Program-made: the position numbers and the translations under genes
Shown: in pieces, positions 1 through 64,000 of the stretch
How positions within the stretch are numbered: position 1 is the stretch's first letter
Layout of the letters: every line of letters begins with the position of its first letter
IMG/VR virus record: IMGVR_UViG_3300044640_001495
Coordinates: 62,001-126,000 of that record
Reading direction: 5' to 3' (one strand)
DNA: 64,000 nt
Notes under the pieces: generated by a model
Told to the model about the DNA's origin: nothing
Databases searched by the model: none
What the model saw: only the letters and a program-made list of their open reading frames with translations

Positions 1-32
1 AGTATAAACTCAACGAAGGTAAGTAAAATATT

Positions 33-107
33 GGGCTGTTGGTATAGATGGGAACACAGTAGCTTTGCAAGCTTCAATCCCCGGTTCGATCCCGGGACGG
101 TCCACCA
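33..107 (+). tRNA. tRNA-Ala(UGC)
   Basis: Cloverleaf: acceptor GGGCUGU/ACGGUCC with the G3.U70 Ala determinant, anticodon loop UU-UGC-AA, T loop UUCGAUC, encoded CCA. Confidence 0.93.
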
Positions 108-124
108 AGTTTTAAGTAAGTATT

Positions 125-198
125 GCCCCTTTAGTATAATGGTATTACACCTGTTTTGTAATCAGGTTACGGCAGTTCGATTCTGTCAAGGGGCACCA
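125..198 (+). tRNA. tRNA-Thr(UGU)
   Basis: Acceptor GCCCCUU/AAGGGGC, anticodon loop UU-UGU-AA, GUUCGAUUC T arm, ACCA end. Confidence 0.93.
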
Positions 199-212
199 TT
201 TTTTAGGTACAT

Positions 213-830
213 ATGAAATTTGCATATTTTAATCCAACTGTGATGGCTGTGGCCGATGTGCCGGCGGATGTATTCACCAATTTGAAAAGTCTAGTAGATA
301 CTGCACATACCAAGACAGAACTCAATGATGAGGGTAATCCTGCTATTAGCATACGTGGCGGACAGCAGATTCAACTCTTGCCAAATCAATTCAATCTAGA
401 CACAGGGCATATCAAACGCTATGTAGAAGCGCAGTGCCAGGAATACATGGATGCGCAGATCAAACAAAGCGGTCGCAACGATCTGTCAGCATTTCAACCC
501 ATGTTGGTTTCAGCATGGACTATACGTCAGACTGCAGGCGACTATCAGGCCATGCACAATCATGAAGCACATATCAGCGGCAACATCTACATTGATGTTC
601 CTGATCTTGATCTCACAGACAACATATCGGATGCTGTGATTGAGTTTAGATTGCCGGTGGTAAGAAACCCTGCACATTTTGTTTTTGTAGATCAATGGCG
701 GTTTACCCCAAATCCCATGAAGATGATCATATTTCCCAGCTATATTCCACACACTGTGTATCCGTGGAAAGGCAAGGGCCACAGAACAATTTTGGCTTGG
801 GATGTGAAATTAGTGGCAAAAAAGACTTGA
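213..830 (+). CDS. Putative 2OG-Fe(II) oxygenase (TIGR02466-like)
   Basis: HNH-x-x-x-ISG-x-x-Y motif and C-terminal FPSYIPHTVYP...R pattern typical of phage 2OG-Fe(II) oxygenases. Confidence 0.7.
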   Translation: MKFAYFNPTVMAVADVPADVFTNLKSLVDTAHTKTELNDEGNPAISIRGGQQIQLLPNQFNLDTGHIKRYVEAQCQEYMDAQIKQSGRNDLSAFQPMLVSAWTIRQTAGDYQAMHNHEAHISGNIYIDVPDLDLTDNISDAVIEFRLPVVRNPAHFVFVDQWRFTPNPMKMIIFPSYIPHTVYPWKGKGHRTILAWDVKLVAKKT

Positions 831-855
831 CATTTAGTCTAAAGAGTGCTATAAT
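827..855 (+). promoter_or_regulatory. Consensus sigma70 promoter
   Basis: TTGACA(827-832)-17 nt-TATAAT(850-855). Confidence 0.85.
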
Positions 856-878
856 AGTTTTGTTGTGTAGCAATACAT

Positions 879-1117
879 GACCGGTAAAGCGAAGGGTAGA
901 TGAGAATAGACACAAAGGTGTGAGCTTCATGCTTACTCCAAACTTACAACCATCTGAACAATGGCCGTGTTTATGTGATCCGATCCCTAATAGAATGTCA
1001 TTTGTTAATCGGAAATATATGGACCTCTGTGTATTGTATTTTGCACATTGTCAACGAAGACTACAACTCTTCATTGTATATTGTCCGGTCTATTACTTGA
1101 CCTTTCGTTGACCCGTT
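879..1117 (+). ncRNA. Candidate structured RNA or long 5' leader upstream of rpoZ
   Basis: Long-range complementary segments 888-897/1100-1109, 905-911/1088-1094 and 910-919/1023-1032 plus internal hairpins; lies just downstream of a consensus promoter; family not recognised. Confidence 0.55.
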
Positions 1118-1138
1118 ATTTTTAACCTAAAGGAATAT

Positions 1139-1387
1139 ATGAACAAACAACTTTCATCAGAAGACGCAGTGGCAGCATACGGCGATAGATTTGAAATGGT
1201 ATTGGCTGCAAGTCAACGAGCTCGAGAGTTGAAAAACGGTCATGCTCCTAGAGTTGATAAAGGTAGTCATGGATTTATTGTTACTGCTCTAAACGAAATC
1301 GAACAGGGCAAGTATACTAGACTTGATTTTTTAAAAACTGTTAAAACAAAGAAGAAAGGACAACGTGATGAACATTTCCCTACGTAA
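1139..1387 (+). CDS. rpoZ: RNA polymerase omega subunit homolog
   Basis: DRFEMVLAASQRAREL matches the omega core motif; strong SD (AAGGA) upstream; about 82 aa. Confidence 0.75.
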   Translation: MNKQLSSEDAVAAYGDRFEMVLAASQRARELKNGHAPRVDKGSHGFIVTALNEIEQGKYTRLDFLKTVKTKKKGQRDEHFPT

Positions 1388-1940
1388 GGCAAACGCAGTT
1401 CAGAATTCGATCAATGAAGCAATCAAGGGTATTAAGATTGATACCAGCATTGAGATCAACGAGTTCCAGAACGCACAAGATGAGATTCAAAAGGCCAATA
1501 ACCTTTTGATCACAAATGATGGTCGCCGACAAAAGCTGTTGTTGGCCTTGTACAACATTCGCGGACTGGTTGGTACAGCCAACGCAAATTGCGGAATTGA
1601 CCTGTCATTGGCCAAGGCTGCGTTCATTGACAAGCGTGTCACACAGTTGACTGAAATAGCCACATTGAATCCAGTGAGTGACTTGGCTGTGGTCAACGGC
1701 AAGTTGGACAAGATCCGCAGCCGCAAAGAAGAAAGCCGTGCAAGTTTGTACGGCCGTGACGACACGGTATCTACCAGTGTTGTTGGACGAGATCAAATTG
1801 ATCAAGCCAAGGCAGAGATCCAAAATCTCAAGAAGCAGAAACAAAAACTCAATGATGAAGTTCTTGAGTTAAATATCAAAACTGAAATTCCACTCAGTGA
1901 TGATGTTGTAGCAACACTGCAAGCTGAAGGCTTGATCTAA
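1365..1940 (+). CDS. Hypothetical phage protein (coiled-coil rich)
   Basis: 191-aa ORF with upstream AAGGA SD and codon usage consistent with neighbours. Confidence 0.75.
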   Translation: MMNISLRKANAVQNSINEAIKGIKIDTSIEINEFQNAQDEIQKANNLLITNDGRRQKLLLALYNIRGLVGTANANCGIDLSLAKAAFIDKRVTQLTEIATLNPVSDLAVVNGKLDKIRSRKEESRASLYGRDDTVSTSVVGRDQIDQAKAEIQNLKKQKQKLNDEVLELNIKTEIPLSDDVVATLQAEGLI

Positions 1941-1942
1941 CA

Positions 1943-2148
1943 GACCCCGGGCGCCCTTGCCCGTTATACAAAGGGGGTGGGGCAGTCACCATAAAGAGTG
2001 CTAGGTTTGTAGTGCAAAGGCCTTCCGATCCTGTGTAGGGAATCCGGAGACGCATTAGGTGAGGTTTAACACCTTCCCATAAGAATAAATGTTATGGACA
2101 GAGTAACCGCTCAGTCTAGGGCTCCTGTGGTGGGAGTAGCTAGGCACT
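1943..2148 (+). ncRNA. Candidate multi-branched structured RNA
   Basis: GC-rich intergenic stretch with no ORF; closing stem 1997-2004/2140-2148 encloses hairpins at about 2022-2049, 2057-2074, 2077-2097, 2097-2116 and 2122-2136. Confidence 0.55.
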
Positions 2149-2154
2149 AATTAT

Positions 2155-2230
2155 CGCGGGATGGAGAAGGTGGTATCTCGGAAGTCTCATAAGCTTCAGA
2201 TCGTCGGTTCGACTCCGACTCCCGCAACCA
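2155..2230 (+). tRNA. tRNA-Met(CAU), initiator-like acceptor (C1.A72)
   Basis: Acceptor CGCGGGA/UCCCGCA, anticodon loop CU-CAU-AA, GGUUCGACUCC T arm, ACCA end. Confidence 0.92.
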
Positions 2231-2240
2231 ATTTGAGGAC

Positions 2241-2993
2241 ATGATGTTTTTATTTCGAAGAAAAAAGATAATTGTAGATTGTTTTATAGATAATCCAGTT
2301 GTGCAGAATCTGTTCAAAATTGATCATGCTCATAAATTTGTTCCCGCAGAGTGGAAACAATTGCCACCTATGGTTGATGTAAAATCACTGCAGGATCCTA
2401 GAAGCAAGGAATTAATTCCAATACCAACAGCCAAGAGATGTGTTGGTATGGTCAATTTGTTTACCTCTGGATTTATACTACCTAGTTGGACAGATTTTAA
2501 AATTGAAATGATGAAGGACGGATTATTTTTTAAACATGATCCTATGGGCGGCCTAGATGCCAATCCCCATCCTCCCTTTATGTATTGGGAAGAATTGTAC
2601 AAGGGATACCAGCATGTGAAAATTTCTAGTCCTTGGTTAATCAAAGAAAAAACTGGTGTTAAATTTGCCTGGAATCAATGTACCTATCACAATACAGATA
2701 GACATGCTAACTACCATGCGTTATCGGGAATATTAGATTTTAAAGCACAGCATAATACACATGTGAATATTTTTGTGAAAAAGGGAACTACACTAACGGT
2801 TAATGCAGGTGATCCGTTGGTACAGCTTATCCCGTTAACTGAACGTGAAGTAGAATTAAAACATCATGAAGTTGATGCTAACGAGTACGAAAAGATTTCA
2901 AAAGAGTTTACTCAAAAATCTATGTGGGGAGGGCAACATAGATCATTATTAACTTCAATGCCCGCATCAAAATGTCCGTTTGGATTCAAATGA
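2241..2993 (+). CDS. Hypothetical phage protein
   Basis: 250-aa ORF with GAGG SD upstream; no diagnostic motif recognised. Confidence 0.75.
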   Translation: MMFLFRRKKIIVDCFIDNPVVQNLFKIDHAHKFVPAEWKQLPPMVDVKSLQDPRSKELIPIPTAKRCVGMVNLFTSGFILPSWTDFKIEMMKDGLFFKHDPMGGLDANPHPPFMYWEELYKGYQHVKISSPWLIKEKTGVKFAWNQCTYHNTDRHANYHALSGILDFKAQHNTHVNIFVKKGTTLTVNAGDPLVQLIPLTEREVELKHHEVDANEYEKISKEFTQKSMWGGQHRSLLTSMPASKCPFGFK

Positions 2994-3139
2994 AATTATA
3001 CGAAGCAACAATTAGAGTAGACGGCAAAGAATTTAAGGATCGTGTGGGTGCTAATTCGGCAGAGGAAGCACGTATGTTATTACAACAGAGACACGGTCCC
3101 AGAGCAGTACCATATGTTCCTCATATGATACCAAGTTAA
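2990..3139 (+). CDS. Small hypothetical protein (49 aa, MKLYEATIRVDGKEFKDRV...)
   Basis: ATG overlaps the previous stop (ATGA coupling) and the ORF fills the gap to tRNA-Pro; below the ORF-track length cut-off. Confidence 0.6.
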   Translation: MKLYEATIRVDGKEFKDRVGANSAEEARMLLQQRHGPRAVPYVPHMIPS

Positions 3140-3142
3140 TTT

Positions 3143-3219
3143 CGGAGTGTGGCGCAGTCTGGTAGCGCACCTGGTTTGGGACCAGGGGGTCCAAGGTTCG
3201 AATCCTTGTACTCCGACCA
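3143..3219 (+). tRNA. tRNA-Pro(UGG)
   Basis: CGGAGUG...UACUCCG acceptor, anticodon loop UU-UGG-GA, T arm GGUUCGAAUCC, ACCA end. Confidence 0.95.
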
Positions 3220-3239
3220 TTTTTTAAAAAGAGAAAACA

Positions 3240-3428
3240 ATGACTAAAGACGAATACGAAGCAGCTACAGCCACAGCCATGGCAGAGTTCCTGGCCAAGG
3301 GTGGTGTGATACAACAGATCGAAAGAAATGTCAGCAGCAGAGAAGAAGGAGCCAGTTATTCATCATGGTCTAAGAAAAAACCTTCAACTTCACCTTTGGC
3401 CAATCCTCCAGAGGATCACGAAACTTGA
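3240..3428 (+). CDS. Hypothetical protein
   Basis: 62-aa ORF between tRNAs; AEFLAKGGVIQQI pattern recalls small phage proteins. Confidence 0.6.
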   Translation: MTKDEYEAATATAMAEFLAKGGVIQQIERNVSSREEGASYSSWSKKKPSTSPLANPPEDHET

Positions 3429-3445
3429 TTGTTAAATAATAGTAT

Positions 3446-3519
3446 GCGGGGTTAGTTTAATGGTAAAACAGCAGATTTCCAATCTTCGGTCGAGAGTTCG
3501 ATTCTCTCACTCCGCTCCA
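3446..3519 (+). tRNA. tRNA-Gly(UCC)
   Basis: GCGGGGU/ACUCCGC acceptor, U73, anticodon loop UU-UCC-AA, CCA end. Confidence 0.92.
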
Positions 3520-3527
3520 AGGATATA

Positions 3528-4100
3528 ATGAAAGTAATAGATCAAAACGAAGTATTTCGCAAGTTTAATTTCAGTTCAGTAATTACACAATCTGACAATG
3601 AAGAAGCCATAGGCATTATAAAAGCAATCATTGCTGACGGGAATTACTTTACTAATAGTCCCAAATATCAAACTAAAGAAAATATATTTGCTAGACCCGA
3701 AGCTGTATGGTTAAAGTATCGTATGAGTTTTTTGTTCAGTGTATTCATGTACCTAGGACGTGAAGTAAAAGTTAATAACATGATGGCTTGGTCGTTTATG
3801 ACCAATCTTGAGAGTGCCGAGGATCGTGAAAATCTGTGGCATCATCACTGGCATCCTACTCATGACACTGCCAAAATGTTGAGTGGTGTTTTGTATCTGC
3901 ACATACCCGATGATGTTAAAGATTACGATTACTGTGGTACAGAAATGGCTCCTAACGGGCCAGCAGGTGACGGCAAGTTGTTTGTAAAACCTAGTGAATA
4001 CGCATGGTTGATCTATCCCAGTGATCAGTGGCACAGGCCGGGTGTTGTACAAAGCAATCAGTATCGTTTTATATTGGCAGCAGATATAGAATATGTTTAA
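3528..4100 (+). CDS. Putative 2OG-Fe(II) oxygenase-like protein
   Basis: WHHHWH...LSGVLYLH...WHRPG...R pattern. Confidence 0.55.
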   Translation: MKVIDQNEVFRKFNFSSVITQSDNEEAIGIIKAIIADGNYFTNSPKYQTKENIFARPEAVWLKYRMSFLFSVFMYLGREVKVNNMMAWSFMTNLESAEDRENLWHHHWHPTHDTAKMLSGVLYLHIPDDVKDYDYCGTEMAPNGPAGDGKLFVKPSEYAWLIYPSDQWHRPGVVQSNQYRFILAADIEYV

Positions 4101-4101
4101 T

Positions 4102-4175
4102 GCGGGATTAGTTTAATGGTCAAACGAAACCTTGCCAAGGTTTAGTCAGGAGTTCGATTCTCCTATCCCGCTCCA
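4102..4175 (+). tRNA. tRNA-Gly(GCC)
   Basis: GCGGGAU/AUCCCGC acceptor, AAACC-UUGCCAA-GGUUU anticodon arm, UCCA end. Confidence 0.95.
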
Positions 4176-4180
4176 AATTT

Positions 4181-4255
4181 CCGGCCATAGTATAATGGAT
4201 AATACAAAGAGCTTCTACCTCTTGAATGTGGGTTCGATTCCTGCTGGCCGGACCA
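4181..4255 (+). tRNA. tRNA-Arg(UCU)
   Basis: CCGGCCA/UGGCCGG acceptor, AAGAG-CUUCUAC-CUCUU anticodon arm, ACCA end. Confidence 0.93.
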
Positions 4256-4256
4256 C

Positions 4257-4330
4257 GCTCTTGTAGTAAAATGGTATTACACAGTCTTGGTAAGACTGAA
4301 TTCCAAGTTCAATTCTTGGCTAGAGCACCA
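4257..4330 (+). tRNA. tRNA-Thr(GGU)
   Basis: GCUCUUG/CUAGAGC acceptor, CAGUC-UUGGUAA-GACUG anticodon arm, ACCA end. Confidence 0.92.
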
Positions 4331-4331
4331 C

Positions 4332-4360
4332 TTGACAAATTGAAAGAAAGACAGTATAAT
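4332..4360 (+). promoter_or_regulatory. Consensus sigma70 promoter
   Basis: TTGACA(4332-4337)-17 nt-TATAAT(4355-4360). Confidence 0.85.
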
Positions 4361-4366
4361 AGTCGT

Positions 4367-4591
4367 ATGTACAAAGTAATAGAAAAACAAAGCTCAACGG
4401 AGTTTGCTAATTTGGATTTAGCAATGGCATTTGCCAAAGAATTAAATGTGTTCGTTACCATCCAAGGTGGCGAATTTGAAATCGTAGGAGTATTTGGTGT
4501 AGACAGCATCAAAGATGGTAAGTGTCCAGATGGCGTTAAATACGATTGGAACAAAGCGAGCCGAATTGGCCGCGTTAAAAAGGAAAGATAA
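4367..4591 (+). CDS. Hypothetical phage protein (start refined to MYKVIEK)
   Basis: ATG just downstream of the promoter; the longer ORF-track start lies inside tRNA genes. Confidence 0.7.
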   Translation: MYKVIEKQSSTEFANLDLAMAFAKELNVFVTIQGGEFEIVGVFGVDSIKDGKCPDGVKYDWNKASRIGRVKKER

Positions 4592-4598
4592 AAACTAG

Positions 4599-4817
4599 AT
4601 GGCCAAAGAAGATATAATCGAATTAACAGGCGTTGTAGAAGAAGTCTTGCCCGGTAATATGTTTAAGGTAAAAGTAGACAATCTACCCAATGTCTTATTG
4701 TGCTATACTAGTGGCAGACTCAAGCAACACAAAATTCGTATCATTCTAGGCGATCGTGTCAAGGTGGAAGTTAGCCCCTATGACATGACCAAAGGCCGAG
4801 TCTCTTATAGATTGTAA
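4599..4817 (+). CDS. infA: Translation initiation factor IF-1
   Basis: MAKEDIIELTGVVEEVLPGNMFKV...IRIILGDRVKVEVSPYDMTKGRVSYR is the canonical IF-1 sequence pattern. Confidence 0.95.
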   Translation: MAKEDIIELTGVVEEVLPGNMFKVKVDNLPNVLLCYTSGRLKQHKIRIILGDRVKVEVSPYDMTKGRVSYRL

Positions 4818-4854
4818 TAAAAGAAATTCAACAAATTGGCCCTGTTGATTTTGT

Positions 4855-4883
4855 TTGACAGGGCTTTGTTTTGACTGTATAAT
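4855..4883 (+). promoter_or_regulatory. Consensus sigma70 promoter
   Basis: TTGACA(4855-4860)-17 nt-TATAAT(4878-4883). Confidence 0.85.
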
Positions 4884-4908
4884 ATATACTTACACAGTAA
4901 AGGATTAT

Positions 4909-5082
4909 ATGGCAGGCAAAGCAAAATCGGTTTATTTGACTATAAACCCAAAAGGTACATTTACAACAGCATTTCACAAGGTGTTCTTTGATGCTAAAGC
5001 ATACAACGACTACATTAAGACAGATGAGTTCAAAGCTAAATGGCCTGCAGAAAAATTTGATATTGTAAAAGAAACTTACTAA
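4909..5082 (+). CDS. Small hypothetical protein (MAGKAKSVYL...)
   Basis: AAGGA SD then ATG at 4909, downstream of the promoter. Confidence 0.7.
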   Translation: MAGKAKSVYLTINPKGTFTTAFHKVFFDAKAYNDYIKTDEFKAKWPAEKFDIVKETY

Positions 5083-5095
5083 CAAGGAGGCAGAT

Positions 5096-5698
5096 ATGCC
5101 AAGTGTATTCTTAGTAAGCGACACGCACTTTGGACACACAGGTGTATGCCGCTTCACACGCAACGATGGTGAAAAATTAAGACCGTGGACGGATCCAGAT
5201 GAAATGGACGAAGCTATGGTTAAGGCGTGGAACGAACGGGTAAAACCCACTGACAAGGTCTACCACTTAGGTGATGTTGTTATTAACCGCAAAGCGTTAG
5301 GAACGTTACGTAGGTTAAACGGTGACAAGGTATTAATCCGCGGTAATCACGACATCTTCCGCGATGACGAGTATAGAATGTACTTTAGAGAATTACGTGC
5401 ATACCATGTTATGAACGGCATGATCTTAAGCCATATCCCGTTACACTCGGATTCGATGGGTCGTTTTGGAGTTAACATTCACGGACATTTACACTCAAAT
5501 CGAGTGCGTAAGGCCCGTGGAGTTGATGTTAAAACAGGAGAAATCTTATACAGTGATGAGATTGATCCTAGATATCATTGTGTTTGTGTAGAACAAACTC
5601 CGGACTTTGCTCCTATCTTGTTTGAAGATGTGTTAAAGCGCATCGAAGCAGAAGGCGGATCAGTAGGTTTTAAGAACGGCAACGGACCTACAATGTAA
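5096..5698 (+). CDS. Calcineurin-like metallophosphoesterase
   Basis: SDTHFGH, GD, GNHD, SH and HGHLH metal-binding motifs. Confidence 0.9.
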   Translation: MPSVFLVSDTHFGHTGVCRFTRNDGEKLRPWTDPDEMDEAMVKAWNERVKPTDKVYHLGDVVINRKALGTLRRLNGDKVLIRGNHDIFRDDEYRMYFRELRAYHVMNGMILSHIPLHSDSMGRFGVNIHGHLHSNRVRKARGVDVKTGEILYSDEIDPRYHCVCVEQTPDFAPILFEDVLKRIEAEGGSVGFKNGNGPTM

Positions 5699-5713
5699 TA
5701 AACTGTGCAGTTT

Positions 5714-5745
5714 AAAATAGGGCTCTTCGGAGCTCTATTTTTTTT
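5714..5745 (+). terminator. Rho-independent terminator
   Basis: AAAATAGGGCTC-TTCG-GAGCTCTATTTT hairpin followed by a T run. Confidence 0.85.
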
Positions 5746-5769
5746 GGTTCGAGGTTCTGATACAGTGGC

Positions 5770-5776
5770 ATAAATA
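5770..5776 (+). promoter_or_regulatory. T4-like late promoter motif (ATAAATA)
   Basis: ATAAATA about 30 nt upstream of a virion gene, after a terminator; the same motif recurs before other structural genes. Confidence 0.6.
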
Positions 5777-5806
5777 CTAGACTAACATTGCCCCGGAGTT
5801 ATTAAT

Positions 5807-7591
5807 ATGGCCTTACAAATCAGACGTGGACCGACTGCAGATCGAATGAGTTATACCCCAGTTGTGGGCGAACTTGTTTGGGATACCTCAACAAGTTCAC
5901 TGTATATTGGAAACGGTACCACTGCCGGCGGATTGCCCGCAGGTACCCTAGTCACAGAAGATGTACAAGATATTGCATCCTCAATGCTGATTAACGGCAC
6001 CCACCAAAACATTACTTTTACCTATGATGATACATTAGGTAGAATAAATTCCACATTTGATCTTTCCACATTTAATGGAACATTAACTGCTGATGGATTT
6101 ATTGGGTCACACTATGCCAACGATTCTACGCTGTTGTTAAACGCACTAACAGGTGCTGTTAATTTAAACGGAACAGTCAAAGGACACGTTATTCCGTCTA
6201 CAAACATTGCCTACGATTTAGGTAGCTCATCCTTTAGATTCAGAGATCTATATCTAAGCGGATCTAGTATTATACTTGGTAGTGCTACTATCACATCCAC
6301 AGGCTCGTCTGTTAATTTACCTGCGGGATCTACTGTAAACGGAATTGTTCTAGGTGCTGCAATTGAATCCGGAATGAATTACAACATCAATCTAGTAGGC
6401 GATGATAGCACAGTTATTATCAATGCTAGAACAAAAGCAGTCAATGCAGCCAGCTTAACCATCGGCTCAGCAGTGAATTTGCCTGCAGGATCTACTATAA
6501 ACGGAGTTGCAATTGGTGCTGGTTCAGGAATTGAAGCTGGTATGAACTACAATATTAATATTGTAGGAGATGATAGCACATTAATGCTGAATGCTAGCAC
6601 ACGGTCAATTACTGCGGCAGGTGGATTTACTGGCAATTTATTAGGTAATGTAACTGGAAATATAATAACCAATTTGATTTCATCTGCAGATTCAAGTGCT
6701 ATCATTTGCGACACTCCGATTACATTCCAAACTAACGCACGGGTTGAGGGCACTCTGAGGGTAGTAGATGGAGGCGACTTTCAATCTACGAATTACCTAA
6801 GTTTTCCTCTTGCGATCACTGCTGCTCATGAAGATGATCAAGCCGCTAGATTAGTTATAAGAAGATCTAGAGGAACAATTGATACTCCTTTATCATTAAT
6901 CAATAACGATAGAGTAGGAAGCATTCAGTTTAATGGTTATGACGGCACAAACACTATCTCAGCGGCATCAATTCAAGCAAGAGTTACTGGCACAGTATCC
7001 TCTGGCGTAATGCCCTCATCCTTGAGATTTTTAGTTACAAATACTGCAGGGAATGAACTAGAAGCAGGCCGCTTTACCGAAGCTGGAAATCTTTTTCTTT
7101 TCGCTGACGACGTTTCTGATGGACCTTTACAGATTTTTTCTGGGCATAACAGTGCTGTAAACGCCAGCAACATTATCTTAGTTAGGGCAAGAGGAGTACC
7201 AAGTTTCCCTGGACAAACTGGGACACCTTTAGCGGTTCAAAATGGAGACCCAATCTTCGACTTTGCCTTCGCTGGTTACGACGGAACAAACAATACCGGA
7301 GTAGCTCAAATGCGTGTGGTCACTGATGGTGCGGTTTCCACAGGAGTAGTTCCTGGTAGATTTGAATTTTTTACCAGCAATACCAGCGGAGTCTCTGCTA
7401 GCAGACTAACAATTGCTACAACTAAAACTACTTTTAATAATATGCCTGTGCTTCCTACATATGCCGACGAGACAGCAGCCGATACTGCTATTGGCGGATC
7501 AGGAAACAGAGTGAACGGTATGATGTACTACGACACAGGAGCAGCAAAAATAAAAGCTGTGGCCGGCGGTTCTTGGACAGCTATACATTAA
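5807..7591 (+). CDS. Virion structural / tail-fibre-like protein
   Basis: N-terminal LQIRRG...GELVWDT...LYIGNG-T-GG (Mtd-N-like) motif, Gly/Thr/Ser-rich beta repeats and internal duplications. Confidence 0.75.
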   Translation: MALQIRRGPTADRMSYTPVVGELVWDTSTSSLYIGNGTTAGGLPAGTLVTEDVQDIASSMLINGTHQNITFTYDDTLGRINSTFDLSTFNGTLTADGFIGSHYANDSTLLLNALTGAVNLNGTVKGHVIPSTNIAYDLGSSSFRFRDLYLSGSSIILGSATITSTGSSVNLPAGSTVNGIVLGAAIESGMNYNINLVGDDSTVIINARTKAVNAASLTIGSAVNLPAGSTINGVAIGAGSGIEAGMNYNINIVGDDSTLMLNASTRSITAAGGFTGNLLGNVTGNIITNLISSADSSAIICDTPITFQTNARVEGTLRVVDGGDFQSTNYLSFPLAITAAHEDDQAARLVIRRSRGTIDTPLSLINNDRVGSIQFNGYDGTNTISAASIQARVTGTVSSGVMPSSLRFLVTNTAGNELEAGRFTEAGNLFLFADDVSDGPLQIFSGHNSAVNASNIILVRARGVPSFPGQTGTPLAVQNGDPIFDFAFAGYDGTNNTGVAQMRVVTDGAVSTGVVPGRFEFFTSNTSGVSASRLTIATTKTTFNNMPVLPTYADETAADTAIGGSGNRVNGMMYYDTGAAKIKAVAGGSWTAIH

Positions 7592-7631
7592 CAAATTTTT
7601 TATCAGTTAGGTATAAGGTTAAATATCTTAT

Positions 7632-8183
7632 ATGTTAGATAAGATTTTATTCTGTCCCCTAGATATAGAATTAGATAATATAGAGTTTTCTGTAGTGGAC
7701 GGAACCCCCGTCATATCTAAATATAATCCTTATTGGAATTCTACTCTCATTTCTGATGAAACGATCAAAAAAAATAATTTTGATGAAGTTCTTAAACAAT
7801 TACCATTTGATAAGATTTCCAATTTACAATATAAAATACAACAACAGACCGTAGATTCTCACGTAGATGTTTATCCAGAAATGAAATTCGCTCCTGGAGA
7901 ATATAAACATATACTAGATACAGAACCGGCAGGGTATCGATTTATTGTAAAAGGAGCAGTTGATAGTTTAGAAGTTTTTGATGGTACATCGTGGATTACT
8001 ACTAGAGTTCCTAAAATTCCTTGTGCGTATATTTTAAATTCTACTTCTGCAATTCATAGAGTTAAAGAAGACAAACAACGAACAACGATCTATATAAGAG
8101 GTTGGTTAGATAAGGAACGACATCTAGAACTATTAGAAAAAAGCCTAGAAAAATATAGCCAATATGTTGTTTGGAAAAACTAG
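7632..8183 (+). CDS. Hypothetical protein, possible HxD...H dioxygenase fold
   Basis: SHVD ... SAIHRV ... RTTIY pattern. Confidence 0.5.
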   Translation: MLDKILFCPLDIELDNIEFSVVDGTPVISKYNPYWNSTLISDETIKKNNFDEVLKQLPFDKISNLQYKIQQQTVDSHVDVYPEMKFAPGEYKHILDTEPAGYRFIVKGAVDSLEVFDGTSWITTRVPKIPCAYILNSTSAIHRVKEDKQRTTIYIRGWLDKERHLELLEKSLEKYSQYVVWKN

Positions 8184-8884
8184 TGAGTATGTTGTAGACT
8201 AGAAATTACTTTGGCAACATTCTCTGTAGTCATAGCTACATTAAGTATAAGATGTAGACTGTTATCTACCCAACTAATAGTGCGATGTGTCATCCTTGTG
8301 TTGAGATAATAGACTCTGCCATGTTCTATCTGTAGTTTTCGATCATCCATCCACCAATCATAGTCCAATGGTCCACAATTGTTTAAGAACACAATTAAAC
8401 GGAAAACATCTCTAGGCATTGACGGATGGTCTCTATGGGGGACAAAATAACCCCCTGTATCCGACCGAATCAAAAATGTCCTGCCCAACTGATCCCACTC
8501 ATCTAAAAAAGGTCTAAGACTATGGCAGGTATCGTAGACTACAGTCTTTTGACTGAACTCCAACTCACTCAGCCGGCGTTTGGCTGCATATGATGCTTGT
8601 GCTAGACTAGGATTGGTTTTATGATCTGTGCCGGGCAAACATGTAAGGGTGAGAGATTTTCTGTTATTAGGCCTGTCTGTTCTAGGAAGATAGTCTTGCC
8701 AGTCGTCTTTAAACTGTGCAATCTCCTGCATAACTTGTCCGCAGTCTATCTTCCATTTTAGCGGTTCAAAAACTCCTAAGTTGAGTAGGCTGACTTCGTT
8801 AGTAAGATTCTCTAGGCTTACGTTATTAGGCGAATAAGATTGACTTCTTCCACTTACACCTGGGGGGACCACTATATTATTCAT
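8180..8884 (-). CDS. Aspartyl/asparaginyl beta-hydroxylase-like 2OG-Fe(II) enzyme
   Basis: GGYFVPHRDH, GRVYYLNTRMTH and LHLILNV motifs. Confidence 0.7.
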   Translation of the reverse strand: MNNIVVPPGVSGRSQSYSPNNVSLENLTNEVSLLNLGVFEPLKWKIDCGQVMQEIAQFKDDWQDYLPRTDRPNNRKSLTLTCLPGTDHKTNPSLAQASYAAKRRLSELEFSQKTVVYDTCHSLRPFLDEWDQLGRTFLIRSDTGGYFVPHRDHPSMPRDVFRLIVFLNNCGPLDYDWWMDDRKLQIEHGRVYYLNTRMTHRTISWVDNSLHLILNVAMTTENVAKVISSLQHTH

Positions 8885-8926
8885 TGACTAATCCTTAAAA
8901 ATTTTTCTAAAAGTTCTTGAAACATG

Positions 8927-9817
8927 TTATTTCGCCAATCTTCTTAGAAACTCACCAACAGGCATTTTCCATTTATCAGTATAAGGTTTATATGCTGATA
9001 AAAACTTCTGCTGTATTTGGTCACAACAATCTTGGATTAATTCGCATCCATGATATTTTTCCCTTATTTCTATATTCCAATTTTTTTGATAAATTCTATA
9101 TTTGGCATATCTAGAGTTTATAGTTTCACTTGGTGGAGATTGAAATAATTCCAACATAATAGGATCATAGCCAACTGATAACACAATTTCAGGAGTCATC
9201 TGAAAAAAATTAATAGCTGCTGTCATGTTGTTTGCTATGGCGTATCTACACCAAGATAAGATATATTCATATTCTACGTATTTCCATTCGCCATCTAATC
9301 TATTTGCATAAAAGTCACCATTCCCCAAAACAGGTATACCATTTAGGTTAAAATATACATGATCCATTAATTTCATTGTAGGCAACATTTCCGCTTGGAA
9401 ACATTTTCCTTGTTCTGCCATTCTTAGAGATTCCGGAGAACCTAACCAGGTTAGTACATCTATATCTACATAGATAACTTCAAAATTTAATTCTTTAGAT
9501 AATTTTTCAACCACTTCTATTTCGTGTAAGTTTAAATTTTTGTTAAATCTATTTGTTATAACCTTAAATGGTTGTCCTAATTCTAAGAAAGCTCTAACCA
9601 CAACTTCGCTATCAGCCCCTCCGCTTAACAACACATAAGGAAGTTTGTTCACAGTTTTTGAGTAATTGCTAATTATTTCACAGACATTGATACACTCATC
9701 TCTGAACGAGCTAGGAGTTCTAGTTGCTTTAGAGTACCAACATTGAAATGCGTCTGATTGGTGTTGTCTTAGATTGTACTGGTTTCCATTGTATCCAAAT
9801 CTAAAATTTTGATCCAT
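8927..9817 (-). CDS. PP-loop (adenine nucleotide alpha hydrolase / Asn-synthase-like) protein
   Basis: VLLSGGADSEVV PP-loop; start refined to MDQNF to avoid overlap with the desaturase. Confidence 0.65.
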   Translation of the reverse strand: MDQNFRFGYNGNQYNLRQHQSDAFQCWYSKATRTPSSFRDECINVCEIISNYSKTVNKLPYVLLSGGADSEVVVRAFLELGQPFKVITNRFNKNLNLHEIEVVEKLSKELNFEVIYVDIDVLTWLGSPESLRMAEQGKCFQAEMLPTMKLMDHVYFNLNGIPVLGNGDFYANRLDGEWKYVEYEYILSWCRYAIANNMTAAINFFQMTPEIVLSVGYDPIMLELFQSPPSETINSRYAKYRIYQKNWNIEIREKYHGCELIQDCCDQIQQKFLSAYKPYTDKWKMPVGEFLRRLAK

Positions 9818-9825
9818 CTCAAATT

Positions 9826-10593
9826 TTATTTTTTGACCGGATGAGCTAACAGAGTACATGCATCAAACTCCCATTTTTTTCCGCTTACAGATTTTCCAAA
9901 ATCAAAACTAGACGGCATTTGATGATGATTATTATGCCATCCGTTTCCCCAAAACATTAAGCCTAACATAGGGATATTTCTTGATTTATCTTTAGTTTCA
10001 AAATTTCTATATCCAACGTTGTCACTATGACAGAATGTATTAATAAGTCCCTCACCATGAAATGCAACAATTGTTGGCACAATAGCAAACCAATATAATA
10101 AATTTAAATCAATCAATCCCAGAACTATCCACGATAACAAAATAATTACTTCATAATACTTGGCTGTGAATGCCATTTTTTTATCACGTACTAGGTCAAC
10201 AGCAAACTTGTAGTTTACATTGGTAGGATCATGTTTTAAAATCCAACCCACAAAAGCATGCCATCTTCCAAAAATTGGAGAATGTTCGTCTTTTTCTGTA
10301 TCGGCAAATCTATGATGATATCCTCGGTGTACCGCGGCCCACCAGATTGGATGACCCTGGCATGATAACACACTGGCATAAATTATCAAATTCTCTGCCC
10401 ATGATTTTAAAATGATCGATCTATGAGATGCCCATCTATGAAGTCCTATTGCTACTCCGTACCCACCAATAAAAATATAGCCTGCTAGAAAATACAATAG
10501 ACTGGTAAAATTGTAATCTACGAAAAAAAACAACAAAACCAATAGTATGTGTAAAGGGAAAAACGTAGTTAACAGGTATTTGTAATTTTTCAT
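9826..10593 (-). CDS. Membrane fatty-acid (delta-9-type) desaturase
   Basis: His boxes HRWASH, HRGYHH and WHNNHH; hydrophobic segments; DPHSP-like DEHSP motif. Confidence 0.9.
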   Translation of the reverse strand: MKNYKYLLTTFFPLHILLVLLFFFVDYNFTSLLYFLAGYIFIGGYGVAIGLHRWASHRSIILKSWAENLIIYASVLSCQGHPIWWAAVHRGYHHRFADTEKDEHSPIFGRWHAFVGWILKHDPTNVNYKFAVDLVRDKKMAFTAKYYEVIILLSWIVLGLIDLNLLYWFAIVPTIVAFHGEGLINTFCHSDNVGYRNFETKDKSRNIPMLGLMFWGNGWHNNHHQMPSSFDFGKSVSGKKWEFDACTLLAHPVKK

Positions 10594-10623
10594 AGAGGGA
10601 TGATTCCGATTAAATATATTTAT

Positions 10624-11223
10624 ATGATGCCAAAATCCCTATCGCTTAAATCGAATCCCGGAGAGGACTTGTGGAATGAATGCATGGAAACTATAAAATC
10701 TCGGTGCTGTGCAGATCCATTGTATGAAAATTATGTAAATCTAACTCCTGCACAATATTATTATTTTGTGACAGCGATACACGAAAATAAGATTGTATCC
10801 TTTGGTGCCATAGAATATTCTCCTCACAAATGGGGAGAGAAAATTGCAAGAGTATTAACTAGATTTTGGATACATCCAGATTTTAGAAGCAACGGATTAA
10901 CCAAGTGGGGCCCTAGTGCTGTTAGATTTAGTCCAATTATACTTAACGCTCAGCTTGAATTTTTAAATTCACAGAATAAAATAAAAGTTGCTATGATCAC
11001 AAGAGAAGGAAAATACTCGAAAAGTTTTAAAGAAATAACAAAACTTGCATCGTCTGTTTCAGTTGATTCTTTTGAAATATTAGAAAATATATACAATGTC
11101 TGCGGAGACTCGAACGACGATTCGTGTTATCAAATGGTAGCACTGTCGTCAATAAGCCATGAAGACAAATGGAATGTCTTTTCCGAAGCAATATCTGCTG
11201 GATTCTTTAAAGGACCAAATTAA
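10624..11223 (+). CDS. GNAT-like acetyltransferase (putative)
   Basis: ARVLTRFWIHPDFRSNG resembles GNAT motif A. Confidence 0.5.
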   Translation: MMPKSLSLKSNPGEDLWNECMETIKSRCCADPLYENYVNLTPAQYYYFVTAIHENKIVSFGAIEYSPHKWGEKIARVLTRFWIHPDFRSNGLTKWGPSAVRFSPIILNAQLEFLNSQNKIKVAMITREGKYSKSFKEITKLASSVSVDSFEILENIYNVCGDSNDDSCYQMVALSSISHEDKWNVFSEAISAGFFKGPN

Positions 11224-12074
11224 TGAAGTTTTACGTAAAAGATTGTCCTGCGCACCTGTCATTGTTCCAGTGGATATACGAACAGAGCGATTTCTATACA
11301 GCAATAAATGATATTGCTACATCAACTAAAGTAGACGATATAATAGAATTGCCTCACAAAATTGATATTCCTTCACTTGTAAAAGATACCCTATCAGCAC
11401 TGGAAACGTTTGGAACCAAAGGTTGGCAAACAACCAAAGGTCAAAGTAAGGCCTACGGTGGTCTCAGCATGGTATACAACCCAGATCTAATAGACACAAT
11501 TGATCCTAATCAACATACACTAGGCACACCTGTAAACGCTCCGGATCAATTTTATTACGGCAGTACAGAAAATTTTCGTTCTACAAGAAATACATACTTT
11601 GACAGTTATGGATTTAGAAAACTATCACCATGCATCTCACAAACTAATCTTAAAAATTTTATCAGTGAATTTCGTCTTTCACCTACACGAAGTAGGATAG
11701 CTGTGTTAGATGCCGACATGCATGATAGGGTAGGTGAAGAATTCCTTTGGCACAAAGATGAAACTATATTCGAAAATCTCAGGATCAACATTCCTATCGA
11801 CACTGATTCTTCTTTTCTATTCCAACTCGAAAATAAGCTGCCGACTCATTTAGAGCTAGGAAAAATATATACTTGGGATACAAATTTACCACATAGGGTA
11901 TATGCCACAAAAAAATCTACTAAAAAAAGAACCCATTTAGTATTAGGATTCACGCCCTGGATTGATTATATAGAAAATGAAGATTGCTTTGTATTAAATT
12001 CCCACTTTGGTAAATTACATCCGTTTGATATTCTTCTAAACGGATCAGCACATCAAAGCATTGGTCAGGTATAA
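11223..12074 (+). CDS. AspH-like HxD...H dioxygenase (putative)
   Basis: LWHKDE, LRINIPI and YTWDTNLPHRV...RTHLVLG motifs. Confidence 0.6.
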   Translation: MKFYVKDCPAHLSLFQWIYEQSDFYTAINDIATSTKVDDIIELPHKIDIPSLVKDTLSALETFGTKGWQTTKGQSKAYGGLSMVYNPDLIDTIDPNQHTLGTPVNAPDQFYYGSTENFRSTRNTYFDSYGFRKLSPCISQTNLKNFISEFRLSPTRSRIAVLDADMHDRVGEEFLWHKDETIFENLRINIPIDTDSSFLFQLENKLPTHLELGKIYTWDTNLPHRVYATKKSTKKRTHLVLGFTPWIDYIENEDCFVLNSHFGKLHPFDILLNGSAHQSIGQV

Positions 12075-13306
12075 TTAACAATTATAGAAGAAATTAAATT
12101 TTGATATTTTTCGTTTAAATCGTTAAGATCACTACCTGATATATAAACATATCCGTTATTGCTAATTGCTAAATCGTTCCTTGGAAGATTAACTTTATTA
12201 TTAGTTGGTAATTTAATATAGTCTGCAAGAAAGTCTTTTTTAATCTCTATGCTTTTAATGAGACCCGGTTTTAATCCTAAATCTCTTTTCATACTACACT
12301 TGCTTTTGTTTAACAACATATTTTTATTTTTAAGAATAGAGTTAACTAACTTTGATGCATAGTGATTTTCTCCAGAGTATTGCAATAGATGGCATCCTAC
12401 GGAAACTCGAGCTGCAAAATCAATGAAATAAATATTTCCCTCTTTTAATATCACATCTAGCATGAACGGACAATTATCTAACTCAGTTAAAGAAATAAAC
12501 TTTTCTAATTTAATTTTGATATTTTCATAAAAATCGCTGTTAAAATATTTAGACGGATACACTAATGCTGTTTCAGCCGCATAGGGATATGAATTAGATT
12601 CTATATCATAAAAAAAATCTAAACTAAGAGATTTATTAAGTATGTGTCCAATCACAGAGATTATTGGTCCATCAATATATTCCTGAATTATGTAATCACT
12701 ATCTGCCGAATAATATTCAAAAGTTTTAAATTTTTCACCATGGCTTTCTTGATAATCGTGTACTTTAACATCGACGTCTTTAAAAAAATCTACAAGACTT
12801 TCTCTAGAAGAAATTATTTTTATCCCCAAACTTGCCATTCCCCCTGACGGTTTTACTAAACATGGAAATTTAATATCTGAAGATACAATGTTTAATGTTT
12901 TTTTATTTTTAACAATTTGATAAATTTTAGGAACATTGATCTTTAGATCTTTCCATATTTTGTAATAAACTATTTTTTCTTTAATTTTTTCGTATGATTT
13001 TAATTTAATTCCCGGTAGATCAAATTTACTGTTTATTTCAGCAATTAATTTCATATGATGATCGGGGAATGTAGGATAGATATATTGATATTTTTTTGTT
13101 TCTAATAATTGAGAAAGTAAATTTAAAAATTGATCGGTAGTATCAACAACAAATATGTTATCAAATTTAGATAGATGTGGCTTCATTAGATCAAATTCGG
13201 GATGATCTTTAGGAACAATTATATCTAAATTATAACCTTGATTTATTAAATCATAGATCGTAGATAAATGATGATATCCGCGACATAACAACAAAATATT
13301 ATTCAT
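12065..13306 (-). CDS. ATP-grasp ligase (L-amino-acid-ligase-like)
   Basis: FPCLVKPSGGMASLGI, YIIQEYIDGP and IYFIDFAAR motifs. Confidence 0.8.
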   Translation of the reverse strand: MNNILLLCRGYHHLSTIYDLINQGYNLDIIVPKDHPEFDLMKPHLSKFDNIFVVDTTDQFLNLLSQLLETKKYQYIYPTFPDHHMKLIAEINSKFDLPGIKLKSYEKIKEKIVYYKIWKDLKINVPKIYQIVKNKKTLNIVSSDIKFPCLVKPSGGMASLGIKIISSRESLVDFFKDVDVKVHDYQESHGEKFKTFEYYSADSDYIIQEYIDGPIISVIGHILNKSLSLDFFYDIESNSYPYAAETALVYPSKYFNSDFYENIKIKLEKFISLTELDNCPFMLDVILKEGNIYFIDFAARVSVGCHLLQYSGENHYASKLVNSILKNKNMLLNKSKCSMKRDLGLKPGLIKSIEIKKDFLADYIKLPTNNKVNLPRNDLAISNNGYVYISGSDLNDLNEKYQNLISSIIVNYT

Positions 13307-14474
13307 TTATTAATCTCACAAAATGCCACTTTGAAAATAAATGTTGATATCTTCCTCTTACTTTTCCAAAATCTCGTTGGCTTCTTTCCACTCCTAAATA
13401 CAATCTTTTATCTAATTGAGATAAAAATAGACTATTCATATCTAAAAAACTATCACGACATTTGGTTAATTCTGGATGCTCAAAAATCCAAAAATGTTTA
13501 TCTTCTCTGTCTGCAATATTTGGTTTATCAGCCTGAAAATTATTTGTCCAGTTATCATATAATACTTGCCTTGCTACAGAGTTTTGCATTCTAATAGATA
13601 ATAATGTAAAATCCAATGGCCAATCTTTACTTACATCTGAATAATAATATTGTCTTAAATGAAAATTATCATCAACATATGATGACAACTGATAGGCTTG
13701 TTCCATAGCTAATATTGGGAATTTTGGAGACCAATAAAAATATTCAGTTCCGTATCTATTTTCTTGTGAAGGAATTCCCATCCCTGTACCAGTGTCGGTA
13801 AAACTCATAAACCATTTATTATCTCTATAAGCTAACAACGGTTTATCTATTCCATAAATAGATCCAACTGTTTTACCCTTATTTAATTTGAGAAATTCCG
13901 ATTTACTATATGTCAGCATAAAAGGTATTTCTATATCATTCCATGTGTTAACATGATGCCATAAATCTTCTGTATAAATTTCAGGACTTAAATTATCTGT
14001 CCAATCTGCAATATTGATTTTAATCTGAGGATGATATTGTGACAGCCAATCAAGAACAGGTTTAATGGCAAAGTCCCATTCACTAAGAGTGTTCCTAGCC
14101 GAAGTGTCTAGTGTATTGGCCTTGTAAACTTGAGATTTTATAGCGGCCATTGGCCATTTCACACAAACTTCGTCTAATTTAATACCGTTGTCTATAAAGG
14201 ACCTAAGAACATTATAGCTGTCAGCGCCTCCCGAAAAATATAAAATTAGATAATCGTAGCTATCTCTAATCTGTTGAGCACGTTGTTGATAAAGTTTTTT
14301 GAGAGAAACTTTCCCCAACAAGGATCTATCAAAATTGTTCCAAATTTGATCAAAATATATGTAACTAACTTCCTGATTGGTGTCGGTAGCAAATACCAAT
14401 GCTTGAAATTTATTTTTAAATTTCGTAGCACCTACCTGCCAAAATCCTTCTACTTCTTGATTAAACATGTTCAT
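13299..14474 (-). CDS. PP-loop ATPase-like protein
   Basis: YDYLILYFSGGADSYNVL PP-loop; start refined. Confidence 0.65.
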   Translation of the reverse strand: MNMFNQEVEGFWQVGATKFKNKFQALVFATDTNQEVSYIYFDQIWNNFDRSLLGKVSLKKLYQQRAQQIRDSYDYLILYFSGGADSYNVLRSFIDNGIKLDEVCVKWPMAAIKSQVYKANTLDTSARNTLSEWDFAIKPVLDWLSQYHPQIKINIADWTDNLSPEIYTEDLWHHVNTWNDIEIPFMLTYSKSEFLKLNKGKTVGSIYGIDKPLLAYRDNKWFMSFTDTGTGMGIPSQENRYGTEYFYWSPKFPILAMEQAYQLSSYVDDNFHLRQYYYSDVSKDWPLDFTLLSIRMQNSVARQVLYDNWTNNFQADKPNIADREDKHFWIFEHPELTKCRDSFLDMNSLFLSQLDKRLYLGVERSQRDFGKVRGRYQHLFSKWHFVRLINE

Positions 14475-14524
14475 ATTTATAGACAAAAAAAATTATGGAA
14501 AATTAATATAATAAATACTTTACC

Positions 14525-15019
14525 ATGATATTACAGCCACTATATAAATTTATCAATTTCCAAACTTTACAGAAAGAAGTTTTGGAATTGGTAAAAAAAA
14601 TTAACGTTAACGACAATCAGCTAATATGTCAAGGATTAGAAAACGGTTCAAATGATTGGATCACAGGCATTGGTCGTATTGAAGAATTAGAAGAACAACA
14701 GGAACGAAATTATAAATTTATATATCCAGAGCTTCGTGGGACACTTCTAGAAAAATTTATTAAAGACCACAATGGTTTTAGAACTAGAATAATGTTAATG
14801 AATTCTAGAAAATGTTATTCTATCCATCGAGATCCAACCCCTAGATTGCATTTACCTATAATCACAAATGATCAGTGTTGGATGATATGGCCATATAAAA
14901 ATGAATGCCATCAGCTACATGAGGGAGTTGTGTATCGAGCAGATACAACACAAGATCACACTTTTATTAATGGATCTTTAGATCAAATTAGAATACACAT
15001 TGTAATGTGCATTGATTAA
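14525..15019 (+). CDS. AspH-like HxD...H dioxygenase (putative)
   Basis: YSIHRDP, RLHLPIITN and DTTQDHTFIN...RIHIV motifs. Confidence 0.7.
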   Translation: MILQPLYKFINFQTLQKEVLELVKKINVNDNQLICQGLENGSNDWITGIGRIEELEEQQERNYKFIYPELRGTLLEKFIKDHNGFRTRIMLMNSRKCYSIHRDPTPRLHLPIITNDQCWMIWPYKNECHQLHEGVVYRADTTQDHTFINGSLDQIRIHIVMCID

Positions 15020-15025
15020 TAATAT

Positions 15026-15601
15026 ATGAAAAATACTACAAATTACACCCAATTTAAATTTCCCTTCGATGACATCTTAAAGCCAGGCGTCATCTTAGAT
15101 GGAAGATTTTCAAGACATGATACCTGGGGTTTGGATTTCTTGCCTATAGATGAACTAGTGAAAGATGATGTATCGAAATTTTTTGAAGAAAAAGATCTTC
15201 CTTTAAAAAATATATATTTTATGTATGGTCCTGCGCAAGAATCTTTAGTTATTCATGTTGACGGATTTGTTGAAGAGAACGGAACCTTTCACGGAATTCA
15301 TTGCGGATTAAATTGGATTTATGGTTCTACAAATCATGTGATGAAATGGTATTCATCAGATACTGTTGGAGAAACATCTGTAAACAAAGAAGGACTCCGT
15401 AGAACAAGATGGTCAGCAAGTGACTGTGTATCTATTGAAGAATTAACCATCGCTGTACCAACTTTAGTGAGAACAGATATACCTCATAATGTAGTTAATT
15501 TTAGCAATGAAAAAAGATTCTGTGTAAGTTTAAGGTTCGCTGATATAACTTTGACATATCAGCAAGTTCGAGAAAAACTGCTAGATTATATTTTAATTTA
15601 A
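15026..15601 (+). CDS. Cupin/dioxygenase-like protein (putative)
   Basis: IHVDG ... RTDIPHNVVN ... RFCVSLRF. Confidence 0.55.
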   Translation: MKNTTNYTQFKFPFDDILKPGVILDGRFSRHDTWGLDFLPIDELVKDDVSKFFEEKDLPLKNIYFMYGPAQESLVIHVDGFVEENGTFHGIHCGLNWIYGSTNHVMKWYSSDTVGETSVNKEGLRRTRWSASDCVSIEELTIAVPTLVRTDIPHNVVNFSNEKRFCVSLRFADITLTYQQVREKLLDYILI

Positions 15602-15997
15602 TTACGGCAGTACTCTAGTTAGCTCTAGCTTTGTTTCATCCACAACAACAACAGGTTCGTTGTCTAATTTGATAAGTGTAGCAAACGCAGGTTCGTTTGA
15701 TATTCCGGTGAGTTTATGTCCGCATTTAATTAGATAGTTGTCTCTAGAAGAAAAATAGGTGGATATCTCAGAATTAATTACGGAGGTAAATTCTCTGCAT
15801 TTTGCAACAGATTCGTAATTATATACAGACACTAGTGTTAATCCGTCTTCAGTCCTAGAAATTTCACGACTGATTACTAATCCCGAATTTTGTCTAATAG
15901 TATCAATGATCTCCTGAAAGGCAGCTCCTTCGGGAGTATCCATGTAGAACGGATATTCTTGTGTTAGTCTTTCATAAGTCCAGGTTACTGTTAGCAT
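15602..15997 (-). CDS. Hypothetical protein
   Basis: 131-aa ORF with GAGG SD, preceded by ATAAATA on the minus strand. Confidence 0.7.
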   Translation of the reverse strand: MLTVTWTYERLTQEYPFYMDTPEGAAFQEIIDTIRQNSGLVISREISRTEDGLTLVSVYNYESVAKCREFTSVINSEISTYFSSRDNYLIKCGHKLTGISNEPAFATLIKLDNEPVVVVDETKLELTRVLP

Positions 15998-16039
15998 ATT
16001 AGTTCCTCGTTTAAATACACTATTATTTATCTAAGAGAT

Positions 16040-16963
16040 ATGACAACACTTTATACACCCATCCATTTTAAAAAAAATAACGAAATAGATCCGGAAAACA
16101 GCGAATTTAAAATAGTCTATGTAGACATCGTTCATCGTTGCAATATGGAATGCAGCAATTGCTATCTGCCAAACAGAAGCTACAAAGACATAGAATTTAA
16201 CAAGCTCATTGAAACTATAAGCAAATTTAAAAAAAGAACGGAATTTAGATTAATTGGTGGGGAGCCTACATTACACAAAGATTTACCTAAGATCATAAAA
16301 CTTATAACAAGTATGCCTATCAAGCATCGAATAGTTTTAGTCACAAACGGATTGCGTTTAGCAAATGAAACTTACGTAAAAAAATTAGTGGATGCTGGAT
16401 TAAAAACAGTGTATCTTAGCATGAACGGCGCCGACGATGACACGGTTTATGCTACCATGGATAATTTACGATGTGCAAAGAAAAAAGTTAGAGCATTTCA
16501 AAATTGCGTGGATAATAAGATAAAACTGGCCATTGGTTGTATTCTAGCTAAGGGAATAAACGAACATGTTCCAGATCGTCTGAAAGAGTTGATACAAAAA
16601 AATAATTATCCAGTGGCGTTGGAGTTTAGAAATGTAGGGCAAATTGGTAGATATTCCTTAGAAAAAAATCAAAATTATTCTAGAAAAGAAATTTTAGATA
16701 TTTTAGAAAAAGTTTTTAATTTTGATTCTAATACAGAAGATTGGAAAAATAGTTTAATAGATGATGATTCTTATAGCTGGCATTTTCCTTTAGAAAAAGC
16801 CAAGGCAAAACTGTGTAAGACTACTTCTCTACGTATTACTGATTGGAGTTTAATGGATGAGGGATATCCTGCACAGGACAATCTTAAAAGAGGTAGGATT
16901 ACGGAAAATTTTAAACTGGCTCCTTTTTTCGAGCACCTACGTGAAAACGAAAACGGATATTAA
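16040..16963 (+). CDS. Radical SAM protein (MoaA/NifB/PqqE-like core)
   Basis: CNMECSNC (CxxxCxxC), GGEPTLH and VTNG motifs. Confidence 0.9.
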   Translation: MTTLYTPIHFKKNNEIDPENSEFKIVYVDIVHRCNMECSNCYLPNRSYKDIEFNKLIETISKFKKRTEFRLIGGEPTLHKDLPKIIKLITSMPIKHRIVLVTNGLRLANETYVKKLVDAGLKTVYLSMNGADDDTVYATMDNLRCAKKKVRAFQNCVDNKIKLAIGCILAKGINEHVPDRLKELIQKNNYPVALEFRNVGQIGRYSLEKNQNYSRKEILDILEKVFNFDSNTEDWKNSLIDDDSYSWHFPLEKAKAKLCKTTSLRITDWSLMDEGYPAQDNLKRGRITENFKLAPFFEHLRENENGY

Positions 16964-16964
16964 A

Positions 16965-17795
16965 TTATTTTATTGTGACACGATACAGGGATCGTCGGTG
17001 CCCGTCATATCCACCAGTAGCTCTGTGTAAGGTACAACGATTATCCCAGAGCACTAGTTGATTATTAGCCCACCGATGTGTATAGATAAATTTTGGATTT
17101 TTCTGGTGATTAAAAATTTCTGCTAGTATTTTGTAAGATTTATCTTTGTCTAAACCTTCAATTCCAATAGTATAACCTCGATTGCAGTTGATTACTTTCT
17201 TTCCTGTTTCAGGATGCTCCAACACCAACGGATGATGTTGGATCTCATACGCTTCATCTGAATATCTAAGTTTCATTGACCTACCAACATCTGACACCCC
17301 GTATCTAGCATCGGGCGCATACCCGCGTCTAGCAGAATTTATTCCTCGATGATTTTCTAAAATCTGTTTAAGGTCATCGTGAAGTGTGTCGTATGCTTTA
17401 TACAGATCGGAAAATAGTGTATCGCCACCACTCGGTGGAATTTCTTTAGCATATAATGCAGTTCCTTTTGGTGGCTCTTTCATGTGGAACCAATCAGAAT
17501 GCCAACCTTCGGCAAATATTTCAGTAGATTCGTTAGGCTCTCTCAGCACTTCTGCTACATAGTCTGATCCGTTAATTGGATCAATAAACGGATCTCGACA
17601 ATGCTCACCAAAATATAATACAAATTTTTCCAAGTCATTCACTGTAAGATGCTGATCAACAAAAATCAATACTTGGTACTTATTCCATAATTCTTTTATT
17701 TCCGTTATGTAGTGTGAATCTATTTTGGAAGAAAAATCTACGCCACTAATATAGGCGCCGTATTGAGTGTCTGTTGGAGTAATTGAAATTTTCAT
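16965..17795 (-). CDS. TauD/TfdA-family 2OG dioxygenase
   Basis: WHSD, GGDTLFSD and WDNRCTLHRA...R motifs. Confidence 0.92.
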   Translation of the reverse strand: MKISITPTDTQYGAYISGVDFSSKIDSHYITEIKELWNKYQVLIFVDQHLTVNDLEKFVLYFGEHCRDPFIDPINGSDYVAEVLREPNESTEIFAEGWHSDWFHMKEPPKGTALYAKEIPPSGGDTLFSDLYKAYDTLHDDLKQILENHRGINSARRGYAPDARYGVSDVGRSMKLRYSDEAYEIQHHPLVLEHPETGKKVINCNRGYTIGIEGLDKDKSYKILAEIFNHQKNPKFIYTHRWANNQLVLWDNRCTLHRATGGYDGHRRSLYRVTIK

Positions 17796-18553
17796 AATTT
17801 AAAAAATTTGTTTATAATTATACCAAAAAAGTCATAGTCGTGAGATTCTACTTTGGTAGTAGAGCTTGCCGCATATGCGTGGTGATTATTATGGAGGTGA
17901 CCTCCTTTTAAAAGAAAAACCATTGCTCTTGAATTTTTGTTTCTGCTACTTTCCCCTGTGATAAAATCTTGTGTTCCTATTCCGTCATGGCAATAAATGT
18001 TTACCAATCCGTTTAAATACAATCCCAATATTGCTGAAAAACTAAAAATATAAACATAAGAAACGAGCCCAAAAAGAAATATAAAGATTATAGAAAATCC
18101 TATATATAATTCATAATACCATTTGGCAAGAAATCTAAATCTAAAATCTTTTAGGTAGTCCCGTACCATCGACGGATTTACTGAAATAGGATTTAACCAG
18201 TATAGAACTTTTAATTTTCCTTTAAGTGGAGTATGCGGATCTTTTTCTGTATCAGTAAATGCATGATGCATTCGATGTATACCTACATAGGATAACAACG
18301 GCCCTTGCATATTAAAGAAATGTAAAAAAATCAATAAATTCTCTTTAAATTTTGTAGTCTTAAAACTTTTATGTGTGAAATATCTATGGGCACCTATCTC
18401 GTCGCCTATACCTTTAAATAATTCTTTAGCAATTAAGCCAGCAATTATTCCTAAAAAACTAAAATGATAAAACAACACCCAAAGTAAAAGTCCATGTTGA
18501 ATCAATATTAACGAATGATGATAGCGATGAAAGGTGTAAGTTCCTATCTGCAT
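17792..18553 (-). CDS. Membrane fatty-acid (delta-9-type) desaturase
   Basis: HRYFTH, HRMHH, DPHTP and HNNHH motifs. Confidence 0.9.
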   Translation of the reverse strand: MQIGTYTFHRYHHSLILIQHGLLLWVLFYHFSFLGIIAGLIAKELFKGIGDEIGAHRYFTHKSFKTTKFKENLLIFLHFFNMQGPLLSYVGIHRMHHAFTDTEKDPHTPLKGKLKVLYWLNPISVNPSMVRDYLKDFRFRFLAKWYYELYIGFSIIFIFLFGLVSYVYIFSFSAILGLYLNGLVNIYCHDGIGTQDFITGESSRNKNSRAMVFLLKGGHLHNNHHAYAASSTTKVESHDYDFFGIIINKFFKL

Positions 18554-19365
18554 TAGTCTGTTCCTGTTCTAAGCGATCCAGGTTTAGCTATCAGCTCAAT
18601 AATTCGTCTAGCAAAATCAAAATCTCCAGGATGTGTTTCGTAGCTGTAATGTCCGGGACGTGCATGATGATTATTGTGCAGTCCGCTGCCCAGTGTAATC
18701 CAATTAAAGATACCCCTTAAATTTCTGCTGTTATCCCCTGTTTCATGTTCTCTAGTTCCATAGTTTGGCGTATGTCCAAAAGTTGCAATTATTGCTTCAC
18801 TGTGTGTTTGTAGAACTCCAGCACCCATAAAAAAGAAAACGGCCAATTCCCATTTTATAACAAATAACAATACAAATGTGATCCAGAAAATTTTATAGTA
18901 ATGATCGCTCATAAATTTCATTACAGGATCCCTAAGCATTTTTCTACAAAACATTGGGTTAAGTTTAGGAGGATTGTTCTGCCATGTCAAATACGCATGC
19001 CAAAAACCTTTAGTAGGAGTATGAGGATCTAGATCAGTATCACTATATCTATGATGATAGGGAGTATGTATGTTTGCCATCCAAACTGGACTGCCTCTAC
19101 CTGCTAGCAGTCCTAGATATACTCCAACAATTTCTAAAATTTTATGCGTCTGGAAGGCAGAATGTGAAATATACCTATGATAGAAAATATTAAATCCAAT
19201 GAATCCAATAAAGAACCATCCTACATACGCAGCTAACAGCCACCATGCCGATGTCATATCTAACAGTACCATCGCGATACCACTGATAAATATCACATGC
19301 TGCGGTATCGTTATTGTTCTTAGATTTTTATTGATTGAAATTTTTTGTAGTAGATTTGTTAACAT
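18553..19365 (-). CDS. Membrane fatty-acid (delta-9-type) desaturase
   Basis: HRYISH, HTPYHH, DPHTP and HNNHH motifs. Confidence 0.9.
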   Translation of the reverse strand: MLTNLLQKISINKNLRTITIPQHVIFISGIAMVLLDMTSAWWLLAAYVGWFFIGFIGFNIFYHRYISHSAFQTHKILEIVGVYLGLLAGRGSPVWMANIHTPYHHRYSDTDLDPHTPTKGFWHAYLTWQNNPPKLNPMFCRKMLRDPVMKFMSDHYYKIFWITFVLLFVIKWELAVFFFMGAGVLQTHSEAIIATFGHTPNYGTREHETGDNSRNLRGIFNWITLGSGLHNNHHARPGHYSYETHPGDFDFARRIIELIAKPGSLRTGTD

Positions 19366-19382
19366 ACCCTTATTTAATTAAA

Positions 19383-20195
19383 ATGATTCACACCACTCAA
19401 ATTCCTTCTCAACACTGGCCAAAAAAGTTTGATCAATTTCGAGATTTGATTTATATTCCTCTAGATCTCCCAGAACCTCCTAAGGTCGATATCGATCTAT
19501 TTACAGATTGGGCCTTCACAAAAGCCCCCAAACTTGTAGGAAATATTAATCATCCCGAGACCGGTCAAAAAATTATGCATTTCGAGGAACGGGGTATGAA
19601 AGGCTGGGGATTTTATCCCTGGATCCAAGTTAGTGCATTTCATCACGGATACAGCAATTCTTGGATTTCAGAGTTTGATAAGATATTTCCAGATGTAGTT
19701 GAATACATTCATCTTTTCCCCTACAATATATTGTCCGGAGTAACTATCCTTTTACAAAAATCAAACGTGGCAGCTCCATTGCACACCGATGCCGATGATT
19801 GGCTAGGGATGAGATTTTATCTTCACAACGAAGTTAAAGAGGATGCGTTATATTTTTGTCCTAGAAAAACCAACGAAAACAATCGCATATCCACTTACAT
19901 TATAGAATCAGAAAATGTGTACCCACAAGAATGGGAGAAATACGTAGATTTAAATAAAAAAATTTACAGCAGTCATCCTTGCCAGAGACACGCCTGGGCG
20001 TTGACTAGTACGAGAGCAGCACACGGTATCGAAGCATTTGAATACGATCGATGTGCTAGGGTGACATTTTTAGTTCATTCGCATCGACCTTCTGTGAATC
20101 ACAACGCCTGGAACCCTGATAAATTGTATGACTTACTTACAAGATCTGTAAACAAATATTCAGATTATGCAATATGGTGGGAATCTTCAAAATAA
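19383..20195 (+). CDS. Hypothetical protein, possible HxD...H dioxygenase
   Basis: PLHTDAD ... RAAHG ... RVT; start refined to MIHTTQ. Confidence 0.5.
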   Translation: MIHTTQIPSQHWPKKFDQFRDLIYIPLDLPEPPKVDIDLFTDWAFTKAPKLVGNINHPETGQKIMHFEERGMKGWGFYPWIQVSAFHHGYSNSWISEFDKIFPDVVEYIHLFPYNILSGVTILLQKSNVAAPLHTDADDWLGMRFYLHNEVKEDALYFCPRKTNENNRISTYIIESENVYPQEWEKYVDLNKKIYSSHPCQRHAWALTSTRAAHGIEAFEYDRCARVTFLVHSHRPSVNHNAWNPDKLYDLLTRSVNKYSDYAIWWESSK

Positions 20196-20198
20196 AAA

Positions 20199-21635
20199 AT
20201 GCAAGTACTCATACTCACTACTAACACTGATCCTCGTAGACAGGTACGATATCTTGGACCATACCAGATAGCTTGGTGGTTGAGATCTAATGGCTATTCA
20301 ACGCAGGTACTTGATTACATTTACTTTATGACAAAGGAACAGAGATTATCTCTATTAAAAAAATTCATTACGACAGAAACAAAAATAGTAGGATATGCTC
20401 CTTTTGCTTTGCTTAAAACAAATCAAAGATTTGTACATGGTGAACAACTAATTCATGATATCCTAGATGAAGTCAAAGAAAATTTTCCCTGGGTTAAAAT
20501 TGTCATCGGGGGAGTCTGGGCAATAAATTGGATCAACTACGGTCGGAAAAAAATTAATTGGAAGGTAGATGCTGTGTTTAAAGATGAAGCGGAACACAGC
20601 TTTCTCGAATACTGCCATTATATTTTTAAAGGATCTTCTCATCCTAAGTTTACCATAGAAAACGATGTTAAGATAATACATCCTACACAAAAATATGATA
20701 TTCAAAATTGTTCAATGCGTTATGAAAAAAATGATTTTATCCTACCAGAAGAATCTCTTCCTTTAGAATTAAGTAGAGGTTGTATATTTAAATGCAAGTT
20801 TTGTCAATATCCTAACATAGGAAAAGACAAAGATGATTTTAATAAATCTATGGAGAGTATTAAACAATCTTTAATTCATAACTATGAAAACTTTGGAACC
20901 ACTAGATATCATCTATCAGATGATACACTGAATAGCCATAGAGAAAGAACAAGAGCATTCTGTGAGATGGTAAAGCAATTACCTTTCACAATAGAATATA
21001 TAGGATATGCTAGACTAGACCTGTTGTACATATGGCCGGAACAACAAGAACTATTACCCGAAAGTGGTTTGGTAAGTTGCCATTTTGGTATCGAATCATT
21101 CGACCCCGAATCTTGTAAAATCATAGGAAAAGGTTGGGGCGCCAAAAATAATAAATCTTCACTTAGAGACATCAGAACAAAATGGGGTGATGATGTGATA
21201 ATAAACTGCTCTATGATAGTGGGCCTTGGAAAAGAAACAGAACAAGACTGGCAAGATTCTCAAGAATGGTTTATACAGAATAAAATTCACGACTGGTTTT
21301 ATAATGTGCTATCGATACATAAAGGCGTTGCATCAAGTGAATTTGAAAGAGAATATGAAAAATATGGTTATAGATTTATTAATGATAGTGATTGGGAATG
21401 GGTTTCTAGCCATATGACTAGAGACAGAGCCACCGAATGGGTTAACAATAATATAAAAAAAATAGCTGGTATAGCAGTTCCTAGTGTTTGGAATTATTCG
21501 GCGCATAGAAATATAGGATTTTCCAAACAAGAGATTCTCGACAGCAATTATCTAGATCTTTTCGAAATCCGAGTAAAAAATCAGATGACAGAAAAACTTA
21601 TAGAAAAATATTATAAGCTGGCAATGGAGTATTAA
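20199..21635 (+). CDS. Cobalamin-binding-type radical SAM enzyme (class B methyltransferase-like)
   Basis: N-terminal Rossmann-like domain (LGPYQIAWWLR, IVIGG), SRGCIFKCKFC, DDT, and FGIES motifs. Confidence 0.85.
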   Translation: MQVLILTTNTDPRRQVRYLGPYQIAWWLRSNGYSTQVLDYIYFMTKEQRLSLLKKFITTETKIVGYAPFALLKTNQRFVHGEQLIHDILDEVKENFPWVKIVIGGVWAINWINYGRKKINWKVDAVFKDEAEHSFLEYCHYIFKGSSHPKFTIENDVKIIHPTQKYDIQNCSMRYEKNDFILPEESLPLELSRGCIFKCKFCQYPNIGKDKDDFNKSMESIKQSLIHNYENFGTTRYHLSDDTLNSHRERTRAFCEMVKQLPFTIEYIGYARLDLLYIWPEQQELLPESGLVSCHFGIESFDPESCKIIGKGWGAKNNKSSLRDIRTKWGDDVIINCSMIVGLGKETEQDWQDSQEWFIQNKIHDWFYNVLSIHKGVASSEFEREYEKYGYRFINDSDWEWVSSHMTRDRATEWVNNNIKKIAGIAVPSVWNYSAHRNIGFSKQEILDSNYLDLFEIRVKNQMTEKLIEKYYKLAMEY

Positions 21636-21636
21636 C

Positions 21637-22218
21637 ATGGAAAAATGTTTTAGAAAACTTAATCTTGGAATTCCCGAAGATCATAAAATTTTTAAAGAAT
21701 ATCGTAGTTTCAATTATAGTCAGGTAGAAGTTAAATTATATGATTCGTCAAAAACTTTTAAACAATATAATCTACCTAAAGACTATTTTTTAGGAACCGA
21801 AGTACACAAAGTAATGTGTGATCTAAATTTACGTGCATCTATATTTTTAATAGAAGCCAACCATTTTTACAATTGGCATAGAGACGCATGGCGGAATATA
21901 ACTCTTAACTTGACGCTAGGTGAGGATGAAAATTATCTTGTTTTATTCGCTCCTGATGCAAATCCTAAAGAATCTACTGGGTCTATGATGTACGAAAGAT
22001 TTATCGAACTCAAATACGATCACAACAAATTTGTGTTATTGAACACACAAATTCCACATTTCACTGTCACTACAGGAATCAAAGATAGGTATCTATTAAC
22101 AATTGCACATTATTCTGGAAAACCAACAGAGTCTCTAAAAAATCGACCATGCGACGATTACACAGAATTTGAAAATACACTTCAATATTTCGCTGAACGG
22201 AATCTAGTCAAAGATTGA
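21637..22218 (+). CDS. HxD...H dioxygenase-like protein (putative)
   Basis: YNWHRDA ... LLNTQIPHFT ... RYLLT. Confidence 0.55.
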   Translation: MEKCFRKLNLGIPEDHKIFKEYRSFNYSQVEVKLYDSSKTFKQYNLPKDYFLGTEVHKVMCDLNLRASIFLIEANHFYNWHRDAWRNITLNLTLGEDENYLVLFAPDANPKESTGSMMYERFIELKYDHNKFVLLNTQIPHFTVTTGIKDRYLLTIAHYSGKPTESLKNRPCDDYTEFENTLQYFAERNLVKD

Positions 22219-22860
22219 TTATAAAGAAATTAAAAAATCATTATTTCTATATTGATTTTTCAAATAACCAATTCGATAAAGAAGATCTACATTCCAGGTT
22301 CTATTTCTCATCATTTGCCTATATCTTGGATGTGACGGCATTGTACCAGCAGGAATAATTGCCTCGTCAAAAAATTCATACCTATCTTTTATTATTGGTA
22401 TCTGTTGTCTCATTCTATTCCAGCGGTTGGTAGTTTTAGGATTAGCCACAATAAAATCATAGGAATAATATCCTATACTTTCTGCATGTGAAATGAGCAA
22501 TGTGCTGGTGTCAGCAATGCCATTATCCACAGCATTGAAAATAGAATTATTAGGACTACAAAGTATTATACATTGCCGCCAAGATTTGATCATATTCCAG
22601 AACTGACCAATAGCAATACATTTAATATTTTCTTCTTTGTCAAATACTAGAGCAATCTTATTTTTAGTTTGAGTTTCATTAGAAATCATTGTTTCGATAG
22701 ATTTGATAAAAACAGAGATATCAAAATCTTTATCATCAAAAGGATACGACCAAATTTTGGAAGTGTTCTGTTTATAATTTTTGGTGTCAACTAATAATTT
22801 TTCTAGATATACTAGATCATCTATAGTTCCAAACCTAGAGGAATATTCAGGATTTATCAT
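22219..22860 (-). CDS. Hypothetical protein (possible GNAT-like fold)
   Basis: 213-aa ORF; only weak pattern resemblance. Confidence 0.5.
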   Translation of the reverse strand: MINPEYSSRFGTIDDLVYLEKLLVDTKNYKQNTSKIWSYPFDDKDFDISVFIKSIETMISNETQTKNKIALVFDKEENIKCIAIGQFWNMIKSWRQCIILCSPNNSIFNAVDNGIADTSTLLISHAESIGYYSYDFIVANPKTTNRWNRMRQQIPIIKDRYEFFDEAIIPAGTMPSHPRYRQMMRNRTWNVDLLYRIGYLKNQYRNNDFLISL

Positions 22861-23782
22861 AGAAGTTGTGCGGCAACATTTCTGATTTTAGATATTTTGA
22901 AAAACAAAGTCTATTTTCTTTTATTCCACGATTGTATTCTTCGAATGACTCAGTAGAAGTTGCGAAAAAAACACACTTTGACATTTCTACTTTTAAAATT
23001 TCACAAAACTTTTCTTGTACTGCACGATATTTTTGATAATTGTAATCGGCAGTATATCGTTGTAATAGTTTTAATCCAACCGCAGCCGACAGTCTATTGA
23101 CGTATTTGTTTTTATTATAAACATATAAAGCATCATCATTGTCTTCTTTGGTTAGTCTCATGCCGATTCTAAGGTGTTGTACCGGAAAATTTTTACTAAG
23201 GCTGAATGTGATATCAGTAATACATTCATAAGAAAAATCAAAATTGATTCCGCCACAAACTCCAAAGTAGCAACAGTCGATTAACACTGGAACTTTTAGT
23301 GCTTCACAAGTTTCTAAAACCGAATCAGTCATTACATGTTCATTTCCGGTGCCAGCGAACGGAAGACTAAAAATCACCACGTCATTTTCTTGTATTGGTT
23401 CATCTTCAATACAGACACTCTGATCAAAATATAGCTTGGCAGCTATTGAATGATACATGTATTCGCCTCGAAAATACCTTAACCTACGATTACGATTTTT
23501 TAGATAAAATTTATCAAAAGCTTCTGTGGTTCCGTTTGAAAAAGCGAGGCCTTGGAATTTTTCCAAACCTATAACTTGATTAGAGGTGGTTTTCATTATC
23601 CATGCTTTATACTCTTTTGTAAATTTATCGTGTATTTCATCATCATTCATACAATCATTTTGCAGAACATCAACAATGATATCAGATACTTCTTGTTCTA
23701 AATCTTGATCTTTAATGCAATGTACACTGCCAAAAGGTAATTTTTTTAATTCTAGTAATTTATTCCAAGTATTGTTTTTCAT
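22847..23782 (-). CDS. PLP-dependent aminotransferase-like enzyme (fold type I)
   Basis: IDCCY and FSLSK..LRIG motifs; start refined to MKNNTW. Confidence 0.7.
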   Translation of the reverse strand: MKNNTWNKLLELKKLPFGSVHCIKDQDLEQEVSDIIVDVLQNDCMNDDEIHDKFTKEYKAWIMKTTSNQVIGLEKFQGLAFSNGTTEAFDKFYLKNRNRRLRYFRGEYMYHSIAAKLYFDQSVCIEDEPIQENDVVIFSLPFAGTGNEHVMTDSVLETCEALKVPVLIDCCYFGVCGGINFDFSYECITDITFSLSKNFPVQHLRIGMRLTKEDNDDALYVYNKNKYVNRLSAAVGLKLLQRYTADYNYQKYRAVQEKFCEILKVEMSKCVFFATSTESFEEYNRGIKENRLCFSKYLKSEMLPHNFYDKS

Positions 23783-23838
23783 GAAATATTTATCATAGCA
23801 CTTTATTGCATAAATATTTTCACTTACGGAGATGAGTA

Positions 23839-24741
23839 GTGATACAAAAATTTTTATTAGGACTGAGCATGATGTTTTTTTTATCTGCTCCCAGCCAAGC
23901 ATTCGACGCTGGTTCCCAACTCATTAAAGTGGTGATGCCATTTGCTCCAGGAGGCGGTGTTGATCAAACTTTTAGGCATTTTGAAAATTGGGCAGCGAAA
24001 AAAAACATTAAGTTTGTAGCAGTTTACAGACCAGGAGCCGAAGGATTGATTGGCATGAATGAAATTGCCGCAATGCCCAAAGACGGATATCATATTTCTT
24101 TTGCAACAGCCGGCACCATAGCCGTCCAAAGATTGAAAAATCCTCAAGCAGAATTAGAAACAGTGACGTTGATAAAAAATAGTATTATGGCGTTTGTCAC
24201 TCATAAAGATAGTGGCATACGGTCTCTAACTGATTTGTATCAAGGTAATCCAAAAACTCTAGCCTACGGCGCACCCGGACAACTAATGACTATACAGCAG
24301 TTAATAGAACTTTCAGATGGAAAAATGAAAAGTGCCACTCTTGTGCCCTACAAAGGTGGAGCTCCAGTAGTACAAGATATTGCAGGCAATCATGTGCAGT
24401 TTGCAGCAGTACCATTGTTGATCACAAAGAGTTTTGTTGATTCGGGAACCATCCGATTACTGGCTGTAGACAGCACAACTAGATTAGCAGAATATCCCAA
24501 CATTCCCACGTTTAAAGAAATCTTCCCTAAGTGGAAAAGTACTGACGGATTTGCCGTGGTATTGCCCAAGGGAACTGATACAAAAGCTGTAGAATTTTGG
24601 AATTCTATATTGAAAGAATATGTCACAGATCAAAAAGTACAAGCTGACTTTTTGAAAGACTACAATATGTCGCAAAAATTTGGTAAAGAAGAATTGGAAA
24701 AAACTGTTTCTAATGCAATTAACGCATTAGAAAAAAAATAA
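23839..24741 (+). CDS. Tripartite tricarboxylate transporter substrate-binding protein (Bug/TctC family)
   Basis: Signal peptide, VVMPFAPGGGVD, PGAEGLIG..., VPYKGGAPVVQDIAGNHV and IPTFKE motifs. Confidence 0.85.
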   Translation: MIQKFLLGLSMMFFLSAPSQAFDAGSQLIKVVMPFAPGGGVDQTFRHFENWAAKKNIKFVAVYRPGAEGLIGMNEIAAMPKDGYHISFATAGTIAVQRLKNPQAELETVTLIKNSIMAFVTHKDSGIRSLTDLYQGNPKTLAYGAPGQLMTIQQLIELSDGKMKSATLVPYKGGAPVVQDIAGNHVQFAAVPLLITKSFVDSGTIRLLAVDSTTRLAEYPNIPTFKEIFPKWKSTDGFAVVLPKGTDTKAVEFWNSILKEYVTDQKVQADFLKDYNMSQKFGKEELEKTVSNAINALEKK

Positions 24742-24771
24742 TATGCACCTTGCTGTCATAAGAAAAATGTC

Positions 24772-25536
24772 ATGAATATCAACCAATACATCGATAGGGT
24801 AAAATTTAAAACCCTACCACAAGATTTTAATCATCAAGATGGTAAGAACTATGAAAGCTCTTACGAATACACCAAGACCTTTAGCAACTATCATTTTGAT
24901 AAATTTAAACAGGAGCATGAGGGTGAATGGTATCATCGGCTGGGAAGATTCAAAGGAGATTGGGCAGACGATGTTGCTAAAATTATAGATAAATCAAAAT
25001 CATTATCCTGGGATCAAAGTACGGCGGCAGGTCAACGTCCGGGATTCCCTGGGGGTGTTAGTCCAATGAGAACACAAGAGCAAAACGACAGAAAGGCTCA
25101 CGGTTTAGACCATGTTGATCATACTAACTTAGTTTTAGAAGAATATCTAGATCAGTTTCCTAAAATTAAAAAAATGGTAGACCATTGGCATTTAGAAAAA
25201 GTTAGTTATCGTTGCCATGTGCAATGGCCTGGTCAGACGTTCGCCATGCACATTGATAAATTATGGCATCGCAATCCCACAGACCCGTCAAAAATAGTTA
25301 GGATTATTGTACATCTAGAAGATTACGAACCCGGCCAGATCCTTATATACGGTAATGCAGTACACACTCAGTGGAGAGCTGGCGATGTTCATATGTTCGA
25401 TACCTTGAATGTTCCGCATGGAACTTTTAATATTTCAAATAAACCAAGACCAAATATCACTATCACAGGATTGAGATCAGCCCTTACTGATCAAAGATTG
25501 CAAGAAGCTACTGCTGAATCAGAATATTGTATATAA
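24772..25536 (+). CDS. AspH-like HxD...H dioxygenase (putative)
   Basis: PGQTFAMHIDK ... WRAGDV...NVPHGTFN...R. Confidence 0.65.
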   Translation: MNINQYIDRVKFKTLPQDFNHQDGKNYESSYEYTKTFSNYHFDKFKQEHEGEWYHRLGRFKGDWADDVAKIIDKSKSLSWDQSTAAGQRPGFPGGVSPMRTQEQNDRKAHGLDHVDHTNLVLEEYLDQFPKIKKMVDHWHLEKVSYRCHVQWPGQTFAMHIDKLWHRNPTDPSKIVRIIVHLEDYEPGQILIYGNAVHTQWRAGDVHMFDTLNVPHGTFNISNKPRPNITITGLRSALTDQRLQEATAESEYCI

Positions 25537-25574
25537 TGCATCCGTAAAAAACATCGCATATGGTAAAATAAAAA

Positions 25575-26315
25575 ATGAATAAAAACTTTGTTATTGTTGG
25601 GACTCCTCGTAGCGGCACTACGTTTGTCTGCGATGTGCTGAACGAATTTGATGATATTTGGATTCCAGAGTTTCCTAATTACGAACCGTTTAATCCGCAT
25701 AACTTACACAGATTAGCTAACTCGATGAAAAATAATTCATTCGATCAAGATTTAATCATTAAAAAATTTATTAGTGTAAAATCAAAGAAAAATGTAGATT
25801 ATTTTGGTTTTAAAACTTTCTTGTCCTTTCACTCAGATTTAAAAAATTTAATTAAAGATAATAATCTAGATGTGATCTTAATTTTAAGAAAAGATATTTG
25901 GAAAGTCATAGGAAGTATGCTGATCGCAATAGACCATAATGACTACATAGGTAGCTCTAAAAAACATGATCCGTTTATTTTTGTTGAATCCAAAAGAGAA
26001 GTAAGAAGAATAATGACATTTTTCAATCAACTTTGTAGAACATATTGGGAACTAGAGAATTTATTTGCTAAAGATTCTAATATTATCGAAAAACTATATT
26101 TTGAAGATATTGTAAATAATAACATTGCAAACAATTTAGACACTTATTTTAACAAAAAAATTATTTTTGATCATAATTATAACGACACCGACGATATCAA
26201 TTCTTATATTGGAAATTTTGAAGAACTGCAAAGTTTAATTATAAAAGAAGTTAAAAAAAATCACACACATTATTCAGCCCTTCCTTCATATATTGTTAAT
26301 CAATTAGTGTTATGA
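25575..26315 (+). CDS. Sulfotransferase (Stf0-like)
   Basis: IVGTPRSGTT 5'-PAPS-binding loop; ILILRKD 3'-PB-like motif. Confidence 0.8.
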   Translation: MNKNFVIVGTPRSGTTFVCDVLNEFDDIWIPEFPNYEPFNPHNLHRLANSMKNNSFDQDLIIKKFISVKSKKNVDYFGFKTFLSFHSDLKNLIKDNNLDVILILRKDIWKVIGSMLIAIDHNDYIGSSKKHDPFIFVESKREVRRIMTFFNQLCRTYWELENLFAKDSNIIEKLYFEDIVNNNIANNLDTYFNKKIIFDHNYNDTDDINSYIGNFEELQSLIIKEVKKNHTHYSALPSYIVNQLVL

Positions 26316-26686
26316 TACTACAAAAAGTTATATTCGAAGAAAAAAATAGAAATGGCACAAGTGTGGATGATTTTTATTATCGAGGATTAGAAGAAAAACT
26401 CCAAGGAAAAAAAGGCACAGGAGTTAGAGCGTTAGCAGCTGATTTTATCAGACAGGGCAGAATCCTAGATAGATTTTTAATCTTAGATGAAACAGGATGT
26501 AAATTAGAAATTTATACTTTTTTTAAAGATGAAGAATCATTTTCTGAATTTATTAATCATCCTGTAAATCAAAATGCAAAAAAGTTTTGGCAAGATCGAG
26601 ATTGGCAAAGAACTGCCACAAAAACTGTAATTGCTGATTTTTTGAACGTGAGAAACAGACTCGGACAACTTAAATCTATAATCTAA
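26312..26686 (+). CDS. Hypothetical protein
   Basis: 124-aa ORF translationally coupled to the sulfotransferase. Confidence 0.65.
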   Translation: MILQKVIFEEKNRNGTSVDDFYYRGLEEKLQGKKGTGVRALAADFIRQGRILDRFLILDETGCKLEIYTFFKDEESFSEFINHPVNQNAKKFWQDRDWQRTATKTVIADFLNVRNRLGQLKSII

Positions 26687-27125
26687 TTGATCGATTTGTT
26701 TTAAAGACCCAATCCCAAAAAGGTGTTCCGATACCATAATTGCATCTACTTTCTGTATGATGCAAATAATGCCATTGACCAGATGTGTACCAAGGATACA
26801 AATTGAATTTTCTATTGTGTTCTAGCCTTTCTTGTATAATGGCTGCATAAACATAAAATAAAATAATTATCCACCATTGACCGGTGATCCAGCTGAAAAT
26901 AAAAGTAGGTAGAACTTCAGTTATCCAATAATCAAACGTGCTAGGCCAATTGTCATTGAACAGAAAAATGTTATTCCAATGCCAAACTATCTTGTGTTTT
27001 TTAATATAAGCGTGATGATGAAAATGTAGTTTTGACAGAAATGAAATTTTATGACTGGCTCGGTGTATCCAGTATATCATAAAAGTCCATAGAAAGAAAT
27101 AAAATATTATTTCAATACCGATCAT
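26676..27125 (-). CDS. Fatty-acid hydroxylase / sterol desaturase family protein
   Basis: His boxes HRASH, HFHHH and HYLHH; NYG...WDWVFKT C-terminus. Confidence 0.85.
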   Translation of the reverse strand: MIGIEIIFYFFLWTFMIYWIHRASHKISFLSKLHFHHHAYIKKHKIVWHWNNIFLFNDNWPSTFDYWITEVLPTFIFSWITGQWWIIILFYVYAAIIQERLEHNRKFNLYPWYTSGQWHYLHHTESRCNYGIGTPFWDWVFKTNRSIRL

Positions 27126-27916
27126 ACTAGACCTAGATTTTTCCGAATTTTAGTAGCACTGATGTCAGTAATAGATTCATCAAACGTTTCCTCACCACTG
27201 GTATATCCTACACCACGACCCCAGCCAATATGAACAATATTTGGGACAACTTGAATTTCGTATTGCCCTTGATAAAGCATATCTAAATCACGTTTGATAA
27301 ATCCTTTAACTTTGTCAACTTCGAAAGGATTACTACCTTGCCATCCTTGTACATCACGTACTTGGATGATGACCTGTCCAGTCTTGGCCAGTAATCTTTC
27401 AAAGAGTGCTCGATGACCTGCATGCCATGGTTGCCATCTGCCTAACATCTGAACAGTTTCTTTTTTCCAGTCAAACACAGGACGACGACGATTGTCTATA
27501 ATGTGTGCGGCAATAAACTCCCCCCATTTTTCTCCATCTTGTTCTGTAATCCTAAAGTCGTAAATCTCTGGCGGAATAAAGGCTTTGTTAGTATCTTCAA
27601 ACCGACCTTTGTCAATTGTATCTACCCAGATAGTCCAATCTGCTTTAAAGTTGTTACGCATCTCAACTAGAGGAGCAACAAAGTCACAGATGACGTAATC
27701 AACATCAGTCATTGCATCTGCTAATTCGCGCATACGATGACTTTGACGAATACGACCTTCGTTGCTAAAATCCCAGTCGTTATACTTTTTACGCACATCG
27801 TCAGCATTTAACCAACCTACACGTTTTTTATCTGCTTGTAAATGGTCAACAATATGTTGTGCCAAATATGTTTTACCTGAACCAGGTAGGCCCATAACTA
27901 AAATACGTTTGTTCAT
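27122..27916 (-). CDS. cysC: Adenylylsulfate kinase fused to an HxGH nucleotidyltransferase domain
   Basis: GLPGSGKT P-loop, NADDVR and FSNEGR APS-kinase-like motifs; C-terminal GRWQPWHAGH and ISATKIR. Confidence 0.75.
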   Translation of the reverse strand: MNKRILVMGLPGSGKTYLAQHIVDHLQADKKRVGWLNADDVRKKYNDWDFSNEGRIRQSHRMRELADAMTDVDYVICDFVAPLVEMRNNFKADWTIWVDTIDKGRFEDTNKAFIPPEIYDFRITEQDGEKWGEFIAAHIIDNRRRPVFDWKKETVQMLGRWQPWHAGHRALFERLLAKTGQVIIQVRDVQGWQGSNPFEVDKVKGFIKRDLDMLYQGQYEIQVVPNIVHIGWGRGVGYTSGEETFDESITDISATKIRKNLGLV

Positions 27917-27995
27917 GTAATTTCCTTTAGAATTAACCTATCTTCTCAACTACCAAAAAATGGAGTTATACAAAATTTATTTATTTGGAAAATCA

Positions 27996-28024
27996 TTGAC
28001 CTTTGTTCATTATGATTATATAAT
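27996..28024 (+). promoter_or_regulatory. Near-consensus sigma70 promoter of the tRNA-like gene
   Basis: TTGACC-17 nt-TATAAT ending 7 nt before the first base of the tRNA-like gene. Confidence 0.75.
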
Positions 28025-28030
28025 ATAGTT

Positions 28031-28141
28031 GTGGTCGTGAGTGGAATTGGCAGACCTCCCGCTCGACTCATAGTCGAGAATGGGGACGGGGCAAAGTCGT
28101 AGACAGCGCCTTTGTAGGTTCGAAACCTACCGACCATACCA
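28031..28141 (+). tRNA. Oversized (111 nt) tRNA-like RNA with Leu/Ser-type body, CAU loop and extended anticodon and variable arms
   Basis: Acceptor GUGGUCG/CGACCAU+ACCA, D loop GGAAUUGGCAGAC, T arm GUAGG-UUCGAAA-CCUAC, hairpin CUCGA-CUCAUAG-UCGAG on a further CCCG/UGGG stem. Confidence 0.8.
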
Positions 28142-28146
28142 GTTTT

Positions 28147-28170
28147 AAGCCCCTGTAAACAGGGTGGCTT
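28147..28170 (+). terminator. Hairpin after the tRNA-like gene (possible terminator or processing signal)
   Basis: AAGCC-CCTGT-AA-ACAGG-GT-GGCTT; only a weak U tract. Confidence 0.4.
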
Positions 28171-28206
28171 ATAAGTATTAGAACATAACTATAAGGAAAA
28201 AATATT

Positions 28207-28395
28207 ATGTCAACAGTTGATCAATTAAAAGCAGACTTCGAAGCATTCTTAGCCGAGGACGCAAAATTCACAGCCGGCAACGGTGCAGCAGGAACTCGTG
28301 CTCGCAAAGCTCTTCAAGAAGTTGCCAAGGGTGTTAAAGCTCGTCGCAACGAAATCACAGAAGAAAAGAACGCCCGCAAAGAAGCCAAGGCCTAA
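28207..28395 (+). CDS. Histone H1-like (Hc1-type) small basic protein
   Basis: KF..GNGAAGTRARKALQE...KARR motif. Confidence 0.7.
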   Translation: MSTVDQLKADFEAFLAEDAKFTAGNGAAGTRARKALQEVAKGVKARRNEITEEKNARKEAKA

Positions 28396-28397
28396 TT

Positions 28398-28907
28398 ATG
28401 AGCAACAAGGACGATATCACATTCGATGATATTGAAATTGATCTAAGTGATTATGGTGCTGCTCAGGCAAGCACCATGATCGATACCTTAGATACTATTA
28501 CACTGACTGGCTCAGATCAATATTCAAATATTAATACAATAACTCTACCTAGTACTACATTTACTTACGGTGGAGCAACAGTTGGTGGTATTACTACAAT
28601 TAATAATATTAATTCCAACAGTCAATGGACTACTGGAACTAGTGGATATACTATAAGCCCTAGCTACGGAGTTAGTCCTAGCACGGTTAACATTAACACC
28701 ACTGGTATCGAAATGGCAGCAGGTACTGATATTAAAATTGATGGTCAGAGCCTAAAAGAATTTATGAAGAAGATGGAGCAGAGATTAGCTATACTTGTTC
28801 CTGATCCTACAAAACTCGAAAAGTTCGAAGCACTTAAAAAAGCCTACGAACATTACAAGACTATGGAAAGTCTTTGTTTTGACGAACCTATTGAAGAACC
28901 AAAGTGA
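28398..28907 (+). CDS. Hypothetical phage protein
   Basis: Thr/Ser-rich N-terminus; C-terminal LEKFEALKKAYEHYKTMESL. Confidence 0.7.
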   Translation: MSNKDDITFDDIEIDLSDYGAAQASTMIDTLDTITLTGSDQYSNINTITLPSTTFTYGGATVGGITTINNINSNSQWTTGTSGYTISPSYGVSPSTVNINTTGIEMAAGTDIKIDGQSLKEFMKKMEQRLAILVPDPTKLEKFEALKKAYEHYKTMESLCFDEPIEEPK

Positions 28908-29452
28908 ATATCAAAATCTATGATGACTTGATTCCCAAGCATCTTCAAGATTATTATGAGTTGAGTATTTTAGGAAAGACCAGTGTGGAAGAAGAGATCA
29001 TGCACCCCACAGTTGATCTGCGGTGCAAGTACGAATCAACTGCCAATGAACCGGGAGTTAACTCTATTTCGTTTGTTCACGTGCTAAAGTCTAGTTCACA
29101 ACGTTCTGACCATCTAGATAATTTTGCATTAATACCGCAGGTTGTTTGTCAAGACCTAGGATTAATATTAAAAGAAATAATGGTGGCTAGGATTTATCTT
29201 ATATTGCCCTATAAAACAAAATTAAAAAATTACGCAGCACATCAAGACTTCCCTTTTAAACATACCGTGGTATTATATTATGTCAACGATGCAGATGGAG
29301 ACACTGTATTCTTTGACAAGGACAATAACGTAGTTCAATCAGTTTCTCCTAAACGTGGCCGAGTGGTTGTGTTTGACGGAGAAATATATCACGGTGGTGG
29401 CATTCCTAAAACAGGGCCACGATGTGTTGTAAACTTCGATATACTAACCTAA
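28904..29452 (+). CDS. 2OG-Fe(II) oxygenase-like protein
   Basis: AHQDF, VLYYVNDADGDTVFF and PKRGRVVVFDGEIYH...R motifs. Confidence 0.75.
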   Translation: MNIKIYDDLIPKHLQDYYELSILGKTSVEEEIMHPTVDLRCKYESTANEPGVNSISFVHVLKSSSQRSDHLDNFALIPQVVCQDLGLILKEIMVARIYLILPYKTKLKNYAAHQDFPFKHTVVLYYVNDADGDTVFFDKDNNVVQSVSPKRGRVVVFDGEIYHGGGIPKTGPRCVVNFDILT

Positions 29453-29465
29453 GCAGTAAATAAAC

Positions 29466-30128
29466 ATGAATGTTAAACTTTTATCATATAGTCAACCCGC
29501 AGCCGAATTTCGAAATATGGGCATCGAAGATGCGCAGGAACTCATTGCGTATTGCGCCCGTGTCAGCAATCCTTCCAATCAGCTCAACACAGACACATCA
29601 GAAAAACTCATCAGATACTTGGTCAAACACCAACACTGGAGCCCACTCGAAATGGTCAGTGCCTGTATCGAAATCACCACAACCAGAGATATTGCCCGAC
29701 AAATCTTGCGACACAGAAGTTTCAGTTTCCAAGAGTTCAGTCAGCGATATGCTGACCCTACTAAAGACCTGTCGTTTGTATGTAGAGAAGCACGACTCCA
29801 AGATCCAAAAAATAGACAGAACAGCGTCCCAGTCGATGATCAGCTGTTACAAAATGAATGGTATCGTGCTCAACAGCGAGTTATCTACGCTGCCAAACGA
29901 GAATATGAATGGGCCATTGCTAACGGTATAGCCAAGGAACAGGCTCGTGCTGTGCTGCCGGAAGGTCTTACAGAAAGTCGCTTGTACATGAATGGTACAC
30001 TACGTTCATGGGTACACTTCATTGAACTACGATCAGCTAACGGCACACAACTAGAGCATCAGGAAGTTGCCAAGGCCTGTGCAAAAGTGATTGCAGAAAT
30101 CTTTCCATTGGCTGAAAGTCTTGTATAA
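29466..30128 (+). CDS. thyX: FAD-dependent thymidylate synthase
   Basis: HWSPLEM, RQILRHRSFSFQEFSQRY and EQARAVLP motifs. Confidence 0.96.
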   Translation: MNVKLLSYSQPAAEFRNMGIEDAQELIAYCARVSNPSNQLNTDTSEKLIRYLVKHQHWSPLEMVSACIEITTTRDIARQILRHRSFSFQEFSQRYADPTKDLSFVCREARLQDPKNRQNSVPVDDQLLQNEWYRAQQRVIYAAKREYEWAIANGIAKEQARAVLPEGLTESRLYMNGTLRSWVHFIELRSANGTQLEHQEVAKACAKVIAEIFPLAESLV

Positions 30129-30511
30129 TGAAAGAACAAATTGATCAGTTTTGCAAAAACTACGAAATACAAATCGTAGATGATCAAAAACGGAGGGCCA
30201 GATATCATCCTCCTAAGTATTTTACAGATCCCTTACGAGCAGATATAGTGAGGAAAGATTTTGTAGAATATGAAACAGAAAAAGTCTTCACCGTTCAAAT
30301 ACCCGAAAGCCGTTTTCGAGCTCTTGTAGAAATGGAACAGAGATTTTTTGGCAATCACAATCACGGATATAGCGATGCCGATATGTTTGCCATACTTATG
30401 GAAAAGGAACGTGAAGAAAGTTGGTATCGGCAATCAAATACGGCTGTCCAAAAAGCCTACGAGCAGTATTCGATCATGCTCAATTTGGCTGGCTATCAAA
30501 GAAAAATTTGA
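30128..30511 (+). CDS. Hypothetical phage protein
   Basis: 127-aa ORF coupled to thyX. Confidence 0.7.
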   Translation: MKEQIDQFCKNYEIQIVDDQKRRARYHPPKYFTDPLRADIVRKDFVEYETEKVFTVQIPESRFRALVEMEQRFFGNHNHGYSDADMFAILMEKEREESWYRQSNTAVQKAYEQYSIMLNLAGYQRKI

Positions 30512-30528
30512 GTCAAAAAAGAATCATC

Positions 30529-30557
30529 TTGACATGTTATCTAAAAGATAGTATAAT
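30529..30557 (+). promoter_or_regulatory. Consensus sigma70 promoter
   Basis: TTGACA-17 nt-TATAAT. Confidence 0.85.
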
Positions 30558-30587
30558 TAAGTTGTTCAACAGAGAAAACACACTATA

Positions 30588-31427
30588 ATGGCACATCACA
30601 CAAACTACTGGTCATGCACTCCCTTTGCAGATTGGCTTCGCGGCACTAAAAAACTCAGTGCGGGTACCTCAGAAGAATGGGACGACTGGACCACTGCGGC
30701 TCAGATGAAGCACAATTTTCGTTACTGGCTAGCTGAAGAGGCCCTAGGCTATATCCAGGATTTTGTCACTTGGCCCGTTAGAAAGATCTACGATGTTAAG
30801 TATTACATCAATAATCGCTGGGTTAGTCGTACTCACTCTCTTACCGCTCATACTCGTGACATCAAGCCTGGTGCTTGGTGCGATGTTGGCAATCGGTTCC
30901 TGCCATGCCTATTTAATGAGTTGGTGGATTTCGTCGAAATCGAATCCGCATGGTCGCACATCGCTTGGGGAGATAAAGAAGCTCGTGCTAAGTATGATCC
31001 TCCCTTTTGGGCTAGCGGTTGGTTCCGTTGGCGCACTTGGCGTTGTCCTCAAGCAGGTCTTGATCATTTAGATTGGGCAATGACATTGACCAACACTGAT
31101 TGGTGTGAACCAGACGATCCTGAATACGGCAAGCCAACTGGACAAGCCCTTCGTGCAAAAGAGATCAAAGAGCTTTATGTGTGGTGGACTGTGACTTATC
31201 GTGCTCGTCCTGATCCATATGAAGCAAGTGGCTGGACTGCGGCCTGCGAAGCACAGCGTGAAGCCAATGGTGGCAAGCTAAGTTTCAGTACCCCTAAAGA
31301 TCCTGTACTTAAAAAAGCCAGCGATAAGGCTCATAAGTTGCTTCAAAAGATCGAAGAGGGTTATGAAAAAGAAGATGAAGCTATGATGATTCGACTGATC
31401 AAAGCTCGTGATAGTCTATGGACCTGA
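30588..31427 (+). CDS. Hypothetical Trp-rich phage protein
   Basis: 279-aa ORF directly after the promoter. Confidence 0.75.
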   Translation: MAHHTNYWSCTPFADWLRGTKKLSAGTSEEWDDWTTAAQMKHNFRYWLAEEALGYIQDFVTWPVRKIYDVKYYINNRWVSRTHSLTAHTRDIKPGAWCDVGNRFLPCLFNELVDFVEIESAWSHIAWGDKEARAKYDPPFWASGWFRWRTWRCPQAGLDHLDWAMTLTNTDWCEPDDPEYGKPTGQALRAKEIKELYVWWTVTYRARPDPYEASGWTAACEAQREANGGKLSFSTPKDPVLKKASDKAHKLLQKIEEGYEKEDEAMMIRLIKARDSLWT

Positions 31428-31576
31428 ACCCAAACTATTGTGATTGCGAGAATAAAAAATCGTACTCGCAAGAGTATGATGCTTATTATTGCAGATCTTG
31501 CGATAAATGGTTAGAGGATAAATGTGATGACCCAACGTGTGAATATTGTACCAAACGACCGCCAACACCCGTCTAG
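31418..31576 (+). CDS. Small Cys-rich (putative zinc-binding) protein, 52 aa
   Basis: MDLNPNYCDC...YCRSC...KCDDPTCEYC; overlaps the previous stop; not in the ORF track. Confidence 0.6.
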   Translation: MDLNPNYCDCENKKSYSQEYDAYYCRSCDKWLEDKCDDPTCEYCTKRPPTPV

Positions 31577-31727
31577 TGCCTTTAGACACTGGGTCAACGA
31601 ACTCTGGATGGAGAATCGCGAAGAACGGTTGCTCTACGGTGAAGAACCTGCTACAATAAATCAGTATTGGGAACGATACAAATACTGGCTCAAACGAGAA
31701 TACAAACATCAACGAGATAAAACATGA
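31524..31727 (+). CDS. Hypothetical protein (start uncertain)
   Basis: WMENREE...QYWERYKYWLKREY; coupled to the next gene. Confidence 0.5.
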   Translation: MMTQRVNIVPNDRQHPSSAFRHWVNELWMENREERLLYGEEPATINQYWERYKYWLKREYKHQRDKT

Positions 31728-32053
31728 AAGCACAAACACCTGCCGAAGGAATTTTAAAAACCAATGACTGGGGAGATAGTCGTGCCTACCATGTGGTCTG
31801 CGAGTGTGGCAGTCCAGACTGTTCACACAATCTATGGATCGAAGCAGACGACTCGGGCGTTGCTGTAATGGTTTATACCACTGTTAGAACCAACTTTTGG
31901 TCTAAGAGTCGTTGGACACACATTTGGACTCTGTTGACTAAAGGCTATGTAGACTTCGAAGGCAGTATTCATCTAAAAGAACAGACAGCATTAAACTACG
32001 CAGAAACTCTCAAATTGGCAATCGAAGATGTTAAAGATTTCAAAAAGCCCTAA
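31724..32053 (+). CDS. Hypothetical protein with CEC..DC.H metal-binding motif
   Basis: 109-aa ORF with ATGA coupling. Confidence 0.7.
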   Translation: MKAQTPAEGILKTNDWGDSRAYHVVCECGSPDCSHNLWIEADDSGVAVMVYTTVRTNFWSKSRWTHIWTLLTKGYVDFEGSIHLKEQTALNYAETLKLAIEDVKDFKKP

Positions 32054-32576
32054 TCGAATGACCTTCCAACAGGAACGTTCTGAAAAGCAATTGGAAGATC
32101 CCGCTATCACTGAAGAACAACGAGTCAACGCACAGGCCTATGTTGACATGTGGGCCAAGTGGCGAGCTGAAGCAGACTCACGAGAACTTACTCTCGAGTG
32201 GCAGGAAAACAACATGGAGTACGATCTTCGCACCTGCGAACTGATGTTAAATAAAGTTCGAAACAGTGACTCCTATGCTCAAAACTTATATGCCGCTATA
32301 TGCAATAGACAATTCCAAAAATTGGATGTCATGCCCGTTCTCAAAGACGAACGGTGGTCAGCTAGTTGGCGCAGTGCCGGTGGGATAATTGCCAATATGC
32401 GTGAACAAGGCGATTACATTGATTGGTACTGCTCTGGTATTGGAGAAGGCCTGGGCAATGGTGATCTAGATGGCACTAAGGGATATGTTCCGGAGAGTGT
32501 AGTCACTGATGAAATTCGCGAGGATCTAAAACAATTGGGTTGGATTGTTTTAGACGTTGAAGATGATAACCGTTAA
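32028..32576 (+). CDS. Hypothetical phage protein
   Basis: YAQNLYAAICN...SWRSAGGIIA...YIDWYCSG pattern. Confidence 0.7.
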   Translation: MLKISKSPNRMTFQQERSEKQLEDPAITEEQRVNAQAYVDMWAKWRAEADSRELTLEWQENNMEYDLRTCELMLNKVRNSDSYAQNLYAAICNRQFQKLDVMPVLKDERWSASWRSAGGIIANMREQGDYIDWYCSGIGEGLGNGDLDGTKGYVPESVVTDEIREDLKQLGWIVLDVEDDNR

Positions 32577-32597
32577 GGAGGTTAGAAAGCAACCAAA

Positions 32598-32804
32598 ATG
32601 ACATATATGCTATACGAAGTTTGGGCCGAAGATGAAGCCGGTCACAATGAATTATTAGAAACCACTGCAAGCCAAAAGGAAGCATTTGGAATAGCCCAAT
32701 CTAGTCTCAGTGACGGCTACATATTATCCACAGTCTATCAAGAAACAGACGATGGTGATCCAATCCTTATCAAAACTTTTCAAAATGACCCACTTGACAA
32801 ATAG
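32598..32804 (+). CDS. Hypothetical protein
   Basis: 68-aa ORF with AAGGAGG SD upstream. Confidence 0.6.
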   Translation: MTYMLYEVWAEDEAGHNELLETTASQKEAFGIAQSSLSDGYILSTVYQETDDGDPILIKTFQNDPLDK

Positions 32805-32822
32805 ATCAAACGATGCTATAAT
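32794..32822 (+). promoter_or_regulatory. Consensus sigma70 promoter
   Basis: TTGACA-17 nt-TATAAT. Confidence 0.85.
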
Positions 32823-32853
32823 ATTAGTATTGTTTAATTAATAGGAGTGCGGA

Positions 32854-34020
32854 ATGGCCACAAAAGCAAAACATCTAGCAGAAGCTCGTGCATCTAAAGG
32901 CAAAGACTTTAGTCCAAAGTGGGACGGCCACGAAGCTTGGGATACCAATCAGTTCCTGCGTCATTTTCATGTTGCCATGAGCTGGTATCGGTTAGAGTCC
33001 AGTGGTAAAGAACTCAAACCCAAAGTGATCAATTGGATGAGTGCTAACGGCTACACCAAAGAGCAAATTGCTGAATTTAAAAAGACCAAAGACAATCGCT
33101 GTGGTACAACTGTAGGTGCCATTGCTGCCTGTTTGTTGAAAGGCATGCCTCCTGTTCGTGTAGACTTCAATGAGGGTCGTAGTTCGGCAGTTTGGTTAGG
33201 CCAAGCCATTGCCAAGATTGTTAGCGAAGGCAAAGATGACACAGACGACAGCGAGGAAGTTGAGATTAAACCTACAGGCCCTGTTGTCAGTATTCAAGAT
33301 CGTGTGCGTGAATCATCGTACAAAATGACTGAAGAAATTGAAACAGCCATCGAAGCGTTTCAAACAGATCCAGAAACATTTGACCCCAAGGCATTCAAAG
33401 TTCTTAACCTGTTAAAGGCACATCAGGCCAAAGCGGCTCATGCTCGTGTTATTCGAGATTTTTATGTTAAAGATCTAGATGAACTCGTAGAGGTTGCAAC
33501 AACCAAAGACGAGCAACTCAAAGAAGCCTACAGCCATTTAAGCAAGGTGCAACTGCGTAAGATTACAGCATTCTATCAGGAAATTGTCAGTGCCTGCGAG
33601 ATGTTGGCGCAAGAAGCCAAGGTTAATCGCAAGCCCAAGGCCAAAAAGGCTGTGCCTGCAGAGAAGATTATTGCCAAACTCAAGTACAAGAAGGCAGATG
33701 AGCCGCTTAAATTGGTATCTATCAATCCTGCTGATATTCTGGGTGCTAAAGAATTGTGGACCTACAATACCAAGAGCCGCAAGTTGGGCAAGTACTTGGC
33801 TGCTGAGTTCCAAGAACTTGGCGTCAAAGGCACCACAATTACAGGCTTCAACGAAGCAACATCTGTACAAAAGACACTGCGTAAGCCAGCTGATCAACTT
33901 AAAGAATTTAAGGCAGCAGGCAAAGTGGTGTTACGCAAGTTCCTCGAAGATATCAATGCAGTTGATACACGCATGAACGGGCGTATCAACGAAGACATAA
34001 TTCTGCTAAAAATTGTCTAA
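32854..34020 (+). CDS. Hypothetical conserved-looking early phage protein
   Basis: 388 aa, strong promoter and AGGAG SD, highly expressed-type codon bias; C-terminal KTLRKP...NGRINED. Confidence 0.8.
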   Translation: MATKAKHLAEARASKGKDFSPKWDGHEAWDTNQFLRHFHVAMSWYRLESSGKELKPKVINWMSANGYTKEQIAEFKKTKDNRCGTTVGAIAACLLKGMPPVRVDFNEGRSSAVWLGQAIAKIVSEGKDDTDDSEEVEIKPTGPVVSIQDRVRESSYKMTEEIETAIEAFQTDPETFDPKAFKVLNLLKAHQAKAAHARVIRDFYVKDLDELVEVATTKDEQLKEAYSHLSKVQLRKITAFYQEIVSACEMLAQEAKVNRKPKAKKAVPAEKIIAKLKYKKADEPLKLVSINPADILGAKELWTYNTKSRKLGKYLAAEFQELGVKGTTITGFNEATSVQKTLRKPADQLKEFKAAGKVVLRKFLEDINAVDTRMNGRINEDIILLKIV

Positions 34021-34050
34021 TGTTTAGATCGGAGTTTGATAAATACTGGT

Positions 34051-34926
34051 ATGAACAATACCAATATCGATCAAACTCTCACTGATTTAAGCAGAGTTCT
34101 TAAAGAACTTGTTGAATCGGCCCATCAACCTGTTGCTCAAGAAATCACGCAGTTCCTAGAATTCCGGGCTCGCAAGGGCGAGGAAAACTTTGGTAAAGGC
34201 ATTATCTGGAGCGGCAAAGGCTACACCAAACAGTTGGTGTACAACGGAAATCCTGATAGATTTTTCTCTTCAGAAAGCATTGATCTAGATAAAGACAAGA
34301 ATTTCTCCATTGGCAACACTGTGGTGCTGTCCACTAAAGAACTAGGGTCTACCGTACTTAAAAGTAACCTACAAACTGTGGGTAGACTTCAAGGGTTGAT
34401 CGTAGATGGATCGGTTAATATCAATCAGTATTTGATCTACAATGGCACTACAGACCGATTAGGTCTAGGCACAGAAGCTCCTAATGCTGCATTCAGCGTG
34501 GCGGAAAATGCCATTGAGGTAATGCTGGGCACCAATGATGACTTTCACGGAATGGTTGGCACTTTTGCCAGCACGGATTTTGACATTGTCACTGACAATA
34601 CTTCTCGTATTTCAGTCAAGGCCAATGGTAATATTGATCTAGGTAATGCCAATAGAAATCCCATACAAGTTAAAGTCAACGGCAAACTAAGTGTGGGCGT
34701 TGAAAATCCAGATCCTGCTGTAGATCTACATGTGGCGGGTGCGGTGAGATTCAGTGGTCACATACAAATGTATGCTAGCAATTCTCCGCAAGAAGGTACT
34801 TATGCCGTAGGCGACATTGTTTGGAATACCGCTGCCAGAGTTGGTACTGGTGTCGGCTGGGTCTGTCTAAGAGCAGGCAGTCCCGGTGCATGGTATCCCT
34901 TTGGCGAGATCAAAGAACGAGGTTAA
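34051..34926 (+). CDS. Putative virion structural protein
   Basis: Preceded by ATAAATA (34039-34045); beta-rich with RLGLGTEAP and LSVGVENP repeats typical of fibre proteins. Confidence 0.6.
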   Translation: MNNTNIDQTLTDLSRVLKELVESAHQPVAQEITQFLEFRARKGEENFGKGIIWSGKGYTKQLVYNGNPDRFFSSESIDLDKDKNFSIGNTVVLSTKELGSTVLKSNLQTVGRLQGLIVDGSVNINQYLIYNGTTDRLGLGTEAPNAAFSVAENAIEVMLGTNDDFHGMVGTFASTDFDIVTDNTSRISVKANGNIDLGNANRNPIQVKVNGKLSVGVENPDPAVDLHVAGAVRFSGHIQMYASNSPQEGTYAVGDIVWNTAARVGTGVGWVCLRAGSPGAWYPFGEIKERG

Positions 34927-34929
34927 CAC

Positions 34930-35562
34930 ATGGGCTCACAGGCCCTAGTTATAGGCAACGGCGAAAGTCGTGGTAGAATCAACCTAAACGATTTTAAAGA
35001 CACGCATGTTCTTATAGGCTGCAATGCCATACATAGAGATCTTGTTGTTGATCATTTGATCTGTTGTGATCATAGAATGGTTAGAGAAGCATTAGAAAAT
35101 CCTGCAACTGCTAATACTATGATCCACGTTCGAGACAACTGGCATCACTATTTTAGAAAGATAGAAAAAAACAAAAATATAAAACTGCTGCCAGACTTGC
35201 CCTATCAGGGAGAGCTTCGTCCCGACAATCCTATACATTGGGGATCTGGCCCGTATGCTGTTCTTGTTGCCGCACAATTAAATTTACCTACGGTATCACT
35301 TGTTGGTTTTGATTTATACGGCAGGCAAGAACACGTGAACAATGTTTACAAAGGAACCAATAATTATTCTCATCCAAACTCTAATGCTGTTGATCCCAGC
35401 TATTGGATATACCAAATAGGCAAATTGTTTTCATTGTTTCCCCATATTCAATTTAATATCATCAATACAGAAGGTTGGACGTTGCCTACAGAATGGCAAA
35501 AAAATAATGTTAAAAAAGAATCTATTGGAGTTGCATTACCTATAAATACCTTGTATACTTAA
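34930..35562 (+). CDS. Rossmann-type transferase-like protein (GT42/MAF-like GNG-x-S motif)
   Basis: LVIGNGESR, LIGCNAI and LVGFDL motifs. Confidence 0.5.
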   Translation: MGSQALVIGNGESRGRINLNDFKDTHVLIGCNAIHRDLVVDHLICCDHRMVREALENPATANTMIHVRDNWHHYFRKIEKNKNIKLLPDLPYQGELRPDNPIHWGSGPYAVLVAAQLNLPTVSLVGFDLYGRQEHVNNVYKGTNNYSHPNSNAVDPSYWIYQIGKLFSLFPHIQFNIINTEGWTLPTEWQKNNVKKESIGVALPINTLYT

Positions 35563-35660
35563 TCTATACACACAGGCACAGCGGACTTTTTACGTCATTC
35601 ATCCCGCTTTATAAACTCTGCATGTCGTCAAACTTGCTACCTTAATAAAGGAGACTAGAG
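35541..35660 (+). promoter_or_regulatory. TATAAATA late-type promoter plus structured 5' leader of queD
   Basis: Exact TATAAATA at 35541-35548; nested stems 35572-35578/35619-35625 and 35580-35584/35604-35608. Confidence 0.5.
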
Positions 35661-36167
35661 ATGGCAAATCTTCAACCCGTACAATATAAGTACACTTCAA
35701 CAAAAGAATATCACGACTCATTCCCATGCGCCTATAGGCAATGGCGAGCTGATAGTCATTGTAATCTAATTCACGGTTATTCATTTAATATGAAATTTTA
35801 CTTTGGCACCAACGACCTTGACGCTCGTAATTGGGCTGCTGACTACGGAGGTCTTAAAGAACTCAAAGGCATCTTAGAAAGTCAATTTGATCATACCCTG
35901 TTAGTAGCAGAAGACGATCCTGAGTTAGACTTTTACAAGGAAATGGAAAAGCGTAAGTTGGCTAAACTTACTATCCTTCCTAAACTAGGTTGCGAAGGCC
36001 TAGCTGATCAACTCTACAAGTATGTTAATGGTGTATACATTCCAGACATGTGGGGTGATGGTGAAAGCAAACGCCTATGGTGCTATCGTGTTGAAGTTCG
36101 CGAAACGCAGAGCAATATGGCGTTCCGTGAAGGTCATAGAGAATGGAATGAGGATTTATTTGCGTGA
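35661..36167 (+). CDS. queD: 6-carboxy-tetrahydropterin synthase (QueD / PTPS family)
   Basis: HC.LIHGYS, DYGGLKELK...QFDHTLL and E motifs. Confidence 0.9.
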   Translation: MANLQPVQYKYTSTKEYHDSFPCAYRQWRADSHCNLIHGYSFNMKFYFGTNDLDARNWAADYGGLKELKGILESQFDHTLLVAEDDPELDFYKEMEKRKLAKLTILPKLGCEGLADQLYKYVNGVYIPDMWGDGESKRLWCYRVEVRETQSNMAFREGHREWNEDLFA

Positions 36168-36355
36168 ACTCGTTTGAACGCATATGGGCTCGAGCAACCG
36201 GGCACCTAATGGGGCAGACAGATGAAGATAGGCCAGATGTGCCTATCCTCTCTCTAAGCGAAGCTCGCATAGTATTATTCTTAAAAACATTTTGGGTTGT
36301 CATTCACGTTATAACCTGTTGCTTTATTATTGCCAACACCATTAGGCATTGGTAA
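36164..36355 (+). CDS. Small membrane protein
   Basis: IWARATG...KTFWVVIHVITCCFIIANTIRHW hydrophobic C-terminus. Confidence 0.65.
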   Translation: MNSFERIWARATGHLMGQTDEDRPDVPILSLSEARIVLFLKTFWVVIHVITCCFIIANTIRHW

Positions 36356-36363
36356 ATAATAAT

Positions 36364-37197
36364 ATGCGCACATTTAATATTAGCTCTTTACCTATTGGCA
36401 ACGATTTGCCGTTTGTTCTTATTGCTGGACCGTGCCAAATAGAAAGTCAGGACCATGCCGAGGCAACCTGTGCTAGACTTATTGCTATCACAGCATTGCT
36501 TGGCATTCCTTTGATATACAAAAGCAGTTTTGACAAAGCTAATCGTTCTAGCATTAGCACCAAACGAGGCGTTGGCATTGACGAAGGTTTGCAAATACTT
36601 AATACTATCAAGCACACTTTCGGAGTGCCTGTTTTAACAGATATTCACGAATCGTGGCAGGCAAAAGAATGTGCAGAGGCAGGCATTGACATACTACAGA
36701 TTCCAGCGTTCCTGTGCAGACAAACTGATCTATTACTAGCCGCAGGCGAAACCGGATGTGCTATCAATGTCAAGAAGGGGCAGTTCCTTGCTCCTCACGA
36801 TATGAAGAACGTTGCGGCAAAGATTGCTTCAACTGGCAATGAACGCATTATGTTATGCGAAAGAGGATACACTCATGGATACAATAATCTTGTGGTCGAC
36901 ATGCGCAGTTTACCTATCATGGCAAGCACTGGCTATCCAGTGGTCTTTGATGCCACACATTCTGTTCAACAGCCTGGGGGAATGGGAGAAAGATCTGGAG
37001 GAGATAGGACCATGGTCCCGTACTTGGCGAGAGCTGCTATAGCCACAGGTTGCGTATCAACTTTGTTTATGGAATGTCACGAAGATCCAGATAACGCACC
37101 CAGCGACGGTCCTAATATGATCAAGTTGGACGACCTCAGCAATATTTTAAAAGACCTAGTAGCCATCGATGAAATTGTCAAGAGAAAATCTCACTAA
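36364..37197 (+). CDS. kdsA: KDO8P synthase (2-dehydro-3-deoxyphosphooctonate aldolase)
   Basis: IAGPCQIES, KSSFDKANRSS, QIPAFLCRQTDLL, KKGQF and FDATHSVQ motifs. Confidence 0.95.
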   Translation: MRTFNISSLPIGNDLPFVLIAGPCQIESQDHAEATCARLIAITALLGIPLIYKSSFDKANRSSISTKRGVGIDEGLQILNTIKHTFGVPVLTDIHESWQAKECAEAGIDILQIPAFLCRQTDLLLAAGETGCAINVKKGQFLAPHDMKNVAAKIASTGNERIMLCERGYTHGYNNLVVDMRSLPIMASTGYPVVFDATHSVQQPGGMGERSGGDRTMVPYLARAAIATGCVSTLFMECHEDPDNAPSDGPNMIKLDDLSNILKDLVAIDEIVKRKSH

Positions 37198-37990
37198 AGA
37201 TCAGTGGAGACACTATAAAAAATTTGGTTTCCCTTCTACTGAAATTACTGTAGAAGAACCAATACCAGTACCTACCTCTATACAAACTCAAGTCCAACCA
37301 ATTTCTGTATTGTGTGTTCGATTTGGTACACGCTATGGTAGAGAATATGTTGAGCGTCTGCGTAACATGGTTGCTAGACATCTAACCGTTCCCTATGAGT
37401 TTTTCTGTTTAACTGATGATCAACATCCCATAGACGGTGTTACCAGCATTGTAAGACCACATGCCGGGTATGCAAAAGGGTGGTGGCACAAGGTTCACAT
37501 GTTTGATCCCGGGCTAAATCTGCGAGGCCGAGTTTTATATTTTGATCTAGATATTGTTATACATCAGAATATTGATAAATTAATTTTAGGCTATGACCGA
37601 GAGTTTTTAGGCATTAGAGACTTTAATAGAAAGTTTAATCCCCAGTGGAACATTCTCAACAGTTCTGTCATGAGTTGGCCCGCAGGACTACATCCAGATA
37701 TCTTTACCACCTTCCAAAACAATCCCAAGCAGGCTCAAAAATTGCACGGCGACCAAGATTGGATTTGGCAAGTAGCAAAAAGCCGTATAACCTTTTGGCC
37801 CGAACGATGGATACAGAGTTACAAATGGGAGATCCGTGATCGAAATGAATTGGTGTATCAGGGCGGCAAAAGGTTTTTCAAAGATGTGCGCAGTCCAAAG
37901 ATACATCTAGAGTGCGCTGTCTGTGTGTTTCACGGAGATCCAAAACCCGACGAAGTTATGGATCAGTTTGTAATTGACAACTGGCGGTAA
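37169..37990 (+). CDS. Glycosyltransferase (GT-A, GT8-like)
   Basis: FCLTDD, GWWHKV, YFDLD (DxD), NSSVM, GDQDWI and VFHGDPKP motifs. Confidence 0.8.
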   Translation: MKLSRENLTKDQWRHYKKFGFPSTEITVEEPIPVPTSIQTQVQPISVLCVRFGTRYGREYVERLRNMVARHLTVPYEFFCLTDDQHPIDGVTSIVRPHAGYAKGWWHKVHMFDPGLNLRGRVLYFDLDIVIHQNIDKLILGYDREFLGIRDFNRKFNPQWNILNSSVMSWPAGLHPDIFTTFQNNPKQAQKLHGDQDWIWQVAKSRITFWPERWIQSYKWEIRDRNELVYQGGKRFFKDVRSPKIHLECAVCVFHGDPKPDEVMDQFVIDNWR

Positions 37991-38002
37991 TTGTGTTATA
38001 CT
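37974..38002 (+). promoter_or_regulatory. Near-consensus sigma70 promoter
   Basis: TTGACA-17 nt-TATACT. Confidence 0.75.
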
Positions 38003-38008
38003 AGTAGT

Positions 38009-38320
38009 ATGACAAATACTATTACAGCCGAAGCATTACGCACTCTGCTTCTTGAAAACGAGTGCATTGTAGAATTTACCAAAGTGAATGGTGAGATTCG
38101 ATCGATGCCTTGTACACTTAAGGCAGAGTTTATTCCTGATCCTATCCCTGCTCCAAATTTTCAACACTTTACTAATACAGATAATCCCATTGACTTTCCT
38201 ATAGTAAAGAAAGAAAAGAAACAAAACCCAGATGTGATGAGCGTTTGGTGCTTGGACAAAAAGGAATGGCGTTCCTTTCGTATCGCCAATGTAATTTCAG
38301 CGAAAGTAAAAAATGACTAA
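38009..38320 (+). CDS. WYL_2 / Sm-like phage protein
   Basis: VEFTKVNGEIRSMPCTL ... VWCLDKKEWRSFR motif. Confidence 0.75.
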   Translation: MTNTITAEALRTLLLENECIVEFTKVNGEIRSMPCTLKAEFIPDPIPAPNFQHFTNTDNPIDFPIVKKEKKQNPDVMSVWCLDKKEWRSFRIANVISAKVKND

Positions 38321-39338
38321 ACGTATAGGTTTTGCCTGCAAGTGGATTGATGGCCCCAGTCAGATCGATGGTATCAAACAGGCTGACAATTGCAAACAGT
38401 ATAACACTGGTAGCACTACCGTGGCTTGGTTAAATAGACAAACTAAACAGATTGCAGAACAAAAACTATGGGACCTAATGGTAGGTAACATAGAATCTAC
38501 TCGCAAGCTGGTAGAATTAGTTGGAGAACAACATGAAGATCTTAGAATGGTACGACTCAGTAGCGATATACTACCTGTATATACTCAGCAGGATTGGTGC
38601 GGGTTTTGGCGGCGTGCCGATGTACGAGCCTATTGCGAAAGAGCATTTGGACAAGTGGGAGATTTGGCTCGCAAGAGGCGTGTTCGGTTGTCTATGCATC
38701 CTGGTCAGTTCACTGTGCTTGCATCTATTAACGAAGGTATTGTAGAACGATCGATTGAAGAATTTGAATATCATACCGATATGGCTCGCTGGATGGGCTA
38801 CGGTCGAACATTTCAAGATTTTAAAATTAACGTACACATTTCAGGCAAGCAAGGACCCGAAGGTATTCGCAGAGCGTTGACTAGGCTTTCACCCGAAGCT
38901 CGAAATTGTATTACTATCGAAAACGATGAAATGACTTGGGGCATCGATTCTAGCATCGAACTAGTGAATGATTGTGCCCTAGTACTAGATATTCATCACC
39001 ATTGGATTAACTCAGGAGAATATATTGACCCGAATGATGACCGTGTTAAAAGGATTATTGATAGCTGGCGTGGTGTTAGGCCTGTTATACATTATAGTGT
39101 TTCACGGGAAGACGTTGTTATTGGCCATGCCACAGACACCCTTCCCGCCCTTGATGCGCTAATCGAATCCGGACACAAAAAACAAAAACTCAGAGCACAC
39201 TCAAACTTCTACTGGAATACAGCAGCGAATGAATGGGCACTGAGATTCAGAGACCAATTTGATATCATGTGCGAAAGCAAGGCCAAGAACTTGGCCAGCT
39301 TTGCACTTTATGAACAAGCTAAAAAATTAGGCTTGTGA
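38313..39338 (+). CDS. uvsE: UV-damage endonuclease
   Basis: IGFACK, RLSSD, RLSMHPGQF, ENDE, LDIHHHW and HS...ESKAK motifs. Confidence 0.93.
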   Translation: MTKRIGFACKWIDGPSQIDGIKQADNCKQYNTGSTTVAWLNRQTKQIAEQKLWDLMVGNIESTRKLVELVGEQHEDLRMVRLSSDILPVYTQQDWCGFWRRADVRAYCERAFGQVGDLARKRRVRLSMHPGQFTVLASINEGIVERSIEEFEYHTDMARWMGYGRTFQDFKINVHISGKQGPEGIRRALTRLSPEARNCITIENDEMTWGIDSSIELVNDCALVLDIHHHWINSGEYIDPNDDRVKRIIDSWRGVRPVIHYSVSREDVVIGHATDTLPALDALIESGHKKQKLRAHSNFYWNTAANEWALRFRDQFDIMCESKAKNLASFALYEQAKKLGL

Positions 39339-39623
39339 TTTTGGTTTTTTAGGAGCAGGTGGCTTTTTAGCTGTTGCAGGCTTTTTAGCGAACTGTTGCT
39401 TCTTTGGGGCTGCTTTCTTTGCAGGAGCAGCCTTTTTCTGTGGCTCTGCCGTTGGTGCTGCAACTACAGCCGCCGGAACAACTGCATCCGGAACCACTAC
39501 CACTGCCTCAACTGCTGGTGCAGGCGCTGCCTCAACCACTGGTTCTGCCTCTACTTTATATGGAACTTCCGCAGTTTGTTCTGCTGGCTTACCACCAAAT
39601 AGTTTCTTTAATAAACCGATCAT
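39327..39623 (-). CDS. Ala/Pro/Lys-rich low-complexity protein
   Basis: MIGLLKKLFG start, AGGAG SD, TATAAATA on the minus strand upstream. Confidence 0.65.
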   Translation of the reverse strand: MIGLLKKLFGGKPAEQTAEVPYKVEAEPVVEAAPAPAVEAVVVVPDAVVPAAVVAAPTAEPQKKAAPAKKAAPKKQQFAKKPATAKKPPAPKKPKSQA

Positions 39624-39664
39624 ATTAAAATCTCCTTGTAGGTTATTTATACACTAAATACAGC

Positions 39665-40225
39665 ATGGCGCTACATTTCATCAAATACCTACACGAAGAT
39701 ACAGATACTAGGGAAATTGTTCAAAACAAGTTAAGTTTTGGCAAAGAAGAACTTGATCCTGTAATGAGCAAAGATACGCTTGACTATCATTACTCTGGAC
39801 TAGCTGCTAAGTATTTTGAAAGATACAATGCAGGCGAAGGTGATTCTAAATTTAATTATGGTGGTGCAATGCTACATAATTTGTTCTTTGGAAATCTAAC
39901 TCCTCCCAGAGCTGCTAACAAGCCTGCAGAAGCAGCAGGCGAATTAATCGACAACATATACGGTAGCTTTGACAAGTTCAAAGAGGCTGTGGAAAAAGAA
40001 GCTATGGCTATTCAAGGATCTGGTTGGGTCTATATGGATACCGCGGGCAAACTGCACACTATCCCCAATCACGAATATACTAAAGGCATGAAGATTTCCC
40101 TGCTTATTGATTGGTGGGAACACGCTTGGGCATTAGACTACCAACAGAATAAAGCCAAATATCTAAATAATATTTGGCGTGTTATCGACTGGTCTGTCGT
40201 TAACGACCGCTTAATAGGAGAATGA
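39665..40225 (+). CDS. sod: Fe/Mn superoxide dismutase
   Basis: HNLFF, QGSGW and DWWEHAWALDY...YLNNIW motifs. Confidence 0.9.
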   Translation: MALHFIKYLHEDTDTREIVQNKLSFGKEELDPVMSKDTLDYHYSGLAAKYFERYNAGEGDSKFNYGGAMLHNLFFGNLTPPRAANKPAEAAGELIDNIYGSFDKFKEAVEKEAMAIQGSGWVYMDTAGKLHTIPNHEYTKGMKISLLIDWWEHAWALDYQQNKAKYLNNIWRVIDWSVVNDRLIGE

Positions 40226-40226
40226 C

Positions 40227-40343
40227 ATGTTAGAAACATTATTTTGGTTAGCACTGGGTGCATTCATTGGTTGGAATTTCCCTCAGCCCGACTTTGCCAA
40301 GACAATTCAGGCTAAGATTTTAAGTCTGTTTAAAAAGGATTAG
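40227..40343 (+). CDS. Small membrane protein (38 aa)
   Basis: MLETLFWLALGAFIGWNFPQP...; AGGAG SD; fills the gap between sod and iscU. Confidence 0.6.
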   Translation: MLETLFWLALGAFIGWNFPQPDFAKTIQAKILSLFKKD

Positions 40344-40344
40344 G

Positions 40345-40734
40345 ATGGCCTATTCAGAAAAGGTAATTGATCATTATGAGAATCCCAGGAACGTCGGATC
40401 TTTTGACAAGGGTGATCCTAGTGTTGGTACTGGTATGGTTGGTGCCCCTGCTTGCGGCGATGTTATGAAACTTCAAATAAGGGTTGATCATGATACAGGT
40501 ATTATTACAGATGCAAAATTTAAAACGTATGGCTGCGGATCGGCTATTGCGAGCTCGAGCCTCATTACAGAGTGGGTCAAAGGAAAAACCCTTGATCAAG
40601 CCGGATCAATCAAAAACTCCGACATCGCCGAAGAATTAGCTCTACCCCCAGTTAAGATACATTGTTCGATACTGGCAGAAGATGCTATCAAAGCAGCCGT
40701 AAATGATTACCGTAACCGACACAGCCAAAACTAA
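40345..40734 (+). CDS. iscU: Fe-S cluster scaffold IscU
   Basis: MAYSEKVIDHYENPRNVG, GAPACGD, KTYGCGSAIASSS and LPPVKIHCS motifs. Confidence 0.96.
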   Translation: MAYSEKVIDHYENPRNVGSFDKGDPSVGTGMVGAPACGDVMKLQIRVDHDTGIITDAKFKTYGCGSAIASSSLITEWVKGKTLDQAGSIKNSDIAEELALPPVKIHCSILAEDAIKAAVNDYRNRHSQN

Positions 40735-41029
40735 AATTAAAGAAATGCTTGCTAAACGTGGCAAAGGTGTGGGTATTCGTATAGGTGTAAGAACTACAGG
40801 TTGCAGTGGCCTAGCATATACCATTGAGTACGTAGATGAGTACACCGCAGAAATTGGAATAACAAATTTTGCACACGACGGTTTTGTTGTATTGGTAGAT
40901 GAAAAAAGCCTAGCCTATTTGGACGGGTTAACTATGGACTGGGTCCGCAATGGGCTTAATGAGGGATTTGATTTTCAAAATCCTAACGAACGAGACCGTT
41001 GCGGCTGTGGAGAAAGTTTTAGAGTCTAG
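40703..41029 (+). CDS. iscA: Fe-S assembly protein IscA (HesB family)
   Basis: TTGCSGLAY and NPN...CGCGESF motifs. Confidence 0.95.
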   Translation: MITVTDTAKTKIKEMLAKRGKGVGIRIGVRTTGCSGLAYTIEYVDEYTAEIGITNFAHDGFVVLVDEKSLAYLDGLTMDWVRNGLNEGFDFQNPNERDRCGCGESFRV

Positions 41030-41313
41030 TATTTGCCCACTGGCAAGGTGGTACTGGCGGGCATGTCCCAGATCTGCTTGCGTTCAACCCCCTTGCGTTG
41101 AGCAAACTTTTTTGCATCGCATAATGCACATACATGAAAATAGTTGTTGCTCAATCTTCTGTGATCCATCTTGCGTAGCTCACGTGTAAATTCTCTATCA
41201 CAGTTATCACAACGAAAAACTGCAATAGTTTTTCTTCTGGTGTAGTTGTGTGCAACTCCTAGTTTACTGAGTCTAACATGTTGAGTTTGTTGAGTTTCTT
41301 TTTTTAAGAACAT
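41026..41313 (-). CDS. Hypothetical zinc-binding protein
   Basis: FRCDNC ... HVCALC. Confidence 0.65.
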   Translation of the reverse strand: MFLKKETQQTQHVRLSKLGVAHNYTRRKTIAVFRCDNCDREFTRELRKMDHRRLSNNYFHVCALCDAKKFAQRKGVERKQIWDMPASTTLPVGKY

Positions 41314-41383
41314 CTTGTATTTACATTCGGCTTATAAAACTTTGGGCTAAATAGTAGAGCAACCATAAATCTTAGGATCGACC

Positions 41384-44300
41384 ATGGCAAGAAAAATTAT
41401 TGATATCGGCGTTGTAGGCAACGACGGCACAGGCGACAGTATTCGCGACTCGTTCCGCAAGGTGAACGACAACTTTCGTGAGCTGTACAGCTCATTGGGT
41501 CTAGGTGAAAAGCTAACTTTTAAAAATCTAGACGACACTCCAAATAGCTACCTCGGACAGGAAAATGCCATACTCAGTGTTAACAACACAGAAACAGGTA
41601 TTGTATACAAACAGATCACTTCAGGTGCCGGTATAAATCTTGATTTTACCACCAATCAAAATGAAATACGTATCAGCTCAGAGTTCTCTGAAGTGGTCGG
41701 TGACACCAGTCCACAGTTGGGGGGCAATCTCAGCGCACGATCTGGCAGTACTCAATTTAGGATCAGAGACCTAGGTACTGATAATATTCCACTGGTCCCT
41801 GTATTTGATCACGAAGCCATCAACAAACGCTATGCTGATGGCAAAGTTTCCAGGTCAGGCACCAATGCCATCGATCCAAGAACTGGGCTGGTAAATGGTG
41901 CTTTTGGCACAATGAGCGGCCCGTTAATCCTATCCAGAGATCCTGAGCCAGATGACGATGATGTCTATGATGGATTGATCGCTGCGACCAAACGATATGT
42001 GGATAATTCTGCCTTTGGCAGTAGCATCAATCTATATGTGGCTACATCGGGTCAAGACGATCGACCAGGTGTCAGCGCAGCACTACAAGGTCGAGCATTG
42101 GCCTATGCCTATAGAACTATTGAAGCGGCACTGAAAAGAGCAGAAGAAATTGTGCTAGAGGCTAGAAACGAAATAGGCCCCTACAAAAAAACATTGACCT
42201 ACAACAACGGAGTATCTAACTGTACATTGACTAGGATTGAAGATGCTCCGGGCAGCGGTTCAGGATTCAGCGGCAGTGCCCTAATGAGTGTTGACACTGT
42301 GGTTGTGAATACAGTGGGTGTAAATTATCAAGTTGGCGATATACTAACTGTGACTGGGGGAACATTTAGCGAACCAGCTAGACTACAGATATTATCTACA
42401 ACAGAAGCAGGTGGCGTGTTAACATTCCGCATCGTGTCCTCTGGAGTGTACACTATATTGCCTCTCTCCAACACCAATGTGGCAACCACAGATGACAGCG
42501 ACAATGGTCAGTTAGCTACTGTGGATTTGACCTACAAGGTCAACAACGTGGTAGTAAACAGTGGTGGCAGTGGATTTGGTCTAGCATCTGTTAGGATTGT
42601 ACCAGCACCCGGCGACACTACTGGAGCAGGCGCATTTGGTACTGCCGACGTGGTAGGTGGCAGTGTGATCAGCATCACAGTCACAGATCAAGGATCTGGA
42701 TTCACCAGCCAGCCGTTGGTCACTGTATCCCTTCCTAGATTTTTCATAGAAACTGGAGGCTATCGCACAGACTTTACTGGAGACTACACTACATCAACTC
42801 CCAGTGCTATCAGAAGCAGAGACATACGAGAAGGTCTTTTCCTAAGAGGCGAAACATCGGGAGCCTTGGCTCAGATCCTTGGACACACAGGCGCTCTAGA
42901 CTCAGAAGGGGATGAAATTTTTGACGTTGATCTTAGATTTGGCACATTCCAACCTGGTGAAGTTATATCATATGGTGATGTACAGAAAAATATACAACTG
43001 AGTGTTCTAGTTGAAAGTGGAGTCTACGAAGAAAATCTACCCCTGAGACTGCCGGCCAACGTGTCCATAGTTGGTGATGAATTCAGACGCTGTATCATAA
43101 GACCAAAACCCGGTATAAGTTCTAGTCCATGGGCCTTCTTGTATTTCAGAAGAGACCTCACTGTAGGAGTAGTGGGCACTGATCAGATCACATTGACTGA
43201 TAGACTATTTGGTTATCACTATCTACAAGGCACAGATGAACCTGTGTATCCATTAATTAATAACAGAGGATTCTATAGGGCGGCGGCGCAACTGTTGACT
43301 TTGAACAGAACATTTATACAAAAAGAAGTCATAGGTTGGATTACTGATCAAATTGACAATGAAATTTCACCATTCACTGCTAGTTTTTTATACGACAGTG
43401 ATCTCTGTGAAAGAGATATTGGACTACTGTTAGATGCCATGATATTTGATCTGAAGTACGGAGGTGCCAATAGAACAATATCTGCGGCATTGAAGTACTT
43501 TGGATCTGCCAGTGGTTTGATTGCAATTGGTGCTCAGGGATCTCAAACCCTTGCGGCCATTAGCAGAGTAGGAACATTGGCTCAACTGGTAGTTAGAAAT
43601 GTACCAATACAGGAACTTTTCCAAACGTCATACCCGCAAATAGTAGACGGTGCCTACGTGGCTGAAACTGGAACCACCGGAACTTCATTCAATATTACAG
43701 GTGTTACCAATGCCAATCCTATGGCCGTTACCACTGGCACTGCCCATGGATTAGTTGACGGCGATCAGATATTGATTAGCACAGTTGGTGGCACCACGGA
43801 AATAAACGGCAATGACTATTACGTAGATGTAATCGATCCCACAAGTTTTTACATATACAGTGACGCTCTACTAACCATTCCCGTTAATGGTGCTGCCTTT
43901 GGCACATACACTTCAGGTGGTAATGCTGTCAGTATAGGAGGTGTATTGGGTGCCTTGTTTGATGCTGTGATAGATATCCTCGATGGTGTGGGCAGTAGCA
44001 ATGTCAACTTGCCAAAAAACAACAATGAAATGGATGTGCTGTTGTGCAATGACGCAACTAGGGTACAGGCCATTACCTTTCAAGGACATGGCGGGTTTGC
44101 CATGGTGCTTGACCCAGAAGGACAAATTCTTGCTAAATCTCCGTATGCACAAGAATGTGCATCATTTTCTCGCAGTACAGGTAGGCAAACGTTTGCCGGT
44201 GGCCAATATATTGACGGCTTCACTGGCAACTTGAAATTCACAATCCTGAGCAAAGACTCAGACACATTCCTACGTGTTGGCAATCTAAAACGCTTGCCTC

Positions 44301-47300
44301 AATTGCCTGGATCATTTATCGTTGACGATACTATCTACAGAATCAACTATGTGAGAGACTACACATTCAATGTGGCAGGATCAACTGCGTCATTTGTTAT
44401 GGATGAGACCACACCGTGGCCATTTGCACTATTCAGTTACAATGAAGCCATATGTCGAAGAGATGTGGGATTGATTCTTGATGGTGTTGGCTATGACGTG
44501 GTATTCGGCACCAATTATCATGCCAGACGTTCTGGACTTACATACAGACTGGCCAGTGCTGCTGTGGTAATCAATGATCAATTAGATCTCACTGTAAGAG
44601 CCATTGAACAGGCTCATGATGATGCCAGCACCTATCTTGAACTTTATCCCACAGCACAGGCAGTGGTGGCCAGCAGTAAAACAATCATAGCCAACATAGT
44701 GAGAGAAGGCGCGATATTTGCTCCTGCGTTGAGTTTTACCGCTCCTCCAGGGTTGGCAGCTAATAGAGCCAATGCTAAAATATTGTTACAGGCTAATATC
44801 ACCTACATTGTAGATCAAGCAGTAGGATATCTTGCCACAACATATCCAGCACTGACCTTTAATGACTTTGCAAGAGATATAGAATATGCCATTGAATCAT
44901 TAATTTATGACATCATCTATGGCGGCAATAGTGAAACACGTAAAATAGGTTTAAAATATTGGGATGGCGTAGGCGATGCTGTAGTACTGCAGATACCTGT
45001 GCTGATCCAAGCAGCAACAGCCGCAGGCATTGATCATGCCAAATATGTGGCCAAACAGGTCATACTTGACCTTGCACCCGCAGTATCCTATTCAGCCACA
45101 GTCCGGGTAACTGGCACACCTAGCGATGCTGCTATAGAAACAATTATAGAAACACTGTTTACCAATGTAAGTGCCATACTCACTGGTGGCGTCGGATCGG
45201 CCGCAGCAGAAACACTGCCCGACTTGACCGCCTATGCCTATTTGGCGACGGGTGTGTCTGCACGTAGCACCATTGTGGCAAATAAAACTCTTGTGCAAGA
45301 TTCGGTGATAGCATTTGTCAATGAAAATGCCAACGTCTATGAAGTGCTGATGCCGGGTAACAGAAGCATGTTGAGCAACGACTTCACACAGATCAATGAC
45401 CTTGGTTATGGTATTGTGGTCAACAACGGCGGTTTAGCAGAGTGCGTGAGCATGTTTACCTACTACTGCCACATATCATATTATTCCATAGGTGGCGGAC
45501 AGATTCGATCAATCGGTGGTTCCAGTGCGCACGGTAATTTTGCGTTGGTGGCAGAAGGCAGTGACCCATTAGAAGTGCCCACACCAGTGACCTTGTACTA
45601 TGACCTAGCACAGGGCGCAGAATGTTATTTTCCATCGGGCTCATATGCCAACACCGTAGGTGGTCTACAATTATTTGTAACTAATTATACACATCCTCCA
45701 TTGCCAAATGGTGAACTGGAAGTTGATCACGGACTTGGAGACATCTACAGATATCCCATCACAGGCGTTTCCACAGATGCAAGTCTGCCTGTGGGAGTGG
45801 CAAGACTGAGCCTGCGTAGTTCGGAAGGTGCAGGCGTAGACGGTCTTGCAGCAGTGATTGCCAACGGCACTCCATTGACCATTAGACAAAACAGCAATGT
45901 GGTGTTAACTGGAAATGCTGTTGACGTTGCTGTTCGACCAAGCACTGGTCTAGTACTGGCAGAATCTCCTGAAGTTTATCGAGTACTGCAATTTGAAGCC
46001 TATGCAGACTTTGTGGGCGCAAGAACATTTACTGTGAGTCTAGGCACACCTGCTATTATTACCAGAGCAGCACACGGGCTCCAACCTGGCTATCAAATCA
46101 CATTGGCCACTACGGGCGCACTGCCAACAGGACTTGTTGCTGGTGAAACTTATTTTGTGCAAGCAGATGGATTCACTGCCAACACGTTTAGACTGGCCTC
46201 AACCAGACGTGGCACAGCCATTAATACTTCAGGCAGCCAAAGCGGTACGCACACCTATATTGTGTTTGGATTGGCTCAAACCACTCTGAGAGAAAACTAC
46301 AACTATGTAGATCTTTCTCTGTATCCTCAGCAGCCTTTTGTAACTTCAGCGGCCACGTGTACTATCACGATAAACAATCCTGCTGTGGTGACTCTAGTAT
46401 CACATGGTTTCATTGCCAATGACGTTGTTAGATTTACCACAACTGGCGCATTGCCTGGCGGCATATTGGCCAATAGACTGTATTTTGTTAAGACTACACC
46501 AACTCCAGATACATTTACCATCACTGATGTGGCAACTAGCGCAGCGGTAGCACTTGAAACCACAGGCACGCAGAGTGGTGTACAGAGCGTGGGCAAGGTC
46601 ATAGGAAGAGCAGGTGACAGCACAGTGGCAGTGGTTCCAATCAGCAGCGCCGATGAAGGAAGACTGCTTGGTACCAAACTGGTGTTTAAAGGAGTGGAGT
46701 ACACAGTACAGGCCTATCAAAATGAACTCATCACCGGTGACAATTATGGGCTGTTAACACTGAACACTCCATTGGTTGACTCGGTGATCTATTTTACCAA
46801 TCTGCCAACGCTCAAGGCCGCGGTGCCCAAAGATGAATCCGGCACACTGACTATTAGGATTTCATTAACTCGTGTGACTTCACATGATCTATTAGAAATT
46901 GGTACTGGATCTTATGCGGATACCAATTACCCTAATGAAATTTATGGACCTCCTGTGAATGCGCTGGATCCCGATTCAGAAACACAGGAACGTGACGTAG
47001 GCCGTGTATTCTACGTGACCACTGACCAATTTGGTAATTTCTCAGTAGGTCCTTACTTCCGTGTTGATCAAGGCACTGGTACTGTGACCTTTGCAGCCGC
47101 TATTGCACTGAGCAACCTAGATGGTCTTGGTTTTAAACGGGGAGTACCAGTCAGTGAATTTTCTACAGACAGTTCATTTGCAGACAATGCTACAGACACT
47201 GTGCCAACAGAAAACGCTGTCAGAGGCTATATTGATCGCAGACTGGGCATAAGTCATACTGGTGCAGCGGTTGTTCCTGGCAGTGTTATTCCAGCATTCA

Positions 47301-48745
47301 GCGGCGGTTTTATGGCATTAGATGGTCAACTGGCCATGAAAGCCGATATGGATCTTGGCTCGTTTAAGATTTTTAATCTGGCCAATCCCGTGAACCCCAC
47401 AGATGCTGTAAACCTTCAAACGTTGACACTGAACAATCTCAATGATGTAGCTGTAACTGCCAGCAAGAGTGCTGACATTTTGACCTTTACCGGTGCCGGT
47501 GATTTTGCCCAAAACAGCACCATGGTAGGGGACATCAGTCTCAGCATCGACTCCACGGCCAATACTGTAGATGCACAGATCAATCCCAATGTGATTGTGA
47601 ATGCAGACATTAATAGTGCTGCTGGTATAGTGCAGAGCAAATTGGTATTGTCATCAGCCGCTACCAGAGCCAATTCCACCGGAATCACCCAGGCAGAAAA
47701 AGGTATATCCAGTTTTGATAGTGCGCAGTTTGACGTCACTGACGGTTGGGTCACATTAAAAGACAATGGTATTAATTTAACAGATCTTCCACAGATAGCA
47801 ACTAAAACAGTATTAGGTAACTCAACCCTAGCCACTGCCAACGTGGCAGCAGTACTGTTTAGCACAGTGGTCAGTGACGGTGGTGCAATTAAAAAATCGC
47901 AGTACAACACATCAACCGGATACCTGCGCAGAATTGGTTTTACTTCTACTAACGATGGCGACTATGCTGTGATTGATGAAGCCACAGCTGCCACTGCCAG
48001 TACATTGGTCAAGCGTGATGTCAATGCAGACTTTGCTGGTAGATTCATCAGCATGGAAAAGTTGATCATTGACACAAAAACCATACTCGATACCACTACC
48101 ACTGCAACAGGTGGATATACTCAACTGTATGGATTTTCTAACAACGTTGGCATATTGATCGGTGACGGCTCAGTGGCCACAGACAAGCGCACATTCTATG
48201 ACAATGATTCTCATGTGTTTAGAACCTACAACGGACTAAGCAATGCTCCTATCACTGTGGGATCAATTACCACCCCAGTGATTACCACAGGAGCAGCAGG
48301 CACTGGAGGAACCATAACAGGTAACTGGACCTTGACTGCAGGCAGTAAGTTGCAGTCAACCTATTCTGCGGACCTTGCAGAATACTATGAAGGAGACCAA
48401 GAATATGCAGTAGGCACTGTGTTAATATTTGGTGGAGATAAAGAAGTTACTGTGTCTCAGAACTATGGCGATCATAGAGTTGCAGGAGTGGTCAGCGACA
48501 CAGCTGGCTATACCATGAATGGTGCATGCCCTGGACATAAAAATCTCATAGCACTGCAAGGTCGTGTGCCATGTAGAGTGGTTGGCAAGATCAAGAAAGG
48601 AGATTTGATAGTGACATCCAATATACCAGGTGTGGGAATATCTGCAACGGGTGATGTTAAAGCTGGCACGATCATAGGAAAATCTTTGGTTGATTACAAT
48701 TCAGATCATATTGGCACTGTTGAAGTTGCCGTAGGAAGAACATAA
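41384..48745 (+). CDS. Very large virion structural protein (baseplate/tail), 2453 aa
   Basis: N-terminal IDIG..GNDGTGDSIRDSFRKVNDNF (T4 gp9/10-like); repeated RD-x-G...D...YG motifs; C-terminal ADLAEYYEGD...GRVPC peptidase G2-like autocleavage domain. Confidence 0.85.
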   Translation: MARKIIDIGVVGNDGTGDSIRDSFRKVNDNFRELYSSLGLGEKLTFKNLDDTPNSYLGQENAILSVNNTETGIVYKQITSGAGINLDFTTNQNEIRISSEFSEVVGDTSPQLGGNLSARSGSTQFRIRDLGTDNIPLVPVFDHEAINKRYADGKVSRSGTNAIDPRTGLVNGAFGTMSGPLILSRDPEPDDDDVYDGLIAATKRYVDNSAFGSSINLYVATSGQDDRPGVSAALQGRALAYAYRTIEAALKRAEEIVLEARNEIGPYKKTLTYNNGVSNCTLTRIEDAPGSGSGFSGSALMSVDTVVVNTVGVNYQVGDILTVTGGTFSEPARLQILSTTEAGGVLTFRIVSSGVYTILPLSNTNVATTDDSDNGQLATVDLTYKVNNVVVNSGGSGFGLASVRIVPAPGDTTGAGAFGTADVVGGSVISITVTDQGSGFTSQPLVTVSLPRFFIETGGYRTDFTGDYTTSTPSAIRSRDIREGLFLRGETSGALAQILGHTGALDSEGDEIFDVDLRFGTFQPGEVISYGDVQKNIQLSVLVESGVYEENLPLRLPANVSIVGDEFRRCIIRPKPGISSSPWAFLYFRRDLTVGVVGTDQITLTDRLFGYHYLQGTDEPVYPLINNRGFYRAAAQLLTLNRTFIQKEVIGWITDQIDNEISPFTASFLYDSDLCERDIGLLLDAMIFDLKYGGANRTISAALKYFGSASGLIAIGAQGSQTLAAISRVGTLAQLVVRNVPIQELFQTSYPQIVDGAYVAETGTTGTSFNITGVTNANPMAVTTGTAHGLVDGDQILISTVGGTTEINGNDYYVDVIDPTSFYIYSDALLTIPVNGAAFGTYTSGGNAVSIGGVLGALFDAVIDILDGVGSSNVNLPKNNNEMDVLLCNDATRVQAITFQGHGGFAMVLDPEGQILAKSPYAQECASFSRSTGRQTFAGGQYIDGFTGNLKFTILSKDSDTFLRVGNLKRLPQLPGSFIVDDTIYRINYVRDYTFNVAGSTASFVMDETTPWPFALFSYNEAICRRDVGLILDGVGYDVVFGTNYHARRSGLTYRLASAAVVINDQLDLTVRAIEQAHDDASTYLELYPTAQAVVASSKTIIANIVREGAIFAPALSFTAPPGLAANRANAKILLQANITYIVDQAVGYLATTYPALTFNDFARDIEYAIESLIYDIIYGGNSETRKIGLKYWDGVGDAVVLQIPVLIQAATAAGIDHAKYVAKQVILDLAPAVSYSATVRVTGTPSDAAIETIIETLFTNVSAILTGGVGSAAAETLPDLTAYAYLATGVSARSTIVANKTLVQDSVIAFVNENANVYEVLMPGNRSMLSNDFTQINDLGYGIVVNNGGLAECVSMFTYYCHISYYSIGGGQIRSIGGSSAHGNFALVAEGSDPLEVPTPVTLYYDLAQGAECYFPSGSYANTVGGLQLFVTNYTHPPLPNGELEVDHGLGDIYRYPITGVSTDASLPVGVARLSLRSSEGAGVDGLAAVIANGTPLTIRQNSNVVLTGNAVDVAVRPSTGLVLAESPEVYRVLQFEAYADFVGARTFTVSLGTPAIITRAAHGLQPGYQITLATTGALPTGLVAGETYFVQADGFTANTFRLASTRRGTAINTSGSQSGTHTYIVFGLAQTTLRENYNYVDLSLYPQQPFVTSAATCTITINNPAVVTLVSHGFIANDVVRFTTTGALPGGILANRLYFVKTTPTPDTFTITDVATSAAVALETTGTQSGVQSVGKVIGRAGDSTVAVVPISSADEGRLLGTKLVFKGVEYTVQAYQNELITGDNYGLLTLNTPLVDSVIYFTNLPTLKAAVPKDESGTLTIRISLTRVTSHDLLEIGTGSYADTNYPNEIYGPPVNALDPDSETQERDVGRVFYVTTDQFGNFSVGPYFRVDQGTGTVTFAAAIALSNLDGLGFKRGVPVSEFSTDSSFADNATDTVPTENAVRGYIDRRLGISHTGAAVVPGSVIPAFSGGFMALDGQLAMKADMDLGSFKIFNLANPVNPTDAVNLQTLTLNNLNDVAVTASKSADILTFTGAGDFAQNSTMVGDISLSIDSTANTVDAQINPNVIVNADINSAAGIVQSKLVLSSAATRANSTGITQAEKGISSFDSAQFDVTDGWVTLKDNGINLTDLPQIATKTVLGNSTLATANVAAVLFSTVVSDGGAIKKSQYNTSTGYLRRIGFTSTNDGDYAVIDEATAATASTLVKRDVNADFAGRFISMEKLIIDTKTILDTTTTATGGYTQLYGFSNNVGILIGDGSVATDKRTFYDNDSHVFRTYNGLSNAPITVGSITTPVITTGAAGTGGTITGNWTLTAGSKLQSTYSADLAEYYEGDQEYAVGTVLIFGGDKEVTVSQNYGDHRVAGVVSDTAGYTMNGACPGHKNLIALQGRVPCRVVGKIKKGDLIVTSNIPGVGISATGDVKAGTIIGKSLVDYNSDHIGTVEVAVGRT

Positions 48746-51234
48746 TGTCTAGACAAACAATAAATTCAGGTTCTGCTCCGATACTGTGGAGTACAGTCGA
48801 CGAAGCATTTAATAGAATAAATGACAACTTCACAGAACTATATCTAAGTGTTGGTGGCGGTGGTGCTGTTGATTTAACTTCACTGAGCACTAGTGTAATT
48901 CCCAGCACCAACGAAACTTTTGATTTGGGATCACCAACTAAACGTTGGAGAGACATTTACCTCAGTGGCAGTTCTATACATTTGGGCACGGCAGTAATAA
49001 CGTCAACTGCGGGTGCAGTGAATCTACCTGCGGGATCTACCATTGGTAGTTTGGCGCTGGACGAAAACTATTTCAAAACTATTGCTGTACCTGGTCAGTC
49101 AAGTATTATTGCTGACACTGGAACTGATACATTGATTATTGAGGCTAGTAGCGGTATTTCACTAACTACAAATGCAGGAATTGATAAATTAACCATTGCT
49201 AACAGTGGTGTATTATCTAATATATCAGGTACCGGTATTGCAGTTAGTGGCGCCACAGGCAATGTAACAATTACCAATGCAGGTGTGTTGTCGACTATTG
49301 CAGGCTATGGTATAAGTGTTAGTGGTGCAACTGGCAACATTACTATTGCCAATACCGGTATAGTCAGTGTGATCACTGATCCGGGATCGGGTATTACCCT
49401 TGACACCAGCACACCTGGCACAGTGCGTATAACAAATGCGGCTCCCAGTGTGCCCCAGAACATATTCCAGACCATAGCAGTGAGTGGTCAATCCAATGTG
49501 GTAGCCGACCTTCCAACAGATACACTGACCTTGGTCAACGGTACTGGTGTTAGTATTACTACCAATGCTGGCGCTGACTCAATTACATTTACCAACTCGG
49601 GTGTGACTAGTTTTGCAGTATCTGGAGTAGGACTAAGTGCAAGTGCTGCCACAGGCTCTATTACGTTATCAAACACAGGTGTAGTGGCAATTTCAGCAGG
49701 CGACGGAATTTCAATTAATCAAAGTACTGGTACAGTGGTTGTCACAAATACTAGATTTGGATTTACTTCTATTGCAGTCAGTGGTCAAAGTTCTGTACTA
49801 GCTGATAACAGTACAGATACACTAGTATTAGTAGCAGGTGAAGGCATACAGTTAACAACTAATACAGTTAATGATAGTATTACATTCGATGTGACTTACC
49901 TTAAGGGATCTGTATTCTCAGATACGTCTACACTGATTATCAATGGTGCCACTGGTACAGTGGTTGGTCCTATTGATACATCAAGTTTACGCACTTCAGA
50001 AAGTGAAATAAAATTAGGATATCAAGCAGGTCTAACCAATCAAGGTAGTAGCGGTATAGCCATAGGATATAGAGCTGGAAAGGTAAATCAAGCACAGGGT
50101 GCTATTTCTATCGGCGATGATAGCGGACTAGCTGATCAAGGTCAAAGAGCAGTAGCTATTGGTTTTGTTGCAGGCACTAGCAACCAAGGAGCGGATGCTA
50201 TCGCAATTGGCAACGGGACTGCTCAGGCTAGTCAAGGGGCAGGTGCTATTGCGATTGGTTCGTTGGCTGGGTCGACTAACCAAGGAGCCAACTCTATAGC
50301 TATCGGATATTATGCAGGTCCAACTACTACATTTGCTTCCAGTATTATATTAAATGCCAGCGGGTCTGCACTTAATAGTTCGGCAGCTGGTTTCTATGTT
50401 GCACCTATTAGAGAAGTCACTGGACCGCAAACTGTATACTACAATCCTGCAACATATGAAGTCACGTGGGGACCAGTACCATCAGGTGGAGTAGGCGGTG
50501 GAGGCACCAGCAGTTATGAATTCAGTGTGGCCGGTGATGACTCCACACAGCGAGTGATTAGCAATGGTGAAACACTGCGCTTTGCAGGTGCCAGTGGAAT
50601 TACCACAACCACAGACGGTGAAGGTCGAGTCACTATTACCGGTCCAACATTGGCCGCTGTGGCCACTACTGGTGCATATAGTTCTTTAAGTGGATTACCA
50701 ACTATACCGGCAGCCTACTCTGCAACCAGCATTGACGCCCTAAGCGATGTTGACACAACCACTAGTGCGCCTACGGACGGTCAAACACTGGTTTGGAGTT
50801 CGGCCGGTGGCAAATGGTTGCCGGGAACAATATCAGGCGGTGGCGGCGGCACCCTGGCAGCAAGGGCCGCGGTTGCAGCAACAACTGCCAGTCTGGCAAA
50901 TTCAGCAACAGGCAACTTGACCATTGTTGGATACAAAGGTTATATGCTTTATAAAATTCAAACATCAGCTGCGGCATGGGTTAGAATTTACACAGATACA
51001 ACCAGTAGAACAGCAGACGCAACTAGAGTGGAAGGCGCTGACCCAACTCCAGGTTCAGGTGTTGTGGCCGAAGTGATTACAACCGGCGCACAAACTATTT
51101 TAATCAGTCCCGGAGCATTGGGATTCAGCAACGAAACTGTTCCAGATACAAATATACAATTAGCAGTGACCAACAAGAGTGGCGGAACAACCACTATTAC
51201 GGTCACGCTAACTGCTGTACAACTAGAGGCATAA
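48745..51234 (+). CDS. Tail fibre / baseplate-attached protein
   Basis: gp9/10-like N-terminus (AFNRINDNFTELY), Gly/Thr repeats, YadA-head-like AIAIG repeats. Confidence 0.8.
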   Translation: MSRQTINSGSAPILWSTVDEAFNRINDNFTELYLSVGGGGAVDLTSLSTSVIPSTNETFDLGSPTKRWRDIYLSGSSIHLGTAVITSTAGAVNLPAGSTIGSLALDENYFKTIAVPGQSSIIADTGTDTLIIEASSGISLTTNAGIDKLTIANSGVLSNISGTGIAVSGATGNVTITNAGVLSTIAGYGISVSGATGNITIANTGIVSVITDPGSGITLDTSTPGTVRITNAAPSVPQNIFQTIAVSGQSNVVADLPTDTLTLVNGTGVSITTNAGADSITFTNSGVTSFAVSGVGLSASAATGSITLSNTGVVAISAGDGISINQSTGTVVVTNTRFGFTSIAVSGQSSVLADNSTDTLVLVAGEGIQLTTNTVNDSITFDVTYLKGSVFSDTSTLIINGATGTVVGPIDTSSLRTSESEIKLGYQAGLTNQGSSGIAIGYRAGKVNQAQGAISIGDDSGLADQGQRAVAIGFVAGTSNQGADAIAIGNGTAQASQGAGAIAIGSLAGSTNQGANSIAIGYYAGPTTTFASSIILNASGSALNSSAAGFYVAPIREVTGPQTVYYNPATYEVTWGPVPSGGVGGGGTSSYEFSVAGDDSTQRVISNGETLRFAGASGITTTTDGEGRVTITGPTLAAVATTGAYSSLSGLPTIPAAYSATSIDALSDVDTTTSAPTDGQTLVWSSAGGKWLPGTISGGGGGTLAARAAVAATTASLANSATGNLTIVGYKGYMLYKIQTSAAAWVRIYTDTTSRTADATRVEGADPTPGSGVVAEVITTGAQTILISPGALGFSNETVPDTNIQLAVTNKSGGTTTITVTLTAVQLEA

Positions 51235-51235
51235 T

Positions 51236-53923
51236 ATGTCAGAACTGCTGTCTTACATACAGACTAGAAAGTATATTGTTACTGTGTACAACTACGATGA
51301 CCTTGATGCTGTCTATGAAGAATTAGAAACAGCAGGCAAGGCACCACCTAATACAGAAATACAGCGTGATGTTGAATGTCTAGAACGTAGACCTATGAGT
51401 AGGAATACCGTTTATAGGTTAGCTGATTGGGAAGCTGATCAATTAAAAGCTGATCCTAGAGTTAAGTCAGTAACTATACATCCAGACGAGTTAGGAATTC
51501 AAGCAGGTATTAATACAACTACTCAGTCTAGTTCTGCTTGGGATAAGTCTTCCGGTACTTCGTCTAATATGAAAAATTGGGCGTTGTTGCGATGCACCGA
51601 AGGTCAACAACGTGCAGGATGGGGCGGAACTGGCTATCAAGGTAACGGTTCGGGTACTGCTGCACAAACTGGCACAATTGAACTGACTCAAACTGGCCGC
51701 AACGTGGATGTGGTTATATGCGATGGCAACGGCATAGTGTTCAACCATCCTGAGTATGCAGTCAATGCGGACGGCACCGGTGGTTCTAGAGCTGTGCAAT
51801 ACAACTGGTTTCAACACAATCCCACAGTGACTGGCGGAGCTGTAGGCAATTACTCTTATGCTTCAATCAGCGATCATGCCACGCATGTGACTGGTACTGT
51901 GGCCGGCAACACACAAGGCTGGGCTCGTAGCAGCAACATCTACACACTGTTTTATGACACTGGCAACAGTGGCAATTTCAGTTTGGTGTTTGATTATGTT
52001 CGAGCGTTTCATGCTGCCAAGTCTGTAAATGTGGCCACTGGCAGACGTAACCCTACCATAGTCAACAACAGTTGGGGACAAAGTATATTTCCCGGCGAAT
52101 GGAGTTTAACTGACATTACCGCTGTAACTTATAGGGGGACTAGATTTACCCCAGGCGGAGACACTACCTTTCTTGGAACCAGTGGTGTATGTACCAGTTC
52201 AACTAGACTGGCAAATTTATTAGGGTTAGAAAATTTTGGTAATAGAATAACTACTACAGGACCAGTAGGCGCTACAGGTGGAACTATTAACTCAAAACCT
52301 GCATCGTGGACTTTAGAATCTAATCAATCAGCATATCTTCTAGGCATATCTCCTCCAGATACATCTTATACAATAACACTAACTACCACAGGTAATAATA
52401 CCACAATAAGAGTTAAAAACGATGTTGCCTCGGGCGGTCAGACAGGACAGACTAGTTTGTTAATTAGCATACAGGTAGTTCGACAAAGTGATAACTCTGT
52501 TATAACATCATTTAGTCAAGGACCGTTTACATCAATCGAAGGCGGTGATGTTGAAGCTGTTATCGATGAAAATGTAATACTACCTACTACCGGCGCATAT
52601 ACTATTACCTATACAACAAATTTAAATATTAGTAATGTTACTAATCCCTTAACAGCATTTGCCATGCTGTGTACTATTACACAAACACCAAGTGGTAGCG
52701 AGGCTGCTACAGTGAGTTCTATTACAAACAGCTTATTAGGGGCCGCAAGCCTAACAGCATCAACCACTCCCACTGTGGGCAGCAACGACGATGGCTATTG
52801 GACACTGCCTTTACCGTTTGCTATTACATATTTAGGCACCACACATACCACACTGTATCCCAGCACAAACTTTTATCTAACATTTGGCGGCGGGTCAACT
52901 GTGTGGAGTGGCGTTAGTATTACCAATCCCGCACTGCCTAAAATCATGTGGTGTGCTAAAGACAATTCAGTACAAAGAATTTACTACGGAACCGAAGGCG
53001 TTGCACCGAATAGACGATTTAGGATAAGACAAGAAGGAACGTCATCTACCGGCGGAACTGTGGGTAGTCCCTCAATGGTGTGTGAGTGGACCTTTTACGA
53101 AAACGCTCCTAGCCAAATAGATCTACAGGTTGGTGTTAATAGTGCCAAAACTACTGGCGGTGGATTTACCACCACACAACTTAATGCTTGGGGATTTATC
53201 AGCGGGCAGCGAATACCAGCTAGAGTCAGTGCCTGCGATGACGACATCGAAGACCTGTACAACGAAGGCATCATTATGGTAGGAGCAGCGGGCAACGGGC
53301 GATGGAAACACGATGTTCCAGGAGGGTCAGACTGGAACAACACATTCGAAATGGCTACTAGATATCCTGCCAGTGTCTTGCAACCCTACTACTACATGCG
53401 GGGTACCAGTCCTACCGCCAATGACACGCTGGCCTCAGGCACACACAATTTGCCGGCCATATGTGTGGGCGCTGTAGATACTATTCAGATAGATCAAAAG
53501 GTGTTGTTTAGTGATTGTGGTGGTGGCGTTGATCTGTTTGCTCCAGGAACATACATTGTGAGTGCATTGCCCAGCGGTACTGCGGATCCTAGAAACAGCA
53601 GTTTTTATATTGGTAAATTCAGTGGTACATCAATGGCCAGTCCGCAGGTATGCGGAGTATTGGCCTGTGCATTAGAAGTTTACCCGGACATGAATCAAGA
53701 GCGTGCCAAGGCCTATATAACGGCCATTGCTAAATCAGGACAACTTGTAGCAACATCAGGCGGGCCAACAGACGGTCAAGATCTACAGGGTGCTGCCAAT
53801 TTATATTTGTTTTACAAAAAAGAACGAGAGACCAGTGGCAATGTGTTTCCAAAAATCAATTATAAACCAAGACCCACGACGGGATCGGTTTATCCTAGAC
53901 CCAGAATTAAAAGAACATTATAA
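51236..53923 (+). CDS. Subtilisin-like (S8) serine protease with a large insertion, in the tail gene cluster
   Basis: VDVVICDG (Asp), DHATHVTGT (His), AAGN (oxyanion Asn) and FSGTSMASP (Ser). Confidence 0.9.
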   Translation: MSELLSYIQTRKYIVTVYNYDDLDAVYEELETAGKAPPNTEIQRDVECLERRPMSRNTVYRLADWEADQLKADPRVKSVTIHPDELGIQAGINTTTQSSSAWDKSSGTSSNMKNWALLRCTEGQQRAGWGGTGYQGNGSGTAAQTGTIELTQTGRNVDVVICDGNGIVFNHPEYAVNADGTGGSRAVQYNWFQHNPTVTGGAVGNYSYASISDHATHVTGTVAGNTQGWARSSNIYTLFYDTGNSGNFSLVFDYVRAFHAAKSVNVATGRRNPTIVNNSWGQSIFPGEWSLTDITAVTYRGTRFTPGGDTTFLGTSGVCTSSTRLANLLGLENFGNRITTTGPVGATGGTINSKPASWTLESNQSAYLLGISPPDTSYTITLTTTGNNTTIRVKNDVASGGQTGQTSLLISIQVVRQSDNSVITSFSQGPFTSIEGGDVEAVIDENVILPTTGAYTITYTTNLNISNVTNPLTAFAMLCTITQTPSGSEAATVSSITNSLLGAASLTASTTPTVGSNDDGYWTLPLPFAITYLGTTHTTLYPSTNFYLTFGGGSTVWSGVSITNPALPKIMWCAKDNSVQRIYYGTEGVAPNRRFRIRQEGTSSTGGTVGSPSMVCEWTFYENAPSQIDLQVGVNSAKTTGGGFTTTQLNAWGFISGQRIPARVSACDDDIEDLYNEGIIMVGAAGNGRWKHDVPGGSDWNNTFEMATRYPASVLQPYYYMRGTSPTANDTLASGTHNLPAICVGAVDTIQIDQKVLFSDCGGGVDLFAPGTYIVSALPSGTADPRNSSFYIGKFSGTSMASPQVCGVLACALEVYPDMNQERAKAYITAIAKSGQLVATSGGPTDGQDLQGAANLYLFYKKERETSGNVFPKINYKPRPTTGSVYPRPRIKRTL

Positions 53924-53951
53924 CGGGTAAATATACTAAAGAGAGCGTATT

Positions 53952-54494
53952 ATGACAATACAAACAATCAATATCGGTAATGTGGTAAATGATGGCCTAG
54001 GCGATGATCTACGCACAGCATTTAACAAAGTTAATGCTAATTTTACAGACTTAGCTGCTAGCATCACTGTTACTGCAAGTAATTTAGGAACAGGTGCAGG
54101 TGTATTTAAAGAAAAAGTAGGCGTTGATCTACAGTTTAAATCATTGGTAGCTGGTACTAAAATGTTCATAGATGAACTAACAAATACCATTGTTATTAAC
54201 AATCAACAGCCCGACGGGTTTGCCAGAATTGACACAGACAACGGGATTGTTAATGCTAGCAACCATCTTAACATAACGCTCGAAGGCGGAGATAATGTTA
54301 ACGTTTCTGCTGTAGGTTCAGTAATTACTGTCGATACAAATTTAGATCTAAATCAAATTATTGCAGGATTCGACTTCGGTGTATTAGGAAATAATTTTCA
54401 ATTCTCTCCACAACTTGCACTTGCCGCATCTAACGTAGATTTTGGAACTATTACAAACCCAGGGACCATTAGTTTAGACCTTGGTGTATTTTAA
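53952..54494 (+). CDS. Baseplate structural protein (gp9/gp10-like N-terminus)
   Basis: INIGNVVNDGLGDDLRTAFNKVNANF motif. Confidence 0.8.
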   Translation: MTIQTINIGNVVNDGLGDDLRTAFNKVNANFTDLAASITVTASNLGTGAGVFKEKVGVDLQFKSLVAGTKMFIDELTNTIVINNQQPDGFARIDTDNGIVNASNHLNITLEGGDNVNVSAVGSVITVDTNLDLNQIIAGFDFGVLGNNFQFSPQLALAASNVDFGTITNPGTISLDLGVF

Positions 54495-54506
54495 GGATTT
54501 TGATCA

Positions 54507-56972
54507 ATGACCATTACTTGGGTCACTCCTGCAGGCAGCCTGGGCACAATCGTAGAAAGAAACACTCTAGAAATTGCTGTGCTGGCCACTTCCTCATATG
54601 GCACAGTCACCTACAGTCTCATTGCAGGAAGATTGCCACGTGGACTGCGACTTACTAACAATGTGATCAAAGGCAGTCCTGTAGAAGTAAGACGCTTCAC
54701 AGACTATAGATTTGTCATACGTGCCAACGATGGTGTTGACATAGAAGACCGAACTTTCAGCATTTCAGTGGACGGCAGCGATCTGCCCTATTGGTTGACT
54801 CAACAGGGATTCTTGCAGGTGGGTCAAAACAATGCCTACTTTGTGTTGGACAATGCCTATGTGGAATTTCAACTTGAAGCAGACGACACTGACATCAATG
54901 CCGGTGATGTACTAGAATACTACCTAGTACCAGTTGGCGGAGAATTGCCTCCAGGACTGTCATTGAGTAGAACCGGCCTAATATCTGGTTTTACTGATCC
55001 TGTGTTTGCCATAGATTATTCAGCTGTACAAACCGGATCATACGATACCGCAGCATTTGACATATTGCCATTGGATAGACCCGAAGCAAGATCCAATGGC
55101 TTTGACAGCTTTCTCTATGACAATGTGACCTTTGACTACAATGAACCCAGTCGTGCTCCAAGGCGTCTAAGTAGATTTTACACGTTTATTGTTGCTGTCA
55201 GTGATGGTGTTAACGAAGTACGCAGAGTATTTCGTATCTATGTGGTCACCGAAGAATTCCTACAGGCCGATAACAGTATACTACAGGTTGATACCAATCT
55301 GTTCCAAGCAGACGCCACAGGCGATCGGGTGCCGCTGTGGATCACCGAAAGCAATTTGGGTAGATTTAGAGCAGACAATTACATCACCATATATCTAGAT
55401 GTCTACGATCCAGTTTCTTTGTCAGGCACAATCACTTACTTTCTGTTAGCCACAAATCCCGATGGGTCGGCCAGCGTGATACCTCCGGGACTTGTGCTGG
55501 ATACCATTACTGGTGAGTTAGCAGGGCGTGTGCCTTATCAAGCAGCTATCACCAAGACCTATCAGTTTACCATGCAGGCTGTGAACTTTCCGTCCAGTTT
55601 GGCAGATATCAATTACACCATAGTAGGTGATTGGACCTCTACAAGAATCTACAAAGAAAATGAAGCGGTACGTTATTTGGGATTTGTTTATATTTGTCTG
55701 CAAGAAAATAGAAACGTGGTTCCCGCGGATGGCACTGTGTGGGAACTGGGAGTAGCCACTGCTGAAAAAACATTCACTGTGGACATCATAGGCGAAATCG
55801 AAAGCGCCATACGATGGATCAGCCCCACAGACATAGGCACAATTAAACCCAATCAGCCTAGCACAATAAATGTACTGGCAGAAAGTCTGTTGTATGGTAA
55901 CAAAGTTGTATACGAATTATACTCGGGACTGTTACCTCCGGGACTGAGTTTGCTGTCCACAGGCATCATACAGGGCAAGGTGAAACAATTTGCAGATAGT
56001 CAGGGGCCGGGATTAACTAGATTTTTTGATAGAGATTCCTCGTTGATAGACTCAACTGGCACAATAACTTTCAATACCACGTTTGATGGTGACACTACTA
56101 GCTTTGGTAAAAAATTCACATTTAAAATAAAAGCTAGAGATACTGCACAATTTGCAGAAAATATCAAAGAGTTTTTTATTAATGTTGTTTCAAGTACAGA
56201 AAAAACTTTTGCAAATTTATATTTAAAAGCGTTCCAGACCAAAGACAAGAGACTAAATTGGTATAATTTTATTACTGATTCTAATATTTTTAGACCAACC
56301 GATATCTATAGATACGGAGATTCAAATTTCGGAATTCAAACTGAATTAAGAGTATTGGTATTTGCCGGTATTGAAAGCGTCGGTGCAGTAAATTATGTCC
56401 AAGCTATGAGCCAGAACCACTATAGGAAGAATTTAAAATTTGGAAATGTTAAATATGCAGTAGCAAAAGATCTACTGACTCAAGAACCTATATACGAAGT
56501 AATATATATAGATGTAGTTGACGAATTTGAAAAAAACGGCACTAGTATTAGTAGTACTATAAATTTATCTAATAGTATTAACAGTAAGGTGTTAGTCAGT
56601 TATGATGCTATTAAAGTAGACAGCAATATTCCATTTGCCAGTGACAGTGATCATCAACGCATATTTCCTAACAGCATCAAGAACATGCGTAGACGAATTC
56701 GAGGTGTAGGTGAAAGAGATCGAGAATTTTTGCCGTTATGGATGAGAAGTATACAAGCAGATAGCTTTGTAGAAACAGGTTATATGAAAGCATTAATACT
56801 GTGTTATCTGCAACCGGGAAAGTCCGAGGGAGTTATTTCTAGAATAAAATCCAGTGGCTTTGACTTTAAATCGATTGATTTTACCGCTGATCGATACGTG
56901 ATAGATATTTTAGACGGAGAAATAGAGGATAAATACCTTGTATTTCCGCAACGTGGAGAAAAATTACCGTGA
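54507..56972 (+). CDS. Virion structural protein with Ig/cadherin-like repeats (baseplate wedge-like)
   Basis: Repeated G-x-LPPGL-x-L...G-x-I-x-G Ig-like motifs. Confidence 0.75.
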   Translation: MTITWVTPAGSLGTIVERNTLEIAVLATSSYGTVTYSLIAGRLPRGLRLTNNVIKGSPVEVRRFTDYRFVIRANDGVDIEDRTFSISVDGSDLPYWLTQQGFLQVGQNNAYFVLDNAYVEFQLEADDTDINAGDVLEYYLVPVGGELPPGLSLSRTGLISGFTDPVFAIDYSAVQTGSYDTAAFDILPLDRPEARSNGFDSFLYDNVTFDYNEPSRAPRRLSRFYTFIVAVSDGVNEVRRVFRIYVVTEEFLQADNSILQVDTNLFQADATGDRVPLWITESNLGRFRADNYITIYLDVYDPVSLSGTITYFLLATNPDGSASVIPPGLVLDTITGELAGRVPYQAAITKTYQFTMQAVNFPSSLADINYTIVGDWTSTRIYKENEAVRYLGFVYICLQENRNVVPADGTVWELGVATAEKTFTVDIIGEIESAIRWISPTDIGTIKPNQPSTINVLAESLLYGNKVVYELYSGLLPPGLSLLSTGIIQGKVKQFADSQGPGLTRFFDRDSSLIDSTGTITFNTTFDGDTTSFGKKFTFKIKARDTAQFAENIKEFFINVVSSTEKTFANLYLKAFQTKDKRLNWYNFITDSNIFRPTDIYRYGDSNFGIQTELRVLVFAGIESVGAVNYVQAMSQNHYRKNLKFGNVKYAVAKDLLTQEPIYEVIYIDVVDEFEKNGTSISSTINLSNSINSKVLVSYDAIKVDSNIPFASDSDHQRIFPNSIKNMRRRIRGVGERDREFLPLWMRSIQADSFVETGYMKALILCYLQPGKSEGVISRIKSSGFDFKSIDFTADRYVIDILDGEIEDKYLVFPQRGEKLP

Positions 56973-57556
56973 CAAGCAATATTAACTATTTGGGCATAAA
57001 TGAAAACTTTCCTGTAGCAGGAGAGGACAACGACACGCAGGTGTTTAGAGATAACTTTGATACTATCAAAACCAGTCTCAACACAGCTAAAACTGAGATT
57101 ACAGATCTGCAGACCAATGCTGCACGTACAGACGTCGATAATGATTTCAACAACAAGTTGATCAGCGGTGCAGTTATGCTAAACAACTACGATAAAAAGT
57201 TTGACGGTGGGGTAATTAATGCTCCGTTGACTGTGGATTATGAAAATGGCAACTATCAAATTTTTAGATTCGGTGCCACTACCACTGTGGAATTTTTAAA
57301 TTTCCCAGATGACACATCATTACCTACTGGTTTGGGCAAGGTCACTCTAGAACTGTACGGAGATGGCACTGCTAGAACTCTAACATTTGTAACCAGTGGT
57401 GGCACAGTGATCAAAAAGAATGCAACATTCCCTGCAACATTTACTGTGACTTCAGCAGAAGCCGCAGCCGGCAGCGGCAATCCAATAATGATCGAAGTTT
57501 GGCAACATAAATCGGATAGAATCTTTTTGAACTATCTAGGCCAATTTAGTTCATAA
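56969..57556 (+). CDS. Virion structural protein
   Basis: FPVAGEDND-x-Q-x-FRDNF...EITDLQ motif; located in the tail operon. Confidence 0.7.
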   Translation: MTSNINYLGINENFPVAGEDNDTQVFRDNFDTIKTSLNTAKTEITDLQTNAARTDVDNDFNNKLISGAVMLNNYDKKFDGGVINAPLTVDYENGNYQIFRFGATTTVEFLNFPDDTSLPTGLGKVTLELYGDGTARTLTFVTSGGTVIKKNATFPATFTVTSAEAAAGSGNPIMIEVWQHKSDRIFLNYLGQFSS

Positions 57557-57792
57557 TGCTACATCCATTGTCTGTTGATCTCACAACTTTGAAAGATTCC
57601 GAAGTTGAAGAAAAATTACAGGAATTGACAAGAAAATATTTTGCAGCTCAGCGTTTAGGCAAGCCTGAGCTCTTGACACAGATCTCAACTTTTGTTACAA
57701 TATATAAACAAGAGTTATCAAGACGGTATTTAGAAAAAACTAATCCCGAACTTGATGGAGATTTGGATCAATTGATAAATGTCAACAAGTAA
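57556..57792 (+). CDS. Hypothetical protein
   Basis: 78-aa coupled ORF. Confidence 0.65.
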   Translation: MLHPLSVDLTTLKDSEVEEKLQELTRKYFAAQRLGKPELLTQISTFVTIYKQELSRRYLEKTNPELDGDLDQLINVNK

Positions 57793-58246
57793 CAGCCAAG
57801 AAGAACTAATTGAAGGTGTACTAAGACATGGGCCGGATATATTGGCTCATTGTCAGACTTCTGCTGATATCCAACAGTATCTAGATAGATTGTTGGCAGA
57901 ACATCTGCACTATCCCATTCCTCCAACATCCATAGACACATCTTGCTGGTTTGTACCGGAAGAGTATAAAACCATGGATATCATAGATTGGCTATATCAC
58001 CGATGCCCTACTCCTGAAATTAGAGAACGAGTGGTTCAAGAACTTAGATTATTTGCCAAACACGATATGATTCCCATGTTAAAAACCATGAAATATGTTG
58101 TGGACACTCTAAGAGCCAATAACATAGTTTGGGGTGTAGGGCGTGGATCTAGTGTAGCCAGTTATGTACTTCACATTATAGGTGTACACAAAATAGACAG
58201 TGTTAAATACAATATACCAATAGAAGAATTCTTTAAGGAGATATAA
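57779..58246 (+). CDS. Short DNA polymerase III alpha (DnaE)-like protein
   Basis: R...EL.LF...YVVD..RANNIVWGVGRGSSVASYVL..IGVHKID matches the DnaE GRGS region. Confidence 0.75.
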   Translation: MSTSNSQEELIEGVLRHGPDILAHCQTSADIQQYLDRLLAEHLHYPIPPTSIDTSCWFVPEEYKTMDIIDWLYHRCPTPEIRERVVQELRLFAKHDMIPMLKTMKYVVDTLRANNIVWGVGRGSSVASYVLHIIGVHKIDSVKYNIPIEEFFKEI

Positions 58247-58247
58247 C

Positions 58248-58484
58248 ATGGGTAGAGTCTACACAAGTATGCAGGGCAAACAAATTGACATGGAAAAGCT
58301 TCAGCTTCGAAATGAATTGGCGCCTGCCATAGGAAATATGAAAGTGAATGCCAGAGGCGATGAGCTAGGCGCCGGCGGAAAGATTGTAAGAACTAGAGAA
58401 CAGATCCTACAAGATTACTATAAAAATAATCCAAGATCCCTAGACCAAGAAGTGGTGTCTACTCGGGCAGGCGGAAAGAAATAA
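58248..58484 (+). CDS. Hypothetical phage protein
   Basis: YTSMQGKQIDMEKL...GNMKVNARGDELG; strong AAGGAG SD. Confidence 0.7.
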   Translation: MGRVYTSMQGKQIDMEKLQLRNELAPAIGNMKVNARGDELGAGGKIVRTREQILQDYYKNNPRSLDQEVVSTRAGGKK

Positions 58485-58486
58485 AA

Positions 58487-58846
58487 ATGGCTACAAACTT
58501 TGATGTTAAACATGTTAAGATACGAGCCCTGCATGACTGGGTTATTGTTTCAGATATGGACTTTGGTGAAATTACCACCGCAGCTGGTTTAGTTATTCGC
58601 AGCGACAATGGCAAAACGCATGGTATCAAGCCTCGATGGGGCAAGGTCTATTGCATTGGTCCCGAACAAAAAGATGTCAAAGTAGGCGATTGGATTCTCA
58701 TCGAACACGGGCGATGGACCAGAGCCATGCACATTAACGATGGTGACGGTGAAAAGAAAATCCATCGAGTGGATGCTAATTGCATTATAGGCATATCTGA
58801 TACTCCGCCTACCTCGGAAGAATGGTACGTTGCTAGTTCGATGTAA
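58487..58846 (+). CDS. groES: Co-chaperonin GroES (gp31-like)
   Basis: IRALHDWVIV, TAAGLVI, GKVYCIGP and VKVGD motifs. Confidence 0.85.
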   Translation: MATNFDVKHVKIRALHDWVIVSDMDFGEITTAAGLVIRSDNGKTHGIKPRWGKVYCIGPEQKDVKVGDWILIEHGRWTRAMHINDGDGEKKIHRVDANCIIGISDTPPTSEEWYVASSM

Positions 58847-58849
58847 TAT

Positions 58850-59089
58850 ATGCACATGAAGAAACAGTCATGGAGCGTGGAAGACATAGCTACGCAAATC
58901 CATGCCATTGCTAGGGAATGTTCTAGTCCCTACAATGAGGGATTCACAGCATTTGAACTCAAAAAAGATCTCTACCAAATCAAAGAAATACTAGATACAG
59001 CTATTTCTCTTAGTCCCACCTTTTATGGCGAACAAGAGTGGTTGACAGAACAGGAACAACAGCGTATAATTAAGATATTGAAATCTTAA
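58850..59089 (+). CDS. Hypothetical protein
   Basis: 79-aa ORF in the operon. Confidence 0.6.
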   Translation: MHMKKQSWSVEDIATQIHAIARECSSPYNEGFTAFELKKDLYQIKEILDTAISLSPTFYGEQEWLTEQEQQRIIKILKS

Positions 59090-59098
59090 GGAGATACT

Positions 59099-59482
59099 GT
59101 GACTAATCCATTTCGTGATCAAGAAAAATTCATGCGTGCCTGCGATCAAAGTGTAGGTGAAGTAAATGAAAAGCAATTTGATCTTTATAAAAATCTCATA
59201 GAAGAAGAGTTCAACGAATTAACAACAGCCGAACTAGATAACAATCGTGTAGAACAACTGGATGCGTTGATAGATATTTTGGTAGTCACTATTGGTGCTA
59301 TTCATTCAATGGGTGCGGATGCTGAAGGTGCATGGAAAGAAGTTATGAGTACAAACTTTGCCAAAATTGATAAAAAGACCGGTAAAGTAATCAAACGTGA
59401 AGATGGAAAAGTTCTCAAGCCCGATGGGTGGACTCCACCGAACCTTAAAGAGTTTTTGAGTAAAAAAATAAAAAAGAGATGA
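59099..59482 (+). CDS. MazG-like nucleotide pyrophosphohydrolase
   Basis: LIEEEFNEL, LDALIDILVV and SNF-like STNFAK...REDGKVLKP motifs. Confidence 0.85.
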   Translation: MTNPFRDQEKFMRACDQSVGEVNEKQFDLYKNLIEEEFNELTTAELDNNRVEQLDALIDILVVTIGAIHSMGADAEGAWKEVMSTNFAKIDKKTGKVIKREDGKVLKPDGWTPPNLKEFLSKKIKKR

Positions 59483-59483
59483 T

Positions 59484-59675
59484 ATGAGAAATATTGTATT
59501 GGTCGATGCGGTCATCGCATTACACGACATTGCAAGAACTGTTGCAGAAGAAATTGGACAAGGACAACTGCACGACGATATATGTAAGTGTGCTGATCGG
59601 CTACACGAGTTCTCGCTTGTTGACAGTAAAAATAGTACAATAACACAAGACATTATCACAAAGGCAAAAGAATGA
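59484..59675 (+). CDS. Hypothetical protein
   Basis: 63-aa ORF coupled to the clamp loader. Confidence 0.55.
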   Translation: MRNIVLVDAVIALHDIARTVAEEIGQGQLHDDICKCADRLHEFSLVDSKNSTITQDIITKAKE

Positions 59676-60586
59676 AAGAACTATGGGTAGAAAAATATCG
59701 TCCTAAGACAGTGGACGGGTATGTGTTTAGAGATGATCATCAGCGCAGGCAAATTTCTACATGGATCAAAGAAAAATCTATTCCCCATCTATTGTTTAGT
59801 GGATCTGCAGGTATAGGTAAAACCACCTTGGCCAAGATGCTGATCAATGAAATAGGCATTGAAGACTATGATGTGTTGGAAATAAATGCGTCACGTGAAA
59901 ACAGCGTGGATGTGATTAGAGACAAGATTACAAACTTTGTGCAGATGATTCCGTTTGGACCATTCAAAGTTGTGTTGTTAGATGAAGCAGATTATCTCAC
60001 ACTAAACGCACAGGCCATACTTCGTGGCTTGATGGAGACCTATGCTAGTACCAGTAGATTTATTCTAACCTGCAATTATCCCAATAAGGTGATTCCCGCA
60101 CTGCATTCTAGATGCCAAGGATTCCACGTTGAGAAAACTGATCAAACTGAATACACTGCTCGAGTGGCCACAATACTTGTAGAAGAAAACATTGAGTTTG
60201 ATCTCGATACCTTGGATCTATATGTCAAGGTGGCCTATCCAGATTTACGTAAATGCATACAGTTGGTGCAACAGAATTCCACTGAAGGCAAGTTATCTCA
60301 ACCTAATACTGGTGACGCTGGGGGTGTTGAGTGGAAATTTGACATGGTGACTCTTTTCAAAGCAGGTAAAATCACAGAAGCCCGCAAACTGTTGTGTGGT
60401 AAAATACGTGCTGAAGAAATGGAAGAGGTCTATCGATGGCTCTATGATAATCTAGAAATATTTGGCGATGATCAAAAACAGGATTCTGCTATTATCATTA
60501 TCAAGCAAGGACTGGCCGATCACACTCTGGTGGCAGACGTTGAGATAAATTTAGCAGCCACGTTGGTAAAACTAGCAAGACTCTAA
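59672..60586 (+). CDS. Sliding-clamp loader AAA+ subunit (T4 gp44 / RFC-like)
   Basis: WVEKYRP, GSAGIGKTT, EINAS, LDEAD, CNY and SRC motifs. Confidence 0.93.
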   Translation: MKELWVEKYRPKTVDGYVFRDDHQRRQISTWIKEKSIPHLLFSGSAGIGKTTLAKMLINEIGIEDYDVLEINASRENSVDVIRDKITNFVQMIPFGPFKVVLLDEADYLTLNAQAILRGLMETYASTSRFILTCNYPNKVIPALHSRCQGFHVEKTDQTEYTARVATILVEENIEFDLDTLDLYVKVAYPDLRKCIQLVQQNSTEGKLSQPNTGDAGGVEWKFDMVTLFKAGKITEARKLLCGKIRAEEMEEVYRWLYDNLEIFGDDQKQDSAIIIIKQGLADHTLVADVEINLAATLVKLARL

Positions 60587-61059
60587 TGTCAGATGATAAG
60601 TCCAACTCTGCCAAGGGTCGAACTAGCTATGACTCTACATCGACTGGTTCTCTAATACCATTCTTTAATAGGAATGTGTCAGAGTATCCTACTGAGGCTG
60701 GAGGGGTTAATTTTGATCTAGTGCCTGTAACCAAGCAAAAAGATCTCATGATCAATCATGCTAGGATATATGCCCAGCAAGAATACGATAGAATTATGGA
60801 ACTGGTTTCTGTACTAGAAGGTCAAGCGCAGGCAATTAAACGACGATTAGAAATAACTGATTCTGTTCATGCGGCTGTATATCAATTCCAACCTGTTATG
60901 GGAAACGTCTATTGGCTAGTATGGGACCAGAGGAAACAGCATACCTTATTAACACAGCATGGTCCTAACGATTGGTCCAGTAGTGCTCCAGAAGATTACA
61001 AATACAAAGCTCAGGTAAAATACATGGGCGACCACACCTGGATGGAAATAAATGAATAA
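60586..61059 (+). CDS. DUF2452-like phage protein
   Basis: AQQEYDRIMELV ... YQFQPVMG..Y pattern recalled for this family. Confidence 0.55.
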   Translation: MSDDKSNSAKGRTSYDSTSTGSLIPFFNRNVSEYPTEAGGVNFDLVPVTKQKDLMINHARIYAQQEYDRIMELVSVLEGQAQAIKRRLEITDSVHAAVYQFQPVMGNVYWLVWDQRKQHTLLTQHGPNDWSSSAPEDYKYKAQVKYMGDHTWMEINE

Positions 61060-61300
61060 TAGATATATGATTGTAACCTATGTTAAAAAGCCCAGCGGCA
61101 AGTGGGACGAATTAACAGAATTTAAAAACAGTCTCAAGCAGAAACACATGCAAACGGCCAAGGTCATCCTAGATTTCAAAGAAAAGAAATGCGTCATAAA
61201 CAGCCTCAATCGAGAAGCGAGTTATGACGACATGTTAGAATTCTATAAAAGGCAGTTAGGGGATCAGTTGACCCCCTACCTTCCTCAAGAGTCTCCGTAA
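61052..61300 (+). CDS. Hypothetical protein
   Basis: 82-aa coupled ORF. Confidence 0.6.
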   Translation: MNNRYMIVTYVKKPSGKWDELTEFKNSLKQKHMQTAKVILDFKEKKCVINSLNREASYDDMLEFYKRQLGDQLTPYLPQESP

Positions 61301-62019
61301 ATTTCTAGTATCTCCTTGACAGCTTCGTGCCGTTCTACGTCACCCACAGTGAAGTGACATATGTCTACATATCTGTGATTTTCAAAGTTATTATATAACT
61401 TCAGGAATTCAAGCAACCCGTTATTGCTTGGGCGGTCGGCCTGCTGTAGATCTCCAGTCACAACCATTTTAGATCCCTGACCCAGCCTAGTCAGCAGCAT
61501 TTTCATCTGACTGGGTGTTGTGTTTTGCATTTCGTCGGCTATGATCACAGCGTTTTTAAATGTCCTACCTCGCATGTAGGCCAATGGACTGGTTTCGATG
61601 ATTCCCTCCGCAACCATGTGTTCAATCTCTTTGGCTGTGTAATTTTCTGCGATTACGTCAAAAATAGGTCTTGTCCATGGAGCCATCTTTTCATTGAGAT
61701 CTCCAGGTAAAAACCCATGCTCTTCATCTACTGAAACCGCTGGTCTGGTAATTATAATTTTGCTAGCATCACCGTACTTGAGTTGATCCACGGCCCATTG
61801 AACCGCTAGCATGGTTTTGCCCGTGCCAGCTGGACCTGTAGCAAATACGATCATTTTACTTGGATCGTTTAGCTTGAACAGGTAATCTTCTTGGTTTAGA
61901 TTTTTGGGATATAGTTGGACTCTAGGACGCTTTTGTGGTTGTTTATCTACTAGTTTGATTACGTTAGACGCTTGATAATGCTGGTTAGCGTTCAGTACTG
62001 CTGCTCTTTTTCGCTTCAT
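61285..62019 (-). CDS. phoH: PhoH-family ATPase
   Basis: GPAGTGKT, TRPAV, GFLPG, PLAYMRGRTF, DEMQN, TRLG and GDLQQAD motifs. Confidence 0.96.
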   Translation of the reverse strand: MKRKRAAVLNANQHYQASNVIKLVDKQPQKRPRVQLYPKNLNQEDYLFKLNDPSKMIVFATGPAGTGKTMLAVQWAVDQLKYGDASKIIITRPAVSVDEEHGFLPGDLNEKMAPWTRPIFDVIAENYTAKEIEHMVAEGIIETSPLAYMRGRTFKNAVIIADEMQNTTPSQMKMLLTRLGQGSKMVVTGDLQQADRPSNNGLLEFLKLYNNFENHRYVDICHFTVGDVERHEAVKEILEIYGDS

Positions 62020-62021
62020 AT

Positions 62022-62097
62022 AAGGTTAGCCCTCCTTTTACGTGTAGGCACGGACCTCAAACCGTTTGTGTCCGTGGCCGAACACAAAAGTATTTAA
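62022..62097 (-). promoter_or_regulatory. TAAATA motif plus leader with two mutually exclusive hairpins upstream of phoH
   Basis: Minus strand: UUUGUGUUCG/CGGACACAAA versus CACGGAC/GUCCGUG; SD AAGGAGG follows. Confidence 0.5.
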
Positions 62098-62161
62098 CGA
62101 TAACTCAAAAAAGTAATGTGTAATGATTATGTTTTGACGATAAATACAATTAGGAGAAATC

Positions 62162-62692
62162 ATGGCCGATATTAAAGACATCATTACAAACATAGAACAG
62201 CTTTACGGCTCAAACAGCAGCTTGAACATGCTCAAAGATTTTGAACGTGTTGTAGATGAGTTGGATGTCTATGTTTACGAAAACTGGATCGATGGCGAAC
62301 TGGTTGCCGGTCCCAAAGAATCACGCTACTTTGTAGAGTGTACGTTTATGTGGCCTGAAGAAAAAATGCCTGAACCTAAAGGTGGCAAGCGCCTACTAGA
62401 CTACGGTTGCAAAGTTCAATATGCCGAAAGCAGTATTTCTAAAGTAAGAAAGATTAAAACCGTAGATGATGTTCGTCCGGGTACAAAGAAAGGCAAAATT
62501 GATCATGAGCCTGTGTGGATGGTTAAAATTGTTATGCCTAAAAAATTAATGAACGACATCAATCGTGGTTATAAAAATCTTGATGCAAATAAGGTAGAAG
62601 ATATACTAAATCAAAACGGAGTAGTGGCATCTCAACCAGAAGATGCTGCACCAGCAGAGGGAGCCGCAGATGCCGCACAACCAACAGCTTAA
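62162..62692 (+). CDS. Hypothetical phage protein
   Basis: 176 aa, AGGAG SD, ATAAATA at 62140-62146. Confidence 0.75.
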   Translation: MADIKDIITNIEQLYGSNSSLNMLKDFERVVDELDVYVYENWIDGELVAGPKESRYFVECTFMWPEEKMPEPKGGKRLLDYGCKVQYAESSISKVRKIKTVDDVRPGTKKGKIDHEPVWMVKIVMPKKLMNDINRGYKNLDANKVEDILNQNGVVASQPEDAAPAEGAADAAQPTA

Positions 62693-63416
62693 CGAAGGAC
62701 TGCGTCCAATGGACCTAGCAGAGATGGTCAATGATACATTTGAAGTTGATACCTTTCGATCAAAGATGGGCGAGGATCGTGATGTATGCGTGTTAACATT
62801 TACTGTCCTTGATAGAAATCCTGCAAAGGATCTAATGGAGTTTATTGAAAAGGGCTACGACTTTGTGTTAGACGCTGATGTCAGCAGTGGCGAAAATACC
62901 AACGGCGAGTATAGTGTATTTGTTGAACTGTCAAGAACTAAAGACCTTGCTGAACAGATTAAAGAATTAACCTATGGTATTAAAAAACTTACAGGTATTA
63001 GTGATTGGGAATTTCGTTATCACAAAGACGGCAAGAAGTTTCAAGTATCTGAAGAAACTCTTAAGTCAGTTATTCCTCCAACGCCTGGAGCCTATGACGG
63101 CCTAATGAGCAAAATGCGTGTCGAAGGAATCAAACGTTTCTTTAGTAAAACACTAATGGACGACTTAACCTTAGATGGAGATGTAATTACCATTCACAAA
63201 CCGTTTAATCGACAGGTTAAACTTCGTATGGTTAAAGAAGCTGCCACTGATTCTATCCTAGAAGGTGTGGTAGATCCCATCACAATGGATGATGTTTCTA
63301 CTAGTGAAGTGTTTTGGCTAACTAAAGTTTTAGGTGACTATAATATCAACAAGGTTGGTAATAATTTTATGTTTGACAACAAGGGTCAAGCAATGCTACT
63401 TCAAAGGATGGAATAA
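62670..63416 (+). CDS. Hypothetical phage protein
   Basis: LNEGLRPMDL...DTFRSKMGED...DADVSSGE pattern; start refined. Confidence 0.75.
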   Translation: MPHNQQLNEGLRPMDLAEMVNDTFEVDTFRSKMGEDRDVCVLTFTVLDRNPAKDLMEFIEKGYDFVLDADVSSGENTNGEYSVFVELSRTKDLAEQIKELTYGIKKLTGISDWEFRYHKDGKKFQVSEETLKSVIPPTPGAYDGLMSKMRVEGIKRFFSKTLMDDLTLDGDVITIHKPFNRQVKLRMVKEAATDSILEGVVDPITMDDVSTSEVFWLTKVLGDYNINKVGNNFMFDNKGQAMLLQRME

Positions 63417-64000
63417 TGAGCTTTACATTTAACTTCACAAAACAACAACTTAAAGAAATGATTCCAAAGAATCCCTATGTGGATCAATGGTTTGAAGCCA
63501 TAAGTGAAATACTTCCCGAGTATGAAATCACAACGCCCCAGCGTGTGGCAGCTTTCCTAGCACAGTGCGCTCACGAAAGCGGTGGCTTTGTTTTCCTAAA
63601 AGAAAACCTAAACTACAAGGCAGCTAGTCTACGCAGAGTGTTTCCTAAGTATTTTCCAGATGATGCCATTGCTGCTCAGTATGCAGGCAAGGGCGAAATG
63701 ATTGCCAACCGAGTCTATGCTAACCGTATGGGTAATGGTGACGAAGCCAGCGGTGACGGATGGCGCTACTGTGGTCGTGGTCTTATTCAATTGACTGGCA
63801 AGAACAACTATACATTCTTTGCAGGATCACTAGATATCCCTGTAGAAGAAGCCAGCGAATACCTACAGACATTTGAAGGCGCTGTGCAATCCGCCTGCTT
63901 CTTCTGGGAACAAAACAAATTGAACCAATGGGCAGATGCCGGTGACATTCTAACACTGACAAAAAGAATCAACGGTGGCACTATTGGTCTAGAAGATCGC
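63416..64000 (+). CDS. Glycoside hydrolase family 19 endolysin (truncated at window end)
   Basis: Translation from ATG 63416: RVAAFLAQCAHESGGF...ENLNY...ANRVYANRMGNGDEASGDGWRYCGRGLIQLTGKNNY; missing from the ORF track because there is no stop codon. Confidence 0.92.
   Translation, partial: MSFTFNFTKQQLKEMIPKNPYVDQWFEAISEILPEYEITTPQRVAAFLAQCAHESGGFVFLKENLNYKAASLRRVFPKYFPDDAIAAQYAGKGEMIANRVYANRMGNGDEASGDGWRYCGRGLIQLTGKNNYTFFAGSLDIPVEEASEYLQTFEGAVQSACFFWEQNKLNQWADAGDILTLTKRINGGTIGLEDR

What the first reader, a model, noticed from the sequence alone, without database searches (positions are those of the whole stretch)
27996..28170. 111-nt tRNA-like RNA with a Leu-type body, CAU loop and a nearly doubled anticodon arm, under its own promoter
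Seen: intact 7-bp acceptor stem with A73-CCA, Leu/Ser-type D loop and canonical T arm. The anticodon arm is CCCG/UGGG, an AA bulge, then CUCGA/UCGAG closing the loop C-U-CAU-A-G, about 9 bp instead of 5. The variable arm is also extended (GGGGC-AAA-GUC-GUA-GAC-A-GCGCC). A TTGACC-17-TATAAT promoter places the start almost exactly at base 1, and a hairpin follows the CCA. Perfect stems argue against a decaying pseudogene. Established: bacterial LeuRS relies on A73 and tertiary shape, not the anticodon; a 9-bp arm should not fit normal decoding geometry. Inference: a decoy for anticodon nucleases or T-box/RelA-type sensors, an aminoacyl donor for non-ribosomal chemistry in the adjacent island, or a precursor needing excision of a short insert.
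Basis: partly seen in the sequence, partly recalled or inferred. Interest (0 to 1): 0.85.

Follow-up and report, generated by a model that had tools for sequence, protein, structure and literature searches.

The report
Anticodon-less tRNA-like RNA of lake phages
Many uncultured lake phages carry a conserved, transcribed gene for a tRNA-shaped RNA derived from tRNA-Leu whose anticodon arm has been replaced by a long, lineage-specific hairpin, so it cannot read codons and most likely acts as a stable tRNA-bodied decoy or leader rather than in translation.

Summary
Window 28031-28141 (+) encodes a 111-nt RNA with a 7-bp acceptor stem, A73-CCA, a Leu-type D arm, a canonical T arm, a 9-bp bulged anticodon arm and an extended variable arm. 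A TTGACC-17-TATAAT promoter ends 6 nt before base 1.

It is not a one-off. I found 68 distinct versions in 157 viral contigs, and none in cultured phages, 185,579 reference genomes or Rfam. Compensatory changes support the extended arms. Metatranscriptome contigs cover it.

It is not a decoding tRNA or an intron-bearing precursor. Across relatives the anticodon arm comes in five unrelated forms, including a 4-bp stub, and only one form has the CAU loop. The acceptor stem, T arm and CCA stay 94-99% identical.

The -10 box always lies exactly 6 nt before G1, so the transcript should be leaderless. The Hc1 histone-like gene follows 19-70 nt after CCA in about 92% of loci, which implies co-transcription. 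The low-GC island upstream is not conserved.

Best reading (inferred, about 0.4): a tRNA-Leu chassis gives processing, stability and perhaps charging, and displays a lineage-specific hairpin that titrates a host factor early in infection. Main rival: a cis-acting 5' module of the Hc1 mRNA. Closest known analogue: T4 species 1 RNA, whose function is also unknown.

The parts
27996..28001 (+). -35 box TTGACC
   Evidence: Promoter scan, 11 of 12 matches. TTG-type -35 boxes are present in relatives.
28019..28024 (+). -10 box TATAAT, exactly 6 nt before G1
   Evidence: The same 6-nt spacing holds in every related locus printed.
28031..28141 (+). 111-nt tRNA-Leu-derived tRNA-like RNA (whole gene)
   Evidence: Family model R1 scores it 129.7 bits. 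Covariation. RNA contigs.
28031..28037 (+). Acceptor stem, 5' strand. Pairs with 28131-28137. G1 is the predicted transcription start.
   Evidence: All 7 pairs are standard in 42 of 42 versions. Pair 1-72 is G-C, G-U or A-U, and pair 5-68 is U-A or C-G.
28040..28057 (+). D arm: 3-pair stem (third pair U-C here) and a loop with GGAAUUGG (G18 G19)
   Evidence: Alignments A1 and A4. The third pair is C-G in the GAGC-AAAU variant. The D loop resembles that of T4 tRNA-Leu.
28058..28084 (+). Extended anticodon arm: outer CCCG/UGGG, AA bulge (28079-28080), inner CUCGA/UCGAG
   Evidence: Four inner pairs show compensated changes in 57 cells, with 0 of 500 shuffles as high. Outer pair 28-42 switches C-G to G-C between subfamilies.
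28067..28073 (+). Loop CUCAUAG. The subfamily consensus is C-Y-C-A-U-A-G.
   Evidence: C32, A35, U36, A37 and G38 are invariant in 26 versions. Position 33 is C in 19 of them, and position 34 is U in 2.
28085..28113 (+). Extended variable arm: outer stem, internal loop, inner stem GUC/GAC, triloop GUA
   Evidence: Compensated changes at two pairs. The register set by covariation is G60-C80, G61-C79 and C62-G78.
28114..28130 (+). T arm GUAGG-UUCGAAA-CCUAC
   Evidence: Mean pairwise identity of 95% in the set collected through Hc1. One compensated pair, U-A to C-G.
28131..28141 (+). Acceptor 3' strand, discriminator A73 (28138) and encoded CCA (28139-28141)
   Evidence: ACCA is kept in all but one of 68 versions, while the sequence just after it varies freely.
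28146..28171 (+). G+C-rich hairpin after the CCA with no U tract. Not a clear terminator.
   Evidence: The terminator scan does not list it. It is present in only part of the family.
28172..28206 (+). Leader of the Hc1 gene, with the conserved AUAAGUA box and the AAGGA ribosome-binding site
   Evidence: Alignment of the sequences downstream of the CCA.
28207..28395 (+). Histone H1-like (Hc1) gene, co-transcribed with the tRNA-like RNA
   Evidence: Pfam Hc1, E = 3e-14. It follows the CCA by 19-70 nt in nearly all loci. RNA contigs bridge the two.

Best explanation
Shown: this is a conserved, transcribed gene for a non-decoding RNA derived from a phage tRNA-Leu.

Strongly implied by geometry: a host-type sigma-70 promoter starts transcription at tRNA position 1. 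No 5' leader is made, so no RNase P step is needed. The transcript runs on into the Hc1 histone-like gene.

Inferred: the encoded CCA end is freed by ordinary tRNA 3'-end processing.

Mechanism (inferred): the acceptor, T, D and variable-arm core is kept as in a type II tRNA. It therefore folds into the L shape, is nuclease-resistant, and is handled by tRNA enzymes. LeuRS probably also recognises it, since bacterial LeuRS ignores the anticodon. The anticodon arm has been replaced by a long hairpin that differs between phage lineages. Each hairpin type keeps its own conserved tip. I infer that the tRNA body serves as a chassis, and that the RNA acts in trans early in infection as a decoy or sponge for a host tRNA- or RNA-binding factor, such as a defence nuclease or sensor. 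The lineage-specific arm tip would set the target.
For: 1. The family is real and under selection. There are 68 versions in 157 viral loci. Compensated changes occur in the inner anticodon stem, variable arm, acceptor stem and T stem, with 0 of 500 shuffles as high.
2. Conservation is that of a tRNA body without an anticodon. Mean pairwise identities are acceptor 94%, T arm 95%, N73-CCA 99%, D arm 84%, variable arm 70% and anticodon arm 55%.
3. There are five unrelated arm types. The CYCAUAG loop and the UUGNGAAA loop are each kept over many compensated stem changes. This suggests a ligand for the tip.
4. D-arm, anticodon-arm and variable-arm types are reassorted among versions. This is a modular pattern.
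5. The -10 box lies exactly 6 nt before G1 or A1 in all loci, including those with other downstream genes.
6. CCA is conserved while the trailer is not. This implies that a free 3' end matters.
7. RNA evidence comes from four metatranscriptomes. Depth is zero over 27696-27843 and 27918-27991, upstream of the promoter, apart from 2.25 in one run over 27844-27917, inside the neighbouring kinase gene. One contig starts at 28033. Another covers 28039-28142. At least three arm variants are seen.
8. The consensus sigma-70 promoter means early expression by host RNA polymerase, which fits host takeover or anti-defence.
Against: - No partner is known. No target complementary to the loop is enriched in the window.
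- One lineage keeps the gene with only a 4-bp stub arm. For that lineage the arm tip cannot be the active part.
- There is no terminator of its own, and RNA contigs bridge into Hc1. A cis role is therefore not excluded.
- A discrete 111-nt species, its exact ends and its charging state have not been shown.
- Some RNA contigs from relatives carry 7-42 more letters on the 5' side than a start at G1 would give.
Confidence: 0.4

Rival explanations
1. Cis-acting 5' module of the Hc1 operon mRNA. The tRNA fold caps the 5' end of the early transcript: the 5' triphosphate sits in a base-paired stem, which protects against 5'-end-dependent decay. Alternatively it serves as a processing signal that sets the mRNA's 5' end and half-life.
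For: - It is always the first thing transcribed and never has its own terminator. The next gene's ribosome-binding site follows the CCA by as little as 4 nt.
- 73 of 80 loci collected through Hc1 have it directly upstream.
- RNA contigs bridge the tRNA-like RNA and the Hc1 start.
- The promoter plus tRNA-like unit also precedes other genes in L041, L115 and L180. It behaves like a portable 5' module.
Against: - A plain hairpin would protect a 5' end. This does not explain strict conservation of A73-CCA, the T loop and G18 G19, or the conserved arm-tip loops.
- Six Hc1 loci keep a promoter but lack the element, so Hc1 expression does not need it.
Confidence: 0.25
2. Leucylated but non-decoding tRNA. 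LeuRS charges it and it acts through its aminoacyl end. It could be an aminoacyl donor for a non-ribosomal transferase, or a sink for LeuRS, EF-Tu or a RelA-type sensor of the CCA end. The arm would be only a spacer that keeps it off the ribosome.
For: - The parts that bacterial LeuRS needs (A73, D-loop architecture, elbow) are the parts conserved. That LeuRS needs these parts is established knowledge, not tested here.
- The family model's best match among T4 RNAs is tRNA-Leu.
- The stub-arm lineage shows that the arm tip is dispensable.
Against: - No aminoacyl-tRNA-dependent transferase lies in the conserved neighbourhood, which is Hc1, an unknown ORF, ThyX and 2OG oxygenase.
- The island genes upstream are not conserved.
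- A mere spacer would not keep subfamily-specific loops.
- Charging is untested.
Confidence: 0.12
3. A working tRNA after all. Either it is a Met or Ile (AUA) decoder with an odd arm, or it is a precursor from which a short insert is removed to give tRNA-Leu.
For: - The loop has CAU at the anticodon position with A37. Two versions have UAU, which would also read AUA.
- Removing 12 nt after U33 would leave a CU-NAG-AN loop in many versions. This follows from the sequence, as the base of the inner stem is C-G, U-A.
Against: - The arm is 9 bp with a bulge instead of 5 bp.
- Position 33 is C in 19 of 26 versions, and C32-G38 can pair.
- Four other arm types have no 7-nt loop.
- The hypothetical mature anticodon would differ between close orthologues (GAG, CAG, UAG, AAG, UGG, CGG). 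ARAGORN's intron calls are inconsistent.
- No group I intron or bulge-helix-bulge motif is present, and no short-intron machinery is known in bacteria.
Confidence: 0.03
4. A decaying tRNA-Leu pseudogene or neutral remnant that hitch-hikes between a promoter and Hc1.
For: tRNA finders do not call it. It is absent from 6 Hc1 loci.
Against: - 93-96% of cells form standard pairs, with many compensated changes.
- CCA and the exact promoter spacing are kept in all versions.
- It is transcribed.
Confidence: 0.03

Closest known systems
Bacterial and phage tRNA-Leu (type II tRNA), for example T4 tRNA-Leu
   Same: - 7-bp acceptor stem, A73-CCA and a canonical T arm.
- 3-bp D stem with an AAUUGG-type D loop.
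- Long variable arm.
- The family model scores T4 tRNA-Leu at 37.9 bits, the best of all T4 RNAs.
   Different: - No Leu anticodon and no 5-bp stem with a 7-nt loop.
- The arm is 4-13 bp and differs between lineages.
- The variable arm is about twice the usual length.
- It is leaderless rather than cut by RNase P.
- It falls below the Rfam and ARAGORN thresholds.
Phage T4 species 1 RNA (rnaC), a small stable RNA of unknown function (PMC3014915)
   Same: - An oversized tRNA-shaped RNA encoded by a T4-type phage.
- The predicted fold has an acceptor-like stem, a canonical T arm (CCGGG-UUCGAAU-CCCGG), a variable-arm-like hairpin and one very long hairpin where the anticodon arm would be.
- It is not a decoder.
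   Different: - No detectable sequence homology beyond the T arm (16 bits).
- rnaC sits inside the tRNA cluster and is cut from a precursor.
- rnaC is a late RNA (PMC9697503), has no encoded CCA in the annotated span and no clear D arm.
tRNA-like RNAs of eukaryotic systems: MHV68 vtRNAs (TMERs) and mascRNA. From my own knowledge, not tested here.
   Same: A tRNA-shaped module that is not used in decoding. It provides processing and stability, and sits at one end of a longer transcript.
   Different: Those depend on RNA polymerase III or RNase P and RNase Z in eukaryotic cells. Here a bacterial sigma-70 promoter starts at +1 and an mRNA follows.
Engineered tRNA scaffolds, in which the anticodon arm is replaced by a payload hairpin (Ponchon and Dardel approach). 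From my own knowledge.
   Same: The same architecture. An intact acceptor, T and D core gives folding, processing and nuclease resistance. The anticodon arm is replaced by an arbitrary structured insert.
   Different: That is a laboratory design. This would be a natural counterpart with at least five payload arms.
Bacterial Y RNA (YrlA) tRNA-like module (PMC12135203 mentions phage Ro60 and tRNA mimicry)
   Same: A tRNA-mimicking core used for something other than decoding. Also found in phages.
   Different: In YrlA the RNA ends lie in the Ro-binding stem and the acceptor is closed by a loop. Here the ends form the acceptor with a free CCA. I saw no Ro60 gene among the annotated neighbours.

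Membership tests
Canonical tRNA (Rfam RF00005; ARAGORN) | 7-bp acceptor stem with a discriminator and CCA | tested here: met
   All 7 pairs are standard in 42 of 42 versions. ACCA is kept.
Canonical tRNA (Rfam RF00005; ARAGORN) | 5-bp T stem with a UUCRANN loop, and a D loop with G18 G19 | tested here: met
   GUAGG-UUCGAAA-CCUAC and GGAAUUGG.
Canonical tRNA (Rfam RF00005; ARAGORN) | 5-bp anticodon stem closing a 7-nt loop with U33 | tested here: not met
   The arm is 9 bp with a bulge. Position 33 is C in 19 of 26 versions. Other subfamilies have 3- to 8-nt loops on 4- to 13-bp stems.
Canonical tRNA (Rfam RF00005; ARAGORN) | Reaches the curated detection threshold | tested here: not met
   No hit at this site with the gathering or E-value thresholds. 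The 95-nt form scores 22.5 bits against a cut-off of 29. No hit in 15 relatives. ARAGORN default finds none.
tRNA-Leu | Type II body: long variable arm, A73, Leu-type D arm | tested here: met
   The family model ranks T4 tRNA-Leu at 37.9 bits above tRNA-Ser at 24.3 bits and the rest. Only T4 tRNAs were compared.
tRNA-Leu | Leu anticodon (NAG or YAA) in a 7-nt loop | tested here: not met
   The loop is CUCAUAG. No version has a Leu anticodon loop.
tRNA-Leu | Aminoacylation by LeuRS | not testable with these tools
   Needs an in vitro charging assay or acid-gel analysis.
Intron-containing tRNA | The same insert position and the same mature anticodon in orthologues, plus a known intron type (group I, or bulge-helix-bulge) | tested here: not met
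   ARAGORN -i gives nine isotypes and inserts of 12-36 nt at varying positions. The element is too short for a group I intron. It has a single 3'-side bulge only.
tRNA-Met or tRNA-Ile2 (CAU) | CAU in a standard anticodon loop, conserved across orthologues | tested here: not met
   CAU or UAU occurs in one of five arm types only, on an extended stem.
T4 species 1 RNA (rnaC) family | Sequence or structure homology to rnaC | tested here: inconclusive
   16 bits, E = 0.0017 in a 6-kb search, carried by the T arm. The overall architecture is similar.
Rfam freshwater-2 motif (for the leader after the CCA) | Reaches the gathering score | tested here: not met
   17 bits against a cut-off of 49.9. No hit in 15 relatives.
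tmRNA or YrlA-type tRNA mimics | tmRNA: a tag reading frame. YrlA: a closed acceptor with the RNA ends in the Ro-binding stem. | tested here: not met
   ARAGORN finds no tmRNA. Here the ends form the acceptor with a free CCA.

The most novel reading that the evidence does not exclude
This is a natural tRNA-scaffold display system. Lake phages would use a leaderless tRNA-Leu chassis, possibly leucylated, to present interchangeable hairpins. The hairpins would be swapped by recombination and would evolve in an arms race, each titrating a different host defence or regulatory factor early in infection. That would be an RNA-based counter-defence built on a tRNA body.
Probability: 0.3. Interest if true: 0.85.

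Novelty: new variant of a known kind. Interest (0 to 1): 0.7.

Why it matters
Phage tRNA genes are usually read as codon-usage helpers or as replacements for tRNAs cut by host defences. Here a widespread phage lineage has kept everything about a tRNA except the part that reads codons. It has made that part the fastest-evolving, modular element and has placed the gene at +1 of an early promoter.

If the RNA is a decoy or sponge, it adds an RNA-based layer to phage counter-defence. It would also be a natural precedent for the tRNA scaffolds used in RNA engineering. If it is charged, it would be a rare case of an aminoacyl-tRNA made for a purpose outside the ribosome.

It also gives a tractable relative of T4's species 1 RNA, whose function has been unknown for 50 years. 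Practically, standard tRNA finders and Rfam miss the family, so it goes unannotated in at least 157 viral metagenome contigs.

Tried and rejected
- Intron or insert reading. ARAGORN with intron options gave inconsistent isotypes across orthologues. Rejected.
- Antisense target of the loop. CTATGRG and CYCATAG occur at chance frequency in the window (13 found, 13 expected) and none sits at a start codon. No support.
- Internal promoter formed by TTGGCA (D loop) and CATAGT (the CAU loop). The last base of the would-be -10 box varies freely in relatives. Rejected.
- Functional link to the neighbouring P-loop kinase (KTI12/APS-kinase-like). The kinase is adjacent only in near-identical contigs. 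Rejected.
- Search for a source tRNA or a prophage copy in 185,579 reference genomes. The T-arm-plus-acceptor pattern gave 0 hits. A D-arm 15-mer gave only chance hits outside tRNA genes, so that scan told me nothing.
- Cultured phages: no match to the 111 nt. Only the Hc1 gene matched, in S-SRM01, where no tRNA-like RNA lies upstream.
- A loose 5'-half pattern in viral contigs returned mostly chance hits. I filtered them with the covariance model.
- The freshwater-2 motif for the Hc1 leader is below threshold.
- Literature searches found no description of this RNA. The supplements of the IMG/VR structured-RNA survey are not held.

Full report
**What is there.**
Window 28031-28141 (+) is a 111-nt tRNA-shaped RNA.
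- The acceptor stem is GUGGUCG paired with CGACCAU, with G1-U72. A73 and an encoded CCA follow it.
- The D arm has a 3-pair stem and the loop GGAAUUGGCAGA. Its third pair is a U-C mismatch in this version.
- The anticodon arm is CCCG/UGGG, an AA bulge, then CUCGA/UCGAG around the loop CUCAUAG.
- The variable arm is long and has an internal loop.
- The T arm is canonical: GUAGG-UUCGAAA-CCUAC.
- The promoter scan finds TTGACC-17-TATAAT at 27996-28024, the best site in the region. It ends 6 nt before G1.

ARAGORN calls eight ordinary tRNAs at 33-4330 but nothing here. Rfam 15 has no match at the gathering or E-value threshold. The minimum-free-energy fold reproduces the four arms. The genome is an uncultured T4-superfamily myovirus:
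- It has a clamp loader, baseplate proteins and ThyX.
- Its closest cultured relative by clamp loader is Pseudomonas phage PA5oct, at 56% amino-acid identity.

**It is not an artefact or a chance fold.**
- Fifteen lake metagenome runs hold 92-98% of the sampled words of the surrounding 3.2 kb.
- An exact-pattern scan of IMG/VR with the T arm plus the acceptor 3' strand returned 76 loci.
- A covariance model (R1) pulled further members out of a looser scan.
- I also collected 80 loci through the neighbouring Hc1 protein alone, which puts no condition on the RNA sequence. 73 of them carry the RNA just upstream of Hc1.
- In all I hold 68 distinct versions from 157 loci.
- None occurs in 50,697 cultured-phage records or in one genome per 185,579 prokaryotic species.

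**Structure is under selection.**
- In the 26 distinct CAU-type versions, 96% of cells form standard pairs. Four pairs of the inner anticodon stem and two of the variable arm change on both sides, in 57 cells. No shuffle out of 500 reaches this, and all slid controls collapse.
- In the Hc1-collected set (42 distinct versions), 12 pairs show compensated changes. These include acceptor pairs 1-72 (G-C, G-U, A-U) and 5-68 (U-A, C-G), and a T-stem pair.
- The extended arms are therefore real helices, and the 5' end of the RNA is position 28031.

**It is not a decoder or a precursor.**
Across the family the anticodon arm comes in five unrelated forms:
1. A 5-bp inner stem with the loop C-Y-C-A-U-A-G. 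This is the window's type.
2. A hairpin of about 12 bp, pyrimidine-rich on one strand, with CUA, GAAA, GUAA or UUUUU loops.
3. A bulged helix of about 10 bp capped by UUGNGAAA. This is the commonest type in the Hc1-collected set.
4. A short CCCAAAGUU-type arm.
5. A 95-nt version whose arm is only CUGC-UUAG-GCAG.

Further points against decoding:
- Within type 1, position 33 is C in 19 of 26 versions, C32 and G38 can pair, and two versions read UAU instead of CAU.
- ARAGORN with intron options assigns orthologues to nine isotypes with different inserts.
- The tempting reading is to remove 12 nt after U33 to leave CU-NAG-AN. It only reflects the C-G, U-A pairs at the base of the inner stem. The implied anticodon changes between close relatives.

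In the unbiased set, mean pairwise identities are as follows:

| Region | Mean pairwise identity |
|---|---|
| Acceptor stem | 94% |
| T arm | 95% |
| N73-CCA | 99% |
| D arm | 84% |
| Variable arm | 70% |
| Anticodon arm | 55% |

Even so, the loops CYCAUAG and UUGNGAAA are each held constant over many compensated stem changes. D-arm, anticodon-arm and variable-arm types occur in mixed combinations, which indicates modular exchange.

**The body is of tRNA-Leu origin.**
On the T4 tRNA region, the family model scores as follows:

| T4 RNA | Score (bits) |
|---|---|
| tRNA-Leu | 37.9 (E = 1e-9) |
| tRNA-Ser | 24.3 |
| tRNA-Thr | 17.5 |
| rnaC | 16.0 |

The D loop of the GAGC-AAAUUGGCAAAG variant is close to that of T4 tRNA-Leu. 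It is established knowledge, not tested here, that bacterial LeuRS relies on A73 and the D-loop and elbow architecture and does not need the anticodon arm. These are exactly the conserved parts.

**Transcription geometry and context.**
- In every locus printed, a TATAAT-like hexamer lies exactly 6 nt before G1 (A1 in two versions). This holds in the few loci where the downstream gene is not Hc1. The canonical start is the seventh base, so the primary transcript should begin at tRNA position 1 with no leader.
- The ordinary tRNAs of the same phage sit in clusters with leaders.
- Downstream, the Hc1 histone-like gene (Pfam E = 3e-14) starts 19-70 nt after the CCA, sometimes with the ribosome-binding site only 4 nt away. 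There is no room for another promoter and usually no terminator. Hc1 must therefore be co-transcribed.
- Upstream, the genes vary. The low-GC island in the window (GC 0.31-0.35 against 0.42) and its kinase are adjacent only in near-identical contigs.
- Six Hc1 loci keep a promoter but lack the RNA, so Hc1 does not depend on it.

**Expression.**
I laid contigs from four freshwater metatranscriptomes on 27400-29600.
- Depth is zero in all four runs over 27696-27843 and 27918-27991, except 2.25 in one run over 27844-27917, inside the neighbouring kinase gene.
- Depth rises to 3-38 over the RNA in three of the four runs.
- One contig starts at 28033 and runs through the RNA into the Hc1 start codon. 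It carries the compensated CUUGG/CCAAG stem of a relative.
- Another contig covers 28039-28142.
- Loose ends show type 3 and other variants in the same sample.

Caveats:
- These are assembler contigs, not reads.
- Contig ends at the CCA coincide with the point where strains diverge.
- Two contigs from relatives carry 7-42 more 5' letters than a G1 start predicts.
- Transcription is supported, but the exact ends and a free 111-nt species are not shown.

**Mechanism.**
*Shown:*
- It is a selected, transcribed tRNA-Leu-derived RNA with an intact tRNA core and CCA.
- Its anticodon arm is non-decoding and hypervariable, but each lineage conserves its own version.
- It is fixed at +1 of an early-type promoter and followed by Hc1.

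*Inferred:*
- The core provides folding, 3' processing, stability and recognition by tRNA enzymes, perhaps including leucylation.
- The arm tip binds a lineage-specific ligand.
- The RNA acts in trans as a decoy or sponge early in infection (confidence about 0.4).

This reading explains the fast, modular arm together with the frozen body and CCA. The main rival is a cis-acting 5' stabiliser or processing module of the Hc1 mRNA (0.25). It explains the position and the missing terminator, but not the CCA, the T-loop and D-loop conservation, or the conserved arm tips. A charged aminoacyl donor or sink acting through the body alone (0.12) fits the stub-arm lineage but has no enzyme partner in the conserved neighbourhood. 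A true decoder or precursor, and a pseudogene, are each at about 0.03.

**Comparison with known systems.**
- It fails membership of canonical tRNA on the anticodon arm and on detection thresholds.
- It fails membership of intron-bearing tRNA, tmRNA and YrlA.
- It works most like two things. One is T4 species 1 RNA (rnaC). By RNAfold, rnaC also has an acceptor-like stem, a canonical T arm, a variable-arm-like hairpin and one very long hairpin. Its role is unknown (PMC3014915, PMC9697503).
- The other is the engineered tRNA scaffold, in which the anticodon arm is replaced by a payload (my own knowledge).
- Homology to rnaC is not demonstrable.

I file it as a new variant of a known kind, namely virus-encoded tRNA-like small RNAs. 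Three features are new: leaderless transcription, a modular hypervariable arm, and fixed linkage to an early Hc1 operon.

Noticed in passing
window 4332-4369: TTGACA-17-TATAAT followed by 6 nt and then ATG. 0.01 such sites are expected by chance. The ATG at 4367 is in frame with the ORF ending at 4591. This is a candidate leaderless mRNA with the same -10-to-start geometry as the tRNA-like RNA.
   Followed up: partly
window about 8000-28000: A low-GC island (0.31-0.35 against about 0.42) with sulfotransferase-like, fatty-acid-hydroxylase and APS-kinase/KTI12-like P-loop kinase genes. It ends at the promoter of the tRNA-like RNA. The upstream content differs between relatives, so this is a hypervariable region.
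   Followed up: partly
window 28142-28206, and the same stretch in relatives: Between the CCA and the Hc1 ribosome-binding site there is a small hairpin with a conserved AUAAGUA box followed by UAGAACAUAAC. It has a weak, sub-threshold likeness to the Rfam freshwater-2 motif (17 bits against a cut-off of 49.9). It may be a processing or translational element for Hc1.
   Followed up: partly
L313 1909-2047 (-), T4 rnaC: T4 species 1 RNA folds (z = -4.6) into an acceptor-like stem, a very long hairpin, a second hairpin and a canonical T arm, CCGGG-UUCGAAU-CCCGG. It looks like an oversized tRNA with a replaced anticodon arm.
   Followed up: partly
L379, L382, L383, L389, L391, L392 (upstream of Hc1 at 1201): Six Hc1 loci lack the tRNA-like RNA. 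Four still have a sigma-70-type promoter with a short leader. In two, another ORF abuts Hc1.
   Followed up: no
L041 6150-6245 (-), and L067: A 95-nt version with a 4-bp, tetraloop arm. It has the same promoter spacing, but a different small ORF follows 17 nt after the CCA. L115 and L180 (type 4 arm) also precede other genes.
   Followed up: partly
window 41384-48745: A single 2453-aa ORF upstream of baseplate- and tail-fibre-like genes. Not examined.
   Followed up: no
L180 2144-2234: ARAGORN calls a 91-nt tRNA-Ile(UAU) with a long extra arm, in a contig that also carries a type 4 tRNA-like RNA. This is an unusual type II-like Ile tRNA.
   Followed up: no
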